Below, in pieces: positions 1-64,000 of a DNA stretch of 64,000 bases. The position numbers were made by a program, and so were the translations under genes. The notes below the pieces were generated by a model. It had not been told where the DNA came from. It worked only from the letters and a program-made list of their open reading frames with translations, and did not search any database. The stretch comes from an uncultured Bacteroidales bacterium (GTDB taxonomy: Bacteria; Bacteroidota; Bacteroidia; Bacteroidales; ML635J-15): contig CAZEHA010000006.1 of NCBI GenBank assembly GCA_964511665.1, positions 17,182 through 81,181 of the forward strand, in the 5' to 3' direction. How positions within the stretch are numbered: position 1 is the stretch's first letter; each line of letters opens with the position of its first letter.

Positions 1-614
1 GTGGTTTGTTGCTACAGGTGCGCGATACCATTTTTAATTTCTTGCACAAAACCGAAAACAGGCTGGCCTCTGATGCTGAACTCGATGGTATTTATGAATA
101 TGCCACAGCTACTTTAGGCTTAGATATTGCCGAAATACCTGACAATGCTATGGAGGCCACCCGGCTGTTTCGCAAAATACTGAACAGACCCATACGGGTA
201 TGCGGAATGGTGAAGAATACGGGAGAACCCGGTGGCGGCCCGTTTTGGGTTCGAAATAATATCGGACAGATTAGCCTGCAAATAGTAGAAAAAGCTCAGG
301 TTGACATGAACAATGATGCTCAGGCACAAATATTCTCTCAGTCAACGCATTTCAATCCGGTTGATTTGGCTTGCATAACGAGAAACTATAAGGGCGAGAA
401 ATTCAATCTGATCGATTTTCGCGACAACAATACATGCTTTGTGGCTCAAAAAACACACATGGGCAAGCCATTGTCGGCACTCGAGTTACCCGGTTTATGG
501 AATGGAGCCATGGCACATTGGATAACTTTGTTTGCCGAGGTACCCGTTGAAACATTTAATCCTGTGAAGGAAATAAACGACTTGCTTCGCAGCGGACATC
601 AACCCAAACAATAA
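1..614 (+). CDS. DUF4301-like protein, C-terminal part (5' end outside the window)
   Basis: The frame is open from base 1 (the TTG at 6 is only the ORF-caller start) to the stop at 612-614. Motifs such as NTGEPGGGPFW are recalled from the Bacteroidota DUF4301 family. The next gene starts 10 nt downstream. Confidence 0.6.
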   Translation, partial: GLLLQVRDTIFNFLHKTENRLASDAELDGIYEYATATLGLDIAEIPDNAMEATRLFRKILNRPIRVCGMVKNTGEPGGGPFWVRNNIGQISLQIVEKAQVDMNNDAQAQIFSQSTHFNPVDLACITRNYKGEKFNLIDFRDNNTCFVAQKTHMGKPLSALELPGLWNGAMAHWITLFAEVPVETFNPVKEINDLLRSGHQPKQ

Positions 615-624
615 GCGTAGAAAG

Positions 625-1920
625 ATGAAAAATAATAAAAGAAAAATACCGCTTTTTGTTTGGATTTTAACGGGCTTATTGCTTGGTGTTGCCTGTGGAT
701 TGGTTCTTGTGCATTTTGGGCTGCATCACTTTAGCACCGATTATATCAAACCCTGGGGTACCATTTTTATTAAACTGCTGAAACTGATTGCCATTCCGCT
801 GATTCTCTTTTCTCTTATTAAAGGTGTTTCCGATCTGAAAGATGTAAGTCGGCTTACCGGAATGGGGCTCAAAACCATAGGTATATATCTGCTCACAACC
901 ATGTTTGCTATATGTCTCGGCCTGGTTTTGGTCAATCTAATACAGCCGGGCAAAAGTTTCAGTAGTAGTAGTGCTATTGCTCTACAACAGCAGTATGCCG
1001 ACAATGTAGCCGAGAAACAGCATTTGGCCGATAAAACTGCCGATAGTGGTCCGTTGCAGTTTGTGGTTGATATCGTTCCCGATAATTTTGGAGCAGCCAT
1101 TTCCGATAATTCGATGATGCTTCAGGTGATTTTCTTAGCATTGTTGATAGGAATTGCCATGGTGCTGTTACCCGACGAAAAAACAAAACCGCTTAAAAAC
1201 GTGATTGATTCCATGAATGATGTAATTCTCAAAATAATCGACATCATAATGAAAACAGCTCCTGTTGGCGTTTTTGCACTTATGGCTTCGGTTATTACCG
1301 ATTTGGCAGGCAATTCGGTATCGGAATCTGCCGGTTTGTTTTCGTCGCTGCTCATGTATTTCATGGTGGTGCTTATCGGTTTGTTTTTGTTGCTGATGTT
1401 GTATCCGTTTCTTGCCCGTGTTTTCACCGGAATTGGTTTTTTTCGGTTTGTGAAAGGGGTTTTTCCCGCCCAATTGCTGGCTTTCAGTACAAGCAGTTCT
1501 GCGGCTACCTTACCGGCTACTAAAAAATGTGTCGAAGAAAATCTGGGAGTAGACGATGAGGTAAGCAGTTTTGTGTTGCCGCTGGGCGCTACATTAAATA
1601 TGGACGGAACAGCTCTATATCAGGCCGTAGCTGCTGTGTTTATTGCACAGGTCTATGGCATTGAACTTACTCTGATGGCTCAGCTTAGCATTGTGTTAAC
1701 GGCAACCTTGGCCTCGATAGGTGCAGCAGCAGTGCCGGGTGCCGGAATTATTATTCTTGCCATAATCCTCAATTCAATACATGTACCGGTCGAAGGAATC
1801 GCTTTGATTTTTGCGGTTGACCGACCACTCGATATGATACGAACCACAGTAAATATAACCGGCGACAGTTTCATCGCAAAACTCATGGCAAAGTACTACG
1901 GAAATCGCAATAAAGCATAA
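625..1920 (+). CDS. dicarboxylate/amino acid:cation symporter (DAACS, GltP-like)
   Basis: 431 aa and multi-TM, with the family motifs SSSAATLP, NMDGTALYQ and VDRPLDMIRT. ATG start. Confidence 0.9.
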   Translation: MKNNKRKIPLFVWILTGLLLGVACGLVLVHFGLHHFSTDYIKPWGTIFIKLLKLIAIPLILFSLIKGVSDLKDVSRLTGMGLKTIGIYLLTTMFAICLGLVLVNLIQPGKSFSSSSAIALQQQYADNVAEKQHLADKTADSGPLQFVVDIVPDNFGAAISDNSMMLQVIFLALLIGIAMVLLPDEKTKPLKNVIDSMNDVILKIIDIIMKTAPVGVFALMASVITDLAGNSVSESAGLFSSLLMYFMVVLIGLFLLLMLYPFLARVFTGIGFFRFVKGVFPAQLLAFSTSSSAATLPATKKCVEENLGVDDEVSSFVLPLGATLNMDGTALYQAVAAVFIAQVYGIELTLMAQLSIVLTATLASIGAAAVPGAGIIILAIILNSIHVPVEGIALIFAVDRPLDMIRTTVNITGDSFIAKLMAKYYGNRNKA

Positions 1921-1998
1921 GGGGGTCGCATTTTTATTGAGAACATTTCTTGCATTTATTGATGAAATAATCTAACATTGCACTATTGATGTCAAACT

Positions 1999-2265
1999 AT
2001 GCCACTGAAACAGGTAGTGCGATTGGCGGTGTATTCGAAAACCGAATACAATTATCTGCTCGAAGTTCTCGACGATGCTACTGATATTCCTGCATGCTTC
2101 GAGCAATGGCTCGAATTGCACAAGGCCGAAAAACAGGCTATCTACAATAGGTCGTGCAAGATTAAGGAAATAAAAATTGATGTTGATGAATTGATTGAAT
2201 ACTGTGAACTTCGTAAATTGAAAATTGATGCAAAAGCGATAATTCAATTTGTGAAGAATTATTAA
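1999..2265 (+). CDS. hypothetical small protein (88 aa)
   Basis: It is the only sense ORF filling the gap between two + strand genes, and its composition is not low-complexity. No family recognised. Confidence 0.45.
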   Translation: MPLKQVVRLAVYSKTEYNYLLEVLDDATDIPACFEQWLELHKAEKQAIYNRSCKIKEIKIDVDELIEYCELRKLKIDAKAIIQFVKNY

Positions 2266-2307
2266 GAAGAACAAATATTGAGAACTAATAACTAAATAAT
2301 CTGAAAA

Positions 2308-2844
2308 ATGAAAAACTGTAAAAACCTTATTTTTCTGCTGTTTGCAGTTTCTATGCTTATGGCTTGTGGCGGTAATTCCAACAGCAATAAATCGGATGTT
2401 GCAATGGAAAAAATCGATTTGAGTGAATATAAAATACCTCTTGTTATCGATGCGCCCGAAGGTGCTGTGGTAAAGGAATCGATTGCCATGACGATGTTTT
2501 CGGGATTCGGACTTTTGGCATACGAAATTAAAAAAGACAATTTTATCATCGAAGTTTCGATGCTTGAGAACGACTCCACCCAACTTGTAGCAACATTGGT
2601 AGAACGGGAGAAAGAAAATACAAAATCAAACGAAAATTTCGATTCTTTTGTTTCGGAAGACGTTAACGGGTTTATTTATAAAACCGTAAGCGATGGCAAC
2701 GATGACTATAATTTCTATTATGCCAAACCCGTAGGCACACATATTGTAGAATTTAGGAATGGCTTTCGTTTATCGTATTTCACCCTCGATGAAGTGAAAT
2801 TACATTACGAATCGGCGAAGAAAGCAAGCGAAAAGACCCTGTAA
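2308..2844 (+). CDS. hypothetical lipoprotein
   Basis: The N-terminus MKNCKNLIFLLFAVSMLMACGG has a signal peptide plus a lipobox Cys. No family recognised. Confidence 0.7.
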   Translation: MKNCKNLIFLLFAVSMLMACGGNSNSNKSDVAMEKIDLSEYKIPLVIDAPEGAVVKESIAMTMFSGFGLLAYEIKKDNFIIEVSMLENDSTQLVATLVEREKENTKSNENFDSFVSEDVNGFIYKTVSDGNDDYNFYYAKPVGTHIVEFRNGFRLSYFTLDEVKLHYESAKKASEKTL

Positions 2845-2917
2845 TGGTATATAAACCAATTACTTACCTTTTTCGAAATATCTAAAGCGGTAAGCATTTG
2901 AATGAGTTACCCTAATT

Positions 2918-2944
2918 GAAAATTGCATGTCAACTGCAAATTTT
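2918..2944. terminator. candidate bidirectional hairpin between convergent genes
   Basis: aaaattgca-tgtcaac-tgcaaatttt is an imperfect stem flanked by A and T runs. It lies between the lipoprotein stop (2844) and the mscL stop (2955). Confidence 0.35.
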
Positions 2945-2954
2945 GAACACCATA

Positions 2955-3353
2955 TTATTTCTTCAACAAATCTCTGATTTCGGTGAGCAGTTTTTGTTCC
3001 GCACTGGGTTCGGGAGGAGGAGCAGGGGCTGCTTCTTGTTTTCTTTTTGCTTTATTCATGAATCGTATCATCATAAATATTACAAAGGCAATAATGAGAA
3101 AATCGATTACAACCTGAATAAAGTTACCGTAATTCAGTGTTACAGCCGGCACATCGCCTACAGCCTCCTTAATCACAATACTCAGGTCTTTAAAATCGAC
3201 GCCACCCAGCAGATAGCCTATTGGGGGCATTAAAATATCGTTTACCATCGACGACACAATTTTGCCAAATGCGGCGCCAATTATGATACCCACCGCCATG
3301 TCGATTACATTGCCACGCATGGCAAAAGCTTTGAATTCTTTTACTATTCCCAT
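2955..3353 (-). CDS. mscL: large-conductance mechanosensitive channel MscL
   Basis: 132 aa. The N-terminus [29 protein letters not shown] and the overall layout are the classic MscL signature. Confidence 0.93.
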
Positions 3354-3372
3354 GTTTTTAAATTTGTATTAA

Positions 3373-4350
3373 TTAAAACTTGTACGAAAAGCCTATTCCC
3401 AAAATTTCTTTGAATTGAGCTCGTGGTCCACCCGGTCCATCGGCTGCATCAATCACGCCATCGTTGTTCCGGTCAACCTTAATGATAATGTCGTCGTCGT
3501 ATATCAATTGGGTTGTTATGGTAGCTGCAATATATTTGTTTATCTTGAAACTGAAAATGTTTTCCCAGTTTACGTCGATATTTTGTGGGTTGTTCAGGTA
3601 ATTAGAGAACAAGTCTAATTTACTTAGCACCGAAACACTTTTGTCTTTAAAGAAAGTTTGCTTGTAAACAATTTTCAGGTAGCCTCCAAATTCACTTCGC
3701 ATTTTTTGCCCCGGTGTTACCATCACAGCTCCATCGAAAACAGCGGGAGTTACTCCAAACGAACCTACATTAGCCAGGTCGTTGTCGAGCACAAAAGTGG
3801 TTTTTGAGGTGAACGGTGCAATAAACGCAGTGAGAATGGGAGAGGGCTTAAAGTCCATACCAATGGCTCCAATAAGATAAGCCGGTGCCATAAGCTTCGA
3901 TATTGCCACAGTTTCGTCAGGGTAGTTGTAGCCGTTAGTCATTTGTGTTCTAAAATTCAGTATAGCAGCATAATACCATTGCTCCGAAGCTTTTTGGCCA
4001 TATTTCGACGATAAATCTATTTTGTCGTCTGTCTTAATAAAACTGCTGTTTTTACCCTGTCGTAAAAGGCCGTAACCAATATCCAGCATATTATCCCAGC
4101 TTGAGTTCTTCTTGTGATAGTTGGCAAAAACACTTACCAGACCGTTTACCCCCAGCGAGTTTTGCCCCCCTGCAGCCCAATTCACAAACGACGACTGCGA
4201 CAAATTAAGCGTAATTACACCTCCTGTCTTCCATCCTTCAGCACTATCGATGGTAACAGTTCTTAACTTTTTTTCACCATCGGTAACCTGAGACAACACA
4301 ACACCATGTAATGCAAGCATGGCAACGAATAAGTAAAATAATTTCTTCAT
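3373..4350 (-). CDS. DUF3078-type outer-membrane beta-barrel protein
   Basis: It has a signal peptide, the motif WKTGGVITLNLSQSSFVNWAAGGQNS, and a C-terminal aromatic residue (..SYKF). It ends 19 nt upstream of mscL on the same strand. Confidence 0.8.
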   Translation of the reverse strand: MKKLFYLFVAMLALHGVVLSQVTDGEKKLRTVTIDSAEGWKTGGVITLNLSQSSFVNWAAGGQNSLGVNGLVSVFANYHKKNSSWDNMLDIGYGLLRQGKNSSFIKTDDKIDLSSKYGQKASEQWYYAAILNFRTQMTNGYNYPDETVAISKLMAPAYLIGAIGMDFKPSPILTAFIAPFTSKTTFVLDNDLANVGSFGVTPAVFDGAVMVTPGQKMRSEFGGYLKIVYKQTFFKDKSVSVLSKLDLFSNYLNNPQNIDVNWENIFSFKINKYIAATITTQLIYDDDIIIKVDRNNDGVIDAADGPGGPRAQFKEILGIGFSYKF

Positions 4351-4463
4351 GCTCTTTTCAATTTTATAGTTAGAATATTAGTTTAATACTAACAAAATTA
4401 ACAAACAAAGAGGATTCTTGTTCAAATTTTACCGATACACTTATTTTTCCTATGAATCAGGGT

Positions 4464-4766
4464 CTAAATTGCACGTATTTTAACTCCACAATTCGGACAA
4501 AACTTACCCACATCCCGCCCCATCCATTTCTTACAGGCAGGGCATTTTAAAACGCTTACTAATCGTGGGAGTGCCAGCGCAGCTAAAAAGGTACATGCCA
4601 ACAGATAAAATAATATCCCTGTGCTGCCCGGAGTGAAAATTATGTAGAATGCAGGTAGCCCAAGCAGTAATAACACCAATACCATCAAAAAAATGATAGC
4701 AGGAATTTTCACACGCTTTAATTGGTGTTTATATATTTCGGTGTAATCGGCAACTTGCTGTTCCAT
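4464..4766 (-). CDS. small membrane protein with C-terminal zinc ribbon (CPAC...CPNC)
   Basis: The start is trimmed to Met52 of the 4464-4919 ORF because upstream codons overlap the tRNA. It has two hydrophobic helices followed by a CxxC-x12-CxxC motif. Confidence 0.6.
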   Translation of the reverse strand: MEQQVADYTEIYKHQLKRVKIPAIIFLMVLVLLLLGLPAFYIIFTPGSTGILFYLLACTFLAALALPRLVSVLKCPACKKWMGRDVGKFCPNCGVKIRAI

Positions 4767-4837
4767 AATTATATGCTGTGTGATTTTTGTTGTAACACAA
4801 ATTCGCCTTACGCGAAAAAACATGGCTCTAAAAACAG

Positions 4838-4910
4838 TCGGGGTGAGAAGACTCGAACTTCCGGCCTCTACGTCCCGAACGTAGCGCGCTACCAACTGCG
4901 CCACACCCCG
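4838..4910 (-). tRNA. tRNA-Pro (anticodon CGG)
   Basis: The reverse complement folds by hand into a cloverleaf. Acceptor CGGGGTG/CACCCCG+A, D stem GCGC/GCGC, anticodon stem CTACG/CGTAG with loop TTCGGGA, and T arm GGAAG-TTCGAGT-CTTCT. No encoded CCA. Confidence 0.93.
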
Positions 4911-5250
4911 ATAGTGCAAGGTAAATAAGCAATCCGACTTGTTATTGTCGCCGGAAAATTCCTATTCAACATATAAATATAACATGACAAAGAACATCGA
5001 AAAAAGATGTGCAAAAATAGCATTTTTACTTTCAGGTGCATCAATTCGTGAAATATTTTTATTTAATACCCTATGTGCCTTTGGAATAATCTGCTGACTT
5101 GCAAATAGCCATTATTATAAAAGACTTGGGTCAATGTTTTTTAATAGATGTAATGGTTTGCAAGCACTTTGCTCGCTGTGTAATAAACAAATCTAATAAT
5201 TCATATGTTTACACTAATATTACAGAATACTTACGCATCAACGAGGTTTT

Positions 5251-6159
5251 ATGAAGATATTGGTAACAGGGGCAACAGGAAATACAGCACAAAAACTAAT
5301 TGCACAATTATCAACCGATGCATTGCATAGCATTGTTGCTGTGAGCAGGACTCAAATTGCCGGTAGCCATGTAATCGGGCTTACATGGCAGGATATCGAT
5401 AATGGTAACATCGAAGGGCTGAAGAATATCGATGTGGTGATACATCTCGCCGGACAAAGCATTGCCTCGGTATCATGGAATAGACGAGGACGTAACACCA
5501 TTGTAGAATCGCGAGTAAACACAGCCCAAAAGTTGTTCAATGCTTTTCAATCGCTAAAAGCATTTCCACCGTTGTATATCAGCGCATCAGCAGTAGGTTA
5601 TTATGGCATTTCTACCGATTCAGCCCATGTTGACGAAAGCCACCCCGCCGGTAGCGACTTTCTGGCCGGGGTATGTGTGCAATGGGAGCAGGTGGCTGAT
5701 GCATTCAAAGCACAGGGCAGCAGAGTTGTGATAATGCGTCTTGGAACAATTTTGTCGCATGATGCAGGCATATTTAGCGTATTCCATAAGTTATCGAAAT
5801 TTCGAATGCTTGCCGTAATGGGATCGGGGAAACAGTATTTGCCTTGGATTCACGAATCTGACGTGTTGGCTTTTCTTAATCGAGCCTTGGTTAATCAATC
5901 ATTTACAGGAACTTATAATTTGGTTTCTCCGCATTTGATTACGCAACACGATTTTATTCGTACCCTTTTACGCTTGACGAATCGAAAAAGCTTTATGCCC
6001 CGAATACCACAGGCATTGCTTCGCCTGTTTCTGGGCGAAAAAAGCATAATTATTACACATGGTCTTCCGGTAGTGCCCTGTGCACTGATAGAATCGGGCA
6101 GCGAATTTTTGTTCCCCGAAATCAAAGCAGCTATGGCTTCGCTGTTGTACCAGAATTGA
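5251..6159 (+). CDS. TIGR01777/YfcH-type epimerase-family SDR (with DUF1731-like C-terminus)
   Basis: The MKILVTGATGN Rossmann start and the length and layout are typical of the family. Confidence 0.8.
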   Translation: MKILVTGATGNTAQKLIAQLSTDALHSIVAVSRTQIAGSHVIGLTWQDIDNGNIEGLKNIDVVIHLAGQSIASVSWNRRGRNTIVESRVNTAQKLFNAFQSLKAFPPLYISASAVGYYGISTDSAHVDESHPAGSDFLAGVCVQWEQVADAFKAQGSRVVIMRLGTILSHDAGIFSVFHKLSKFRMLAVMGSGKQYLPWIHESDVLAFLNRALVNQSFTGTYNLVSPHLITQHDFIRTLLRLTNRKSFMPRIPQALLRLFLGEKSIIITHGLPVVPCALIESGSEFLFPEIKAAMASLLYQN

Positions 6160-6259
6160 TTCTTTTTTTTTGTTGAAAAACAAAATTCAGATGATGTAGT
6201 TTTAGTGCATATTTTTTTTAATTTTAGGGTCGGTAAATAAATTTATCCGAACCTGTTGT

Positions 6260-8911
6260 ATGTTGAAGAAACAACATTTATTGCCGCAAAGCGAACCTAC
6301 GGAATCAACAGAATTTGATACCACCCTAAGGGCATTGATATTAGCCAATGCCGACATTGCATTTGTAATCGATAGAAATGGGCAGTTTATAGAATGCTAT
6401 AGCGAAAAGCCCAAAATGCTATATGTACCGGTTGAGCAACTGTTAGGTAAAAGCATATCTCTTTTACTTCCTGATTATGTATCGCAGTTAACTTTCGATA
6501 AACTAAAAAAAGTTTTCGAAACCGGTGATACAGAGTCGTATGTTTATTATTTAGGCGATCAGCCCTATCGTTCTACCATAGTTAAAATAGATGAAGAAAG
6601 AGCCATTGCACTGATTAAGAACATAGAGGAAGAAACAACGTTGCGGCAAGACCTCGAAAAAACCCGCCGCAATTACCGGCAAATGGTTGAAATGATGCCT
6701 CTTGGAGTGATGATTTGCAGACCTGTTTACGATAGCCAAGGAGTGTGTATCGACCTTGAAGTTTTGTCGGTAAACTCAGGATATAGAACCATAGCCGGAG
6801 AAACCGAAATTACCGGAAAGTTTTTGTGTAATGTTTTTTCGTTGTCGGAAACTGCCTGGCTCAACGACTGCCTTACGTCGGTAAACACCGGAAAAACCGT
6901 AATACAAGAAAATTACGATCCGTGGATGGATAAATGGTTGTTTCTGACGGCATATCCTATGGGTCCCGATGAATTTATTATGATTCTCACCGACCTGGGA
7001 AAAACGTCAGAGCAGCGCTATCTCATCCGCAAGAACGAAGAGCGGCATAGTTTTGCTTTAAAAAACTCACATACATTTGTGTGGGAATGGACCCCTGAGT
7101 TACAACTGAACTATGTTTCGGAAAGCGTTACCAGTATTTTGGGTTACAAACGCCGCGAGATACCCAGAAATATCGATATTATTGCTTCTTTTTGCCACCC
7201 CGACGACATATGCAAATTGACTGAGATACAGCAAAAGTTTACCAAGGCTGAAATCAATTCGTTTTCGGTGCAGTTTCGCCTGAAAAACAAAGCCGGCAAA
7301 TATGTGTGGTTCGATGTTCAAGGAAAAGTAGCCGCCTATGATGCGGGCATGCGTCCCAAAAGAGTCATTGGAAGCTGCATCGATATCGATAGAATTAAGA
7401 ATAATGAGCAGGCTCTGGCCGAGCGCGAAGCACTGCTTCGTTCTGTATTCGATAAATCACCTATTGGAATTTGTTTGTTCAATAGCTCGGGCGAAATTGT
7501 TGCTGCCAATGCTGCTGCCTACCATTGCATTGGTGTGTCGCATGATAGTAAACTCGAAGGTATAAACCTGTTCGATAACCGTTTGCTCGATGACAACCGC
7601 ATTGGCTTGTTGAAAAATTTTTCAGACCTCGATTTTTCGGAATGGACGCGAAACGAAGATTTTATTCCGCTCGGATTAAAAGTGGAACAGCCTCGTAAAA
7701 TGTTTCTCCGCTACCAGTTTACACCGCTTATAATTAATGTCGATTGCCCCGAAATGAACAGGATACTGTTGCAAATTACCGATCATACCCTCGAAAAAGA
7801 ACAGGAGAGATCGATGCTGTTGTCGAAGAAGTATCACGAAAATGCTATGGAGATTTCGAAATTGGCATTTTGGAGCTACTTCTACGAAGAAAAGGAGTTT
7901 AACCGGTCGGCGGAATTTTTGCGATTGTTTGGCTTAGATAAAGATTTGTCGAGGAGTTTTGTCGAGAGTATTCTTTCTGTTATCGACAGCGACGACGACA
8001 TGCAAAAAATAATTCAATATGTTGATATAATCAGGCAGGGAAAAGCCGATGAGCTTGATGAAATTGAAGTAAAAGTAAAATCTCATAACGAGTACAGATA
8101 TCTGTTTGCAAAGTCAACACCGGTTTTTGCGGCATCCGGCGATTTGTTGGGTGTGTTTGGCGTTATTCAAGATATTACCGGTAGAAAACAACTCGAAATG
8201 GAACTGATTGAAGCAAAAAACAAAGCTGAAGAAAGCGACAGGCTAAAAACGGCTTTTTTGGCAAACATGAGTCACGAAATAAGAACACCCTTAAATTCTA
8301 TTGTTGGCTTCTCGGGCTTGCTGGCTAACGATGTGTTCGATCAGGAAAAAAGAACTGAATTTGTGAAACGCATCGAGTTTAATTGCAACCATTTGCTAAA
8401 TCTAATCACAGATATTATCGATTTTGCGAAAATTGAATCGGGCACTATTGTTTTGTCATGCGAAGAAGTGCTTTTGAAAGAATTGCTAATGAGTGTGGCA
8501 GAAGCCAATAAACTGAATTGTCGCGAAACAGTATTGTTTAGAAGCGATTTTTCGGCAATTCCCGAGAACTGCATTATCGAAACCGATCAGGTGAAATTAA
8601 TACAAATACTAACCAATATTTTGAACAATGCGTTTAAGTTTACCGAGAAGGGAAGTGTTGTGTTTTCCGGAGATATCGCTGATGGTATGCTGAAAATTGA
8701 AGTACGCGATACCGGTATTGGTATTTCGGAAATCGACTTGAAACACATTTTCGAAAGATTCTTCCAGTCGAATCACATGAAAACAGGAACCGGACTGGGT
8801 CTGGCTATTTGTAAGTCGTTGGTAATAGCCATGGGAGGAAATATAGGTGTTCAGTCGGAGCTAGGTAAAGGAAGTGTGTTTCATGTATTGTTACCCATAA
8901 AAAAACAATAA
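6260..8911 (+). CDS. cytoplasmic multi-PAS sensor histidine kinase
   Basis: 883 aa with no TM segment and several PAS/PAC-like blocks. HisKA H-box is FLANMSHEIRTPLNSI; HATPase_c motifs are NAFKFT, DTGIGI and GTGLGLAI. Confidence 0.9.
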   Translation: MLKKQHLLPQSEPTESTEFDTTLRALILANADIAFVIDRNGQFIECYSEKPKMLYVPVEQLLGKSISLLLPDYVSQLTFDKLKKVFETGDTESYVYYLGDQPYRSTIVKIDEERAIALIKNIEEETTLRQDLEKTRRNYRQMVEMMPLGVMICRPVYDSQGVCIDLEVLSVNSGYRTIAGETEITGKFLCNVFSLSETAWLNDCLTSVNTGKTVIQENYDPWMDKWLFLTAYPMGPDEFIMILTDLGKTSEQRYLIRKNEERHSFALKNSHTFVWEWTPELQLNYVSESVTSILGYKRREIPRNIDIIASFCHPDDICKLTEIQQKFTKAEINSFSVQFRLKNKAGKYVWFDVQGKVAAYDAGMRPKRVIGSCIDIDRIKNNEQALAEREALLRSVFDKSPIGICLFNSSGEIVAANAAAYHCIGVSHDSKLEGINLFDNRLLDDNRIGLLKNFSDLDFSEWTRNEDFIPLGLKVEQPRKMFLRYQFTPLIINVDCPEMNRILLQITDHTLEKEQERSMLLSKKYHENAMEISKLAFWSYFYEEKEFNRSAEFLRLFGLDKDLSRSFVESILSVIDSDDDMQKIIQYVDIIRQGKADELDEIEVKVKSHNEYRYLFAKSTPVFAASGDLLGVFGVIQDITGRKQLEMELIEAKNKAEESDRLKTAFLANMSHEIRTPLNSIVGFSGLLANDVFDQEKRTEFVKRIEFNCNHLLNLITDIIDFAKIESGTIVLSCEEVLLKELLMSVAEANKLNCRETVLFRSDFSAIPENCIIETDQVKLIQILTNILNNAFKFTEKGSVVFSGDIADGMLKIEVRDTGIGISEIDLKHIFERFFQSNHMKTGTGLGLAICKSLVIAMGGNIGVQSELGKGSVFHVLLPIKKQ

Positions 8912-9672
8912 TGCTTCGTCATATATGTATTGCCATTTTTACTCTTATTGCAATTTCATTGCATGCACAGCATTATAACAAGGTTCTGGTGATAAGCGAC
9001 ATCGACGATACCTATAAAGTTACCAATACTACCAAGCAATGTGCAGCTTTCTACAATGCAATGTTTTCTCGCAAAATTTTCGCCGCAATGGATTATTTAT
9101 ATTCATGTATGAATAATGATTCACTTCCCATTTTCTATGTTTCCAACTCACCTAAAATCATACAAAACAGAATTAACAAACTTATTCGAAAGCATCATCA
9201 GGGCGACAGTAAACTCTATTTGCGTAAGCTGTGTGACGATGGTTTTCAGCACAAAATGAATACTGTGCAATCGATAATTAATTCTTATCCCGATTATAGT
9301 GTAATTCTTATTGGCGACAATAGTGAAAACGATGCCGTTATTTATGACAGTATTTGTGTTTTGTTTCCCGATAGAATAGCTGCTGTATATATTCGCCCTG
9401 TGAAGAATAAGCCATTTGGACAATCATCAAAAATATACTTTTCGGCTGTCGATATCGCATTTTTCGAATGCGAGAGTGGACGTATTACTCCCGAGCAGTT
9501 TGAGCACGTGTATAACATGGTTCTCGAAGCCGATTTCAATACTGTTTTTCCCAAATATTTGTTTTTCGACGAAAGATTAATAAGTTCTCAGGAGGCAGGG
9601 TGTTTTAAACAGGCTTGTCATCTGAAGAATAAAGTCTTAGAATATTTGCTCGACAAAAGAAGCCGAAACTGA
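8911..9672 (+). CDS. App1-family (DUF2183) phosphatidate-phosphatase-like protein
   Basis: Signal/anchor N-terminus plus the HAD-like motifs ISDIDDTYKV and IGDNSENDAVIYD. The start overlaps the kinase stop (TAATG). Confidence 0.7.
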   Translation: MLRHICIAIFTLIAISLHAQHYNKVLVISDIDDTYKVTNTTKQCAAFYNAMFSRKIFAAMDYLYSCMNNDSLPIFYVSNSPKIIQNRINKLIRKHHQGDSKLYLRKLCDDGFQHKMNTVQSIINSYPDYSVILIGDNSENDAVIYDSICVLFPDRIAAVYIRPVKNKPFGQSSKIYFSAVDIAFFECESGRITPEQFEHVYNMVLEADFNTVFPKYLFFDERLISSQEAGCFKQACHLKNKVLEYLLDKRSRN

Positions 9673-9734
9673 GGCATGCATTTTGAATTACACTTATTTT
9701 TTGTAGTTTTGAACGTTTTTATTGATTGCCGATT

Positions 9735-11603
9735 ATGAGAAAAATATGCTTCTTGTTAGTGTTATTCGTGATGTCGTCTCTGGTATTTGCCCAAAAGGTT
9801 GATGTTTCAACAGAGAGCATTACTGTTGATGGAAAGACCTATATTGTTCACACGGTAAAAAAGGGACAAACATTGTATGGAATCAGTAAAGCTTATGGTG
9901 TGAGTATCGACGAAATTGTAGCAACAAATCCCGGTACCGAGAACGGAGTCAAGGCCGGCAGTTCTCTCAGAATCCCGGCCAAAAGTAATGGCAACGAAGC
10001 TGTGGCAACCGAAGATACTACACACTCGATAGGGGGAATAGAACATGTGGTAGAAAAAGGTGAAACAGTTTATGGTATCTGCCGAAAATATAACCTGAGT
10101 GTAAAAGCATTATATGATGCCAATCCCGGTATCCAGGAAGCGGGATTAAAGCCCGGAGACGTTCTTATAATTCCTGAAAGCGATCTGATTTCTGAGCCTG
10201 TTACTATTTCCATTGGCGATGAGTCAGAACCCGGATATTCGTGGCACGAAGTGAAGCGAGGCGAAACGCTATATAGCATATCAAAAAAATATGATGTTGC
10301 CGAATCAGATATTCTGAATTGTAACGACAATCTGGAGCCCAGTAGGTTGAAGGCAGGTCAAAAAATCAAAATTCCACGCACTGTCAATCCGCTTACCGAA
10401 TTTCCCGGTAATTCCGAAAAACAGGTAAGCGAAACTGTAAACGACACAGTGCCGGCAGTTCAAGTGAACGAAGTTGTTTATGCCGAGCCAAAAAGCGAAA
10501 TCGAAGTGTTTTTGTTAATGCCATTCGATACTTACGTAAATACCCGAAACTGGTATAACCAGGAATCGTCGAAGAAAGAAATGACTGTGCTTCCATTGAA
10601 CGAAATGATGTTGGCCTATTACTCCGGTTGTATGATGGCTCTCGATAGTTTGAAAAACTCCGGACTAAAAATCAACCTACATGTATACGATACCGGTAAC
10701 GATACCACGGTGCTGAGCAGTTTAATCGAGAATGGTAGTTTACATAAGGCCGACTTTTTAATCGGCCCCGTGTATTCAAAACAAATAAGTTACCTGAAGA
10801 ATAAGATACCCAAGCATGCAATAATGATAAGTCCATTTGCCGATTACGAAAAGGCAGATGCGGGCAACAATCCGATATTTTGGGCTAATCCCGGCCGAAT
10901 AGGTCGTAACGAAACCATAGCAGCCTATGCGGCTCAACATGCTGATTATAAATATATTATCGTATACAACAACACCGAGGCATCAACCGAAAATGCCAAA
11001 GCATTGCGAAATCTTATTATCGAAAAATCATCGAAAGCCAATCAGGGTAAAGCTGCCGAGGTAAGTCTGATAGCATACTCCGATGCCGGTATTTCAGCCC
11101 TTACAGCATTGATGTCGCCCGATAACCCCAATATTGTTATTGCTACCGAAAAAACCGAAGCACAGGCCTCAGGTCTTATGGCCAAACTGGTGCAAATAAA
11201 AAAAATTGAGGTTCAGCTTATTGGTGAACTATCGTGGCTCGAGTTTAAAAGTGTAGATGCAACATATTACCAGCGACTGAAATTTACCTATGTTACCCCA
11301 TATTGCATCGATTACAGCCGCGAGAATGTAAAACAGTTTGTCAGAAGCTACCGTGATGTATTTTACACTGAACCCATGGAACATTCTTTTGCAGGTTTCG
11401 ACCAAGTGTCTTTCTTTTTGTCGGCTTATGCAAAACATGGTTTTCGGTTTCCTGAATTTATCGAAAAACAAGAACCGTCGAAAGGATTGGTTACTCAGCA
11501 TCAGTTTATTGGCATTTCTGGTTCAGTGCAATACATACAAATGTTCTGCTATCTCATGGCTGTTGACGAAAATTATGAAACTGTCAGGATTTTCCCCGAA
11601 TAA
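9735..11603 (+). CDS. LysM-repeat protein fused to a type-1 periplasmic-binding-protein-like domain
   Basis: ATG at 9735 (the caller's 9726 start is TTG) gives the signal peptide MRKICFLLVLFVMSSLVFA. Three LysM units are present (HTVKKGQTLYGISKAYGV, HVVEKGETVYGICRKYNL, HEVKRGETLYSISKKYDV), followed by a roughly 380-aa PBP-like region. Confidence 0.85.
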   Translation: MRKICFLLVLFVMSSLVFAQKVDVSTESITVDGKTYIVHTVKKGQTLYGISKAYGVSIDEIVATNPGTENGVKAGSSLRIPAKSNGNEAVATEDTTHSIGGIEHVVEKGETVYGICRKYNLSVKALYDANPGIQEAGLKPGDVLIIPESDLISEPVTISIGDESEPGYSWHEVKRGETLYSISKKYDVAESDILNCNDNLEPSRLKAGQKIKIPRTVNPLTEFPGNSEKQVSETVNDTVPAVQVNEVVYAEPKSEIEVFLLMPFDTYVNTRNWYNQESSKKEMTVLPLNEMMLAYYSGCMMALDSLKNSGLKINLHVYDTGNDTTVLSSLIENGSLHKADFLIGPVYSKQISYLKNKIPKHAIMISPFADYEKADAGNNPIFWANPGRIGRNETIAAYAAQHADYKYIIVYNNTEASTENAKALRNLIIEKSSKANQGKAAEVSLIAYSDAGISALTALMSPDNPNIVIATEKTEAQASGLMAKLVQIKKIEVQLIGELSWLEFKSVDATYYQRLKFTYVTPYCIDYSRENVKQFVRSYRDVFYTEPMEHSFAGFDQVSFFLSAYAKHGFRFPEFIEKQEPSKGLVTQHQFIGISGSVQYIQMFCYLMAVDENYETVRIFPE

Positions 11604-11783
11604 GTCTTTGTGCGTGTATAATTTTTTTGAATAATTAGTTTTTTTTTCTATTTTTATGCTGTCTTTCGGAATGTTCCGTAAGCAACTGAATGTTAATTAA
11701 ATCGTCTTTCACATGATTTGAGGCGATTTTGCTTGGGATAAGTAGATAGCTGAATTATTGAAATATTTGAAAATAATTATAAT

Positions 11784-14700
11784 ATGAAATATCGTTTACG
11801 TTTTCACACACTGATTTCGAGTAGTCTTTTTCTTACATTGGCTTTATTGATGTTCAATAATCAATTAAGTGCTCAATGTGGTGGAGGAGGAACACTAGTT
11901 AGTAATTTGACAATGTTGCCTACTTTTCAAACCATCAATGTGAGTGCCGGGCAGCGTTACACATTTACCGCCTATACGCAAACTACCTACTATTTCTCTT
12001 TTTGTCAGGGTGGCGGTTCAACATCAATCGACACGCAATTAGAAATTTGTAATCAGGCGGGTACAGTGGTGTATGCCTACAACGACGACTTTTGCGGATT
12101 GGGTTCCGAGATTATATGGATTGCCCCGGCCAATGGCACCTACAGCGTGGTTATACACCAGCATTATTGCCAGAACAATGGAACGCCTGCTGGCTTACTT
12201 GCATATATGACTATCACACCGCCTAATGCACAAGATTGCTTAGGAGCGATTCCATTGTGTTTTAATACGTATTACACAAATAATTCTTATTCGGGAACTG
12301 GTCATTATCCAAACGAAATACCTACAACCGGAGGTTGCCCCGGCAATTGTATGCTCGCCGGTGAAAGAAACGATGTGTGGTATACTTTTACAACTCAAAC
12401 TGCAGGAACTGTATCGTTTGTAATTACTCCGAACAATAGCTCCGACGACTACGATTGGGCCGTATATAATCTTACAAATCATGATTGTTCAATTATTGCG
12501 ACCAATCCGTCTGCAGTTCAAGTAAGCTGTAATTGGACTGCTACAACAGGGCCAACGGGGCCGAATGGTGGGACCACTTCAACATGCACAGGCTCAAGTG
12601 GGTCGCCGTTTAATGCCGCCCTTACGGTTACGGCAGGTCAAACCTATGTGGTTAATGTTAGCAATTATTCTTCAACGCAATCAGGTTATACAATAACATT
12701 TGGTGGAACCTCTCAAATCCTCGACAATACAAGTCCGGAGTTAGTACAGATTGTTCATGCTCCCGTGTGTGGGTCAAGTGCTCTCACCCTGCAGTTTTCT
12801 GAACAGATTTGGTGTCTCGGTACCGACCCTTCCGATTTTGTAGTTACCGGTCCTTTAGGGGAGTATTCCATCAGCAATGTTTGGGCCCCTGTTTGTGTTG
12901 CCGGTCTCGGTTCTTCCTATGGCGATACCTATTACGATGATTTGTGGACGCTTGAATTCTCCGATTATTTACAACACGATGGCGATTATACTGTTGAAAT
13001 CATTCCATCTTCAATTACCGATATTTGTGGAAATTTTGCCAACCCCAGCATAACTCTTTCGTTTCATATTAATGGTGTGCAAGCCACTTCTTCGGTAATT
13101 CACGGAACAACCTGCTATGGCGGAAGCGATGGTAGTGCTACCATCAATTCAATTTCGGGTGGAACACCGCCTTATACCATTTCATGGCCAAGCGGCGAAA
13201 CTACCCAAACAGCTGTAAATCTCGATGGGGGCACCATATTCGTTACCGTAACCGATAGCACGGGAATTTGTCATAATGTAATGGAGTTGGATATTCCACA
13301 ACCGCCTCCCATAATAGTTGAGGCGGGAACCGATCAAACAATATGTCCGGGACAATCAGTGCCTATTGGGGGATCTCCAACTATTATAAATGGAGTGGCA
13401 CCCTTAACCTATGGTTGGTCTCCGGCAACAGGGTTGTCAGACCCCAACAATCTGAACCCAACAGCAACTCCCATGGCAACCACTACTTATATACTAACGG
13501 TGCAAGATAACACGGGATGCACAGCAGCTGATGCGGTTGTTATTACGGTGCACCCTGCAGCTACGGTCAATCTTGGTCCCGATGCCCAGGTGTGTGTGTC
13601 GAGTTTGCCATTGAATTTGAATGCAGGAGCCGGATTTACAAATTATATTTGGAGTAATCCCGCCTACAATGGTCAACCAAGCATGCCTGTATCGGCTTCG
13701 GGAACCTATTCGGTTACGGTAACCAATTCAAATGGTTGCACCGCTACCGATCAAATAACGGTTACTGTTGTCGATAATCCTGTTGTGAATTTAGGAGCCA
13801 ATCAGGTGGTGTGTAGTTATAACCTTCCTCATGTATTGGATGCGGGAGCCGGTTATTCTGTTTACGACTGGAATGTTGACGCTTACGATGGCAGTCAGAC
13901 TATGCCTGTAACTGCTTCAGGTGTGTATTCTGTTACCGTGTCTGATGCCTATGGGTGCAGTGGTTCGGGGCAGATATCAATAACCGTAGATCCTGCCATA
14001 AACTTAAGTCTTGCTACAGTAGCTCCTCTCTGCAACGGAACTGCAACAGGAACTATTTCGGCAATCGCATCGGGAGGAACACCTCCGTTAAGCTATTTGT
14101 GGAGTAATGGACAAACAGCCTCTGTGATTAACGGGCTCGTTGCCGATGTTGTTTACTCCGTAACCGTGAGCGATGCTGCAGGATGTTCCCTTACTGCTTC
14201 GGCAACCCTGACAGATCCACCGGTACTGCAGGCTGATATTGCTACAAACCCGACTGAATGTGGTGAAGCAATTGGTTCTGCGTCAGTTACGGCAATAGGT
14301 GGCGTAGGGGGGTATACCTACTTGTGGAGCACCGGCGAAAACACCGATAATATTTCGGGTTTGCATCCAGGAGTGCATTATTGCACGGTTACCGATGCAA
14401 ATGGCTGCTCGGTTGTTGCTTCCGAAACGGTTGGGGCATATGGCGAAGGAACTGTGACGCTCAGCCTGCTACAAGGCGTGATGTGTTACGGAAATACAAC
14501 AGGAGTGCTGCAGGCTGCCATGACCGATGGCTTCCCTCCATTTCAATATCAGTGGTCGGGTAGTCCGCAAAACGGTCCCGTTCTCAATAATTTACCTGCA
14601 GGCAACTACTCAGTCACCGTAACCGATGTGTATGGTTGCCCGGGATATGCCAGTTACAGTATTAACCAGCCCGAAGCCATTGTGGTAAGCGAAATTATTG

Positions 14701-15635
14701 AGGATGTGCTGTGTCGTGGTGGTAGCGATGGTTCTATTACACTGAACGTAACAGGCGGGGTAAGTCCATATATTTACAATTGGTCTAACGGCGCTACATC
14801 AAGCCACATTTCATCGCTAACAGCGGGTGCATACAGTGTTGTTATTACCGACTTGAATAACTGTACATATCAGGGATTCTATAATATTTTACAACCCGAA
14901 AAAGCCCTCGATTTATTGCTGTTAACACAGGATGTTATTTGCTATAAGGATAATAACGGAGCGGCACTGGCAACCGGCGATGGAGGAACACCTCCCTATA
15001 CTATAGTCTGGTACAAGCAAGGGGTAATAATAGGCAATGGAAGTGAATTAACCTCATTGCCCGCCGGATCGTATCAAGTAGTTTTAATTGATGCTAATAA
15101 CTGCCAGGCAAATAACTATTTTGCAATTGATCAACCTGCCGAAATAGTTATCACAACCACAATTTCTGCCGCAAGTTGCCGTGGGAACGACGATGGAGAG
15201 GTGGTTGTTGATGTGTATGGTGGTGTGCCTCCCTACGATTACGAATGGAATACCGGCGATTTGATTGCGAACCTCGAAGGTGCACATAGTGGGCAATATT
15301 CGGTTTCGGTTACCGATGCCAATAACTGCACAAAAACACTGAATGTATACATTCCCGAGAGTTCCAAATTGTGTTTGCGCATTCCAAATGCATTTACACC
15401 AAATGGCGATGGCGTAAACGATACCTGGATTATCGAATTTATCGAAAAATATCCGCTGGCCGAAGTGTATGTATTCAATCGCTGGGGACAAAAACTGTAC
15501 GACAAGAAAAACAACACAGGGCACTGGGATGGTTATTATGAGGGGAAACTTGTTCCAACAGGTTCATATACCTACATTGTTGATTTGCGCAATGGTATGG
15601 AACCATTCACAGGAGTTGTTGTGGTAGTACATTAA
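11784..15635 (+). CDS. T9SS type B sorting-domain surface protein with PPC-like N-terminal domains and about ten SprB-type repeats
   Basis: Signal peptide, then repeated units of the form C.G..DGS....ISGGTPPY...W. The C-terminus FTPNGDGVNDTW...VFNRWGQKLY...WDG is the gliding-motility-associated (type B) CTD, approximately 15371-15632. Confidence 0.9.
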   Translation: MKYRLRFHTLISSSLFLTLALLMFNNQLSAQCGGGGTLVSNLTMLPTFQTINVSAGQRYTFTAYTQTTYYFSFCQGGGSTSIDTQLEICNQAGTVVYAYNDDFCGLGSEIIWIAPANGTYSVVIHQHYCQNNGTPAGLLAYMTITPPNAQDCLGAIPLCFNTYYTNNSYSGTGHYPNEIPTTGGCPGNCMLAGERNDVWYTFTTQTAGTVSFVITPNNSSDDYDWAVYNLTNHDCSIIATNPSAVQVSCNWTATTGPTGPNGGTTSTCTGSSGSPFNAALTVTAGQTYVVNVSNYSSTQSGYTITFGGTSQILDNTSPELVQIVHAPVCGSSALTLQFSEQIWCLGTDPSDFVVTGPLGEYSISNVWAPVCVAGLGSSYGDTYYDDLWTLEFSDYLQHDGDYTVEIIPSSITDICGNFANPSITLSFHINGVQATSSVIHGTTCYGGSDGSATINSISGGTPPYTISWPSGETTQTAVNLDGGTIFVTVTDSTGICHNVMELDIPQPPPIIVEAGTDQTICPGQSVPIGGSPTIINGVAPLTYGWSPATGLSDPNNLNPTATPMATTTYILTVQDNTGCTAADAVVITVHPAATVNLGPDAQVCVSSLPLNLNAGAGFTNYIWSNPAYNGQPSMPVSASGTYSVTVTNSNGCTATDQITVTVVDNPVVNLGANQVVCSYNLPHVLDAGAGYSVYDWNVDAYDGSQTMPVTASGVYSVTVSDAYGCSGSGQISITVDPAINLSLATVAPLCNGTATGTISAIASGGTPPLSYLWSNGQTASVINGLVADVVYSVTVSDAAGCSLTASATLTDPPVLQADIATNPTECGEAIGSASVTAIGGVGGYTYLWSTGENTDNISGLHPGVHYCTVTDANGCSVVASETVGAYGEGTVTLSLLQGVMCYGNTTGVLQAAMTDGFPPFQYQWSGSPQNGPVLNNLPAGNYSVTVTDVYGCPGYASYSINQPEAIVVSEIIEDVLCRGGSDGSITLNVTGGVSPYIYNWSNGATSSHISSLTAGAYSVVITDLNNCTYQGFYNILQPEKALDLLLLTQDVICYKDNNGAALATGDGGTPPYTIVWYKQGVIIGNGSELTSLPAGSYQVVLIDANNCQANNYFAIDQPAEIVITTTISAASCRGNDDGEVVVDVYGGVPPYDYEWNTGDLIANLEGAHSGQYSVSVTDANNCTKTLNVYIPESSKLCLRIPNAFTPNGDGVNDTWIIEFIEKYPLAEVYVFNRWGQKLYDKKNNTGHWDGYYEGKLVPTGSYTYIVDLRNGMEPFTGVVVVVH

Positions 15636-15658
15636 TATATATTGTAATTGAAATATCG

Positions 15659-15700
15659 GCCCCTTACGTGTTGAAAAAAACAATATGTAAGGGGCTTTTT
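15659..15700 (+). terminator. intrinsic terminator after the type B cargo gene
   Basis: The 9-bp GC-rich stem gccccttac / gtaaggggc with a long loop is followed by ttttt. Confidence 0.6.
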
Positions 15701-15735
15701 ATTGAAAAAATACTTGTAAAAAAAACTATTAATTT

Positions 15736-15743
15736 TACCTTTG
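15736..15743 (+). promoter_or_regulatory. candidate Bacteroidota -7 box (TACCTTTG) for rseC-rnf
   Basis: It matches TAnnTTTG 22 nt upstream of the ATG at 15766, with cTTG about 20 nt further upstream. Confidence 0.35.
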
Positions 15744-15765
15744 TGTTGTCAATTACAGAAAGCTG

Positions 15766-16185
15766 ATGGGTCGTTCAGGGAGTATAGAACATACAGGAGT
15801 TGTTGCCGAAATTACTGACGCAAGCATTATGGTGAAAGTTTCAGCCCAATCAGCCTGTGTGTCGTGCAAGGCGCATAGCATTTGTGGCGTTGATACAGCA
15901 GAAAAACTTATCGAAGTGAATTGTTGGTCGGGCGATTATACTCCGGGTGAAATTGTGAAATTATATATGAAAGAGTCTTTAGGGATGAAAGCGCTGGCCT
16001 GGGGTTATCTGATACCCTTTGTGCTGGTTTTTTCGGTACTGTTAAGTGTGCTTATTATCACCGAAAGCGAAGGTTTGGCAGGTATTTTATCGGTTTCGAT
16101 AATGTTGCCGTATTTTCTGCTGCTGTATGTTTTTAGAAATCGGTTCAAAAAATCTTTTACATTCGAAATAAGTAAGCTCAAATAA
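15766..16185 (+). CDS. RseC/MucC-family protein (SoxR-reducing-system component), Rnf-associated
   Basis: An N-terminal Cys-rich beta domain (SACVSCKAHSICG) is followed by two TM helices. It sits immediately upstream of rnfB. Confidence 0.8.
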   Translation: MGRSGSIEHTGVVAEITDASIMVKVSAQSACVSCKAHSICGVDTAEKLIEVNCWSGDYTPGEIVKLYMKESLGMKALAWGYLIPFVLVFSVLLSVLIITESEGLAGILSVSIMLPYFLLLYVFRNRFKKSFTFEISKLK

Positions 16186-16197
16186 TCTATTCTAATT

Positions 16198-17073
16198 ATG
16201 GAAGTAGTTCTGTATACTGTTGTCAGTCTGAGTGTTTTGGGAGCTGTGTTAGGGATAGTCCTATTCGTGATTGCGCAAAAATTCAAGGTTGTCGAAGATC
16301 CGCGTATCGACGAAGTTGAAGCAGTGCTTCCCGGTGCCAATTGTGGAGGTTGCGGTTTGCCCGGATGTCGTGGCTTTGCCGAGGCTTGCGTGAAGGCCGA
16401 TGACTTGGGGGCACTGTTCTGCCCTGCCGGCGGAAATGCATGTATGGCTCAGGTGGCTCAGGCCTTAGGCCAGGTTGCTGTTGAAAAAGACCCTATGATT
16501 GCTGTATTGCGTTGCTCGGGCAGCTTCGATAAACGTCCTAAAACAAATCATTACAACAGCGCTCCATCGTGTGCAGTGGCATCTATGCTATACAGTGGCG
16601 ACACCGGTTGCCCAAACGGTTGCCTGGGTATGGGCGATTGTGTTGATGTGTGCACCTTCGATGCCATATACATCGACAATACCACAGGATTGCCTGTGAT
16701 TTCCGATGTCAATTGCACCGCTTGTGGCGCTTGTGTGAAAGCCTGTCCTAAAAATATTATCGAGCTTCGCTTAAAGGGGAAGAAAGACCGACGGATATTT
16801 GTGTCGTGCGTTAATACCGAAAAAGGTGGCATTGCCAAGAAAAGCTGTAGTGTGGCCTGCATTGGCTGCGGACTCTGTGCCAAGGCCTGTGCCTACGATG
16901 CAATTAAAATTGAAAACAATCTGGCTTATATCGATTTCGAAAAATGTAAACTATGCCGCAAATGTGTTGAGGTGTGCCCAACCAATGCCATTCATGAGTT
17001 GAATTTTCCGGCACGGAAACCAAAAGTTTCTGACGATGCCACCATTGCTGAAAAAACAAAAGAAAACGAATAA
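16198..17073 (+). CDS. rnfB: Rnf complex subunit B (polyferredoxin)
   Basis: An N-terminal membrane helix, the CGGCGLPGC motif, and several CxxCxxCxxxCP 4Fe-4S motifs. Confidence 0.9.
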   Translation: MEVVLYTVVSLSVLGAVLGIVLFVIAQKFKVVEDPRIDEVEAVLPGANCGGCGLPGCRGFAEACVKADDLGALFCPAGGNACMAQVAQALGQVAVEKDPMIAVLRCSGSFDKRPKTNHYNSAPSCAVASMLYSGDTGCPNGCLGMGDCVDVCTFDAIYIDNTTGLPVISDVNCTACGACVKACPKNIIELRLKGKKDRRIFVSCVNTEKGGIAKKSCSVACIGCGLCAKACAYDAIKIENNLAYIDFEKCKLCRKCVEVCPTNAIHELNFPARKPKVSDDATIAEKTKENE

Positions 17074-17101
17074 CGATAACGCTTAATAAACAGGAGGTAA
17101 C

Positions 17102-18436
17102 GTGTTAAAAACTTTTCCAACAGGTGGCGTTCATCCTGCCGAGAACAAACTTTCGGCAGGAAAGACCATTGTTAAGATGGATCCGCCAAAAACAGTTGTT
17201 GTTCCCGTGTCGCAACACATTGGTGCGCCGGCACAGGCTGTGGTTGCCAAAGGCGACAAGGTAATGGTTGGGCAGCTTATTGCAAAAAGCGGAGGTTTTG
17301 TTTCGGCCAACATCCATGCTCCGGTTTCGGGAACAGTGGTTAAGGTCGACAAAATGCCCGACTCTACGGGTTATAAACAAATGTGTGTAGTTATCGATAC
17401 TGCAGGCGATGAATGGCTGCCCGACATCGACCGTTCGGCCGATTTAATTACCGAAATATCGGTGCCCGATGGCGAAATTGCAGCCAAAATTGCCGCTGCA
17501 GGTATTGTTGGTATGGGAGGAGCCGGTTTTCCCACGCATGTAAAAATGACTGTACCTCCCGGTAAAAAAGCTTCGCATCTCGTTATTAATGCTGTTGAAT
17601 GCGAGCCCTATCTTACCAGCGACCATCAGTTGATGATGGAAAAAGCCAACGAAATAATTATCGGTTGCCTCATTATGCAACGTGCTATTGCTGCAACACA
17701 AACCATAATTGGCATCGAAAACAACAAGCCCGATGCCATTAAACACCTCACCGAAACAGCCGCAAAATATAGCAGCAGCATCGTGGTGCAGGGTTTAAAA
17801 GTAAAATATCCGCAAGGTGGCGAAAAACAGCTGATAAAAGCGGTTGTTAAGCGTGAAGTTCCATCGGGTGGATTGCCAATTGATGTGGGCTGCGTGGTTC
17901 AAAACGTGGGAACCGCCTATGCTGTGTACGAAGCAATTCAGAAAAACAAACCGGTGATAGAACGCGTGGTAAGCGTTACAGGTAAGTCGTTGCAAAACCC
18001 CGTTAACCTGTTGGCGCGCATTGGTACTCCTATTTCTGAGCTTATTGAAGCAGCAGGCGGTTTACCCGAAAATACCGCTAAAATTGTAAATGGTGGCCCT
18101 ATGATGGGTAAAGCCGTAGCCGATGTCAGTGTACCGGTTACCAAAACTACCTCAGGAGTGCTTATTATCAGTGAGTTGGAAGCACTCCGCCCCGAACAAT
18201 TTAATTGTATTCGTTGTGCGCGTTGTGTTGGCGTTTGTCCCATGAGTCTTGAACCTTACCTGCTTAAAAATCTGGTAAATATTTCGGAATGGGAAGCCTT
18301 GCAACCCGAGAGGGTACTCGATTGCATCGAGTGCGGATCGTGCAGTTATACCTGTGTGGCAGGTATTCCATTGCTCGATTATATTCGTTTGGGTAAAGCC
18401 AATTTAAATAAAATATTAAGATCAAGAAAATCGTAA
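17102..18436 (+). CDS. rnfC: Rnf complex subunit C
   Basis: GTG start with AGGAGG 5 nt upstream. It has the GMGGAGFPTHVK motif and two C-terminal CxxCxxCxxxCP clusters. Confidence 0.92.
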   Translation: MLKTFPTGGVHPAENKLSAGKTIVKMDPPKTVVVPVSQHIGAPAQAVVAKGDKVMVGQLIAKSGGFVSANIHAPVSGTVVKVDKMPDSTGYKQMCVVIDTAGDEWLPDIDRSADLITEISVPDGEIAAKIAAAGIVGMGGAGFPTHVKMTVPPGKKASHLVINAVECEPYLTSDHQLMMEKANEIIIGCLIMQRAIAATQTIIGIENNKPDAIKHLTETAAKYSSSIVVQGLKVKYPQGGEKQLIKAVVKREVPSGGLPIDVGCVVQNVGTAYAVYEAIQKNKPVIERVVSVTGKSLQNPVNLLARIGTPISELIEAAGGLPENTAKIVNGGPMMGKAVADVSVPVTKTTSGVLIISELEALRPEQFNCIRCARCVGVCPMSLEPYLLKNLVNISEWEALQPERVLDCIECGSCSYTCVAGIPLLDYIRLGKANLNKILRSRKS

Positions 18437-18440
18437 AGCT

Positions 18441-19445
18441 ATGGCATTGAACAGATTGATAGTATCTATGTCGCCACATGATTATGGAAGCGATTCCGTA
18501 AGAAAAATCATGTTTTGGGTGGTTGCAGCCATGTTGCCGGCATTTGCCGTGTCGGTGGTGTTTTTTGGGCTCGATGCAATTCGGGTGAATGCAATTGCCA
18601 TTGCGGCCTGTGTGTTTTTCGAATGGCTCATTCAAAAGTTTCTGATAAAAGGTAAAAACACCATTTCAGATGGTTCGGCAATTGTTACCGGTATGTTGCT
18701 GGCATTCAATGTTCCATCGAATCTTCCCTGGTGGATTATTGTTATTGGATCGTTGGTAGCCATAGGTATCGGAAAAATGTCGTTTGGTGGTTTAGGCAAC
18801 AATCCTTTTAACCCTGCATTGGTGGGGCGGGTATTTATGCTTATATCGTTTCCGGTGCAAATGACGTCATGGCCAACAGTGCAGGTGTTGAATTTTGCAG
18901 CCACCGATGCACAAACCGGAGCAACACCCCTGGCCATTGTGAAAGAAGGCCTCAAAAACGGACAGCCTTTCTCCGAAATTATGTCGGGTATGCCCAATAT
19001 ATACACCGATGCCCTCATGGGACAGGTAGGTGGGTCGCTCGGAGAAATATCGGCACTGGCTCTTTTGGTGGGCGGATTGATAATGCTTATCCGAAAAATA
19101 ATAACCTGGCATATACCGGTAGCAGTGCTGGGTAGTATTGCTTTGTTTACCGGAGTACTTCATTTGGTTGACCCAAATGCTTTTGCCGACCCTGCATTTC
19201 ATTTGCTTACCGGAGGTGTTATGTTGGGAGCCGTTTTCATGGCCACCGATATGGTAACTTCGCCGATGACTCCCAAGGGTATGATTATATTTGGTGTCGG
19301 CATAGGTGTAATAACGGTGCTTATAAGGGTTTGGGGTGCATATCCCGAAGGTATTTCGTTTGCCATACTGATTATGAATTCGGTGGTGCCTTTGATAAAT
19401 ACCTGGGCAAAGCCCAAACGTTTTGGTGAAATTATTAAAAAGTAA
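18441..19445 (+). CDS. rnfD: Rnf complex subunit D
   Basis: Polytopic membrane protein with the FMATDMVTSP flavin-attachment region, in conserved operon position. Confidence 0.92.
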   Translation: MALNRLIVSMSPHDYGSDSVRKIMFWVVAAMLPAFAVSVVFFGLDAIRVNAIAIAACVFFEWLIQKFLIKGKNTISDGSAIVTGMLLAFNVPSNLPWWIIVIGSLVAIGIGKMSFGGLGNNPFNPALVGRVFMLISFPVQMTSWPTVQVLNFAATDAQTGATPLAIVKEGLKNGQPFSEIMSGMPNIYTDALMGQVGGSLGEISALALLVGGLIMLIRKIITWHIPVAVLGSIALFTGVLHLVDPNAFADPAFHLLTGGVMLGAVFMATDMVTSPMTPKGMIIFGVGIGVITVLIRVWGAYPEGISFAILIMNSVVPLINTWAKPKRFGEIIKK

Positions 19446-19449
19446 AGCC

Positions 19450-20118
19450 ATGGCAAAGAAAGAAAGTACATTTTTAAATATGACGCTCACCCTGTTCGTT
19501 ATTACAGCATTAGCAGGTGCTGCGCTAAGTTTCGTATATACACTAACCAAGGAACCCATCGATCAGGCAAAGGCAGCCAAACTGAAAAATGCCATCAATG
19601 TGGTGGTGCCCGGCGCCGATAAAGGCGAAATTGAAGAGAACAGTGTTGCAGCGGTAGATGGAGCCGGTGAGTTAACTTTTTACAACGTAAAAGTAAATGG
19701 AGAAACTTTGGGAACAGCGGTAAAGACCTTCTCTAATAATGGTTTCAGTGGTTTGATAGTGGTTATGGTCGGTTTCGACAGCAATGGTAATATTATCGAT
19801 TCTAACATGCTGGAGCATAAAGAAACTCCGGGTCTGGGCGATAAAACCGACAACAAGGTGAGCAACTGGAATGAGCAGTTTAAAGGTAAAAATCCTAGTG
19901 AGTTTATTCTTAAAGTTAAAAAAGACGGAGGCAGTGTCGATGCTATTACTGCAGCTACCATAACATCGCGGGCTTATTGCGATGCCATTCAACGTGCCTA
20001 CGATACTTTTATGAAGAACGCTGCGGGGCAGAATACTGAGGAAGTCGATACCGATGCCTCTGATGCCGATAATACCGAAACAAACGAAATTGTGGAATCA
20101 AACCAAAAGGAGGATTAA
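19450..20118 (+). CDS. rnfG: Rnf complex subunit G (FMN-binding), with an acidic C-terminal tail
   Basis: ATG at 19450 (MAKKESTF) is preferred to the 19423 caller start. It has the ETPGLGDK and VDAITAATITS FMN_bind motifs. Confidence 0.88.
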   Translation: MAKKESTFLNMTLTLFVITALAGAALSFVYTLTKEPIDQAKAAKLKNAINVVVPGADKGEIEENSVAAVDGAGELTFYNVKVNGETLGTAVKTFSNNGFSGLIVVMVGFDSNGNIIDSNMLEHKETPGLGDKTDNKVSNWNEQFKGKNPSEFILKVKKDGGSVDAITAATITSRAYCDAIQRAYDTFMKNAAGQNTEEVDTDASDADNTETNEIVESNQKED

Positions 20119-20121
20119 GAT

Positions 20122-20700
20122 ATGAATAACTGGAAAAACTTCACTAAAGGTTTCATTAAAGAAAACCCTGTTTTTATCCTCTTACTGGGGCTTTGTCCTA
20201 CTTTAGGCGTAACTACATCGGCCATAAATGGGCTGGGCATGGGATTGGCCACAACTTTTGTGCTGGTGTGTGCCAATGTAGTGGTCGCATTGATAAAAAA
20301 TTTGATACCAAACAAAGTACGCATACCTTCGTTTATTGTTATTATTGCATCGTTTGTTACCATTATCGATTTGGTGATGGCAGCATATGTTCCTGCTTTG
20401 TACGAAGCTCTCGGATTGTTTATACCCCTTATTGTGGTGAATTGCGCTGTGCTGGGTCGTGCCGAAGCTTTTGCATCAAAAAACACAGTTTTTTCATCGC
20501 TTATCGACGGACTTGGAATGGGGCTAGGGTTTACTTTTGCACTGACCCTATTGGGGGCTGTGCGCGAATTGCTTGGTAGCTATGCTCTATTTGGATATAA
20601 ATTTATTCAAACCGACGGAATCCTTGTGTTTGTACTGGCACCAGGAGCATTCTTTGGATTGGCATACCTGATTGCACTAATGAAAAAACTCAATAAATAA
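20122..20700 (+). CDS. rnfE: Rnf complex subunit E
   Basis: An RnfA/RnfE-family polytopic protein ([11 protein letters not shown]), with AGGAGG 8 nt upstream of the ATG. Confidence 0.92.
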
Positions 20701-20722
20701 ATCCATCTAATAACACTATATT

Positions 20723-21295
20723 ATGGAATATATCTTAATAATAATTGCTGCAGTTTTCGTCAACAATATTGTGTTGGCGCAGTTTCTCGGAATATGTCCC
20801 TTTCTGGGTGTTTCCGGAAAAGTGAAAACCTCGGTTGGTATGGGTGGTGCTGTATTGTTTGTTATGACAATAGCAACTATAGTTACCTGGCTTATTATGA
20901 AATTCATACTAATCCCTTTCGATATACAGTATATGCAAACCATAGCATATATATTGGTTATAGCCTCGCTGGTGCAGATGGTCGAAATCGTTCTGAAAAA
21001 AGTAAGTCCATCTCTTTATCAGGCATTGGGCGTGTTTCTTCCGCTTATCACTACCAATTGTGCTATATTGGGCGTAGCCATTCTGGTAATTCAAAAAGAA
21101 TTTATTCTTCTCGAAAGTGTGATTTTCGCCATTGGTAATGCCATTGGTTTTACTTTGGCTATTGTTATTTTTGCAGGTTTACGCGAACATCTCGATAAAC
21201 TTCCGGTACCTAAAGGTATGAAAGGAGCTCCTGCTGCTTTGGTTATAGCCGGTATTCTTGCTTTGGCCTTTATGGGATTTGCCGGAATTGTATAG
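20723..21295 (+). CDS. rnfA: Rnf complex subunit A
   Basis: RnfA/RnfE family ([20 protein letters not shown]). It is the last gene of the cluster. Confidence 0.92.
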
Positions 21296-21315
21296 TATTC
21301 TATTTGTAGGAAAAG

Positions 21316-21341
21316 AAAAAGCGCAGGCATGCGCTTTTTTT
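21316..21341 (+). terminator. intrinsic terminator after rnfA
   Basis: aaaaagcgca-ggca-tgcgcttttttt is a perfect GC-rich stem with a tetraloop and a T run (an A run upstream makes it bidirectional-looking). Confidence 0.8.
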
Positions 21342-21382
21342 ATATTACATTTTATTACTTTTTGACTTAAAAAATAAATGGA

Positions 21383-22162
21383 ATGAACACCGATAAACGT
21401 ATCGAAGAATTTAAACGATTGCTCGACATTATGGACCAGCTCAGGGAGAAATGTCCCTGGGATAAAGAACAAACCAACGAGAGTCTCAGAACCCTCACTA
21501 TCGAAGAAGTATTCGAACTTGCCGATGCTGTACAGGCTCAAAATGCATCCGAGATAAAAAAAGAGCTTGGTGACATTCTGTTGCACATTGTGTTTTATGC
21601 CAAAATAGGAGAGGAGAACCAGCAGTTTGATATAGGCGATGTGTTGCAGTCTATCAACGAAAAACTGATTTACCGCCACCCTCACATATTTTCTGATGTA
21701 AGTGTAAGCGATGCCCGCGAAGTGGAACGAAACTGGGAGAAGATAAAGCTAAGCGAAGGACGAAAAAAAACAGTGCTGGGCGGCATTCCTACGGCTATGC
21801 CTGCTATGATTAAGGCCTATCGCATGCAAGATAAAGCCAGAGGTGTAGGCTTCGACTGGGAGCATAAGGAGCAGGTTTGGGACAAGGTGAATGAAGAGTT
21901 GCTGGAACTAAGACACGAAATAGAAAATCAGGATGCGGTGAATACTGAAAAAGAGTTTGGCGACTTGTTGTTTGCTGTTATAAATGCAGCCCGACTGTAT
22001 GGCGTGAATCCTGAAAATGCACTCGAAAAGACCAACCAAAAATTTAAAAAACGCTTCGAATTTCTCGAGTCACAAACCTTACAACACGGCTTTAACATGA
22101 AATCGATGAGCCTCGACGAAATGGATAAGTTTTGGAATGAGGCGAAAAAAAGGGGTATGTAA
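21383..22162 (+). CDS. mazG: nucleoside triphosphate pyrophosphohydrolase MazG
   Basis: 259 aa with tandem MazG domains and the CPWDKEQT and EEVFELADA motifs. Confidence 0.9.
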   Translation: MNTDKRIEEFKRLLDIMDQLREKCPWDKEQTNESLRTLTIEEVFELADAVQAQNASEIKKELGDILLHIVFYAKIGEENQQFDIGDVLQSINEKLIYRHPHIFSDVSVSDAREVERNWEKIKLSEGRKKTVLGGIPTAMPAMIKAYRMQDKARGVGFDWEHKEQVWDKVNEELLELRHEIENQDAVNTEKEFGDLLFAVINAARLYGVNPENALEKTNQKFKKRFEFLESQTLQHGFNMKSMSLDEMDKFWNEAKKRGM

Positions 22163-22165
22163 ACT

Positions 22166-23320
22166 GTGATGATTCTGTCGCTTGCCATAGGATGTTTTGT
22201 TGTAGATGGATGGTCGTTTTGGCTTTCGGTTTTGTTTCTCATATTCTTCATTGTTCAGTTGATTTTTTATGGTTTTATATACCGCAAGGCCTATGCCGTT
22301 GACACAGTAACAATAGCTGAGCAGCATCCTGTTTCGGTGATTGTTGCTGCCCGAAACGATGCACCCGGTTTAAAAAAACTCTTACCCGAATTGCTTCGGC
22401 AGCAGTATGGCTGTTTCGAAATTATTGTGGCCGATGACAGGTCAGTAGATGATACACGCGAAGTAGTGACCACATTTATTGGTAAATCCGATAAAATCAG
22501 GTATCTGAAAGTGGATCCCTGCGTAGATGAGATTCCCGGAAAGAAATTAGCTCTTTCGAAGGCCATTCGGCAGGCTAAATATGAGTTACTCTTGTTTACC
22601 GATGCCGATTGCGTTCCTTCATCATCGAACTGGATACTATTGATGGCTTCTGCATGTAAGCCTAATACCGATTTGGTACTGGGTTATGGAGCCTATGTTG
22701 CCGAAAAAAACTGGCTCAATACATTGATACGATACGACACACAACTTATTGCATTGCAATATTTGGGTATGGCCAATGCCCATATGCCCTATATGGGTGT
22801 TGGGCGTAACCTATTGTACCGCAAATCGCTATGGCAATCGACCAATGGATTTACGCAGCATAGTAGTGTAGCCTCCGGCGATGATGATTTATTTGTGCAG
22901 CAGGCAGTTCAAAAAAGGAACCATGCAACTGTGTTACATCGCGATGCAACAACATTTTCGGTGGCCAAGTCTGAATTTTCGCTGTGGCGTAATCAAAAAA
23001 TACGACACCTAACAACAGCACCTCATTACAAGTTGGGTTTGCAGATATTGTTGATTGCCGAACCCCTTAGTCGTATGGTACTCTATATTATACTTATTTT
23101 GCTTTTCGTTTTTTCGGCGAAATACTTTGCCCTTGCAGCTCTGTTGCTATACTTAATGCTGATGGTGTTGAAAGTACATCGTTTCGATCGTTTTGCAAAA
23201 ACGGCAGGCGAACAAAACTTGAGCATAAAAATATTTTGTTTCGATGTGATTTTGCCATTGGTTTATTCTTATTTTTGGATGATTAAAAAATTTTGCCGCC
23301 CTAACATACAATGGAAATGA
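22166..23320 (+). CDS. membrane-bound family 2 glycosyltransferase
   Basis: It has VSVIVAARNDA...IIVADDRSVDDT and the DAD motif, with flanking TM helices. The start is GTG 22166 or ATG 22169. Confidence 0.85.
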   Translation: MMILSLAIGCFVVDGWSFWLSVLFLIFFIVQLIFYGFIYRKAYAVDTVTIAEQHPVSVIVAARNDAPGLKKLLPELLRQQYGCFEIIVADDRSVDDTREVVTTFIGKSDKIRYLKVDPCVDEIPGKKLALSKAIRQAKYELLLFTDADCVPSSSNWILLMASACKPNTDLVLGYGAYVAEKNWLNTLIRYDTQLIALQYLGMANAHMPYMGVGRNLLYRKSLWQSTNGFTQHSSVASGDDDLFVQQAVQKRNHATVLHRDATTFSVAKSEFSLWRNQKIRHLTTAPHYKLGLQILLIAEPLSRMVLYIILILLFVFSAKYFALAALLLYLMLMVLKVHRFDRFAKTAGEQNLSIKIFCFDVILPLVYSYFWMIKKFCRPNIQWK

Positions 23321-23910
23321 ACGAACATTCGCCCAAGGCGCTCGAAGATATCGCTTTTATTGACGCTGCTCTTTCAGGCGATGGCACTGCCTATACCAAG
23401 CTTTTGAATAAATATTACGATCAGATTTATTATTTATTGCTGCGACGTGTTAACAGCGAAGTGGAAGCCGAAGATTTGGCGATGGAAACATTCGGAAAGG
23501 CATTTAATAATCTGGCGCAATATACTCCCGATTTCGCATTCAGCACCTGGTTGTTTCGCATAGCTACCAACAATTGCATCGATTATCTTCGTAAGAAAAA
23601 AACCAAAACCTATCCACTCGAAGCAGGAAGCGAAGTTTCTGATGTTGAGAATTTGCCGCAGTTATCGGCTTCTTCTCCCAATCCCGAAGAAAGCATTATT
23701 AAAGAACAGAAAGCTTTAATTTTACTCGAGCTGATAAAAAAACTTAAGCCTCGCTATGCCAAGCTGGTCGAATTGAGGTATTATCAAGAGCTTTCGTACG
23801 AGGAAATTTCGCAAGAGCTCGATTTGCCGTTAGGAACCGTAAAGGCTCAATTGTTTAGGGCACGAGAGCTTCTGTATCCACTGATTAAGTATAAAGCCGA
23901 TAACTTCTGA
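23311..23910 (+). CDS. ECF-type sigma-70 family RNA polymerase sigma factor
   Basis: Region 2 (FSTWLFRIATNNCIDYLRKKK) and region 4 (LSYEEISQELDLPLGTVKAQLFRAR) are present. It overlaps the GT2 stop; the alternative ATG at 23317 gives an ATGA overlap. Confidence 0.88.
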   Translation: MEMNEHSPKALEDIAFIDAALSGDGTAYTKLLNKYYDQIYYLLLRRVNSEVEAEDLAMETFGKAFNNLAQYTPDFAFSTWLFRIATNNCIDYLRKKKTKTYPLEAGSEVSDVENLPQLSASSPNPEESIIKEQKALILLELIKKLKPRYAKLVELRYYQELSYEEISQELDLPLGTVKAQLFRARELLYPLIKYKADNF

Positions 23911-23911
23911 A

Positions 23912-24535
23912 ATGAACCGTATTCTAGCAAATTTCCCTTACTTAACCCGCCTGCAGAAAGAGGCTCTTGTTGGTTACGAAGGCTTGTTGCGCAACTATAA
24001 CCAAAACATTAATCTGATATCGCGAAAAGATGTCGATTATATTTACCAGCGACATATTATGCATTCGCTGTCGATTGCCAAGGTTTTTAGTTTTTCGGCT
24101 TCATCGCATATTGCCGATGTGGGTTCAGGAGGTGGCTTTCCGGGTATTCCCCTTGCAATTATGTTTCCGGCGGTTCAATTTACACTTATCGACAGTATTC
24201 AAAAGAAAACCAGGGTGTTAGGAGAAATTGCCGTAAAACTAAACCTGTCGAATGTTTCGGTTGTAAACAGCAGAGTAGAAAGGCTCAACATGAGATTTGA
24301 TTACGTAACAGGGCGTGCTGTAACCGCTTTTCCCGACTTTTATCAATTGACGCGACATCTCATTTCGCCACGAAGCCATAACACAAGGCCCAACGGAATC
24401 ATATATCTGAAAGGCGGCGATATTCACAACGACCTCGAAATGTTTCACAAGGCTCAGGTATTTTCGGTTTCCGATATTTTTCAGGAAGAATTCTTTGCCA
24501 CAAAATCGATAATTTATTTGCCGGTGCACATATAA
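23912..24535 (+). CDS. rsmG: 16S rRNA (guanine527-N7)-methyltransferase RsmG
   Basis: It has the DVGSGGGFPGIPLAI SAM motif and the typical length. It starts 1 nt after the sigma factor stop. Confidence 0.9.
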   Translation: MNRILANFPYLTRLQKEALVGYEGLLRNYNQNINLISRKDVDYIYQRHIMHSLSIAKVFSFSASSHIADVGSGGGFPGIPLAIMFPAVQFTLIDSIQKKTRVLGEIAVKLNLSNVSVVNSRVERLNMRFDYVTGRAVTAFPDFYQLTRHLISPRSHNTRPNGIIYLKGGDIHNDLEMFHKAQVFSVSDIFQEEFFATKSIIYLPVHI

Positions 24536-24640
24536 CTATATTCGCGAGCAGCGTTAACGCAATTATTCAACTCAAAAAACTCACATGTTGAATATTTTGT
24601 TTTTTTTAATACGCTTACTTGTTAAAACAAAATTATGTTC

Positions 24641-24648
24641 TATATTTG
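24641..24648 (+). promoter_or_regulatory. candidate -7 box (TATATTTG) for rpmH
   Basis: It matches TAnnTTTG 45 nt upstream of the rpmH ATG, with cTTG about 20 nt upstream. Confidence 0.4.
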
Positions 24649-24693
24649 CAGTCCGATTTTGAAAGTTTAATTGACAATAAAAATACGAGTGAG

Positions 24694-24852
24694 ATGAAAA
24701 GAACATTCCAGCCTTCGCAACGCAAGAGAAGAAACAAACACGGTTTCCGCGAAAGAATGGCTTCTGCCGATGGTAGAAAATTATTGGCCCGCCGCAGAGC
24801 CAGAGGAAGAAAAAAATTGTCGGTGTCAGACGAAGGCCGGCATAAAGTGTAA
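24694..24852 (+). CDS. rpmH: 50S ribosomal protein L34
   Basis: [22 protein letters not shown]... is the universal L34 sequence. The start is trimmed to Met26 of the 24619 ORF. Confidence 0.95.
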
Positions 24853-24876
24853 GGTATACTAATACAATATGTTAAA

Positions 24877-24907
24877 GAAAGCTATCGGTTACGGTAGCTT
24901 TTTTTTT
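24877..24907 (+). terminator. intrinsic terminator after rpmH
   Basis: The stem agctatc / ggtagct is followed by a 9-T run. Confidence 0.75.
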
Positions 24908-24984
24908 GAACAAACATTGTGTTGGTGTTGTTTAAGTCAATAATAGTTTATATTTTCGCTCATCAACTTAAAACAAAAACAAGT

Positions 24985-25830
24985 ATGAAAAAAGCTCTTT
25001 TAATTTTTGCATGTGTCATGGGTTTAAGCGTTGCTGTGCAGGCTCAGGACATCGACATGCTATCGAAACGGGGCGTTCCCATTCTGCCTGAACAGGGGGA
25101 CATTGCCTTAGGTATCGACGCTCTTCCCGTATTCAGGTATGTCGGGAATATGTTCAACAACACGGTGAACAACACTATTGCATGGAATTTTGTAGGTGAT
25201 TTGGGTAATACCAACAACATTTATGTGCAATACTACATCGAAGACAACGCTTCTATTCGCATTGGCGCTCGATTTGGTACACAAAACATTATTAATCAGG
25301 AGTTTGTTATGAAAGATCTTGCTGTTCCCGATCCTGATATTATGGTTACCGATCGCTGGCTTATCAGCAATACCAATCTGAATTTGGGCGGTTCCTATCA
25401 AATGCATCGCGGCAAAGGTCGTGTGCAGGGTTACTACGGAGCGGGCCTCATGTTCGTATGGCAGCAGACTTACCATAACTACGATTATGGCAATGCGATG
25501 TCAACAGAATTTAATAGCCCCAACACCACTAATTTTGGGTTTAATATTACTCCAACAGGACGTGTTATCAGCGTTACCGATGTTACCCGCATGGGTGTAG
25601 TTGCTCACGCATTTATTGGTGTTGAGTATTTCTTTGCTCCCAAGGTTTCGATTGGCGGAGAATTCGGTTACGGATTACTTGCAGTGCGCACCAAAGGTGG
25701 TCAGCAAACTGTTGAAAGATTTACAGGTACAGCCATCGAGCACGAAACCACTCCTGTAGCCAACGATGGTATTATTACCCTCGATAATCATAACAATGGT
25801 GCCAATATTTTCTTGAAATTTCATTTTTAA
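24985..25830 (+). CDS. putative outer-membrane beta-barrel protein
   Basis: ATG at 24985 gives the signal peptide MKKALLIFACVMGLSVAVQA. It has alternating beta-strand-like composition and a terminal ..LKFHF. Confidence 0.7.
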   Translation: MKKALLIFACVMGLSVAVQAQDIDMLSKRGVPILPEQGDIALGIDALPVFRYVGNMFNNTVNNTIAWNFVGDLGNTNNIYVQYYIEDNASIRIGARFGTQNIINQEFVMKDLAVPDPDIMVTDRWLISNTNLNLGGSYQMHRGKGRVQGYYGAGLMFVWQQTYHNYDYGNAMSTEFNSPNTTNFGFNITPTGRVISVTDVTRMGVVAHAFIGVEYFFAPKVSIGGEFGYGLLAVRTKGGQQTVERFTGTAIEHETTPVANDGIITLDNHNNGANIFLKFHF

Positions 25831-25869
25831 TAAATAACAAATTAAGTTAAACCAAAAAATTTAAACAAT

Positions 25870-26334
25870 ATGAAAAAGTTCATTCCCTTTTTATTAGTGA
25901 TGTTTTTCGGCGCTGCCGCATTATTAACCGGTTGCACCGAAGACCCACCCGTGGCTGAACCCTTGCCCACATCTACTATCGAAGGCGTTGTATATGCAAA
26001 TATTGACTTAACGAACGCTGTTAATGAAAAAGCGCCTGCTGGAACTAAAATTTTCTTTAGAATTGATGCAGCTGATTTGGTGATGAATCCATTAGTAGGC
26101 TATGCTTACCAAACATTGCAATATGAAACTACCGTAGGCAGCGATGGCAAGTATATGATTGAATTACCTTGCGCAACGCATCAAGCGGTTAATGTTACTA
26201 TTACTGCCGATGATTTTTCTGCAGTTCGTCAGCTTTCTGCAACTACCACCGATACCCATTATTTTGATGCAGGAGTTTTGGTAGTAGGAATTCGTAACGG
26301 AGAAAAACATTTCCAAGATATAATGTACTTCTAG
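25870..26334 (+). CDS. hypothetical lipoprotein (carboxypeptidase-regulatory-like beta-sandwich)
   Basis: Signal peptide with the lipobox LLTGC. It lies 39 nt after the barrel gene. Confidence 0.7.
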   Translation: MKKFIPFLLVMFFGAAALLTGCTEDPPVAEPLPTSTIEGVVYANIDLTNAVNEKAPAGTKIFFRIDAADLVMNPLVGYAYQTLQYETTVGSDGKYMIELPCATHQAVNVTITADDFSAVRQLSATTTDTHYFDAGVLVVGIRNGEKHFQDIMYF

Positions 26335-26353
26335 TACATAATTTGTATTAAAT

Positions 26354-26382
26354 AAAAAAGGCACCTTTTTGGTGCCTTTTTT
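26354..26382. terminator. bidirectional intrinsic terminator between convergent genes
   Basis: aaaaaaggcacc-ttttt-ggtgcctttttt is a perfect 6-bp GC stem flanked by A and T runs. Confidence 0.8.
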
Positions 26383-27382
26383 ATTTAATTTGCAAGAGTA
26401 TTTTTTCTGAGATTTCTTGGTTACCCTCTTTACTCACATGGCACTCATCAAGAAAAACGGCCTGTTCGGCATTCAGTAATTCTGTTATATTGAGTACGTA
26501 GGAGCAGGTGTCGAGCTGATGCTGAATATTGCTGTAGAGAGCTTGCAGACTTTGCGTCCGCAAAGAATTGCTGTTGCTCGACCACGACCAGTTTACCGGT
26601 TGCAAGCAGTGTATGTATCTGATGTTTTTTGCTTTGCAAAAGTCGTAGGTATCTTGTACTCGTTGTGCATAGACCGATGCTATGTTTTGGGAGTTTAGGC
26701 TCAATGCTGCATACAACTTGTTTTCGTCGGCCATCTTGCGTTGTGCGAAATCGAACAGGCGTGCAAGGTTTGGGAAGGCCCCGAAAAAACGACCCGGCAG
26801 CGATTGTTTGCCACTGTTGATGCCGATTGCCCTGAAGTTGTTCCAATGGTGGGGTGGGAGCAAATCTTCGCAAGGGTAATATCGGTTTATGTCGGCACTT
26901 ATCAAATCGTTGTAGCCACTTATCGAAACAATGATGTCGGGTTGGTAATATTGCAGCACCAGTTGAATCATGATAAACTCTTGTTCTATCACAAAAGCCG
27001 GTACACCGGCGTTTATTACTTCGAAAGCGGAATCGGGAAACATTCGATGCAATTCGTTTTCGAGTAAGAACGCAATGCTGTGTTCGGGTTCGTTTCCGTA
27101 GGCAACACTTCCTCCGGTAATTGCAATGCGTGTAACTCCTTCGGGTTTTTTGCGCGTGTAGTTGGTTTTAAACCCATCGGCATTGCGAACTCCGTTTTCG
27201 GGCGACAACTTAAAATAGAAATACGGGTAATCGAGCGTTTCTGTTTTTATCAGGTTCCGGTCTTTAATGCGAAAAACAATTCCCAGAACCATCTCTAGCA
27301 TAACCAGCGTAATAAAGGCAATCAGTGTAAATTGCGCGATGCGAAAAAGCAGTTTTTTGAGTTGTTGTTTACGATTCTGCAT
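26381..27382 (-). CDS. membrane-anchored SGNH/GDSL-like hydrolase family protein
   Basis: An N-terminal TM helix plus the blocks ITGGSVAYGN, SGYNDL and DECHVSKEGN resemble SGNH blocks I, III and V. The assignment is tentative. Confidence 0.6.
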   Translation of the reverse strand: MQNRKQQLKKLLFRIAQFTLIAFITLVMLEMVLGIVFRIKDRNLIKTETLDYPYFYFKLSPENGVRNADGFKTNYTRKKPEGVTRIAITGGSVAYGNEPEHSIAFLLENELHRMFPDSAFEVINAGVPAFVIEQEFIMIQLVLQYYQPDIIVSISGYNDLISADINRYYPCEDLLPPHHWNNFRAIGINSGKQSLPGRFFGAFPNLARLFDFAQRKMADENKLYAALSLNSQNIASVYAQRVQDTYDFCKAKNIRYIHCLQPVNWSWSSNSNSLRTQSLQALYSNIQHQLDTCSYVLNITELLNAEQAVFLDECHVSKEGNQEISEKILLQIK

Positions 27383-28367
27383 TTTTTATTTCGTCGATGA
27401 GTTCCGAAATGCTGATGGGAACCACTCCCGATTTTTCGCAAACCAGTCCTCCGGCCAGATTGGCAATTTTGGCTGTATCGAGTATCCCCAATTGTGCAGT
27501 AAGACATAGCGTAGCCGTACTGATAACTGTGTCGCCGGCTCCCGAAACATCGGCAATATCGCGCTTCTCGGCAGGCAGATGGTGCCATTCTTTGCCATTG
27601 GTAATAAAAACGCCTTCTTCCGACAGGGTAATAAACATGATTTGTATTTGCCTTGCCGACATAAATTCTCGTGCATATTCTTTCAGCGAATCGTAATCGG
27701 TTTTTGCAATGTTGCATTTTAATCCATCGCAAAATTCCTTGAAGTTGGGTTTGAATAATGTTACGTGATAGTATTTGTCGAAATTTCGCTTTTTGGGGTC
27801 AACGGCTGTGATAATATTATTTTTAACGGCAAACTGAGTTAGCTTTGCAATAAGGGCAGGAGTAATCACACCCTTGTCGTAATCTTCGAAAATAATAGCC
27901 GAGACCGTTTTTCCTTTACATATTTTTACGATGCGTCGGAATATTGCATCAGATATTTTGTCGGAAATTGCATGCGAAACTTCATCGTCGACACGCAGCA
28001 AGTGTTGGTTGTTGCTGATGATGCGATTTTTCACTGTTGTTTTACGGTCTGCATCGATAACTATTCCGGCCTCCGACAATTTTTTTTGTTGCAGAAGCTT
28101 CTTTAATATTCTTCCTTTTTCGTCGTTACCGATTACCGAGCACAAAATGGGTTCAGAACCAAGCTCCATAATATTTAGTGCTACATTGGCCGCACCACCG
28201 AGTCGGTTTTCGCGATGGGTAACCGATACAATGGGTATTGGGGCTTCAGGCGATATCCTGTCGACCTTTCCCCACAAATACGAATCAATCATCACATCGC
28301 CAACAATAAGAATGGTTTTTCCCGAAAACGCTTTGTGCAATTCATGTGGATCAATCGAAAGAGTCAT
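27369..28367 (-). CDS. PfkB-family sugar kinase, D-glycero-beta-D-manno-heptose-7-phosphate kinase type (RfaE domain I)
   Basis: It has ILIVGDVMIDSYLWGKVDRISPEAPIPIV...GGAANVA and the C-terminal DVSGAGDTV motif. It overlaps the downstream gene by 14 nt. Confidence 0.85.
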   Translation of the reverse strand: MTLSIDPHELHKAFSGKTILIVGDVMIDSYLWGKVDRISPEAPIPIVSVTHRENRLGGAANVALNIMELGSEPILCSVIGNDEKGRILKKLLQQKKLSEAGIVIDADRKTTVKNRIISNNQHLLRVDDEVSHAISDKISDAIFRRIVKICKGKTVSAIIFEDYDKGVITPALIAKLTQFAVKNNIITAVDPKKRNFDKYYHVTLFKPNFKEFCDGLKCNIAKTDYDSLKEYAREFMSARQIQIMFITLSEEGVFITNGKEWHHLPAEKRDIADVSGAGDTVISTATLCLTAQLGILDTAKIANLAGGLVCEKSGVVPISISELIDEIKNAES

Positions 28368-28410
28368 ATTCAGAATTTTTCCGGGTAAATATAATAATTA
28401 TAAGCCATGA

Positions 28411-29481
28411 TTAAAAAATCATAATTTTTTGAGTAAACAACTCTGTATCGCTGTGCATCATCACACAGTAGCAACCCTTATTATAGTTGCTGATGTCAAT
28501 TTGAATTTCGTTGCAATTGCTGTATTCCTTGCTAAACATAGTATTGCCGAAGCTATCGAGAATACGAATATGAATTGTGATATAGTTTTGTGGCGTTACC
28601 ACATATACCCAATCGTTGGCTGGATTTGGAAAAACCTGTGTTTTACTCAGGCTGTAGAAATAAGCGGTTTGATAATTGGGGTCCCATATTGCATCGGCAT
28701 ATTCGGGGTTGTCGATAAATGGATTGCGGTTGCCCTGAATGGCATACACAGTATTGTTGCGGTTTATTTCCTTGGTGCTTACGGGGTCGGAGTGATGCCA
28801 TTGCAACAACATTTCGAGAGGCTTCGGATTAATACTGCTTCGGTTAACCATACTGTTGTAGTTTGCCGGCCATGAAGCATCTTCGGTATAGTATCGTGTT
28901 GACATATAGAAATAGGTGCGGGCAAAATCGCCTTTATACTCGTCGATGGGTTCAAACACCGTAACCCCTGTCCATCCTGAATAGTTTGATGTTCCAACTT
29001 TTGAACCGTTTTGCGATGTCCACGATGATGAGCCCACCTCACCGAAAGGGTGGTTGCTGCGTCTGTTGTTTACATAGCCGTCGGTTGGGTATAGATGAAA
29101 TAAATCGCTGTAGGCAGGATACGAATCGTTGAACCATGAAGCCGGCCACGAATGTTCACGGTTGAAGCAGTCTCCTTCGTTGTTGTAGTTTCCACATTCA
29201 TCGCTTGAATTATACATATAGGTGTATGGTGGTGTGCCTCCGGGAACATCGCTGTACATATCCCATACGGTATTGTTACTTTTTTTATCGGTCGATTCAA
29301 AATGGGTGTATAAGCTACTATACGATACCGAATTGTGATCGTCGATTATGTTGTGTAGCGCAGCTCGTAATGCTAATCCCGTGAGACCCTGAGCCGAATT
29401 GTAATAGCCTGCAGGTGCTTGAGAAAAAAGATTTACATAGAAAAACAGGCTTAATGCAATGATAGAGAAAATACGAAACAT
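28411..29481 (-). CDS. secreted endonuclease I-family nuclease with T9SS type A C-terminal domain
   Basis: It has a signal peptide and the Endonuclease_1 motifs NREHSWPASWF, HLYPTDGYVNNRRSNHPFGEV and GNRNPFIDNPE. The C-terminus has VFPNPANDWVYV... Confidence 0.85.
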   Translation of the reverse strand: MFRIFSIIALSLFFYVNLFSQAPAGYYNSAQGLTGLALRAALHNIIDDHNSVSYSSLYTHFESTDKKSNNTVWDMYSDVPGGTPPYTYMYNSSDECGNYNNEGDCFNREHSWPASWFNDSYPAYSDLFHLYPTDGYVNNRRSNHPFGEVGSSSWTSQNGSKVGTSNYSGWTGVTVFEPIDEYKGDFARTYFYMSTRYYTEDASWPANYNSMVNRSSINPKPLEMLLQWHHSDPVSTKEINRNNTVYAIQGNRNPFIDNPEYADAIWDPNYQTAYFYSLSKTQVFPNPANDWVYVVTPQNYITIHIRILDSFGNTMFSKEYSNCNEIQIDISNYNKGCYCVMMHSDTELFTQKIMIF

Positions 29482-29486
29482 AAGGC

Positions 29487-30524
29487 TTATTTTTTTTCTT
29501 TAATCAAATAAATAAACACCGGAAAGTGATCGCTATAACCTTCCATGTAGGTATCGCCAACATAGGTTCGTAATGGATATCCCTTGAAACGTCCTTCGGG
29601 CTGCATCAGAAAAGTTTTGTTGAAAACATGAGCCGAATAGAACAGCAGCCTCGACGATTCTTTATTCAGCAAGCTGGTTGTAATAATAAACTGGTCGAAT
29701 AAATTCCACGAGTCGCGCCAGGCCAACGACCCTACGCCTTTTTTATACAAGTCGTACATAGGGTTGAACAATTGTGTTTCGCTAATTTCATCGCGGCTGA
29801 AAGAGGCTTTTAAGGTTTTTTGTACACTGTGGTTGGTCGGGTCGTCGTTTAGGTCTCCTAAAAGCACAATTTGAGCATCGTTGTTACATTTCCTTATCGA
29901 ATCTACAATTTGTATGCTGAGTTCGGCGGCTTCTATGCGGAGCTGACGGCTGCGTTTCTCGCCTCCTCTTCGCGATGGCCAGTGCATTACAACAAAATGA
30001 ATTTCTTCGCCAAGCAAACGGCCACTAACCAACAGGTGATCGCGCGATTGAAAAGTAACTCCCCGCGAAAAATAAATCCGGTGTGTTACCGAATTGGTGG
30101 GTTCAAAGAAATCGGGACGGTATAACAATGCAACATCAACGCCTCTGAGATACCACGAATCGTAGTGCACTATTTTGTAATTATACGGTTTCATGGCAGG
30201 TGCATCGACCAAATCTTGCAGCACCATTCGGTTTTCTACTTCGCACAATCCGATTACCGCCGGAGGTTCACCTGTTTTTTCGGCACCAATCTTAACAATG
30301 GTGGTTGAAAGGCGCTCTATTTTCTTAAAGTATTTTTCGCTATTCCAGTTTTTATTGCTTTGCGGGTTATATTCTTTTTCATCAACTTCGGGTTGATTGA
30401 TGGTGTCGAAGAGGTTCTCAACATTATAAAAGGCTATGGTAGCAATGTGAAATTCCTTTTTTTCCTGCGACAATAGGGTGATACTCACCGCCAATAAACA
30501 GGCTATAAATAGTGCTCGTATCAT
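29487..30524 (-). CDS. secreted endonuclease/exonuclease/phosphatase (EEP) family protein
   Basis: ATG at 30524 (the caller's 30533 start is TTG) gives the signal peptide MIRALFIACLLAVSITLLSQ. It has FYNVENLFD, LCEVEN and the C-terminal YSDHFPV. Confidence 0.8.
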   Translation of the reverse strand: MIRALFIACLLAVSITLLSQEKKEFHIATIAFYNVENLFDTINQPEVDEKEYNPQSNKNWNSEKYFKKIERLSTTIVKIGAEKTGEPPAVIGLCEVENRMVLQDLVDAPAMKPYNYKIVHYDSWYLRGVDVALLYRPDFFEPTNSVTHRIYFSRGVTFQSRDHLLVSGRLLGEEIHFVVMHWPSRRGGEKRSRQLRIEAAELSIQIVDSIRKCNNDAQIVLLGDLNDDPTNHSVQKTLKASFSRDEISETQLFNPMYDLYKKGVGSLAWRDSWNLFDQFIITTSLLNKESSRLLFYSAHVFNKTFLMQPEGRFKGYPLRTYVGDTYMEGYSDHFPVFIYLIKEKK

Positions 30525-30594
30525 TTGCGTCAAAATAAATGTATTTCACTGCAAATATAGCAGCTTTTCTGTGAATGCTTGCGAAATTATCAGC

Positions 30595-31527
30595 CTATTC
30601 TACATTGTGCTTTTTGATATACGAAAAAATGGCTCCCTCTTTAATGGAATACCTCGAGTGAATTATATGTTTTAAATGGAGCCGTTGTATTAAATGCTGC
30701 ACAAATGCCAACGCCAGCGGCATCAGGTCAACCCTCATGGCTTCCATGCCCTCTAAGGCCAGCCGCTGTTCACGGTTGAGTGTAAACATCTTTCGGCAAA
30801 CAATGTCGAAGTCGGCTACACTTATTGTGTGCCTGTTCATATGAAACAACGATGTGTTGTTGCTACATCTGATAATGCTCGACAGGGTTTCGAATGTGCC
30901 CGATGAGCCGGCCAAAGTATCGATATTGTATAATTTCATTTCGCTGTATAGCTCCGATAACACTTTATCGATATAATCGAACACCGGTATTAAATTGTTG
31001 TTAATGAGTGGGTCTGCTAACTGAAACATGTTTAGCAAACGCGAAATGCCCAAATCGAAGCTTTTCTTCCATAATATGGTTTCGCCCTCGAATATAACAA
31101 ATTCGTTGCTGCCTCCTCCAATGTCGAGTAACAGCATGGGTTTGTCGGTGTACTCTATGGCCCTCAGCACACCACTGTGAATTAGTTGTGCTTCGTCGCT
31201 GCCGCTTAATATCTTAAACCCGATTCCGGTTTCTTTTTTTAGCAATTCCACAATGTGTGCACCATTATCAGAGCTTCTGACGCCCGATGTGGCATTGGCA
31301 ATTACAACATCGGCATGATGCAGTTCAATTAGATTTGAATATTCACTTACAATTTCGAGGCATCTTGCAACAGCATCCTGCGCAATAGTTTTGGCGTTTA
31401 CACTGTTCTTCAGCAGCATTACTGCCCGTTTTTCGAGGCATACCGTTTCTAGTCGATTGTTGTTATAATCGGCAATGAGCAAATTGCAGGTATTGGTACC
31501 CAAATCGATGGAAGCAAATCGTTGCAT
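30595..31527 (-). CDS. Ppx/GppA-family phosphatase (short, N-terminal-domain form)
   Basis: ASIDLGTNTCNLLIA and DIGGGSNEF are ASKHA-fold motifs. It starts 4 nt after the ABC permease stop. Confidence 0.85.
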   Translation of the reverse strand: MQRFASIDLGTNTCNLLIADYNNNRLETVCLEKRAVMLLKNSVNAKTIAQDAVARCLEIVSEYSNLIELHHADVVIANATSGVRSSDNGAHIVELLKKETGIGFKILSGSDEAQLIHSGVLRAIEYTDKPMLLLDIGGGSNEFVIFEGETILWKKSFDLGISRLLNMFQLADPLINNNLIPVFDYIDKVLSELYSEMKLYNIDTLAGSSGTFETLSSIIRCSNNTSLFHMNRHTISVADFDIVCRKMFTLNREQRLALEGMEAMRVDLMPLALAFVQHLIQRLHLKHIIHSRYSIKEGAIFSYIKKHNVE

Positions 31528-31531
31528 CGAG

Positions 31532-32926
31532 TTAGTTTTTATAGCGCAGCCATTTCCACAACTCTTTGTAATTCACTTTTTTACCGTACATTAATATGCC
31601 AGTGCGATATATTTTAGCAGCCATCCAAACCATAAACACAAAACTGATTACCAGCAGAGCCATCGATATGATAACATCCTGAATGGGAACTTCAAAAGGA
31701 ATGCGAACCATCATAACAATGGGAGAGGTAAATGGTATTATCGAGAACCAGTAGGCCAGGCTACCGCTTGGGTTGTTGATTGCCGACACCATAACAATAA
31801 TGCCGAGAACAAGAGGAATGGTTACCGGCAACATAAATTGTTGTGTGTCGGTTTCGTTATCAACGGCAGCCCCAATTGCAGCAAACATAGCTGCATACAG
31901 CAGGTAGCCACCCATAAAATAGAAGAGAAACATGCCGATAACCAATGGGAAATTAATAGCTTTTATCGAATTGAAAACTTCAGAGAACTGTGCAGCACCT
32001 TCGTCCACGGCCTTGTCGGCATCAATAAGTGTTCGCCCGGTGCTGTCGGTGGGTACCTGTGCCATTTCGGCAATTTTCGAAGTGTCAATCAGCACCGCCT
32101 GAGCAACAGTAACCAACCCGAATGTGAGAACTACCCAAAGCAAAAACTGGGTTAGGCCTACCAAAGCTACCCCGATTATTTTCCCCATCATCAGCTGATA
32201 GGGTTTTACCGATGAAACAATTACCTCAACTATTCTACTGGTTTTTTCTTCGATTACACCACGCATTACCATGGACCCGTACATAAACACAAACATATAA
32301 ATCAGAAATCCCGAAATGTAACCCAAAATCATCGATATTTCGGTTGATGTTTGTGTTTCTACACCATCTTCACCAAGTTTATAAGTAATCACATTAACAT
32401 TGGAGTTCACCACGCGAAGTATTTCTTGCATCGATTCGGGTGTGATGCCTAGGTCTTTCCCTTTTTCGGCCAGTTTAATGTCTTCGATGTGTTTTTCGAG
32501 GCAGTTGGCAATGTGCATTTTTAACCCGAGATTGGGTTGTTGGTAACTGAACAGCTGCACGCGCCCGGTACCCATGTTAATTACATTATGTGGTATGTAC
32601 AATAAAGCATAGTACTTTGAGTCTTTTAATTGATTTTTTGCCGAATCCATGCTCATGTTCAACATATAATCAAATTTGATGAACTCAGTATCTTTTAGTA
32701 TTCTGATGTCAATTTTACCGTCATCGCTGGTTATAGGGGCAAACAAATACGAATCGTCGATAACGGCAACATACTTCAGTTCGTCTTCTTCCATTTGAGC
32801 CAGCAGGGCAGGGGCAACCATCAGTGCTGCAAATAGCAAGGGACCTAGTATGGTCATTATGATGAACGATTTTTTCTTTACGCGGGTTACATATTCCCGT
32901 TGTATGATAAGACCTGTTTTACTCAT
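31532..32926 (-). CDS. ABC-2 type exporter permease (NatB-like)
   Basis: 464 aa with one N-terminal TM helix, a large extracytoplasmic loop, and five or six C-terminal TM helices. Confidence 0.85.
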   Translation of the reverse strand: MSKTGLIIQREYVTRVKKKSFIIMTILGPLLFAALMVAPALLAQMEEDELKYVAVIDDSYLFAPITSDDGKIDIRILKDTEFIKFDYMLNMSMDSAKNQLKDSKYYALLYIPHNVINMGTGRVQLFSYQQPNLGLKMHIANCLEKHIEDIKLAEKGKDLGITPESMQEILRVVNSNVNVITYKLGEDGVETQTSTEISMILGYISGFLIYMFVFMYGSMVMRGVIEEKTSRIVEVIVSSVKPYQLMMGKIIGVALVGLTQFLLWVVLTFGLVTVAQAVLIDTSKIAEMAQVPTDSTGRTLIDADKAVDEGAAQFSEVFNSIKAINFPLVIGMFLFYFMGGYLLYAAMFAAIGAAVDNETDTQQFMLPVTIPLVLGIIVMVSAINNPSGSLAYWFSIIPFTSPIVMMVRIPFEVPIQDVIISMALLVISFVFMVWMAAKIYRTGILMYGKKVNYKELWKWLRYKN

Positions 32927-32960
32927 TTTGTTGTATGCTTAATAATAATTAACATCTGAA

Positions 32961-33905
32961 CTAATTGATTTTTGTCTCGTTGCTTGGCCCCGACGATTGA
33001 ACGGCTTTAATAAATATGTCGTTCATGCTGGGCTTCACCATTTCGAACGATTTCATATTTCCAAATTGCAGCATGTGTTTAATCAGGTCGTTTTGGCTCA
33101 TCGATGAGTCGGTTAAACGAAGTTTTATGCTGCTAATACCGTTGTTTTCTGCAGTTTCGATAATTTCGTAGTTGGTGGCTAATGTAGCAGCCAGTTTCTG
33201 AAAATAGCCAAGATAGGTAAACTCATAAATGCCGCTTGCATATGTATCGCGAACATCGTTTATATTGCCGTCGAGGATTTTGCGCGATTTGTTGATGAGT
33301 GCTATATGGTCGCAAATTTCTTCGACCGAGGCCATATTGTGCGTCGAAAATAAAATGGTGGCCCCATCAAAGCGGAGTTTTAAAATTTCTTGCTTTAGTA
33401 AGTTGGTATTTATCGGATCGAAACCACTGAAAGGCTCGTCAAAAATCAGCAGACGGGGCTTGTGAAGTATAGTAATAATGAATTGTACCTTTTGCTGCAT
33501 CCCTTTCGATAACTCTTCAACTTTCTTGTCCCACCATTCGGTAATCTCAAATTTTTCGAACCAGTATTTCAGTTGTTTGAATGCGTCATGGCGGTTTAAC
33601 CCCTTCAATCGACTCAGGTATAGTGCCTGTTCGCCTACTTTCATCTTTTTGTACAATCCCCTTTCTTCGGGTAGATATCCGATGCTGTGAATGTGTTTGG
33701 CCGATAGTTTTTCTCCGTCAATATAAATACTTCCGCTATCGGGTGCGGTTATCTGATTCAAAATCCTGATAAAGGTGGTTTTTCCGGCACCATTAGGCCC
33801 CAAGAGCCCAAAAATACTGTTCTGTGGTACCGCGAGGTCGAGGCTGTCGAGAGCCAAATGACCCGAATACCGTTTTACAACCTGTGTGGCAGTTAAAAAA
33901 CTCAT
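32961..33905 (-). CDS. ABC transporter ATP-binding protein (NatA-like, with C-terminal DUF4162-like extension)
   Basis: Walker A GPNGAGKTT, signature LSKGMQQK, Walker B LLIFDEP. The ATG at 33905 (MSFLTATQVVKRY) is preferred over 33932. Confidence 0.9.
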   Translation of the reverse strand: MSFLTATQVVKRYSGHLALDSLDLAVPQNSIFGLLGPNGAGKTTFIRILNQITAPDSGSIYIDGEKLSAKHIHSIGYLPEERGLYKKMKVGEQALYLSRLKGLNRHDAFKQLKYWFEKFEITEWWDKKVEELSKGMQQKVQFIITILHKPRLLIFDEPFSGFDPINTNLLKQEILKLRFDGATILFSTHNMASVEEICDHIALINKSRKILDGNINDVRDTYASGIYEFTYLGYFQKLAATLATNYEIIETAENNGISSIKLRLTDSSMSQNDLIKHMLQFGNMKSFEMVKPSMNDIFIKAVQSSGPSNETKIN

Positions 33906-34151
33906 GTTTTCAATTTTTTGCGAAGATAGCAATTTTGATGTGCTTTGACCCCGGTTAACATTTCTTTTAGAAATAACTTTTTAACTGTCGAGCATATTTT
34001 ATGGCAGACCATTTTGTTATGATATATGCCGTATATATAAAAATAGCAAGAAAGTCCTATTGTAATTGTCTTAATATTAGGCAATTGACGTTTATTGCTG
34101 ATTTGTGAATAGAATTTAACATTTTTTTTCGCATATTATCTAATAATGTAT

Positions 34152-34159
34152 TAAATTTG
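34152..34159 (+). promoter_or_regulatory. candidate -7 box (TAAATTTG) upstream of the giant gene
   Basis: It matches TAnnTTTG 55 nt upstream of the ATG at 34215. There is no clear -33 TTTG. Confidence 0.3.
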
Positions 34160-34214
34160 GAGCGAGGAAAATGTGTTCTGAAGAATTTTTTAAGTAACTA
34201 TAAATTAACAGCTT

Positions 34215-37200
34215 ATGAGAAAACTATGCTTAAGTTGTGTTCTTGTTGTGTTATTTTCTGTTGTTTCGTTCGTTACGAATGCGCAATGGGCTGTAACTGC
34301 AATTGACACTGAATTTGTTATCGATTTCGATAACACGGTTAACGGGGTAAACAATGGTGTGTATGCAGGCACCGGTTTTTTAAATGATCCCGGCGATGGG
34401 CAGCTTGATGCTGATGCCTGGGAAATAACAGGCATGAGCGAAGGCGATAAGCTATTTGGTGCCGAGGCATCAACAGGCGATTTCGCACGAGGCACTTCCC
34501 AGTCGCTCACTTCGGGTGGTTTGTATTCCTACGAAGTAGAAACCGGAAACTTTGCTTTTGGTATGCTGCCGGCCGGTAGCGATATCACGCCCGGGTACAT
34601 TGCAATTAAAATGCAAAATAATACGGGCGAAGCAATTACAGGTGTTGAGTTCTCTTATGACATCTGGGTGCTCAACTGGGCAGGCCGCTCTCAAAGTTTC
34701 AACGGCGAGGTGTCGTTCGATGGAATCAACTGGATACCTATCGATGACTTTTTATTCACTACACCCGAAGTTGCCGATGCTACACCGGCATGGGTAAAAA
34801 CTTCGTTTACAAGCGGAGGTGAAATGGCCCTTGCCGCCGGCGATTACTTGTATTTCAGATGGTACACCGACGATGTTGGCGGTTCAGGTTCTCGCGACCG
34901 TATTGCTATCGATAATATTAAAATAAAACTTACCACAGACGAAGAACCTACCGGAGAAAATTGTTTATTAGCACTCGACTATGGGTTTGTTAACGACCCT
35001 GCTGTAGAAGGAAGTATCGTTGCCAGTCAGGCAGTTTGGTACAAAGTGAATCTGCCTGCTCCAATGTATAATGTGGTGTTTTCTCTTTGTGGCTCTTCGT
35101 TCGATACCCAACTGGAAATATGGGTTAATTGCGAAGATGCAACCTACACATATTACAACGACGATTTTTGCGGAACAGCATCTCAGATAACGGTTCCCGA
35201 TCTTGCTGCGGGCGATTACTTTGTTAAAGTGCTCGGTTACGGAACTGCCTTCGGCGATTATGTATTAAATATTACAGGAGCTACCTGTGCATCTCCGGTG
35301 GCGCTTTCTGCTACAAATGTAACAACTGAAGGAGCCGATTTGTCGTGGTCGCCGGTAAGCACCGAAACCATGTGGGTGGTTGAAGTGGGTCTTCCCGGAT
35401 TTATACCCGGAACAGGAGCCGCTGTTGTTACCATCGAAGACATTCCCAATCCGTTTGTAAGTGTTACCGGCTTGAATCCGGCCACAGCTTATCAATACGC
35501 GGTTAAAGCCGTGTGTGGGGTTGACAACGAAAGTGGATGGTCAAATAATTTTGCTTTCACCACTGCGTGCAACGTAGTATCCGATTTTCCGTTTGCTATG
35601 AATTTCGACGATGCCACTTTCCCACCTGTATGCTGGACTAATGTTAGAACAGCCGGAACCGGAACCCCGGGAACATGGAATCGTTCTACTACCGGAACCA
35701 ATCCTACCTGTTCACCCAAAAGTGGTGCCGGAATGGCTAGGTACAATTGTTATAATCTTAGCGGTGGTACCATGGGTATTTTGGTGACACCCCAGCTCGA
35801 TTTCCCCACCGACAACTATGTAGTTGAGTTTTGGATGTTCCGCGATAATGGATATACCACTTATTCAAACGAAAAGGTAAATGTATATTATAATACCGAG
35901 AACAATCTCACTGGAGCCGAGTTGATTGGTACAGTAAGCAGGTATTATGGTTTTGCACCTGTTGAAGCTGTAGCCAACCAATGGTATCAATATAGCTTCG
36001 ATTTGCCGGGTGGTAAATCGGGACTTGGATACATTATATTAGAGGCAGTAAGTCAATATGGCAACAATATCTTTGTTGATGAAATGAATATCAGAGCCAA
36101 ATCGACCGAGACCGAAATTATTACCTACAGCTTGCCCGGACAAACCGGAGCGCCTGTATTTGGCGATCATACCATCGATGTGGAAGTAGCTATTGGAACC
36201 GATGTAACTGCCTTGGTTGCCGGCTTTACTCTGTCAGATGGTGCAAGCGCATCTGTTTTGGGCGTAGCTCAGGAAAGTGGAGTAACTCCTAACGATTTCA
36301 CCAATCCGGTTACCTATGTGGTTACAGCCGAAGACGGTGTTACTACAGCCGATTGGGTGGTAAGCGTAACCGAAGCCACATCGCAAAGCAGCGAAAACGA
36401 TATTATTACGTTCAGCTTCCCGCAACAAACCGGTGTTGCCACTATCGATGCCGAAAATCATACTGTGGCTATCGAAGTTCAGTGGACAGCGAATATTGCT
36501 GACCTTACACCCACAATTACCGTTTCGCCATTGGCAAGTATCTATCCTGAAAGTGGAGTTGCCCGCGACTTTACCAACCCTGTGGAATACACAGTTACTG
36601 CCGAAGATGCCAGCGAGCAAATTTGGACAGTATCGGTAAGTCAGGAGGCTATTCCTGCCGGTGTCGATTGTGCCAATGCACAAGTTGTTACGCTACCGCT
36701 CGATGCTCCCTATGCCGATTTGGCACAGACCAACTGCGGCATGCTCAACAGCTACAGCAATTCATGCATGGGTTTCTACGATGGCGGCGAAGACTTTATT
36801 TACCGCCTCGATGTTACCAGCGCCGTACAGGTAACCATAACCATGGATCCCAAAACTACAACCTATTCAGGTTTAGGTTTGCTTGATGGATGCCCCGACA
36901 CAGGTGCATGTATTCAGGTTGCCACGGGTTCAGGTGCAGCACCAAGGGTAATAACCAGAATCTTACAGCCCGGTACCTATTATCTCATGGTTGACACTTG
37001 GGCAGCCCCCAACTGCATACCGGTATTCGACCTGACTATTACAGCAGTTAGCTGTTTGCCCCCTGCAGCTTTAACAGTGAGCAATATTACACAAGGTACA
37101 GCCGACGTAAGCTGGACAGCTCAACTGGGCGAAACTGTTTGGAACTTGCTGTATGGTGAAACCGGATTCGATCCGCTCAACGAAGGTACATTGGTTGAAG

Positions 37201-40200
37201 GCGCAAGCAATCCATACACCATTACCGGTCTTGATGAAGCTACAACTTATCAGGTATATGTGCAAACCGATTGTGGCGGTAGTGTAACTGCATGGACAGG
37301 TCCACAAAGCTTTACCACACTTGCTTCATGTCCTGCGCCAACGGGTCTTACGGCAACCAATGTTTTATACAATCAAGCTAATTTGCAATGGAATGCCAAT
37401 ACTGCTACCGAATGGAACATAGAATGGGGTTTGTTTGGATTTGCCCAAGGAACCGGAACTCTTCTCGAAAATGTTACCGATAATCCGTATCTGCTCGAAG
37501 GTTTAGAGGCTTTGACCCAATACAGCTATTATGTACAGGCTGTGTGTGGTGCCGAACAAAGTGTATGGGCCGGACCTTATAGTTTTACCACTACATGTGC
37601 TCCTGTAACCGCATTCCCGTTTGTTCAAAGCTTCGACGATGCCACATTCGCACCAGCTTGCTGGACAAATGTTAGAACAGCAGGAACCGGTACGCCCGGA
37701 ACATGGAATCGTTCTACTACCGGAACCAATCCTACCTGTTCACCCAAAAGTGGTGCCGGAATGGCTAGGTACAATTGTTATAATCTTAGCGGTGGTACCA
37801 TGGGTATTTTGGTGACACCCCAGCTCGATTTCCCCACCGACAACTATGTAGTTGAGTTTTGGATGTTCCGCGATAATGGATATACCACTTATTCAAACGA
37901 AAAGGTAAATGTATATTATAATACCGAGAACAATCTCACTGGAGCCGAGTTGATTGGTACAGTAAGCAGGTATTATGGTTTTGCACCTGTTGAAGCTGTA
38001 GCCAACCAATGGTATCAATATAGCTTCGATTTGCCGGGTGGTAAATCGGGACTTGGATACATTATATTAGAGGCAGTAAGTCAATATGGCAACAATATCT
38101 TTGTTGATGAAATGAATATCAGAGCCAAATCGACCGAGACCGAAATTATTACCTACAGCTTGCCCGGACAAACCGGAGCGCCTGTATTTGGCGATCATAC
38201 CATCGATGTGGAAGTAGCTATTGGAACCGATGTAACTGCCTTGGTTGCCGGCTTTACTCTGTCAGATGGTGCAAGCGCATCTGTTTTGGGCGTAGCTCAG
38301 GAAAGTGGAGTAACTCCTAACGATTTCACCAATCCGGTTACCTATGTGGTTACAGCCGAAGACGGTGTTACTACAGCCGATTGGGTGGTAAGCGTAACCG
38401 AAGCCACATCGCAAAGCAGCGAAAACGATATTATTACGTTCAGCTTCCCGCAACAAACCGGTGTTGCCACTATCGATGCCGAAAATCATACTGTGGCTAT
38501 CGAAGTTCAGTGGACAGCGAATATTGCTGACCTTACACCCACAATTACCGTTTCGCCATTGGCAAGTATCTATCCTGAAAGTGGAGTTGCCCGCGACTTT
38601 ACCAACCCTGTGGAATACACAGTTACTGCCGAAGATGCCAGCGAGCAAATTTGGACAGTATCGGTAAGTCAGGAGGCTATTCCTGCCGGTGTCGATTGTG
38701 CCAATGCACAAGTTGTTACGCTACCGCTCGATGCTCCCTATGCCGATTTGGCACAGACCAACTGCGGCATGCTCAACAGCTACAGCAATTCATGCATGGG
38801 TTTCTACGATGGCGGCGAAGACTTTATTTACCGCCTCGATGTTACCAGCGCCGTACAGGTAACCATAACCATGGATCCCAAAACTACAACCTATTCAGGT
38901 TTAGGTTTGCTTGATGGATGCCCCGACACAGGTGCATGTATTCAGGTTGCCACGGGTTCAGGTGCAGCACCAAGGGTAATAACCAGAATCTTACAGCCCG
39001 GTACCTATTATCTCATGGTTGACACTTGGGCAGCCCCCAACTGCATACCGGTATTCGACCTGACTATTACAGCAGTTAGCTGTTTGCCCCCTGCAGCTTT
39101 AACAGTGAGCAATATTACACAAGGTACAGCCGACGTAAGCTGGACAGCTCAACTGGGCGAAACTGTTTGGAACTTGCTGTATGGTGAAACCGGATTCGAT
39201 CCGCTCAACGAAGGTACATTGGTTGAAGGCGCAAGCAATCCATACACCATTACCGGTCTTGATGAAGCTACAACTTATCAGGTATATGTGCAAACCGATT
39301 GTGGCGGTAGTGTAACTGCATGGACAGGTCCACAAAGCTTTACCACGCTTGCCAACTGCCCTGCTCCCGATGCTTTAGGTGCAGAAAACATCACTTCTTC
39401 ACAGGCCGATCTCATCTGGACAGCGACTGGCGGCACAAGTCTTTGGAATATTGAATGGGGCTTGTCAGGCTTTACTCAGGGAGAAGGCACCTTGGTTTTG
39501 GGAATTGATGCAATTCCTTACAATCTTGCCGGTCTCGACCCGCTAACTACATACAGCTTCTATATACAGTCCGATTGCAGTGGAACACTTAGCGCATGGG
39601 CCGGTCCCTATAGTTTTACCACTGCCTGTGGCGTTGAAACAACATTCCCCATAGTTGAAACATTCGAATCAACAACATTCCCACCAACATGCTGGACTCG
39701 CATAGCAGGCTCAGGCAACTGGACCCGTAGTGCATCAGCCGGAGGCTATGGAAACAGCACTGCTTCAGCTTATGTTAATTTCTATGGTATTTCGGGCACC
39801 GACCCCATGCATCTCATCAGTCTTGAATTTGATGCCAGTGGTATTGTTAACCCGCAACTATTGTTCGATTATGCCTATGCAACTTATGGAGCTGAATATG
39901 TTGATAAACTCGAAATTTTCTATTCTACCGATGGTGGAACAACATTCGAGTTGCTCGAAACCATGCTGGGTGGTGTATCGGGCACACTAAATACAGGTGG
40001 TGTTGTTTCAGGTTCGTTTATTCCCAATGCTTCGCAGTGGGAAACAAAGATGTTGTTCCTGCCTGCAGGTACCAATTTCGTAAGATTTACGGCTACCAGT
40101 GCCTGGGGTAACAACCTGTACATCGATAATGTTACAGTTCAGCAAGGTCCCACCTGTGTTGAACCTACTGCACTTGTTACTTCGGGAATTACCAGTTCGG

Positions 40201-43200
40201 CAGCAACAGTAAGTTGGGCAGAGTCGATATCTAATCCTTCTGAAGGTTACGATTTGTATTTGGCAACGGTAGCCGACGCACCCGACGGAACAACTGTTCC
40301 AACGGTTTCGGTACCTGCCGAAGAACTTTCGTACGATTTTACAGGTCTAGCCGAAGAAACACTCTACTATGTATGGATACGCACCAATTGTGGTGAAGGC
40401 GATTTAAGCGACTGGGCAGGCCCTGTAACGTTTACCACGCTTGCCGGTTGTGCTGTTCCCACCGATCTAACTGCAACCAACATTTTGGCTACCTCGGCCG
40501 ATTTAGGCTGGAGTGCCGTAGGTGGCACCACGCTTTGGAATATCGAAATCGGATTGCCCGGATTTACTCCAGATAACGAAGAATTTGTTCAGAGCATTGT
40601 GGGAACCGAAGACAATCCGACGCTTGTTACCGGACTTTCACCGCAAACCGCCTATGTATTCTATGTACAAGCCGATTGTGGTAGCGACCTAAGTGCATGG
40701 GCAGGTCCGTTTGCCTTTACTACACCTTGTGAAGCTGTAACTGCTTTCCCGTTCACCGAAAGTTTCGATGTTGAGCCTTTTGCTCCGGCATGCTGGACTA
40801 ATGCTCAGGTTTCTGGTCCGGGAGCAGGATTGTGGAATCGTGCAACAACAGGTGGTAGTCCTGCAGCAAGTCCACACAGTGGTGCTGCTATGGCACGATT
40901 CAATGCGTATAATTATGGTACAGGTACCAGTGGTATTCTTGTAACCCCCGGTCTCGATTTTCCGGCCGATAACTATCAGGTTCTCTTCTGGATGTACCGA
41001 GATAACGGCTACCTAGGTAACCTCGACAGAGTGAATGTATATTACAACACTGCCAACAATCTTACCGGCGCTACTTTATTGGGTACTATTCACCGTTCGT
41101 GGACACAATCACCGGCGGCTCCGGTAGCCAATCAGTGGTACGAGTACACATTCGATATGCCCGAAGGTTCTTCCGGCGTTGGTTATGTGGTTTTTGAGGG
41201 AGTTAGCGCCTATGGTAACAATATCTTTGTTGACGATGTTACTGTACAAGTGATACCTACCTGTCCTGCCCCGATGGCTCTTACAGCCTCAGGTATTACT
41301 CACGAGGAAGCCTTACTGGCATGGACAGAGAATGGTTCTGCCACCTCATGGAATATCGAGTACGGTATTTCAGGCTTTACACTTGGTGAAGGAACCATGA
41401 TGGAAGATGTCGAAAATCCATATCTCTTGCAAGGACTTCAGGAACTAACAACCTATAGCTATTATGTTCAGTCTGATTGTGCCGACGACGATCAAAGTAC
41501 ATGGGTTGGTCCTTATAGCTTTACAACTTTGCCAAGTTGTCCGGAACCAACAGGTTTGGGTGTTGAAAATATTATCACTAACCAGGCCGATTTAGCTTGG
41601 GTTGCTGCAGGCCTTACCGATTTGTTCAATATTGAATGGGGCCTTAGTGGTTTCGTTCAGGGCGAAGGTACATTGGTTGAAGATGTAAATGCCGAAACCT
41701 ATCAGCTTACCGGTCTTGAGCCTAATACCAGTTACTCATTCTATGTTCAGGCCAATTGTGGCAGTGGCGACTATAGCGAGTGGGCAGGTCCTTATACTTT
41801 CACTACCACTTGTGCAATTATTTCGGAGTACCCTTATTTCGAAGGATTTAATAGTGCTACATTCCCCAACTGCTGGAGCAGACTGAACTTAGACGGTGAT
41901 ACATATCAGTGGTCGCCAAATACAAGTTATGTGTACGAAGGAAGTCACTCGGTTGCCATTCACTGGAATTCATCAGGAAACAACGACTGGTTGATTTCGC
42001 CACAATTCGAAATTACATCGGATGCATTAATACTCGACTTCTTTGCACGCAGTACTTCTGCTTCCTTTTTGGAATCGTTCAATGTGTTAGTATCCACAAC
42101 AGGAACCAATCCGGCCGACTTTACCATTGTTCTCGAAAACGTGGTTGATCATCCTAATGCATGGTTGAATCATGCTTATACGCTTGCCGATTACGGAATC
42201 AATCAGGGAGATCAGATTTATGTAGCCATACAGTGTGTGTCGACCGACGAATTGTATCTGGCTGTTGATGCCTTCAGTATTCGTGAACCCAATACTGAGA
42301 GTGACATAATTACCTATAGCATTCCTCAGCAAATAGAGCCTGCCGGCTTCGATACCGAAAACCATATTATCGATGTTACCGTTGGTTTTGGTACAGACCT
42401 GTCTACGCTAGTACCTGTATTTACTCTCTCAGAAGGCGCTACTGCCTCGGTTGACGCTGTAGTTCAGCAAAGTGGGGTAAGCGTTGTTGACTTTACTGGC
42501 GGCAGTGCAGTATATAATGTTGTTGCCGAAGATGGTGTCAGTTCAACCGACTGGACAGTGAATATTACAGTAGCTCCGATAAATACCGAAGCCAATATTC
42601 TTACTTATGGTTTCGATGAGCAAACCGAACCGGCCAACATTAATAGCGAATATCAGATGATTTATGTAAATATCAATTGGTGGTCAGATATAACCAACTT
42701 GATTGCCGACTTTACATTATCTTATGGTGCATCTGCTGAAATTGAAGGAGTGGAACAGGTAAGTGGAGTAACTGCCAACAACTTCGACCATACCGTTTAC
42801 TACGACGTTACGGCCGAAGATGGTAGCACCACACAAAGCTGGGAGGTAAATGTAACTCAGGATGCACCACCGCTGAATATTACCTGCGATGGCGCTGTTG
42901 CATATACCATCAACGATCCCGACCAAACCGGTTTCATGCCGGCACAGCATCAGTATTACTTCCTGGTGACCCTGCCTACCGACTACACCAACGTACGAAT
43001 GATGACTTGTGGGTCAGATTTCGATACCAAGCTGGCATACTTCGCTTCGTGCGATGATATTCCCGACTTGAGTTCTTGCCCTGCCAACCCGGCCGGAAAC
43101 CTCGGATATGTTGACGATGGTGGTTGCGGTTCGCAATCATACGGTGGAAGCACATTGGCTTCGTATCTTAATATCGGCAACCTGAGTGCAGGTACCTATG

Positions 43201-44108
43201 TGGCTGTGGTATATGGATATGGTGTTACCTCAAACGGAAACTTCCAGTTCCGAGTGCTTGGCGATGCGGTTCTAGTAACCGACTTGGCTTTAAATATAGG
43301 GTCGGGTTATACTTGCCCTGTTGAAGAAGCTCACCCAATGTTCGAAGTTTCTAATGTTGGTGAAACCACTGTTGTGGCAGGTGAAACCATTAACTTCGTT
43401 CTCGAAATAGAAGAAGTTGAAGTTATCAACGAAGACTTTGTTCTTGCTGAAGATTTAACACCCGGACAATCGGTGTCGTTTGAAACAGTTGCTTCTATCG
43501 ACCTTACCGTAGTAGGAACAATAGAATGGAGGGCATCGATTAACTACACTGCCGACGAAAATGGCGAAAACAATGTTGTTGAAGGTTTTGTTACTGTATT
43601 CGAGCAAGCTATCGAGTTTGTTGATGCCGAAAACGATACCATTACTGTGGAATCGTGGCCATACACAATCACGGCTAACGCAGTGGTTAATCCAACAATT
43701 CCTTTCGATACCGAGTATCTGTGGGAAGGTGGCGAAACTACCAACACACTCGAGGTAAACGAAGAAGGTTGGTATATACTCACCGTAATCACAGCCGACT
43801 GCGAATATCAGGATTCGGTGTATATTGTTTACTACAACAGAATACCGCAGTTTGATGTGAACGGGTTTAGCTTGTATCCCAATCCGACTGCTGGATTGTT
43901 TGTAATTGATGTAACACTTCCTGAACAGTCGAATGCTGTGATTACCATTACCGACGCTTTGGGAAGAACAATCGAAGTTATGAATGTAAGCAATACTGAT
44001 ACCTATCGCCGTCAGGTTGATATGTCGGGATATGCCGAAGGAGTTTACAACATAACTTTGAACTACGCAGAACAAAGTATTACGAAGAGGGTTACCTTGC
44101 GTAAATAA
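34215..44108 (+). CDS. giant (3,297 aa) modular cell-surface protein with T9SS type A C-terminal sorting domain
   Basis: A single uninterrupted ORF with signal peptide MRKLCLSCVLVVLFSVVSFVTNA. It contains multiple FN3-like modules, choice-of-anchor-J/MAM-like modules (CWTN...W.R....SP.SG...A....), about 95-aa Ig-like repeats and PPC-like domains. The C-terminus LYPNPTAGLFVIDV... (approximately 43864-44105) is followed by a strong terminator. Confidence 0.9.
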   Translation: MRKLCLSCVLVVLFSVVSFVTNAQWAVTAIDTEFVIDFDNTVNGVNNGVYAGTGFLNDPGDGQLDADAWEITGMSEGDKLFGAEASTGDFARGTSQSLTSGGLYSYEVETGNFAFGMLPAGSDITPGYIAIKMQNNTGEAITGVEFSYDIWVLNWAGRSQSFNGEVSFDGINWIPIDDFLFTTPEVADATPAWVKTSFTSGGEMALAAGDYLYFRWYTDDVGGSGSRDRIAIDNIKIKLTTDEEPTGENCLLALDYGFVNDPAVEGSIVASQAVWYKVNLPAPMYNVVFSLCGSSFDTQLEIWVNCEDATYTYYNDDFCGTASQITVPDLAAGDYFVKVLGYGTAFGDYVLNITGATCASPVALSATNVTTEGADLSWSPVSTETMWVVEVGLPGFIPGTGAAVVTIEDIPNPFVSVTGLNPATAYQYAVKAVCGVDNESGWSNNFAFTTACNVVSDFPFAMNFDDATFPPVCWTNVRTAGTGTPGTWNRSTTGTNPTCSPKSGAGMARYNCYNLSGGTMGILVTPQLDFPTDNYVVEFWMFRDNGYTTYSNEKVNVYYNTENNLTGAELIGTVSRYYGFAPVEAVANQWYQYSFDLPGGKSGLGYIILEAVSQYGNNIFVDEMNIRAKSTETEIITYSLPGQTGAPVFGDHTIDVEVAIGTDVTALVAGFTLSDGASASVLGVAQESGVTPNDFTNPVTYVVTAEDGVTTADWVVSVTEATSQSSENDIITFSFPQQTGVATIDAENHTVAIEVQWTANIADLTPTITVSPLASIYPESGVARDFTNPVEYTVTAEDASEQIWTVSVSQEAIPAGVDCANAQVVTLPLDAPYADLAQTNCGMLNSYSNSCMGFYDGGEDFIYRLDVTSAVQVTITMDPKTTTYSGLGLLDGCPDTGACIQVATGSGAAPRVITRILQPGTYYLMVDTWAAPNCIPVFDLTITAVSCLPPAALTVSNITQGTADVSWTAQLGETVWNLLYGETGFDPLNEGTLVEGASNPYTITGLDEATTYQVYVQTDCGGSVTAWTGPQSFTTLASCPAPTGLTATNVLYNQANLQWNANTATEWNIEWGLFGFAQGTGTLLENVTDNPYLLEGLEALTQYSYYVQAVCGAEQSVWAGPYSFTTTCAPVTAFPFVQSFDDATFAPACWTNVRTAGTGTPGTWNRSTTGTNPTCSPKSGAGMARYNCYNLSGGTMGILVTPQLDFPTDNYVVEFWMFRDNGYTTYSNEKVNVYYNTENNLTGAELIGTVSRYYGFAPVEAVANQWYQYSFDLPGGKSGLGYIILEAVSQYGNNIFVDEMNIRAKSTETEIITYSLPGQTGAPVFGDHTIDVEVAIGTDVTALVAGFTLSDGASASVLGVAQESGVTPNDFTNPVTYVVTAEDGVTTADWVVSVTEATSQSSENDIITFSFPQQTGVATIDAENHTVAIEVQWTANIADLTPTITVSPLASIYPESGVARDFTNPVEYTVTAEDASEQIWTVSVSQEAIPAGVDCANAQVVTLPLDAPYADLAQTNCGMLNSYSNSCMGFYDGGEDFIYRLDVTSAVQVTITMDPKTTTYSGLGLLDGCPDTGACIQVATGSGAAPRVITRILQPGTYYLMVDTWAAPNCIPVFDLTITAVSCLPPAALTVSNITQGTADVSWTAQLGETVWNLLYGETGFDPLNEGTLVEGASNPYTITGLDEATTYQVYVQTDCGGSVTAWTGPQSFTTLANCPAPDALGAENITSSQADLIWTATGGTSLWNIEWGLSGFTQGEGTLVLGIDAIPYNLAGLDPLTTYSFYIQSDCSGTLSAWAGPYSFTTACGVETTFPIVETFESTTFPPTCWTRIAGSGNWTRSASAGGYGNSTASAYVNFYGISGTDPMHLISLEFDASGIVNPQLLFDYAYATYGAEYVDKLEIFYSTDGGTTFELLETMLGGVSGTLNTGGVVSGSFIPNASQWETKMLFLPAGTNFVRFTATSAWGNNLYIDNVTVQQGPTCVEPTALVTSGITSSAATVSWAESISNPSEGYDLYLATVADAPDGTTVPTVSVPAEELSYDFTGLAEETLYYVWIRTNCGEGDLSDWAGPVTFTTLAGCAVPTDLTATNILATSADLGWSAVGGTTLWNIEIGLPGFTPDNEEFVQSIVGTEDNPTLVTGLSPQTAYVFYVQADCGSDLSAWAGPFAFTTPCEAVTAFPFTESFDVEPFAPACWTNAQVSGPGAGLWNRATTGGSPAASPHSGAAMARFNAYNYGTGTSGILVTPGLDFPADNYQVLFWMYRDNGYLGNLDRVNVYYNTANNLTGATLLGTIHRSWTQSPAAPVANQWYEYTFDMPEGSSGVGYVVFEGVSAYGNNIFVDDVTVQVIPTCPAPMALTASGITHEEALLAWTENGSATSWNIEYGISGFTLGEGTMMEDVENPYLLQGLQELTTYSYYVQSDCADDDQSTWVGPYSFTTLPSCPEPTGLGVENIITNQADLAWVAAGLTDLFNIEWGLSGFVQGEGTLVEDVNAETYQLTGLEPNTSYSFYVQANCGSGDYSEWAGPYTFTTTCAIISEYPYFEGFNSATFPNCWSRLNLDGDTYQWSPNTSYVYEGSHSVAIHWNSSGNNDWLISPQFEITSDALILDFFARSTSASFLESFNVLVSTTGTNPADFTIVLENVVDHPNAWLNHAYTLADYGINQGDQIYVAIQCVSTDELYLAVDAFSIREPNTESDIITYSIPQQIEPAGFDTENHIIDVTVGFGTDLSTLVPVFTLSEGATASVDAVVQQSGVSVVDFTGGSAVYNVVAEDGVSSTDWTVNITVAPINTEANILTYGFDEQTEPANINSEYQMIYVNINWWSDITNLIADFTLSYGASAEIEGVEQVSGVTANNFDHTVYYDVTAEDGSTTQSWEVNVTQDAPPLNITCDGAVAYTINDPDQTGFMPAQHQYYFLVTLPTDYTNVRMMTCGSDFDTKLAYFASCDDIPDLSSCPANPAGNLGYVDDGGCGSQSYGGSTLASYLNIGNLSAGTYVAVVYGYGVTSNGNFQFRVLGDAVLVTDLALNIGSGYTCPVEEAHPMFEVSNVGETTVVAGETINFVLEIEEVEVINEDFVLAEDLTPGQSVSFETVASIDLTVVGTIEWRASINYTADENGENNVVEGFVTVFEQAIEFVDAENDTITVESWPYTITANAVVNPTIPFDTEYLWEGGETTNTLEVNEEGWYILTVITADCEYQDSVYIVYYNRIPQFDVNGFSLYPNPTAGLFVIDVTLPEQSNAVITITDALGRTIEVMNVSNTDTYRRQVDMSGYAEGVYNITLNYAEQSITKRVTLRK
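35670..37318 (+). repeat. copy 1 of a perfect 1,649-bp intragenic direct repeat
   Basis: It matches 37698-39346 at an offset of 2,028 bp. Left-edge mismatches are at 35639, 35654, 35663, 35666 and 35669. The first right-edge mismatch is 37319 (a) against 39347 (g). Interior lines were spot-checked, and shadow-ORF translations in other frames are identical. Confidence 0.9.
37698..39346 (+). repeat. copy 2 of the perfect 1,649-bp intragenic direct repeat
   Basis: See copy 1. The shadow ORFs 38262-38711, 38461-38667, 38651-38914 and 39099-39335 reproduce 36234-36683, 36433-36639, 36623-36886 and 37071-37307 exactly. Confidence 0.9.
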
Positions 44109-44128
44109 TTGTAATTAGAATACTACAG

Positions 44129-44158
44129 AAAAGGGCTTCGTTATCGGAGCCCTTTTTT
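44129..44158 (+). terminator. intrinsic terminator after the giant gene
   Basis: aaaagggcttcg-ttat-cggagcccttttttg is an 8-bp stem with a tetraloop and a T run. Confidence 0.85.
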
Positions 44159-44195
44159 GTTGAGTAATTCTACAAAACTTTTGGCGTTATTATGC

Positions 44196-44203
44196 TATAT
44201 TTG
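44196..44203 (+). promoter_or_regulatory. candidate -7 box (TATATTTG) only 5 nt upstream of the AraC-type gene ATG
   Basis: It matches TAnnTTTG, and a TTTG sits at 44180-44183. The position implies a leaderless or near-leaderless mRNA if the 44209 ATG is used. Confidence 0.35.
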
Positions 44204-44208
44204 CATAT

Positions 44209-45294
44209 ATGGAAACTTTGGCCTGGATAGGATTTACACAGTCGTTTTTCGGAGTGTTGCTTGTAATGGCAAAACGCAATAATCATATTTCCGATAAAAT
44301 ACTTTCGGTATGGTTGGCCATTAGTGGTATTACTTTTATGGAAATTGCCATCACACAAGCCAATAGTTTTTCGATAGTGCCGGTAAATGCCTTAATAACG
44401 AATGCATTGCTTTTTATATACAGCATTTCGCTTACACGCGAAAACTTTCGACTGAAAACCAAACACTGGGTACATGCTCTTTTGCCTACTGTTTTTGTCT
44501 TGGTAATTATATGGACGGGCGCAGAACTGAGAATGGAACATTACTTTTTTGAAGATGTGTTTCTGCCATACCGAATTGTAATGGCTGTAACACTGATAGC
44601 GTCGTTCTTGTTTTATTGGTTTTTAAGCGTTAGAACCATTCACCGATATCGACAGAAACTGAAAAATGAATTCTCATCTATCGAGGCGAATATAAAACTG
44701 GGATGGTTGCTTTTTGTGCTTATATTTTACATTGTTTACAATTTGATTTTAATTGCCGCGGGTTTTATTGAAGTGTTTTCGGGCATAGAAACCAATTACT
44801 TGTATTTTGTGCTTTCGTTTAACTTGTTTTTGGTTTTTTCGTTTACTTTCTATGGTCTCAGGCAACAGGTGTTGATAGTGCCTAATGAACACCAGCACGA
44901 AACCGGACATTATGCGGCATCGCGATTGGCCGACGAAGAAAAAATGGCCATAAAAACACGATTATTATCATATTTCGAAAAACATGAACCTTACCTCGAC
45001 GGCAATTTGACTGTGTCGGATCTGGCTGAAAAATTGGGAATACAGCGCCACAAGCTCACCGAAGTATTGAACACTGAGTTGAATATGAATTTCTATCGCT
45101 TTGTGAATACCTACCGTGTCGAAAAAGTTAAAAAGTTACTGAGCGATGCTGATAACAATAATTTCTCGATTGAAGCATTGGGCTACGATTGTGGATTCAA
45201 CAGCAAAACAACTTTTTTTACGGTTTTCAAAAACATGACTGGGTGCACGCCTGCTCAGTACCGTAATCGATATGCGAAGAAAATATTTGATTGA
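44209..45294 (+). CDS. AraC-family transcriptional regulator with polytopic membrane N-terminal domain
   Basis: About six hydrophobic helices occupy the first 230 aa or so. The C-terminal HTH_AraC has LTVSDLAEKLGIQRHKLTEVL and ALGYDCGFNSKTTFFTVFKNMTGCTPAQYR. Confidence 0.85.
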   Translation: METLAWIGFTQSFFGVLLVMAKRNNHISDKILSVWLAISGITFMEIAITQANSFSIVPVNALITNALLFIYSISLTRENFRLKTKHWVHALLPTVFVLVIIWTGAELRMEHYFFEDVFLPYRIVMAVTLIASFLFYWFLSVRTIHRYRQKLKNEFSSIEANIKLGWLLFVLIFYIVYNLILIAAGFIEVFSGIETNYLYFVLSFNLFLVFSFTFYGLRQQVLIVPNEHQHETGHYAASRLADEEKMAIKTRLLSYFEKHEPYLDGNLTVSDLAEKLGIQRHKLTEVLNTELNMNFYRFVNTYRVEKVKKLLSDADNNNFSIEALGYDCGFNSKTTFFTVFKNMTGCTPAQYRNRYAKKIFD

Positions 45295-45448
45295 GTTCAA
45301 GTTCCGATTGCGAAATCGGTACTTACAATATGCTGTTAATCAGGCAAATTGTGATTATTAAAGTCATATAGGTTCGATTAATAATATGTGGTGCTACTTG
45401 CATTATTATAATCGACTTGCCTAATCTACGCTGTTTATTTGCAACAAA

Positions 45449-46738
45449 ATGTTGAGTATGCGTGCTATAGTTGTTTTATTCTTTTGTGTTGTGTTGAGCA
45501 TTGCGAATGTGCAATCGCAGGTAATACATAACCATATCAATTTGAATGGATTCACAAAGGCATTTTCAGTGGCCGGTGCAAACGACTATCCCCTTTCTAA
45601 CCTTATATCGGAAACCGGAATTTTATTAGGAGCGAAACCTGGCACTAACACCATGTTTGCTGTTGATGCCCGAATGAGATTCGGATACTCGTATAACGAG
45701 TTAATACATGTATTTAGTTTACGAGAAGCGTATGCCGGCTACACATCAACCCATTTCGATATGAGCATGGGGCGTAAGATTCTGGAATGGAGCCGACTCG
45801 ATGCTTATAGTATTGTGAATCAGGTAACGCCATACGACTATTTTTATTTGTCGCCCGATAACGACGATAGCCGCATGCCTCAGTACGTAGTGCATACTTC
45901 GCTGCGCTTGGGTGGCTTTTTAAATTGGCAGATTGTTGCCATTCCTTTTTTTACACCATCGGTTTACCGCTTCGATTTGTTCAGCATGGGCGAAAACGTT
46001 TCTTTTGTTGATGCTGAATTACCCGAGCGCAGTTTCTACAACGCTGCAATGGCCAGCCGAATGGGTTTCGACTTTAGCTCGATGTCGTTGGCTATGTCGT
46101 TTTATAGGGGATATGCGTGCAACTACGGTTTTAATTTGCATACGATCGATTTTTTTTCGGAGCCGGTTGCTGTGAACCTGATTCCCGTCTATCACTATCA
46201 TACTACTGCCGGCCTCGATATCGAAATACCTGTGAAGCAATTTATAGTTAAGGCAGAGGCAGCATATTATCATGTAGCCGATACCATTGTCAATATGGCT
46301 TTACCACATAGTCGTTGGGCATTCGGGGTGGCAATTGAACGCAGGTTGTGGGGCGTAAACACAGTGCTGCAATACAATTCGGTGTACACACCCGATTTTG
46401 TGCCACTTCCCGAACCTGCACACAATCTCGAAGCTATGGTAAACCAAATGGTCGACTTCAACCGTATGATATTCGGCCAGCAACAGCAATACACCCACAC
46501 AGTAAGCCTATTGCTGAATCGTTCGCTGTTTTATGAAACCTTACAGTTGAACGGTATGTTTACCTATAATGTAAGCACCGGTGAGTTTTTGATACGACCG
46601 TCGCTAGAGTATAAATGTAACGATAATCTGAGTGTTTCGATGGGTGGTTTGTATATGCACGGAGACGATAACACAGTGTTCTCGCACTCTTCGAAAGTTC
46701 TTAACGGCGCTTTTTTACAAATGAAAGTTGTTTTCTGA
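45449..46738 (+). CDS. putative outer-membrane beta-barrel protein (family not recognised)
   Basis: It has the signal peptide MLSMRAIVVLFFCVVLSIANVQS, Tyr/Gly-rich alternating segments, and a terminal ..LQMKVVF. Its stop overlaps the MMPL start (TGATG). Confidence 0.6.
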   Translation: MLSMRAIVVLFFCVVLSIANVQSQVIHNHINLNGFTKAFSVAGANDYPLSNLISETGILLGAKPGTNTMFAVDARMRFGYSYNELIHVFSLREAYAGYTSTHFDMSMGRKILEWSRLDAYSIVNQVTPYDYFYLSPDNDDSRMPQYVVHTSLRLGGFLNWQIVAIPFFTPSVYRFDLFSMGENVSFVDAELPERSFYNAAMASRMGFDFSSMSLAMSFYRGYACNYGFNLHTIDFFSEPVAVNLIPVYHYHTTAGLDIEIPVKQFIVKAEAAYYHVADTIVNMALPHSRWAFGVAIERRLWGVNTVLQYNSVYTPDFVPLPEPAHNLEAMVNQMVDFNRMIFGQQQQYTHTVSLLLNRSLFYETLQLNGMFTYNVSTGEFLIRPSLEYKCNDNLSVSMGGLYMHGDDNTVFSHSSKVLNGAFLQMKVVF

Positions 46739-48996
46739 TGAAGAATAATCAATCGTATTGGTTTGTGAGGTACCGCATTGCTGTATTGGCAATATGTGCT
46801 GTTGTTTTTGCTTTGAGTTGTGTTCCGCTGTATTATCTGAAAACAGATTCAAATCTGCGGAGCTATTTCTCCGACGAAATGAAGGCTTTACGCGATACCC
46901 GACAAATAGAGAAGGAATTTTCGAGTACCGAACCCATAATGCTGTTGGCCAAAGCCGATAATGTGTTGCATGCCGATGTGCTTAACCAACTTAGCGAAAT
47001 TTGTTTCGAAATCGAAGAGCAAGATTGGGTCGATAAGGTGATGTCGGTATTTAACTCTAAAAATATTCAGTCGGCCGATGGATTTATGCTTGTTGAAGAT
47101 GCCATCCCGTATTTTCCCGAGACAGACGAAGACATGACCAATCTTAAATTGCTTATAGAATCGAATAGTTTGGTTTATGGGGTAATGATATCGAAACATT
47201 TTAATTATATGCTGGTGTTGGTACAAAAAAACAGCGATGCCAACGACAATATGGTGTACGAATCGTTGAAAACCATTGTGGAAAAACACAAAGGCCCAGC
47301 AGAAATTAGCATTGCCGGCGAACCACAATTGCGTGCCGTAATCAATCATGATGTGCGTTCCGATTTGTATTTCTTAATGCCTGCGGGTGTGTTGCTGATG
47401 TTTCTGTTTTTGTGGTTTACATTTCGAAAACCTGCATTTACTCTGTTGCCTATAAGCATCATTGTATTTTCGATGCTTGCAGCTTTTGCGCTATTGCCAG
47501 TGGTGGGTTGGAAAGTGAGTATGATTAGCTTGTTGGTGCCGGTAATGATTCTGGCTATTGCTAATAATTACGGAGTTCACTTCGTTGAAGCATTCAGGCA
47601 AGAACGAGCGAGTTTTCCTACCCAGCCGGTACAAAATGCAATCGCCAATATTTATAAACGACTGCGCTGGCCCGTATTGCTTACCGGATTAACCACTATT
47701 GCCGGTATTTTAGGCATGCTGGCTCATATTATGATTCCTGCCAGGCAAACCGGCGTGGTTACAGCCTGGGGCATTGCCATTGCCTTACTCCTGAGTTTAG
47801 TATTAATACCTGTGTTGCTTCAATACTTTAAAACGATACCCGGCAGTGGCTATCGAAAAAACCCGCTTACAAGAAGGGCATCGTTACTGTTGTCGAAAAT
47901 AGCAGGAAACATCATTGCAAAGCCTGTTCTATGGTTGGTTTCTGTTATTATTGTTATGATACTGGCAGGTTCCGGGGTTTTCTGGCTGAAAGTGGATCCA
48001 AATGCCGAGAATGTATTACCCCGTAAACACGTTTTTTTGCAGACTGCCGAAATAATCAATAATGAGTTTGGCGGATCAAAGAATATCAGCATTCTAATAA
48101 AGGGCGATATAAAAGACCCCGAAATGCTTCGTTGTATCGACAGCCTCGAATATCGATTAAAACAACTTCCTCAAACTGGTAATGTGGTTTCGATAGCTAC
48201 AGTTATAAAAATAATGAGTAAGGCATTGTACGAGCCTGATGAACCAGCTTATAATGTCATTCCCGAAACCCGCGAAGCTGTAGCTCAATTGCTCGAGTTA
48301 TACAGCATGGGAGGAAGCCCCGAAGACTTTGAACAACTGGTCGATTTTAACTATAGTCAGGCTATTGTAAATGTTCAGTTCAGGGCAGCCGATAACAACG
48401 ACTATCGGACTGTTGTAAACGAAATCGATAAGTCGGTTTCTGGTATGAATCTCGATGCTATTTATGGAGGTTATGCATTAATAACCTATCACATGATAGA
48501 TGCCATAATCAAGGGTCAGGTGTATTCACTGGTTTTTGCCATTGCAGTAGTGTTTCTGCTTTTATGGTTTATTTTTAAGTCGTGGCGAACCGCTTTGGTT
48601 GGCTGTATTCCATTGATTATTACCATTGTAGTGATGTTCGGATTAATGGGATATGCCGGTTTTTCGGTGGATATTGTAAGTGCCTTGATTTCATCGGTTG
48701 TAATTGGAATAGGTATCGATTACACCATTCACTTTTTATGGCGCTACAGGCTCGAAGTGCAACAGGGATATCGCAATGGTGACGCTGTTTTTCGCAGCCT
48801 TACTACAACCGGTAAAGGTATAATAATAAATGCCGTATCGGTGATACTGGGTTTTGCCGTACTCTTATTCTCATCGTTTGTGGCATTGCAAAGTTTTGCA
48901 TTCCTTATGATTACGGCCCTTTCGGTGTGCTTGGTTTGTTCGTTGGTGGTTGTGCCCGCAATTTGCCTTTTAAAACCCAATACTGTTGCACCATGA
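46738..48996 (+). CDS. MMPL/RND-superfamily exporter (HpnN-like, 12 TM)
   Basis: 752 aa with two repeats, each of 1 TM + periplasmic loop + 5 TM, and conserved GIDY..HF-type segments. Confidence 0.88.
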   Translation: MKNNQSYWFVRYRIAVLAICAVVFALSCVPLYYLKTDSNLRSYFSDEMKALRDTRQIEKEFSSTEPIMLLAKADNVLHADVLNQLSEICFEIEEQDWVDKVMSVFNSKNIQSADGFMLVEDAIPYFPETDEDMTNLKLLIESNSLVYGVMISKHFNYMLVLVQKNSDANDNMVYESLKTIVEKHKGPAEISIAGEPQLRAVINHDVRSDLYFLMPAGVLLMFLFLWFTFRKPAFTLLPISIIVFSMLAAFALLPVVGWKVSMISLLVPVMILAIANNYGVHFVEAFRQERASFPTQPVQNAIANIYKRLRWPVLLTGLTTIAGILGMLAHIMIPARQTGVVTAWGIAIALLLSLVLIPVLLQYFKTIPGSGYRKNPLTRRASLLLSKIAGNIIAKPVLWLVSVIIVMILAGSGVFWLKVDPNAENVLPRKHVFLQTAEIINNEFGGSKNISILIKGDIKDPEMLRCIDSLEYRLKQLPQTGNVVSIATVIKIMSKALYEPDEPAYNVIPETREAVAQLLELYSMGGSPEDFEQLVDFNYSQAIVNVQFRAADNNDYRTVVNEIDKSVSGMNLDAIYGGYALITYHMIDAIIKGQVYSLVFAIAVVFLLLWFIFKSWRTALVGCIPLIITIVVMFGLMGYAGFSVDIVSALISSVVIGIGIDYTIHFLWRYRLEVQQGYRNGDAVFRSLTTTGKGIIINAVSVILGFAVLLFSSFVALQSFAFLMITALSVCLVCSLVVVPAICLLKPNTVAP

Positions 48997-49415
48997 AAAC
49001 AATTGCTTTTTTTATGATTTTGATTGGCGTCATCGCTGAACATACGCTGGCACAACAGCACAGCCTTACTATTGTAATTCGGAATGTGCAAACCGATATG
49101 GGAAGCATCATGATTGGTATTTATAACGAATCACAAAGCTTTCCGAAAGAGGGCAGGGCTTATAAGGACATCAGAATTAAACCCGAACTGCCAGTCACTC
49201 GTTTCCAAATTGAATTGCCCGAGGGTGTTTATGCCATTTGTCTTTGTCATGATGTGAATAACGACCGAAAGTGCAACACCGATTTACTCGGAAGACCCAA
49301 AGAACCATTTGGTTTTTCGAATAACCTCAAACCAAAATTTTCGGCTCCCGGCTTTACCGAAACATCATTCAGCCTGAAATGTAACCGTGAAGTCAGTATT
49401 ACATTAATTGATTGA
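48993..49415 (+). CDS. DUF2141-family secreted protein
   Basis: ATG at 48993 overlaps the MMPL stop (ATGA). It has signal peptide MKTIAFFMILIGVIAEHTLA and the motifs HD.N.D.K.....LG.P.E.FGFSNN typical of DUF2141. Confidence 0.8.
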   Translation: MKTIAFFMILIGVIAEHTLAQQHSLTIVIRNVQTDMGSIMIGIYNESQSFPKEGRAYKDIRIKPELPVTRFQIELPEGVYAICLCHDVNNDRKCNTDLLGRPKEPFGFSNNLKPKFSAPGFTETSFSLKCNREVSITLID

Positions 49416-49442
49416 AATAATAACTTTAAAAACAATAATACT

Positions 49443-50219
49443 ATGAAAACCAACATTATGTTACTAGCCTGCTTGCTTATAAGCTTTGCAGCAATGTCGC
49501 AATCGGCACGCGAAATCAGCGATAAAGCAGCCAAAACGGTAGAAATCAGCACTTTCGAAATGGCACAAACTCTTAAAATAATTGATGCCAAAGGCAACGA
49601 ACGCATTCAGAAAACCAGCAGTAAAAGCCTAAAGACTGCCGATGGAACCAAAACTCTTATGGTGTTTAATGCCCCTGCCGATGTTGCCGGCACTTCGATG
49701 TTGATTTACGATTACGATGTAAAAGAAGATGATATGTGGATTTATTTGCCGGCTTTGCGCAAAACGCGGCGTATTGTCAGCACCGAAAAAGGCCAGAGTT
49801 TCATGGGGTCTGAATTTACCAATGCCGATATGGGCAAACCCAATCCCGATGATTTCAATTACGCATTGCTGGCCGAAACCAATGTAGAGGGAGTTGCTTG
49901 CTATTCGGTTGAAATGACTGTGAAAAACAAAGATGTGGCTCGCCAACTGGGTTATTCAAAAAAAATCAATTACATCGATAAAACTAAATTTGTAGTGTAT
50001 AAAATCGACCATTACGATGCATCCGGCAAGCTGTTGAAAACGCTCAGCCTGAGTAATTACGAACTGATTGATGCTGCCAAAAAGAAATACTTCGCACGCA
50101 ACATGCAAATGATGAACCATCAAACCAAGCGTAAGTCAATTATCGTTATCGATAACATAAACACCAAAACCAGCATCGACGAAAAAAGCCTAAGCCCCAC
50201 CATGCTGGGCGCCGGATAA
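49443..50219 (+). CDS. LolA-like outer-membrane lipoprotein-sorting family protein
   Basis: It has a signal peptide and the motif MWIYLPALRKTRRIVSTEKGQSFMGSEFTNADM, recalled from the LolA_like family. It lies 27 nt after the DUF2141 gene. Confidence 0.8.
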   Translation: MKTNIMLLACLLISFAAMSQSAREISDKAAKTVEISTFEMAQTLKIIDAKGNERIQKTSSKSLKTADGTKTLMVFNAPADVAGTSMLIYDYDVKEDDMWIYLPALRKTRRIVSTEKGQSFMGSEFTNADMGKPNPDDFNYALLAETNVEGVACYSVEMTVKNKDVARQLGYSKKINYIDKTKFVVYKIDHYDASGKLLKTLSLSNYELIDAAKKKYFARNMQMMNHQTKRKSIIVIDNINTKTSIDEKSLSPTMLGAG

Positions 50220-50349
50220 TCTTTACATCAGTTTAGAAGCAATTTATCGCGTCTCAACATTGCCAAGCTGTTTCAATGCATCATCATGTCCAGCTGATGA
50301 ACAGAATTGCTTATCCCGATTCTTTTCTTAATTTTGACGCTGAAATACC

Positions 50350-50982
50350 ATGGTAATGATACATCTTCAGGAATACAATTTACCCGATGTTGTGTATATG
50401 CGCTCGGTGCGTGAAGGGGTTTTTACCTGGGTTCCCGATCAAACCTATGTAGTATTGGGTCAGCGCGACAAGCCGGAACAGGCTTTGGTTGACAATCAAT
50501 CCTTATATTCAAATATTGTTGTGGTGAAACGCCTCAGTGGTGGTCATAGTGTGGTGCTTACGCCACTAACACTGGTGTTGTCGGTACATGCTGTAAGCCC
50601 TGATATTTCGCGAACCAAGGCATGGTTTAACTCATGCAGTGCGTCATTACTCGAAGCACTGCAACTTTGTGGGGTCTACAAGGCAGCCATTGGAGGTGTT
50701 TCGGATATTTCAATCGGTGGTCGGAAAATTTTGGGAAGCAGTGTATATAGATCGAAAGAAATTATCTTTTGGCATGCTGTGCTTAATGTGGCCGAATCGC
50801 CCTACTTCATTTCATCTTTGCTGGCACATCCTGCCACCGAACCCCAATACCGAAACAAACGCAGTCATCATGAGTTTATAACTTCGGTTGTGGAGCATTA
50901 TCCAGAGTTTAACGTAGATGTGTTTCGGCATAAATTCGAAAAGATAGTGAGTACTCAGATGCTATCGGGCACTACCCTATGA
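50350..50982 (+). CDS. biotin/lipoate A/B protein ligase-family protein (stand-alone catalytic-type domain)
   Basis: VVKRLSGGHSVVL and GGRKILGSSVYRSKEIIFWHAVLNV resemble LplA/LipB-family core motifs. Moderate certainty. Confidence 0.65.
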   Translation: MVMIHLQEYNLPDVVYMRSVREGVFTWVPDQTYVVLGQRDKPEQALVDNQSLYSNIVVVKRLSGGHSVVLTPLTLVLSVHAVSPDISRTKAWFNSCSASLLEALQLCGVYKAAIGGVSDISIGGRKILGSSVYRSKEIIFWHAVLNVAESPYFISSLLAHPATEPQYRNKRSHHEFITSVVEHYPEFNVDVFRHKFEKIVSTQMLSGTTL

Positions 50983-50984
50983 TG

Positions 50985-51749
50985 CTATAGCACGTCTCTC
51001 TGCCAAATTTCGAATGCCTTGTCGGCTTGTTCATACAGCATGGTCAGTCCATTGGCCACAGCAGCTCCGCGTTCAGCGCTTTTTTTCATAAAAAGGGTTT
51101 CTTCCGGATTATACACCAGGTCGATGCAAATGTGTTCCCCACCAATGCCTTCGTAGGGTATTGCCGGAAAATCGTGGTAGTGAGGGTGCATTCCAACAGG
51201 CGAGGCATTAACAATAAGCTTGTGTTCAGCAATTAAACGTGCATTCAGTTGCGAATAGCTTATCCTATTGCGAGAGCTATCTTTTCTTGTTACAAATTTA
51301 TAGTCGATCCCCATTTCTTTTAAGGCGAAAGCGGTGGTCTTGCCCGACCCACCCGACCCCAATATCAAGGCTTTTTGAATGCCCTGTGGCGACATCGACA
51401 ATAAGAGTTTTCGCAGTCCATCTATGTCGGTATTATAGCCTTTCAGGTTATACATATCGTCTTCCCTGAAAATGCTAATGGTGTTTACCGTTCCAATTTT
51501 TAAAACCAAAGGGTCAACTTCGCTTAGATAGGGTATAACAAATTCTTTGTAGGGTGTAGTAACATTGAGACCAACCAAATTCCTATGACTGCGCACCAAA
51601 TTGTGAATCTTACTAAGATCGCTAAGCGGAAAGGTTTGATAGGCTGCATTTGTAATACCCAGCTCTTGAAACTTTTTTGCGAAATAGGTTTTTGAGTAGG
51701 AGTGACCTAGCGGATATCCGATTAAAGCAAATTCTTTCTTACTTTCCAT
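50985..51749 (-). CDS. aroE: shikimate dehydrogenase
   Basis: It has FALIGYPLGHSYSKTYF, NVTTPYK and ILGSGGSGKT. The ATG at 51749 is preferred over the TTG at 51755. Confidence 0.9.
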   Translation of the reverse strand: MESKKEFALIGYPLGHSYSKTYFAKKFQELGITNAAYQTFPLSDLSKIHNLVRSHRNLVGLNVTTPYKEFVIPYLSEVDPLVLKIGTVNTISIFREDDMYNLKGYNTDIDGLRKLLLSMSPQGIQKALILGSGGSGKTTAFALKEMGIDYKFVTRKDSSRNRISYSQLNARLIAEHKLIVNASPVGMHPHYHDFPAIPYEGIGGEHICIDLVYNPEETLFMKKSAERGAAVANGLTMLYEQADKAFEIWQRDVL

Positions 51750-52662
51750 TATCAACCTCCTTTTTCGATACTGCTTTTTCCATAAGCCAAATGCTAGCTA
51801 TGCCAACGAGAATAAAAAAAACAGCCACAAACATTTCGGTATTTACTTCGGGTAAATTCCATTGATAACCCGTTACTTTTGTCTTTTCACCGAACTCTTG
51901 AATCAATTCTGTTTTCCATGGCCAAAGAATAAGCAGTGAACCTAAAATAAACCCTGTAATTCCCGAAATGGTTTGATTTCGGAATTTGCGAAACACCCAC
52001 GATAAAACATACGAGAAGCCAAGTAAGCCAACACCGGCACCTATTACCAGTGGTAACAAGATATCGAGTCGTACCTGAGTAATTGCTTCTATCATAACCA
52101 GTTCGTAATTGCCCATTAAAATGAGAATAAAAGAACCTGAAAGACCAGGAAGTATCATACTGCAAGCGGCCACAACGCCGCACAAAAACACATAGAATAT
52201 ATTATCGTTCTGGCTGGCCGGACTCAACAACGAAACTGAAGCTGCCATGGCTGCTCCTGCAACAAACACTAGTATAGTTACAGCGTTCCACTTATCTATT
52301 TTACGGCTCACAAAATACACCGATGCCAACACCAGTCCAAAGAAGAATGACCATAGATATACCGGATAGTTTTCGAACAGGTATTCGAATAATTTGGCTA
52401 TCGAAATAATGGCAATACCAATGCCCAGAAACACATAAACCAAGAATGCAAAGTCGATGTGTTTCAAGAAACTTGTAAACTTCCCCGACAGCAGCAGTTT
52501 TAAGGCCGTAAGGTTAAACGATTTAATTGCATGAATCAACCTTTCGAAAATACCGGTGATAAAGGCAATAGTACCACCCGAAACACCTGGTATTACATTG
52601 GCTGCACCCATTGCCATGCCTTTGAAAATCAGCGAAATAGCTTCCTTGGTCTTTGGTTTCAT
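51739..52662 (-). CDS. DUF368 domain-containing membrane protein
   Basis: It has a duplicated PG.SGG/SGS motif (NVIPGVSGGTIAFI and ILPGLSGSFILIL). The start is trimmed to the ATG at 52662. It overlaps aroE by 11 nt. Confidence 0.88.
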   Translation of the reverse strand: MKPKTKEAISLIFKGMAMGAANVIPGVSGGTIAFITGIFERLIHAIKSFNLTALKLLLSGKFTSFLKHIDFAFLVYVFLGIGIAIISIAKLFEYLFENYPVYLWSFFFGLVLASVYFVSRKIDKWNAVTILVFVAGAAMAASVSLLSPASQNDNIFYVFLCGVVAACSMILPGLSGSFILILMGNYELVMIEAITQVRLDILLPLVIGAGVGLLGFSYVLSWVFRKFRNQTISGITGFILGSLLILWPWKTELIQEFGEKTKVTGYQWNLPEVNTEMFVAVFFILVGIASIWLMEKAVSKKEVDNGK

Positions 52663-52784
52663 GCTGCATTGTTTCTGGCGGCAAAAATACGTAAAAATCA
52701 ATACAATTCCTCAAGCGGTATTAGCAAGACTCATTTTATTTGTATGCTAATTGACATGTAAACGTGCAACTTCGCGAAGTTTAC

Positions 52785-52792
52785 TAATTTTG
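52785..52792 (+). promoter_or_regulatory. candidate -7 box (TAATTTTG)
   Basis: It matches TAnnTTTG 45 nt upstream of the ATG at 52838. Confidence 0.3.
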
Positions 52793-52837
52793 CAATTGAA
52801 AATACAATTATAACAAGTACATTTTTATTTAATACCA

Positions 52838-55789
52838 ATGGACGTGTCAACAAAAGACAAGAATAGAATAGATGTTTTACACAGTTTGCAACAACGCTTG
52901 TTGGGAGAATTATACACATCAGATATTTTTCTGAAAATGTATGCTACCGATGCATCGGCCTACAAAGAAGAACCCATTGCAGTTGTTGTTCCCCATAATA
53001 TCAACGATATTAAAGAAACCATTTTGTTTGCCCGTGAGCATCAGTTGCCGGTAATTCCACGTGCTGCCGGTACTTCGTTGGCCGGTCAGGTAGTGGGTAA
53101 CGGTATTGTGATTGATATTTCTAAGAATTTCGATAAAATAATCGAACTAAACCTTACAGAGAAATGGGTGAAAGTGGAGCCGGGGGTCGTTCTCGATGAG
53201 TTAAATATGGAGCTGGCACCCCATGGCTTGTTTTTTGGACCCGAGACTTCTACTTCAAATCGTTGCATGATAGCCGGAATGGTGGGGAACAACTCGTGTG
53301 GCGCCCATTCTCTTATTTATGGCAGCACACGCGACCATACTCTCGAAATGGAATGCATATTGAGCGATGGCTCCGAGGTGTGCTTTAAAGCAATTGGTAA
53401 AGAAGAATTTGATGCCAAATGCAAGATGAACAGCCTCGAAGGTGATATTTACCGTAATGTTCGCGATTTGTTGATTCAGCCTGATAACCAAGCCGAAATA
53501 GTGTCGAATTATCCCGATATGGAAATCAAAAGGCGTAACACCGGTTATGCTCTCGATTTGTTGCTCGACACCGAAATATTTGGCAATTCATCCGAGAAAT
53601 TTAATTTCTGTAAACTGCTGGCCGGCTCCGAAGGTACCTTGGCATTTACTACATCGGTTACACTGAATCTGGTGCCTTTGCCTCCCAAAAACAAGGCACT
53701 GGTATGTGTACACACCCACACGCTAAAAGAAGCTTTCGAAGCCAATCTTATTGCACTTAAGTACAATCCGGGCTCAGTAGAGCTTATGGATAAGAAAGTG
53801 CTCGATTTAACCAAAGAGAATATTACTCAAAACCGCAATCGCTTTTTTGTTGAAGGCGACCCCGAGGCCATACTCATTGTTGAATGGGCACGCGAAAGCA
53901 TCGAAGAAATACAGGAACTGGCAGCGCAGATGGAAGTGGAAATGAGAAGTGCCGGCTATGGGTATGCGTTCCCTATGATTACCGGTTCCGATATCCCAAA
54001 AGTATGGAACCTGCGCAAGGCAGGCTTGGGGGTGTTGTCGAATATGCCCGGTGACCTGAAGCCCGTGCCGGTTATTGAAGATACGGCTGTGGCTCCGCGA
54101 TTTCTGCCTGCTTATATGGAGGAATTTGAACTCGTTCTTGAGAAACTGAAACTTGAGTGCGTGTATTATGCTCACATTGGAACAGGCGAACTTCACCTGC
54201 GTCCTGTGCTAAATCTGAAAGACCCTGCCCATGTAGAAATGTTTCGTACCATAGCTTACGAAACAGCCTTGCTGGTGAAAAAATACAGGGGTTCGCTCAG
54301 TGGTGAACATGGCGATGGGCGTTTACGCGGTGAGTTTATTCCGTTGGTGTTGGGCGAAAAAGTGTATGCTATGCTAAAAAGCGTAAAGAATACATGGGAT
54401 GCCGAGGGTGTTTTCAATCCGAATAAAATTGTTGATACACCGGCAATGAACAGTAACCTGCGATTCACTCCCGGTATGGGCACACCCGAAATCGAAACTG
54501 TTTTCGATTTCTCGGCTACCGGCGGTATTTTGCGTACTGCCGAGAAATGCAATGGCTCGGGCGATTGCCGTAAGTCATACATTATTGGCGGAAGCCTCTG
54601 TCCCAGTTTTCAGTACACCCGCGATGAAATGCACTCTACACGAGCACGTGCCAACATCATTCGCGAAGTATTGACTCATTCCGACAAAAAAAATCGATTC
54701 GATTCCGAAGAAATATATCAGGTGCTCGACCTTTGTTTGGTGTGCAAGGCTTGTAAGTCGGAGTGCCCTTCGGGTGTGGATGTTGCCAAGCTTAAAATGG
54801 AGTTTCTGCAGCACTACTACGATGCTCATGGCATTCCATTGCGTACTCGTGCCATTGCCTATTTGCCTGTAATACATCGCTTGGCATTGCCATTTAGAGG
54901 TATTGCAAATGTTGTTATGGCAAATTCGTTGCTGTCGGGAATGATGAAGAAGATAATACATTTTGCGCCAAAACGTGAATTCCCACTAATGCATAAGCCT
55001 GCACTAAAACAATGGGCTGCTGCTCACGCTGCTACAATCAGGCCTGAAAAGGCAAAGAAAACAGTGTATTTATTCAACGATGAGTTTACCAATTTTCTCG
55101 ATGCAAACACGGGTATTGCTGCCATACAGTTGTTGAATGCACTGGGTTACGCCGTTGTTATTCCAAAAACCGTTGAAAGTGCTCGTACATGGTTGTCGAA
55201 AGGCCTGCTGCGAACCGCCAAAAAGTTGGCTAATAAAAACATTGCATTGCTCAAAGACCTTATAAGCGAAGAAACACCGCTGATTGGGCTTGAGCCTTCG
55301 GCATTGCTCGGATTTCGCGACGAATACCCCGATTTGGCAGGACCATCGCTTAAAGAAGCCGCCAGATGTATCGCAAAAAATGCATTGCTGTTCGAAGAGT
55401 TTATTGCAATGGAGATGGATAAAGGTAATATTACCTCCGATATGTTTACCGATGAAGCCAAAACGCTGAAATTTCATGGGCATTGTCAGCAAAAAGCCAT
55501 TACCACTACAATTGCAACCAAAAAGGCACTGAGCTTGCCGCGCAATTACTCGGTGAGCGAAATTCCATCGGGTTGTTGCGGTATGGCAGGGTCGTTTGGT
55601 TACGAAAAAGAACACTACGAGGTGTCGATGGGTATTGGCGAAATGGTCTTGTTTCCTGCGATACGCTTAAGCAGCCACGACACCATTATTGTTGCGGCCG
55701 GCACCAGTTGTCGTTGCCAGATAAAAGATGGAACCGGCTTTCAGGCTCTGCATCCGGCTGAAGTGTTATTTATGGCACTTAAAAAATAA
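52838..55789 (+). CDS. FAD-binding and (Fe-S)-binding oxidoreductase (GlcD-like + GlpC-like fusion, YdiJ type)
   Basis: 983 aa. It has an N-terminal FAD_binding_4 domain (PRAAGTSLAGQ), a central CxxCxxCxxxCP, and C-terminal CCG-type cysteine motifs. Confidence 0.9.
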   Translation: MDVSTKDKNRIDVLHSLQQRLLGELYTSDIFLKMYATDASAYKEEPIAVVVPHNINDIKETILFAREHQLPVIPRAAGTSLAGQVVGNGIVIDISKNFDKIIELNLTEKWVKVEPGVVLDELNMELAPHGLFFGPETSTSNRCMIAGMVGNNSCGAHSLIYGSTRDHTLEMECILSDGSEVCFKAIGKEEFDAKCKMNSLEGDIYRNVRDLLIQPDNQAEIVSNYPDMEIKRRNTGYALDLLLDTEIFGNSSEKFNFCKLLAGSEGTLAFTTSVTLNLVPLPPKNKALVCVHTHTLKEAFEANLIALKYNPGSVELMDKKVLDLTKENITQNRNRFFVEGDPEAILIVEWARESIEEIQELAAQMEVEMRSAGYGYAFPMITGSDIPKVWNLRKAGLGVLSNMPGDLKPVPVIEDTAVAPRFLPAYMEEFELVLEKLKLECVYYAHIGTGELHLRPVLNLKDPAHVEMFRTIAYETALLVKKYRGSLSGEHGDGRLRGEFIPLVLGEKVYAMLKSVKNTWDAEGVFNPNKIVDTPAMNSNLRFTPGMGTPEIETVFDFSATGGILRTAEKCNGSGDCRKSYIIGGSLCPSFQYTRDEMHSTRARANIIREVLTHSDKKNRFDSEEIYQVLDLCLVCKACKSECPSGVDVAKLKMEFLQHYYDAHGIPLRTRAIAYLPVIHRLALPFRGIANVVMANSLLSGMMKKIIHFAPKREFPLMHKPALKQWAAAHAATIRPEKAKKTVYLFNDEFTNFLDANTGIAAIQLLNALGYAVVIPKTVESARTWLSKGLLRTAKKLANKNIALLKDLISEETPLIGLEPSALLGFRDEYPDLAGPSLKEAARCIAKNALLFEEFIAMEMDKGNITSDMFTDEAKTLKFHGHCQQKAITTTIATKKALSLPRNYSVSEIPSGCCGMAGSFGYEKEHYEVSMGIGEMVLFPAIRLSSHDTIIVAAGTSCRCQIKDGTGFQALHPAEVLFMALKK

Positions 55790-55793
55790 CACA

Positions 55794-56744
55794 ATGGCAG
55801 GTATTGCATTCAATGCGCAAAAACCATGGAACGATTATGCTTCATATCTCAGGAAGCGCTTTGGTGCACGTGTGCAAAAAATTTCGGTCGATGCCGGATT
55901 TACCTGCCCCAATCGCGACGGTACATTGTCGTTTTCGGGTTGTGTGTATTGCAACAACAAAACCTTTAATCCTTTTTACTGTTCTCCAAACAAAAGTATA
56001 ACTCAACAACTTGCCGAAGGCATTGCTTTTTTTGGAGCCAAATACAAAACTCAGAAATATTTGGCTTATTTTCAGGCTTATAGCAATACATACAATAGCA
56101 CAGAGCATTGCATGGCACTGTACGAAGAGGCTTTATCGGTTGATGGTGTGATAGGGCTGGTAATTGCTACACGACCCGATTGTGTGAGCGACGAATTGCT
56201 CAACGAAATTGCACATATTGCTCAACGAAAATATGTGGTAATAGAGTATGGTGCCGAAAGTACACTGAATACGACGCTAGAACTGATAAATCGTTGCCAT
56301 ACTTACGAACAAACCATTGATGCAGTTATTCGTACACATCGTAATGGTATTTATACCGGTTTACATCTTATTATGGGTTTGCCCGGCGAAAGCATTGCCG
56401 ATATGCTTGGTCATGCTGAAGCCGTGTCGGAATTGCCCTTGCACACCGTTAAATTGCATCAGCTTCAAATAATACGAGGCACCAAAGCAGAAGATATATA
56501 TAGAGAAAACCCCAATCTGTTTACCTTGTTTGGTGTTGACGAGTATGTGAGATTGGTTGCGCGATTTTTGGCACGACTGCACCCCGGTATCATGCCCGAC
56601 CGTTTTTCGGGAGAATCGCCCCGTGAACTGCTGTTAGCACCCGACTGGCAGGGGCTTAAGAATTTTGAACTGCTGCATAGAATTGAAAAGTACATGAATG
56701 CGAATGATTTGAAGCAGGCCTGTAGCTTTAAAAAAAAGTATTAA
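55794..56744 (+). CDS. TIGR01212-family radical SAM protein
   Basis: ATG at 55794 gives RVQKISVDAGFTCPNRDG...GCVYCN, the family signature. It starts 4 nt after the preceding stop. Confidence 0.88.
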   Translation: MAGIAFNAQKPWNDYASYLRKRFGARVQKISVDAGFTCPNRDGTLSFSGCVYCNNKTFNPFYCSPNKSITQQLAEGIAFFGAKYKTQKYLAYFQAYSNTYNSTEHCMALYEEALSVDGVIGLVIATRPDCVSDELLNEIAHIAQRKYVVIEYGAESTLNTTLELINRCHTYEQTIDAVIRTHRNGIYTGLHLIMGLPGESIADMLGHAEAVSELPLHTVKLHQLQIIRGTKAEDIYRENPNLFTLFGVDEYVRLVARFLARLHPGIMPDRFSGESPRELLLAPDWQGLKNFELLHRIEKYMNANDLKQACSFKKKY

Positions 56745-56783
56745 TGCTGTAATCTCGTTGTTGAATTATTTGTGGTTTTATTA

Positions 56784-56791
56784 TATATTTG
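56784..56791 (+). promoter_or_regulatory. candidate -7 box (TATATTTG)
   Basis: It matches TAnnTTTG 26 nt upstream of the ATG at 56818. Confidence 0.3.
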
Positions 56792-56817
56792 CATTAATTA
56801 CTTAAATTTTAAATGCT

Positions 56818-57411
56818 ATGAATAAAGTCATGTTATGCATTGTTTTAGCACTCACAATGCTGTTGTTTTCATCGTGTGATGATGAAATTACAGATACCAG
56901 TTTGGAGGTTATTGTAAAAGACAATTTGGGAAATCCGGTTGAAGGTGCTAGTGTTAAGTTATATTTGGAATATAGCGATTTACAGAATGGCATTGACCAA
57001 ATTGGAACAACTCAAATAACTAATACTGAAGGTAAGGCAGTTTTTACGGGTCTTTCTCCGGTAAAATACTATTGGTTTGCCGAAAAGGAGTGTTTTAATA
57101 ATTACAATGGTGCTGTTACTACAGCCGAAAGTTTAACAGAGGGAGTGAAAAATATTGTTAATTGTATTGTCTCTCAAACAGGAACCATTAAAATGGTCTC
57201 AACTTCTACCAACCCATATAAAGTTTATTTCAACGGTAGTTATGTATTCGATGTTGCAGGGGGGCAAACTTTTTATAGCTTCTATAAACCCACAGGTTCG
57301 TATTCAATAAGGGTGCTTCAAATAAGTGGTTATTTGATTTATCCAACCGATGAAACTTATTCAACAACCTTGTCTTGTGGCGAAACTGTTACTGTAACAT
57401 TTCCACAATAA
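56818..57411 (+). CDS. hypothetical lipoprotein with carboxypeptidase-regulatory-like domain
   Basis: It has a signal peptide with the lipobox LFSSC, and the segment LEVIVKDNLGNPVEGASVKLY. Confidence 0.65.
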   Translation: MNKVMLCIVLALTMLLFSSCDDEITDTSLEVIVKDNLGNPVEGASVKLYLEYSDLQNGIDQIGTTQITNTEGKAVFTGLSPVKYYWFAEKECFNNYNGAVTTAESLTEGVKNIVNCIVSQTGTIKMVSTSTNPYKVYFNGSYVFDVAGGQTFYSFYKPTGSYSIRVLQISGYLIYPTDETYSTTLSCGETVTVTFPQ

Positions 57412-57493
57412 TCTTTTAAGTTGTTGTGGAAATGTTATAATTTCTTCATGCTGTTTAAGGTTTTACTTATAATAGCAAGAATACATCAATCGA

Positions 57494-57964
57494 CTATACC
57501 AGTTTAATCGGCTTTTTGTCGCCGGGGTCGAGAGCAGCAGCCTTAACATCAACATCTGCTTTTACGAAATACTCCGATTTTTCACCGGCAGCAAACGCTC
57601 CCATTTTGCCTAATGTTCCCAGTGCGCCTCCTTTTTCTTTCAGTTCGTCGTTGCTCGATTTAAGAATGGTGTAGGGTAGGGTAAAGGCTATTTCTTTGGT
57701 TTCGCCCGGAGCAATGGCAAATGTAGCCTGACCGGTACACATACCCAGTTCGAATTCCTTGGTTTTTTTGTCGTCGCCACGCCCTGTGGTGTACTCTTCA
57801 ATCATTTTTACCTTATACGAAACTACTTCTTGTTCGCTTTTGGTAGTTAAAACAATTTTACCATCGATTGAACCATCGGCTTTTGGAGCCTGTCCGGGAA
57901 TTTGCAACTCAACTTTTACGCCACCAATTCCCATTTTGTTTTTTAAGTTTTGAAAAAATCCCAT
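57494..57964 (-). CDS. SpoOM-like (sporulation-control family) small protein
   Basis: The N-terminus MGFFQNLKNKMGIGGVKVELQI...IDGKIVL resembles the SpoOM family N-terminus. Moderate certainty. Confidence 0.65.
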   Translation of the reverse strand: MGFFQNLKNKMGIGGVKVELQIPGQAPKADGSIDGKIVLTTKSEQEVVSYKVKMIEEYTTGRGDDKKTKEFELGMCTGQATFAIAPGETKEIAFTLPYTILKSSNDELKEKGGALGTLGKMGAFAAGEKSEYFVKADVDVKAAALDPGDKKPIKLV

Positions 57965-58225
57965 TTCATGTACATATTTAGTAGTTAATAATATGCGAAT
58001 TTATAACAATCGAATTGAATCGCCTATTCCTTTTATTCGTTTTTTTAACAAAACTATGCGTCGTTTTTAGGTCTAGGTTGTTCTGTGCATATCTTGGTAA
58101 TATCAATATTATCAAGAACATTTTGTGCATATTCAAGTTATATTATTATACATGGTACGATATTCGATTTTTGCCATTTTGAAAAATAGTTATATTTTGT
58201 TAACCTGTTACTAGTAAATAAATTT

Positions 58226-59752
58226 ATGACAAAGAAAAGTAGAGGTCGTTTTTTTCAGCAATTTCTGAATGTTGTGGAACGTGGAGGCAATGCACTGCCA
58301 CATCCGGCCAGTTTATTTGCCATACTTGCCTTGTTGGCGCTGTTGTTTTCACTTATTGGCTATCATTTGGGATGGCATGCGGTGCACCCGGCCACCAGCG
58401 AAACTGTTAATACTGTAAACCTATTGTCGAAAGAAGGCCTGCACCGCATTTTGCTGGGCATGGTCGATAACTACACCGGTTTTGCACCGCTGGGTATTGT
58501 AATGGTTGCGTTACTGGGTATTGGTATTGCCGAAAGCAGCGGGCTTATCAATGCGGCCATTCGTCTGCTGGTTTTTAAAGCACCGCGCAGGCTGATTACT
58601 TTTGTTGTGGTGCTGGCAGGTATTTTGTCGAATATGGCTTCCGATTTGGGATATGTACTGATAATTCCCATGGCGGGTATCATTTTTCATTCGCTGGGGA
58701 GGCACCCCATAGCGGGTATGGCGGCCGCTTTTGCAGGAGTTTCGGGTGGGTTTAGTGCCAATCTGTTTATTGGCACCATCGATCCGTTGCTTGCCGGTTT
58801 GTCAACCGAATCGGCACGCATTATCAACGAAACCTACTATGTGTTGCCCACTGCCAATTTTTACTTTATGTTTGCATCTACATTTGTAATTGCATTTGCA
58901 GGTACCTGGGTTACCAATCGTTTTGTTGAGCCCCGGCTGGGTGCTTACACCGGCAATGTGCAACCCGAACCACTCGAGAAAATATCGCCCCGCGAAAAAA
59001 AAGCGCTTCTCGCCACATTGGGCGTGGTCTTCCTGTGGTTTGCCGTCTTGCTTTGGGGTATTATTCCCGACAATGGCTTTTTGCGCGGACCCGAAAACTC
59101 GGTGTTGCGATCGCCAATACTGAAAGGCTTTATTTCGTTCTTATTTCTTATAGCTGGAACCATGGGTATTGTATATGGGTTTATCACACGCAAATTCCGC
59201 AGCGATGCCGATGTAGTAAAAGGTATGACAACGAGTTTTAAAACACTTGCGGCTTTTCTGGTTCTCGTGTTTTTTGCAGCACAGTTTGTTGCCTATTTCA
59301 AATGGAGCAATCTGGGGCTGATTATTGCCGTGCAGGGCGCTAACTTCTTGCATGCAATCGATATCGGACTGATACCATTGCTCGTTTTGTTCATATTATT
59401 GTCGGGGTTCATCAACCTGTTTATGGGGTCAGCTTCGGCAAAATGGGCAATACTTGGACCGGTTTTTATTCCTCTGTTTATGCTACTTGGATACTCTCCC
59501 GAGCTGGCTCAGGCAGTATTTCGCATTGGCGATTCAGTTACCAATGTAATCTCGCCCATGATGAGTTTCTTTGCACTCATTATAGTGTACTTCGAAAAAT
59601 ACGACGAAAAAGCAGGTATTGGAACAATTGTATCAACCATGCTGCCCTATTCGCTGGTATTTTTTGTTCTCTGGACATTGCTTATCATTGCATGGACATT
59701 GATTGGATTGCCTCTGGGGCCGGGCGCAGGACTATACTATAATGGAATGTAG
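58226..59752 (+). CDS. AbgT-family transporter (p-aminobenzoyl-glutamate type)
   Basis: 508 aa and polytopic. It has the family N-terminus FLNVVERGGNALPHPASLF. Confidence 0.9.
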   Translation: MTKKSRGRFFQQFLNVVERGGNALPHPASLFAILALLALLFSLIGYHLGWHAVHPATSETVNTVNLLSKEGLHRILLGMVDNYTGFAPLGIVMVALLGIGIAESSGLINAAIRLLVFKAPRRLITFVVVLAGILSNMASDLGYVLIIPMAGIIFHSLGRHPIAGMAAAFAGVSGGFSANLFIGTIDPLLAGLSTESARIINETYYVLPTANFYFMFASTFVIAFAGTWVTNRFVEPRLGAYTGNVQPEPLEKISPREKKALLATLGVVFLWFAVLLWGIIPDNGFLRGPENSVLRSPILKGFISFLFLIAGTMGIVYGFITRKFRSDADVVKGMTTSFKTLAAFLVLVFFAAQFVAYFKWSNLGLIIAVQGANFLHAIDIGLIPLLVLFILLSGFINLFMGSASAKWAILGPVFIPLFMLLGYSPELAQAVFRIGDSVTNVISPMMSFFALIIVYFEKYDEKAGIGTIVSTMLPYSLVFFVLWTLLIIAWTLIGLPLGPGAGLYYNGM

Positions 59753-59760
59753 CTAGAAGC

Positions 59761-60177
59761 TTATTCTCCAATAATTTTTACCAGAACACGTTTTCGGCGT
59801 TTTCCATCGAATTCACCGTAGAATATTTGTTCCCAGGGTCCAAAGTCAAGCTGCCCCTTACTGATGGCTACAACAACTTCTCTACCCATTATAGTGCGTT
59901 TTAAATGTGCATCGGCATTGTCTTCGTATGAGTTGTGCCGGTATTGCGAATGTGGTTTCTCCGGAGCCAGTTTCTCGAGCCAAACTTCGTAGTCGTAGTG
60001 TAGGCCCGACTCATCATCGTTAATAAATACACTGCTGGTAATGTGCATGGCGTTTACCAGACATAAACCCTCGGTAATGCCACTTTGGTGCAAACACTGA
60101 TTTATTTCCGGTGTAATATTGATGAGTTTCCGTCGTGTATCGGTCTGAAACCACAACTCTTTTCTATAGCTTTTCAT
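59761..60177 (-). CDS. yjbQ: YjbQ/UPF0047 secondary thiamine-phosphate synthase family protein
   Basis: 138 aa with [12 protein letters not shown] and ADAHLK motifs. Confidence 0.9.
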
Positions 60178-60233
60178 AGGTATTATGTTTTACGGCGAAT
60201 TCATTGTTGGCCAATAGATGCATTATAATACGA

Positions 60234-61967
60234 TTACTGTTCAAGTATTTCTTTGGCCATGGCATCGATAAGCGATTCAAGCATATTTTGCTTTTCATCA
60301 AATTGACTTATGTGCTGCAACTGGTCTCGTACACTAAAATAAAACTTAATTTTTGGCTCAGTGCCCGATGGTCTCACTGTGATGCGTGATCCATTTATTA
60401 ATTCAAATTGCAATACATCCGATTTTGGCAGATTGATATCGTAGCGCAAATCGCTAATCATATCAATGGTTTTTTGCTTCAGATAATCGTGAATCAGTGC
60501 GACATCGACACCGGCAATCGATTGAGGAGGTGAATGCCTGAAATTCTCCATCATTTGTTTAATTTCTTCGGCACCCGATTTCCCTTTTTTTGTAATCGAT
60601 AGCATTTTTTCGTGATAAAACCCGAATTTACAGTATATGTCTTTCAAAATGCAATACAGTGTTTTTCCTTGTTCTTTAGCCCAGGCCGCTGCTTCAGCTA
60701 TAAGGGCAGAGGCAATTACGGCATCTTTATCGCGCACAAAGTCGCCGGCCAGATAGCCATAGCTTTCTTCACCGCCTCCAATGAACCGTGCGTTGCCTTC
60801 GTGTTTGCGTATAATTTCGGCAATGTATTTGAATCCGGTTAGCACATCGTACGACTTCACCCCGAAATGCTCGGCCATTACACTAAGTAAGTCGGTGGTA
60901 ACAATGGTTTTTACGATAAACTCTTTGCCGGTAAGTTTTCCTTTTTCTTTCCATTGGCTCAACAGGTAATACAACAAAACAGATGCGGTTTGATTTCCGT
61001 TCAACAGAACATATTCTCCTTCGGCATTCAAAACAATGATACCCACTCTGTCGGTGTCGGGGTCGGTGCCGGCAACCAGCACAGCATTGGTTTTTCGGGC
61101 TATTTGCAACGCCATTTCAAGAGCTGCAGGCTCTTCGGGGTTGGGCGATTTTACAGTGCTAAAAATGCCATCAACCACGTCTTGTTCTGCCACATGAATA
61201 ATGTTGGTAAAGCCAAAAGCCTTCAGTGCCATAGGAACCAGCTTTACTCCCGATCCATGTATTGGTGTGTAAACAATAGGCATGTCGTGGTGCTTGGCCA
61301 CCAATTCTCGATTCAGGCCTAGTGTTTTTATTTGTTCTATGTACAATTCGTCTATCTCTTTGCCAATGCTGTGAATAAGTTCGGTGTTGGCATTGAAGTT
61401 AACTTCAGAAATACGGGTAATACGCCTTACTTCGGCAATGATGGCGCTGTCGTGAGGAGCTACAATCTGCGCTCCATCATCCCAATATACTTTATATCCG
61501 TTATACTCGGGAGGATTGTGTGATGCTGTTACAACAATACCTGCCATACACTTAAGTTGCCTCACTGCAAACGAAAGCTCGGGAGTAGGGCGCAAATCAT
61601 CAAACAGATACACGCTGATGCCGTTGGCGCTAAGAACGGCAGCCGCAGTTTCGGCATAGAACCGGCTGTTGTTGCGGCAATCGTAGGCTATGGCTACACT
61701 TTTGTTGCTACTCGAATCTGTTTTTAGCATATAGTTTGCAAGGCCTTGTGTGGCCATGCCGATGGTGTATTTATTTATACGATTGGTTCCGGCTCCCATG
61801 ATTCCGCGCAACCCACCGGTCCCAAATTCCAAATCTTTGTAAAACGACTCTGTAAGTTGCGATTGGTCGTGTTCGAGCATGTGCCTGATTTCGAATGCGG
61901 TTTGCTCGTCGATATTGTCGCTAAGCCACAATAACGCCTTCTCTTTTACTTGTGCAATAATATCCAT
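60234..61967 (-). CDS. phospho-sugar mutase (phosphoglucomutase/phosphomannomutase, PgcA-like)
   Basis: It has the active-site loop VVTASHNPPEYNGYKVY and the metal loop GTDPDTDR. Confidence 0.92.
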   Translation of the reverse strand: MDIIAQVKEKALLWLSDNIDEQTAFEIRHMLEHDQSQLTESFYKDLEFGTGGLRGIMGAGTNRINKYTIGMATQGLANYMLKTDSSSNKSVAIAYDCRNNSRFYAETAAAVLSANGISVYLFDDLRPTPELSFAVRQLKCMAGIVVTASHNPPEYNGYKVYWDDGAQIVAPHDSAIIAEVRRITRISEVNFNANTELIHSIGKEIDELYIEQIKTLGLNRELVAKHHDMPIVYTPIHGSGVKLVPMALKAFGFTNIIHVAEQDVVDGIFSTVKSPNPEEPAALEMALQIARKTNAVLVAGTDPDTDRVGIIVLNAEGEYVLLNGNQTASVLLYYLLSQWKEKGKLTGKEFIVKTIVTTDLLSVMAEHFGVKSYDVLTGFKYIAEIIRKHEGNARFIGGGEESYGYLAGDFVRDKDAVIASALIAEAAAWAKEQGKTLYCILKDIYCKFGFYHEKMLSITKKGKSGAEEIKQMMENFRHSPPQSIAGVDVALIHDYLKQKTIDMISDLRYDINLPKSDVLQFELINGSRITVRPSGTEPKIKFYFSVRDQLQHISQFDEKQNMLESLIDAMAKEILEQ

Positions 61968-62048
61968 TGTTATGCTAACTTTTTGTTTGTAAAAATAGCA
62001 CTTTTCATCGAAAGCCGAATCAAAATGTTAAACATTGTTTCGGTGCTG

Positions 62049-63443
62049 CTAGGCCTTACTGGCATATATTGTAGCTATTTCAGAAACAATCTTACAAATA
62101 GTTGAATGCAGTTCTTTAATATCGGCATAGGTTTCGGGTTTTGCTTTTCGCAGCCAGATGCGCCGGTAGTCGTGCAGCACTATCACTAACCATTCGAACC
62201 ATGCCTGCGCTGCAAAACCACTTATCGGCAAACTAACGATATATATCAGGCTAAAAACAAGATGCCCTGTTGCAAAATAAAATATTAGCGTCTGTATCAA
62301 ATAAAACAGGGGTAACACAAATAAACCCCAAACAAACTTAACCGATGAATGAAATTGTTTGTCTTTAATTTTCAATACCAGTATTTTCGGGATGATATAG
62401 CCTATGAAATTGTTGATAAAACCATACAAAAACACCGGAATTGTAACCAAAAGTAACAGGCTCGATGCAATGAGCCTGATCATGTTGAGTTTGGGTTTTT
62501 CGATACTCTGATTCGATAGGCGGTATTGTTTTTTCAACAGTTCGAACCTTTCGGTTAATTGATTGAGTTGCAACAAGCCATCGATGTTTTCGGTTTCGTA
62601 CCGTTCGATTGCAGCAATGGTGATTTTATCGGCACGAAAACGGTTCAACTGGGTCAGTTTGCCCAGTTTGAACTGTTTTATACATTGTTTAACAAACAAA
62701 GTCCTCAGACTTTCGTACATGTTGTACAATTTCAGATTGCTTATGTTGATGGCCAGGTTGTGCAATTGCATGGCTATTTCATCGCGCAATGCTATTTGTG
62801 CTTTTTGTTCGTTTTCGCGATACATTTCGGCAAATTTTTGTACCTCGATGGGGGTTCCGTAGCGTACATGCGCCACACTTCTGAATGTATTGTAACGGCT
62901 GAAGTAAATTCCAACCGGAATAACAAGTACTCCAAGCGTGAAATTGTTGCGTTCCTCTGCCATGAAAGCAACACGGGGTACGCCTTTTTTTAAGCCCAGT
63001 ATATGTCGTTTGTTTGTGTGTTGTGCCTCGGGGAAGAGCGCAATGGCGCGTTTGTGCTCAAGAACCTGACTTACATAATCGAAAGAGTCGTCGTTTTTAA
63101 TCAGGTTTTCTTTGCCATCGCGAATGCGATATACCGGCAGTATTTTTAGTCGATAGAGAATAGTTCTTAATACACGGTTTCTGAAAATATCGGCACGAGC
63201 CAGAAAAACCACCTGTTGCTTGGTAGTGGCAAGTATTAACATAGGGTCCATCAAAGCGTTCTGATGATTGGGCGCAAAGATTATCGGTCTGTTTTGGGGT
63301 ATATTATCGAGTCCTTCTACCGAAATACTTTTGTAGAACAGACGGTGGATAAAAAATACATATTTAGAGGCAATATTCCAACTCTTCGAAAAGCGAAGCA
63401 TGTTACCCGGTATCTGTTGCGATTTACTCATCGATACTAGCAT
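62049..63443 (-). CDS. lysophospholipid (1-acyl-sn-glycerol-3-phosphate) acyltransferase family protein with C-terminal membrane extension
   Basis: It has the acyltransferase blocks NHQNALMDP and FPEAQHT. About 130 aa of C-terminal TM helices follow. Confidence 0.8.
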   Translation of the reverse strand: MLVSMSKSQQIPGNMLRFSKSWNIASKYVFFIHRLFYKSISVEGLDNIPQNRPIIFAPNHQNALMDPMLILATTKQQVVFLARADIFRNRVLRTILYRLKILPVYRIRDGKENLIKNDDSFDYVSQVLEHKRAIALFPEAQHTNKRHILGLKKGVPRVAFMAEERNNFTLGVLVIPVGIYFSRYNTFRSVAHVRYGTPIEVQKFAEMYRENEQKAQIALRDEIAMQLHNLAINISNLKLYNMYESLRTLFVKQCIKQFKLGKLTQLNRFRADKITIAAIERYETENIDGLLQLNQLTERFELLKKQYRLSNQSIEKPKLNMIRLIASSLLLLVTIPVFLYGFINNFIGYIIPKILVLKIKDKQFHSSVKFVWGLFVLPLFYLIQTLIFYFATGHLVFSLIYIVSLPISGFAAQAWFEWLVIVLHDYRRIWLRKAKPETYADIKELHSTICKIVSEIATIYASKA

Positions 63444-63453
63444 GTAATCACCA

Positions 63454-64000
63454 TTAATTCGCTGTTCTCCGTCTCCATATGCCGGCTACTGCTAAACCTG
63501 CCAATATATGCCAAATACCCCACCAGGCAACCACAATCATCATCCCGCCTAAGGGCAGCTCAGGCGAAAATATATTGGGATTAAACAACAGCACCAAACC
63601 CAGACCCGAGTTTTGTATCCCTGTTTCTATGGCAATGGTTCTTCGGTTTTGTGAGTTAAGCCGTGCAATGCTGCCTACCGTATAGCCACTGCCAATAGCA
63701 AGGGCATTGTGAAGAAAAACTATAAGTAGAATCCAGGCGATGTATTGTACAAAGTAATCGTAATTGTTGGCAAACATCATAACCACCATGCCCATGAAAA
63801 AAATGATGCTGAATATTCTGATGGGTTTCTTTATGAATTGGGTTGCTTTGTCGAAGTAACGATTGAACAGCATACCGGCTACAATGGGAATGCCCAAAAG
63901 AATGAGCACTGTTTTAAACATTTGCCAGGGGTCAATTTCAAGTTGCTGCAATAAGGCACTTTCGCCGTAAGGTCCCCATGCTTGATACAGTTTTCCCCAA
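63454..64000 (-). CDS. bile acid:sodium symporter (BASS) family protein, C-terminal part (5' end outside the window)
   Basis: The frame stays open upstream of the caller's TTG at 63951 through to base 64000. It is a polytopic protein with the IAIETGIQNSGLGL motif. Confidence 0.8.
   Translation of the reverse strand, partial: WGKLYQAWGPYGESALLQQLEIDPWQMFKTVLILLGIPIVAGMLFNRYFDKATQFIKKPIRIFSIIFFMGMVVMMFANNYDYFVQYIAWILLIVFLHNALAIGSGYTVGSIARLNSQNRRTIAIETGIQNSGLGLVLLFNPNIFSPELPLGGMMIVVAWWGIWHILAGLAVAGIWRRRTAN

Follow-up and report, generated by a model that had tools for sequence, protein, structure and literature searches.

A perfect 1649-bp in-frame direct repeat in a giant surface-protein gene of an uncultured Bacteroidales bacterium points to a probable recent gene conversion between old paralogous modules

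The giant gene at 34215-44108 of the 64-kb window (the whole stretch of DNA that was analysed; the gene and all its parts lie on the forward, or +, strand) contains a direct repeat in which 35670-37318 and 37698-39346, compared base by base, show 0 mismatches over 1649 bp at an offset of 2028. We consider it probable that this is a real, in-frame repeat of at least two copies, generated by recent gene conversion between old paralogous supermodules within a giant T9SS surface-protein gene; a recent event with conversion as its mechanism would best fit the sequence pattern. Both the perfect repeat and its in-frame period had been claimed in a preliminary description of this DNA, and both are confirmed here: the period of 2028 equals 3 x 676, and 35670 is a codon start (codon 486) of the open reading frame. 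No other repeat of at least 60 nt was found within the 64-kb window, so chance is of no concern as the origin of the 1649-bp pair. The absence of differences in 1649 bp sets an upper bound of ~0.18% on the divergence between the copies, and the two 676-aa units (n=2) share 92.6% aa and 93.5% nt identity, with 549 aa identical. At 2028 bp, the period exceeds the 500-nt limit of TRF, placing the repeat beyond the reach of that program.

According to the open reading frame list, the translation, Pfam and NCBIfam, the gene comprises 3297 codons, and its product is classed, by its C-terminal sorting domain, as a predicted T9SS cargo surface protein. This T9SS type A domain (43872-44093; aa 3220-3293; Pfam PF18962, TIGR04183) was matched with E-values of 1.7e-10 in Pfam (4.2e-12 for the C-terminal piece alone) and 3.8e-9 in NCBIfam, both above the curated cut-offs. 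Additionally, the N-terminus, as read by eye from the translation (MRKLCLSCVLVVLFSVVSFVTNA, with Gln next), resembles a Sec-type signal peptide. Further cargo-type proteins encoded in the window are a SprB-repeat/CHU_C protein (11784-15635) and an Endonuclease_1 plus Por_Secre_tail protein (28411-29481). The closest named relatives are Bacteroidales MAGs, and the host is an uncultured Bacteroidales bacterium, probably from an anaerobic digester.

Pfam matches in the 3297-aa protein include fn3, DUF5018, PPC, Cleaved_Adhesin and Por_Secre_tail, and NCBIfam matches include five choice_anch_J domains and TIGR04183. With choice-of-anchor-J domains abbreviated as CAJ and the FN3 modules of this gene numbered F1-F9, the gene runs from an N-terminal region through F1, a CAJ-Ig-Ig-PPC-FN3 block, F3, a second CAJ-Ig-Ig-PPC-FN3 block and F5; it continues with CAJ3, F6, F7, CAJ4, F8, F9, a CAJ5-Ig-Ig-PPC block, a C-terminal region and the T9SS type A sorting domain. 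The repeated CAJ1 was matched by the NCBIfam choice_anch_J model only, with no Pfam match, and PF07675 (Cleaved_Adhesin) was matched by the non-repeated CAJ5 only; CAJ4 (40731-41234, from NCBIfam), at 60% aa identity, is the paralogue nearest to the CAJ domain in the repeat. A PDB sequence search with the repeat unit returned DUF4960/glycoside-hydrolase-associated Ig and FN3 chains, with no gingipain adhesin or HagA structure among the matches.

Copy 1 (35670-37318) covers codons 486-1034 plus 2 nt and holds CAJ1 from its codon 34 onward, followed by two DUF5018 Ig-like domains (36111-36650), a PPC domain (36651-37040) and the FN3 module F2 (37041-37319), as placed by domain searches; copy 2 (37698-39346) is identical to it. 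Upstream of copy 1 lies F1 (35286-35570; Pfam fn3 at aa 360-445), which is 59% identical to F3 in nt and is no recent paralogue of it. The left flank of copy 1 (35520-35669), made up of the end of F1 and the first 33 CAJ1 codons, is homologous to 37548-37697. The 379-bp spacer between the copies (37319-37697), previously described as a diverged FN3 module, does contain one, F3 (codons 1036-1128), but it also contains the first 33 CAJ2 codons. Downstream of copy 2, F5 (39347-39629) is an ancient paralogue of F3.

The two edges of the identity tract differ in character. On the left, mismatches fall at 35639, 35654, 35663, 35666 and 35669, as had been reported, and identity climbs toward the tract in 30-nt steps (17/30, 17/30, 20/30, 24/30 and 26/30); synonymous changes make up 4/4 of the changed codons in 35640-35669 and 3/5 in 35610-35639. 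On the right, where the first mismatch is at 37319, the edge is sharp and coincides with the F2/F3 boundary, beyond which F3 and F5 share 62% nt and 56% aa identity, with a 3-bp indel. The earlier characterisation of the flanking differences as mostly synonymous therefore applies only to the ~60 nt adjoining the left edge, since identity on the right drops immediately to paralogue level. Likewise, the view that the tract begins and ends inside older modules agrees with the graded decay within a domain on the left, whereas the right end lies at an FN3 domain boundary. Among the FN3 modules of the gene, F3 and F5 are no closer to each other (62% nt) than F3 is to F8 (66%) or F5 to F9 (64%), indicating that the flanks are old.

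An identity tract (1649 bp) that is shorter than the period (2028 bp), with anciently diverged homologous flanks on both sides and diverged FN3 modules bridging and trailing the copies, indicates that the most recent event was something other than a plain duplication. Such a pattern requires conversion or a double exchange, and a single unequal crossover is insufficient; the preliminary preference for conversion or unequal crossover over an ancient duplication is thus retained for conversion, which fits best, and is not retained for a single crossover. In the proposed sequence of events, the gene would already have carried a pair of paralogous supermodules of long standing (CAJ, Ig, Ig, PPC, FN3), both with a further FN3 after them, and RecA-type homologous recombination, either intragenic or between sister chromosomes, would recently have copied one supermodule onto the other, leaving a 1649-bp tract free of differences. 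The right end of the tract would mark the point where homology stops at the FN3 domain boundary, and the left end fades inside the CAJ domain as if earlier conversion tracts had ended at varied points. The resulting long perfect repeat could then serve as a substrate for unequal exchange, removing or adding exactly 676 codons and giving a coherent protein of 2621 aa or 3973 aa, as in HagA and the Periscope proteins; for this gene, length change by 676 codons is a predicted route.

Evidence that the repeat exists in the reads comes from an independent assembly (Logan, k=31, SRR10872584). One Logan contig (L013) ends at 35699, which is k-1 bases inside the tract, and another (L029) starts at 39317, 30 nt ahead of the first copy-distinguishing base, a position that was predicted beforehand. 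Both outer repeat edges are therefore real in the reads, as branch points of the k=31 assembly. Edges missing from independent assemblies would have pointed to an artefact, and the finding of both at exact k-1 break points contradicts this; more generally, the precise positions at which contigs break in independent k-mer assemblies offer a means of validating repeat edges. A Megahit contig (L012, from ERZ27252301) additionally follows the path F1, repeat, F3, confirming the junction of copy 1 with F3 up to 37615, whereas the junction leading from F3 back into the repeat (37616-37727) was seen in the window assembly only.

The same Megahit contig carries evidence in favor of a consensus artefact, in which at least two real copies, only ~98-99% alike, were collapsed by the assembler through bubble popping or multi-mapped polishing and one edge was then walked twice, leaving the copy number possibly wrong. 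Over 30027-35737, 35810-36759 and 36795-37615, this contig shows 0 differences from the window, including 5.7 kb of identical flank, so that it represents the same strain background. Within the repeat, it differs from the window at 27 bases in two patches linked to the F1 side, one (35738-35809) with 19 mostly synonymous differences over 72 nt, and one with 8 differences in 35 nt (36760-36794). The divergence in these patches is 23-26%, and the first lies just 68 nt from F1-specific bases, suggesting that the true copies may differ there. The perfect identity is taken from a single assembly, an NCBI contig of 90,418 nt, and these patches on the same strain background may speak against it. The assembly graph is also a simple loop, with one entry, one exit and the 379-bp F3 spacer as the loop edge; assemblers resolve such loops by rule, and the copy number is beyond what short reads can settle. 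All of the other assemblies are interrupted in this gene, with every short-read contig of it breaking at the repeat. However, a variant that co-occurs with the window strain could be the source of the patches, as patchy divergence is common in the population, and even with both patches taken as real, 1622/1649 bases would still agree, with identical tracts of 950 and 524 bp, leaving the biology (a recent conversion and a substrate for unequal exchange) unchanged. We regard a consensus artefact as unlikely. The earlier warning that a repeat of this kind invites assembly error was apt, the patches and the simple-loop graph leaving the exact identity, and whether there are more than two copies, in doubt; long reads are needed before the copy number and exact sequence that the public MAG gives for this gene can be relied upon.

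Recent conversion between the supermodules is further illuminated by a relative of the window strain with 94-96% identity (4-6% divergence). Given 0/1649 differences between the copies, homogenisation would be far younger than the split between these strains. In the relative, nt 1-82 of one contig (L023) match the repeat sequence at 81/82 and CAJ4 at 50/82, whereas nt 83-200 match CAJ4 at 113/118 and the repeat at 65/118. This clean chimeric joint, at the window equivalents of 35780 and 40938, gives the relative's CAJ4 a 5' part of repeat-type sequence and indicates that paralogous modules of this gene recombine. The relative's CAJ1 has a left flank that combines, as a mosaic, parts of both window flanks, and the sequence recovered from the relative's tract (~30 nt of shared tract at the end of contig L016 and the 82 repeat-like nt of L023) has substitutions absent from both window copies. 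A different module order in the relative, with its contig ending in F3 and not F1, was considered and rejected, as the end is orthologous to F1 (84%); F1 itself differs by ~21% between these two strains.

These joints raise the prospect of a selected, self-contained variation system, in which five CAJ, nine FN3 and three Ig-Ig-PPC blocks act as internal cassettes and exchange segments often by segmental conversion, giving mosaic binding domains and length variants of +/-676 codons. The chimeric repeat/CAJ4 joint, with contig starts differing between samples, the mosaic left flank of the relative and the paralogue-level divergence of the Megahit patches are all consistent with such a system. 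Against this, just three events are at hand, all from metagenome contigs, and no dedicated recombinase or invertase was found adjoining the gene. Patchy divergence between the two strains is genome-wide and not peculiar to this gene, so that the Megahit patches may be ordinary inter-strain imports as opposed to within-gene exchange, and no donor for them was found in the window or in the other retrieved loci. DGR-style mutagenesis was rejected as a source of the patches, as all four bases were altered, only 4/27 of the differences fall at window adenines and no reverse transcriptase lies near the gene. Overall, a selected variation system appears improbable; if true, it would represent surface diversification of an environmental, non-pathogenic Bacteroidales in dense digester communities, for example against phage or grazers.

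Two further readings are very improbable. A fresh tandem duplication of the 2028-bp unit by one unequal crossover, without older paralogy, would account for the adjacent copies and for a period of a whole codon number, but it is contradicted by the sequence, since the whole period should then be identical whereas 379 bp of each unit differ, F3 and F5 being only 62% identical in nt with an indel and no FN3 in the gene being near enough to have recently overwritten either (best match 66-67%). A false duplication, with a single genomic copy and a misassembled second, draws on long perfect repeats being classic misassembly sites, but the independent Megahit contig has the repeat on the left of F3, and both outer edges branch at exact bases in the k=31 assembly, so that the reads place the repeat in two different contexts on each side, where a single copy would not branch.

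A protein search with the 676-aa unit gave domain-level relatives only (at most 57% identity, all <1200 aa), one with the non-repetitive N-terminal 357 aa gave no close orthologue, and scans of genome and metagenome contigs gave distant relatives only. The predicted single-copy product of 2621 aa was absent from the protein collection in an exact-match look-up, a test of little power. No long near-identical internal repeats were seen in the assembled parts of two genus-level syntenic genes (L025 and L026), whose orthology is restricted to the C-terminal CAJ5-Ig-Ig-PPC block.

That long identical repeats in surface-protein genes allow rapid changes in length and antigenicity is well recognised, as is their tendency to escape short-read metagenomics. 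Since repeat-driven length change is already known for surface proteins, the present case is real but ordinary; it adds an uncultured Bacteroidales from an anaerobic digester, and a multidomain unit of unusual size, to a pattern familiar chiefly from pathogens (HagA, SasG, Rib). Gene conversion that keeps paralogous repeats in concerted evolution is a general, RecA-dependent bacterial mechanism. The gene resembles such cases in having identical paralogues within one genome amid anciently diverged flanks, a gradual decay of identity at one edge and mosaic joints in a relative.

Among individual systems, HagA of P. gingivalis (7.9 kb, 2628 aa) carries 2-4 contiguous repeats of ~1.3 kb, and strain-to-strain variation in repeat number has been demonstrated (Han et al. 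1996; Kozarov et al. 1998, as reviewed in PMC13390158). The two share a Bacteroidales host, a very large T9SS-type surface protein, in-frame direct repeats of >1 kb that each hold several adhesin-type domains, and recombination-prone adhesin modules common to paralogues, a Cleaved_Adhesin match being present here in CAJ5. In contrast to HagA, the gene described here has its two copies set apart by a 379-bp spacer of non-identical sequence, and has a CAJ-DUF5018-DUF5018-PPC-FN3 unit in place of the cleaved-adhesin K domains of the HagA/Kgp/RgpA type. The Periscope proteins SasG, Rib, Sgo_0707, CdrA and Esp, described together with a screen for tandem repeats of >50 residues at 80% identity or more, have rod-like stalks built from a single small domain repeated many times in tandem, with strains differing in the number of copies (Whelan et al. 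2021, PMC8201768). In both cases the repeats are highly identical in DNA, permitting within-gene recombination and in-frame repeat gain or loss, and the present unit passes that screen, with 676 aa at 92.6% aa identity in only two units. However, its composition (CAJ, two DUF5018, PPC, FN3 and the spacer FN3) departs from the single-domain rod stalk, and the presence of just two copies, each a heterogeneous supermodule of six domains, with a stalk role not evident, sets this gene apart from the Periscope proteins.

Direct comparison of bases 35670-37318 with bases 37698-39346 gave 0 differences in 1,649 bases at an offset of 2,028 (3 x 676), with 35670 being the first base of codon 486. This bears out the perfect in-frame repeat of the preliminary description, and the nearest mismatches beyond the tract (35669, 35666, 35663, 35654 and 35639 on the left, 37319 on the right) match exactly the positions listed there. 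The 64-kb window contains no further repeat of at least 60 nt, whether direct or inverted; TRF missed the repeat of period 2,028 solely because of its period limit of 500. The repeat sits in a single ORF of 3,297 codons (34215-44108, +), with Pfam matches in its product to fn3 (at least seven stretches), DUF5018 and DUF5018-rel (four), PPC (two), Cleaved_Adhesin (one) and a C-terminal Por_Secre_tail, and NCBIfam matches to five choice-of-anchor-J (CAJ) domains and TIGR04183. This domain content, combined with the C-terminal T9SS sorting domain (aa 3220-3293), predicts a giant T9SS cargo protein.

The domain order was established from separate scans of pieces of the protein and from the location of FN3 end motifs, with the FN3 modules (F1-F9) and CAJ domains (CAJ1-CAJ5) numbered from the N terminus. 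An N-terminal region that opens with a putative signal peptide (together aa 1-357) is followed by F1 (aa 358-452), CAJ1 (aa 453-632), two DUF5018 Ig-like domains (aa 633-812), a PPC domain (aa 813-942), F2 (aa 943-1035) and F3 (aa 1036-1128). A second set of the same five domains (CAJ-Ig-Ig-PPC-FN3) lies between F3 and F5 (aa 1712-1805), after which come CAJ3, F6, F7, CAJ4, F8 and F9, and then CAJ5, two Ig-like domains, a PPC domain and the C-terminal region. The identical tract starts 33 codons into CAJ1 and CAJ2, so that the left edge falls within a module as previously proposed, but it ends on the final residues of F2 and F4 (...SFTTLA), making the right edge a domain boundary. Similarly, the 379-bp spacer does contain a diverged FN3 module (F3), but it also carries the first 33 codons of CAJ2. 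Across the full period, the 676-aa units share 92.6% amino acid identity. Additionally, an identical pair of antisense ORFs of 149 aa each (36234-36683 and 38262-38711, both on the - strand) owes its existence to the repeat copies only and is without evidence of being genes.

Divergence outside the tract bears on the origin of the repeat. F3 and F5 share 62% nucleotide and 56% amino acid identity with a 3-bp indel, no closer than F3-F8 (66% nucleotide) or F5-F9 (64% nucleotide), and no module within the giant gene is similar enough to have recently overwritten either one. This old divergence, together with the lack of a recent donor in the gene, supports a reading in which the two units are old paralogues and the 1,649-bp tract is the product of later homogenisation by gene conversion. 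Identity in the left flank climbs in steps across 150 nt (17, 17, 20, 24 and 26 of 30), the last differences all being synonymous; overlapping conversion tracts with differing end points would generate such a stepwise rise, and on the right the tract stops where usable homology stops. The 0 differences in 1,649 bp bound inter-copy divergence at about 0.18%, compared with a 4-6% difference between the window strain and its relative, suggesting that the last homogenisation is much younger than the strain split. Of the recent gene conversion or unequal crossover proposed originally, recency is supported by this bound and conversion by the diverged flanks, whereas a single unequal crossover alters copy number and would be unable to homogenise two units in place. 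A fresh tandem duplication should make the full period identical, yet 379 bp of each 2,028 differ.

All short-read contigs entering the giant gene terminate within it. In the Logan assembly of SRR10872584 (k=31), a contig 100% identical to the window terminates at 35699, which is 30 bases (k-1) beyond the last base telling the two left flanks apart. From this end it was predicted that a right-hand contig begins at 39317 and encodes the 1,596-aa product of 39318-44105; this exact product was then found on a 33.5-kb contig from that run, which begins at 39317 and matches the window at 100% identity across the 14.8 kb retrieved. Both outer repeat edges thus coincide to the base with branch points in an assembly from another program. 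The reads place the repeat in two left and two right contexts; no branch would be expected from a single copy in the genome. Additionally, a megahit contig (L012, from ERZ27252301) covers 30027-37615, crossing copy 1 and reaching into F3, which confirms the path F1, repeat, F3; the F3-to-repeat junction comes from the window assembly only. The graph is a simple loop, from which short reads yield no more than a lower bound of two copies. The earlier caution regarding assembly error is warranted as to exact identity and copy number, though not as to whether the repeat exists.

The extent of the identity was further addressed by L012, which matches the window without a mismatch across 30027-35737, 35810-36759 and 36795-37615, but has 19 differences in 35738-35809 (patch 1) and 8 in 36760-36794 (patch 2), mostly synonymous and both inside the repeat. 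The patch-1 alleles are GGCTAGGTACAATTG in the window and GGCACGTTACAACTG in L012, and F1-specific bases lie just 68 nt from the start of this patch. Copies 1 and 2 may differ at the patches, the window assembly having written one collapsed consensus twice; alternatively, the patches may belong to a co-occurring variant. No donor of the patches was found in the window or the retrieved loci. In the worse case, with the patches being real, identical tracts of 950 and 524 bp are still left. The window strain diverges unevenly from its relative everywhere (0.3 to 30% per 300 nt), and this patchiness suggests that short diverged tracts are often imported by homologous recombination in this population. 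Beyond the giant gene, patches of 13-30% per 300 nt occur at 22976-23400, 25800-26400 and 30600-30900 against a background of 0.3-5%.

The relative (94-96% identical; Logan SRR25909814/816/817) carries the orthologous giant gene. Two of these runs gave 5' contigs (L016 and L018) that end immediately before the repeat, at window-equivalent 35652, and the left flank of its CAJ1 is a mosaic of both window flanks and CAJ4-like bases. The first 82 nt of its 3' contig (L023, SRR25909814_15124) match repeat bases 35699-35780 at 81/82 and CAJ4 at 50/82, whereas the sequence after nt 82 matches CAJ4 at 113/118 and the repeat at 65/118; the corresponding part of CAJ4 in the window genome is just ~60% like the repeat. 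This repeat/CAJ4 joint is clean and in frame, with offsets of 5,157 and 3,129 bp (both multiples of three), and represents either a deletion scar or a patch of conversion within a gene of full length. Contigs of two samples (L023:1-200 and L022:1-140) begin 65 nt apart at the joint, a hint that the population is heterogeneous here. The F1 region (35354-35627) of the relative is ~21% divergent from that of the window strain, compared with 3-7% for the remaining 5' part of the gene; similar hypervariable blocks occur in the 3' part at 42600-42900 and 43200-43500.

The protein collection contains the exact giant protein a single time, encoded on a 90,418-nt NCBI contig. Contigs of several megahit assemblies at ENA (ERZ27252295-308), of Logan SRR10872584 and of JGI 3300033172 carry exact copies of neighbouring genes, the last being an anaerobic digester in Wageningen (PMC10159854, Table 1). 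The block downstream of the giant gene (44209-50219, +) encodes an AraC-type regulator, whose closest named relatives are Bacteroidales MAGs, a 426-aa protein without a Pfam family, an MMPL/RND-like transporter, DUF2141 and a DUF1329/TP_0789-like protein. Synteny of this block with the giant gene extends to relatives at strain and at genus level, and a genus-level relative (L025 and L026) keeps the order giant T9SS gene, AraC, 426-aa protein, MMPL, DUF2141 and DUF1329; this synteny suggests that block and giant gene may be functionally linked. The syntenic giant gene is a single ORF of at least 2,476 aa in L025:1-7431 (a JGI contig), and in L026:1-6133 (NCBI MAG GCA_035369565.1, DAOSMI010000046.1) it comprises 882-aa and 1,158-aa ORFs 10 nt apart, owing either to a genuine split or, in that MAG, to a frameshift or a stop. 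A second large T9SS cargo gene (11784-15635, +; 1,283 aa) carries SprB repeats together with a type B sorting domain (CHU_C), with a G+C of 0.45 that is elevated as in the giant gene (neighbourhood ~0.41). A protein with Endonuclease_1 and Por_Secre_tail domains (28411-29481, -), probably a T9SS-secreted nuclease, is encoded upstream of the giant gene at a distance of five genes. The window also contains an rnf-type cluster (16198-21295, +; RnfC at 17102-18436), tRNA-Pro(CGG) (4837-4910, -) and rsmG (gidB) and rpmH homologues at about 23.9-24.9 kb; no GC-skew switch was found within it.

A perfect direct repeat of 1,649 bp far exceeds the length required by RecA, and unequal exchange between sister chromosomes should happen at a measurable rate. 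Exchange at any point of the tract would give the same two products, of 2,621 or 3,973 aa, with all domains intact. No length variant was found; the exact 2,621-aa single-copy product is missing from the protein collection, which carries little weight because only the exact product was looked up and homologue searches recovered no close full-length orthologue of the giant protein.

The closest known case is HagA of Porphyromonas gingivalis, whose contiguous ~1.3-kb repeats number two to four depending on the strain (PMC13390158, citing Han 1996, Kozarov 1998) and which likewise is a very large adhesin of a Bacteroidales host. The general class is that of the Periscope proteins (PMC8201768), whose screen the 676-aa units pass at 92.6% amino acid identity. 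In contrast to both, the giant gene has just two copies with a non-identical spacer between them, and its unit consists of six different domains instead of one stalk domain. Repeat number in HagA varies among strains, whereas no variant in number was found for the giant gene, and no sequence match of the repeated CAJ domain to gingipain adhesin structures was detectable. Given these differences, the giant gene is best regarded as probably working like the HagA and Periscope systems while being a member of neither family; the phenomenon is already known, and the giant gene is a further example of it.
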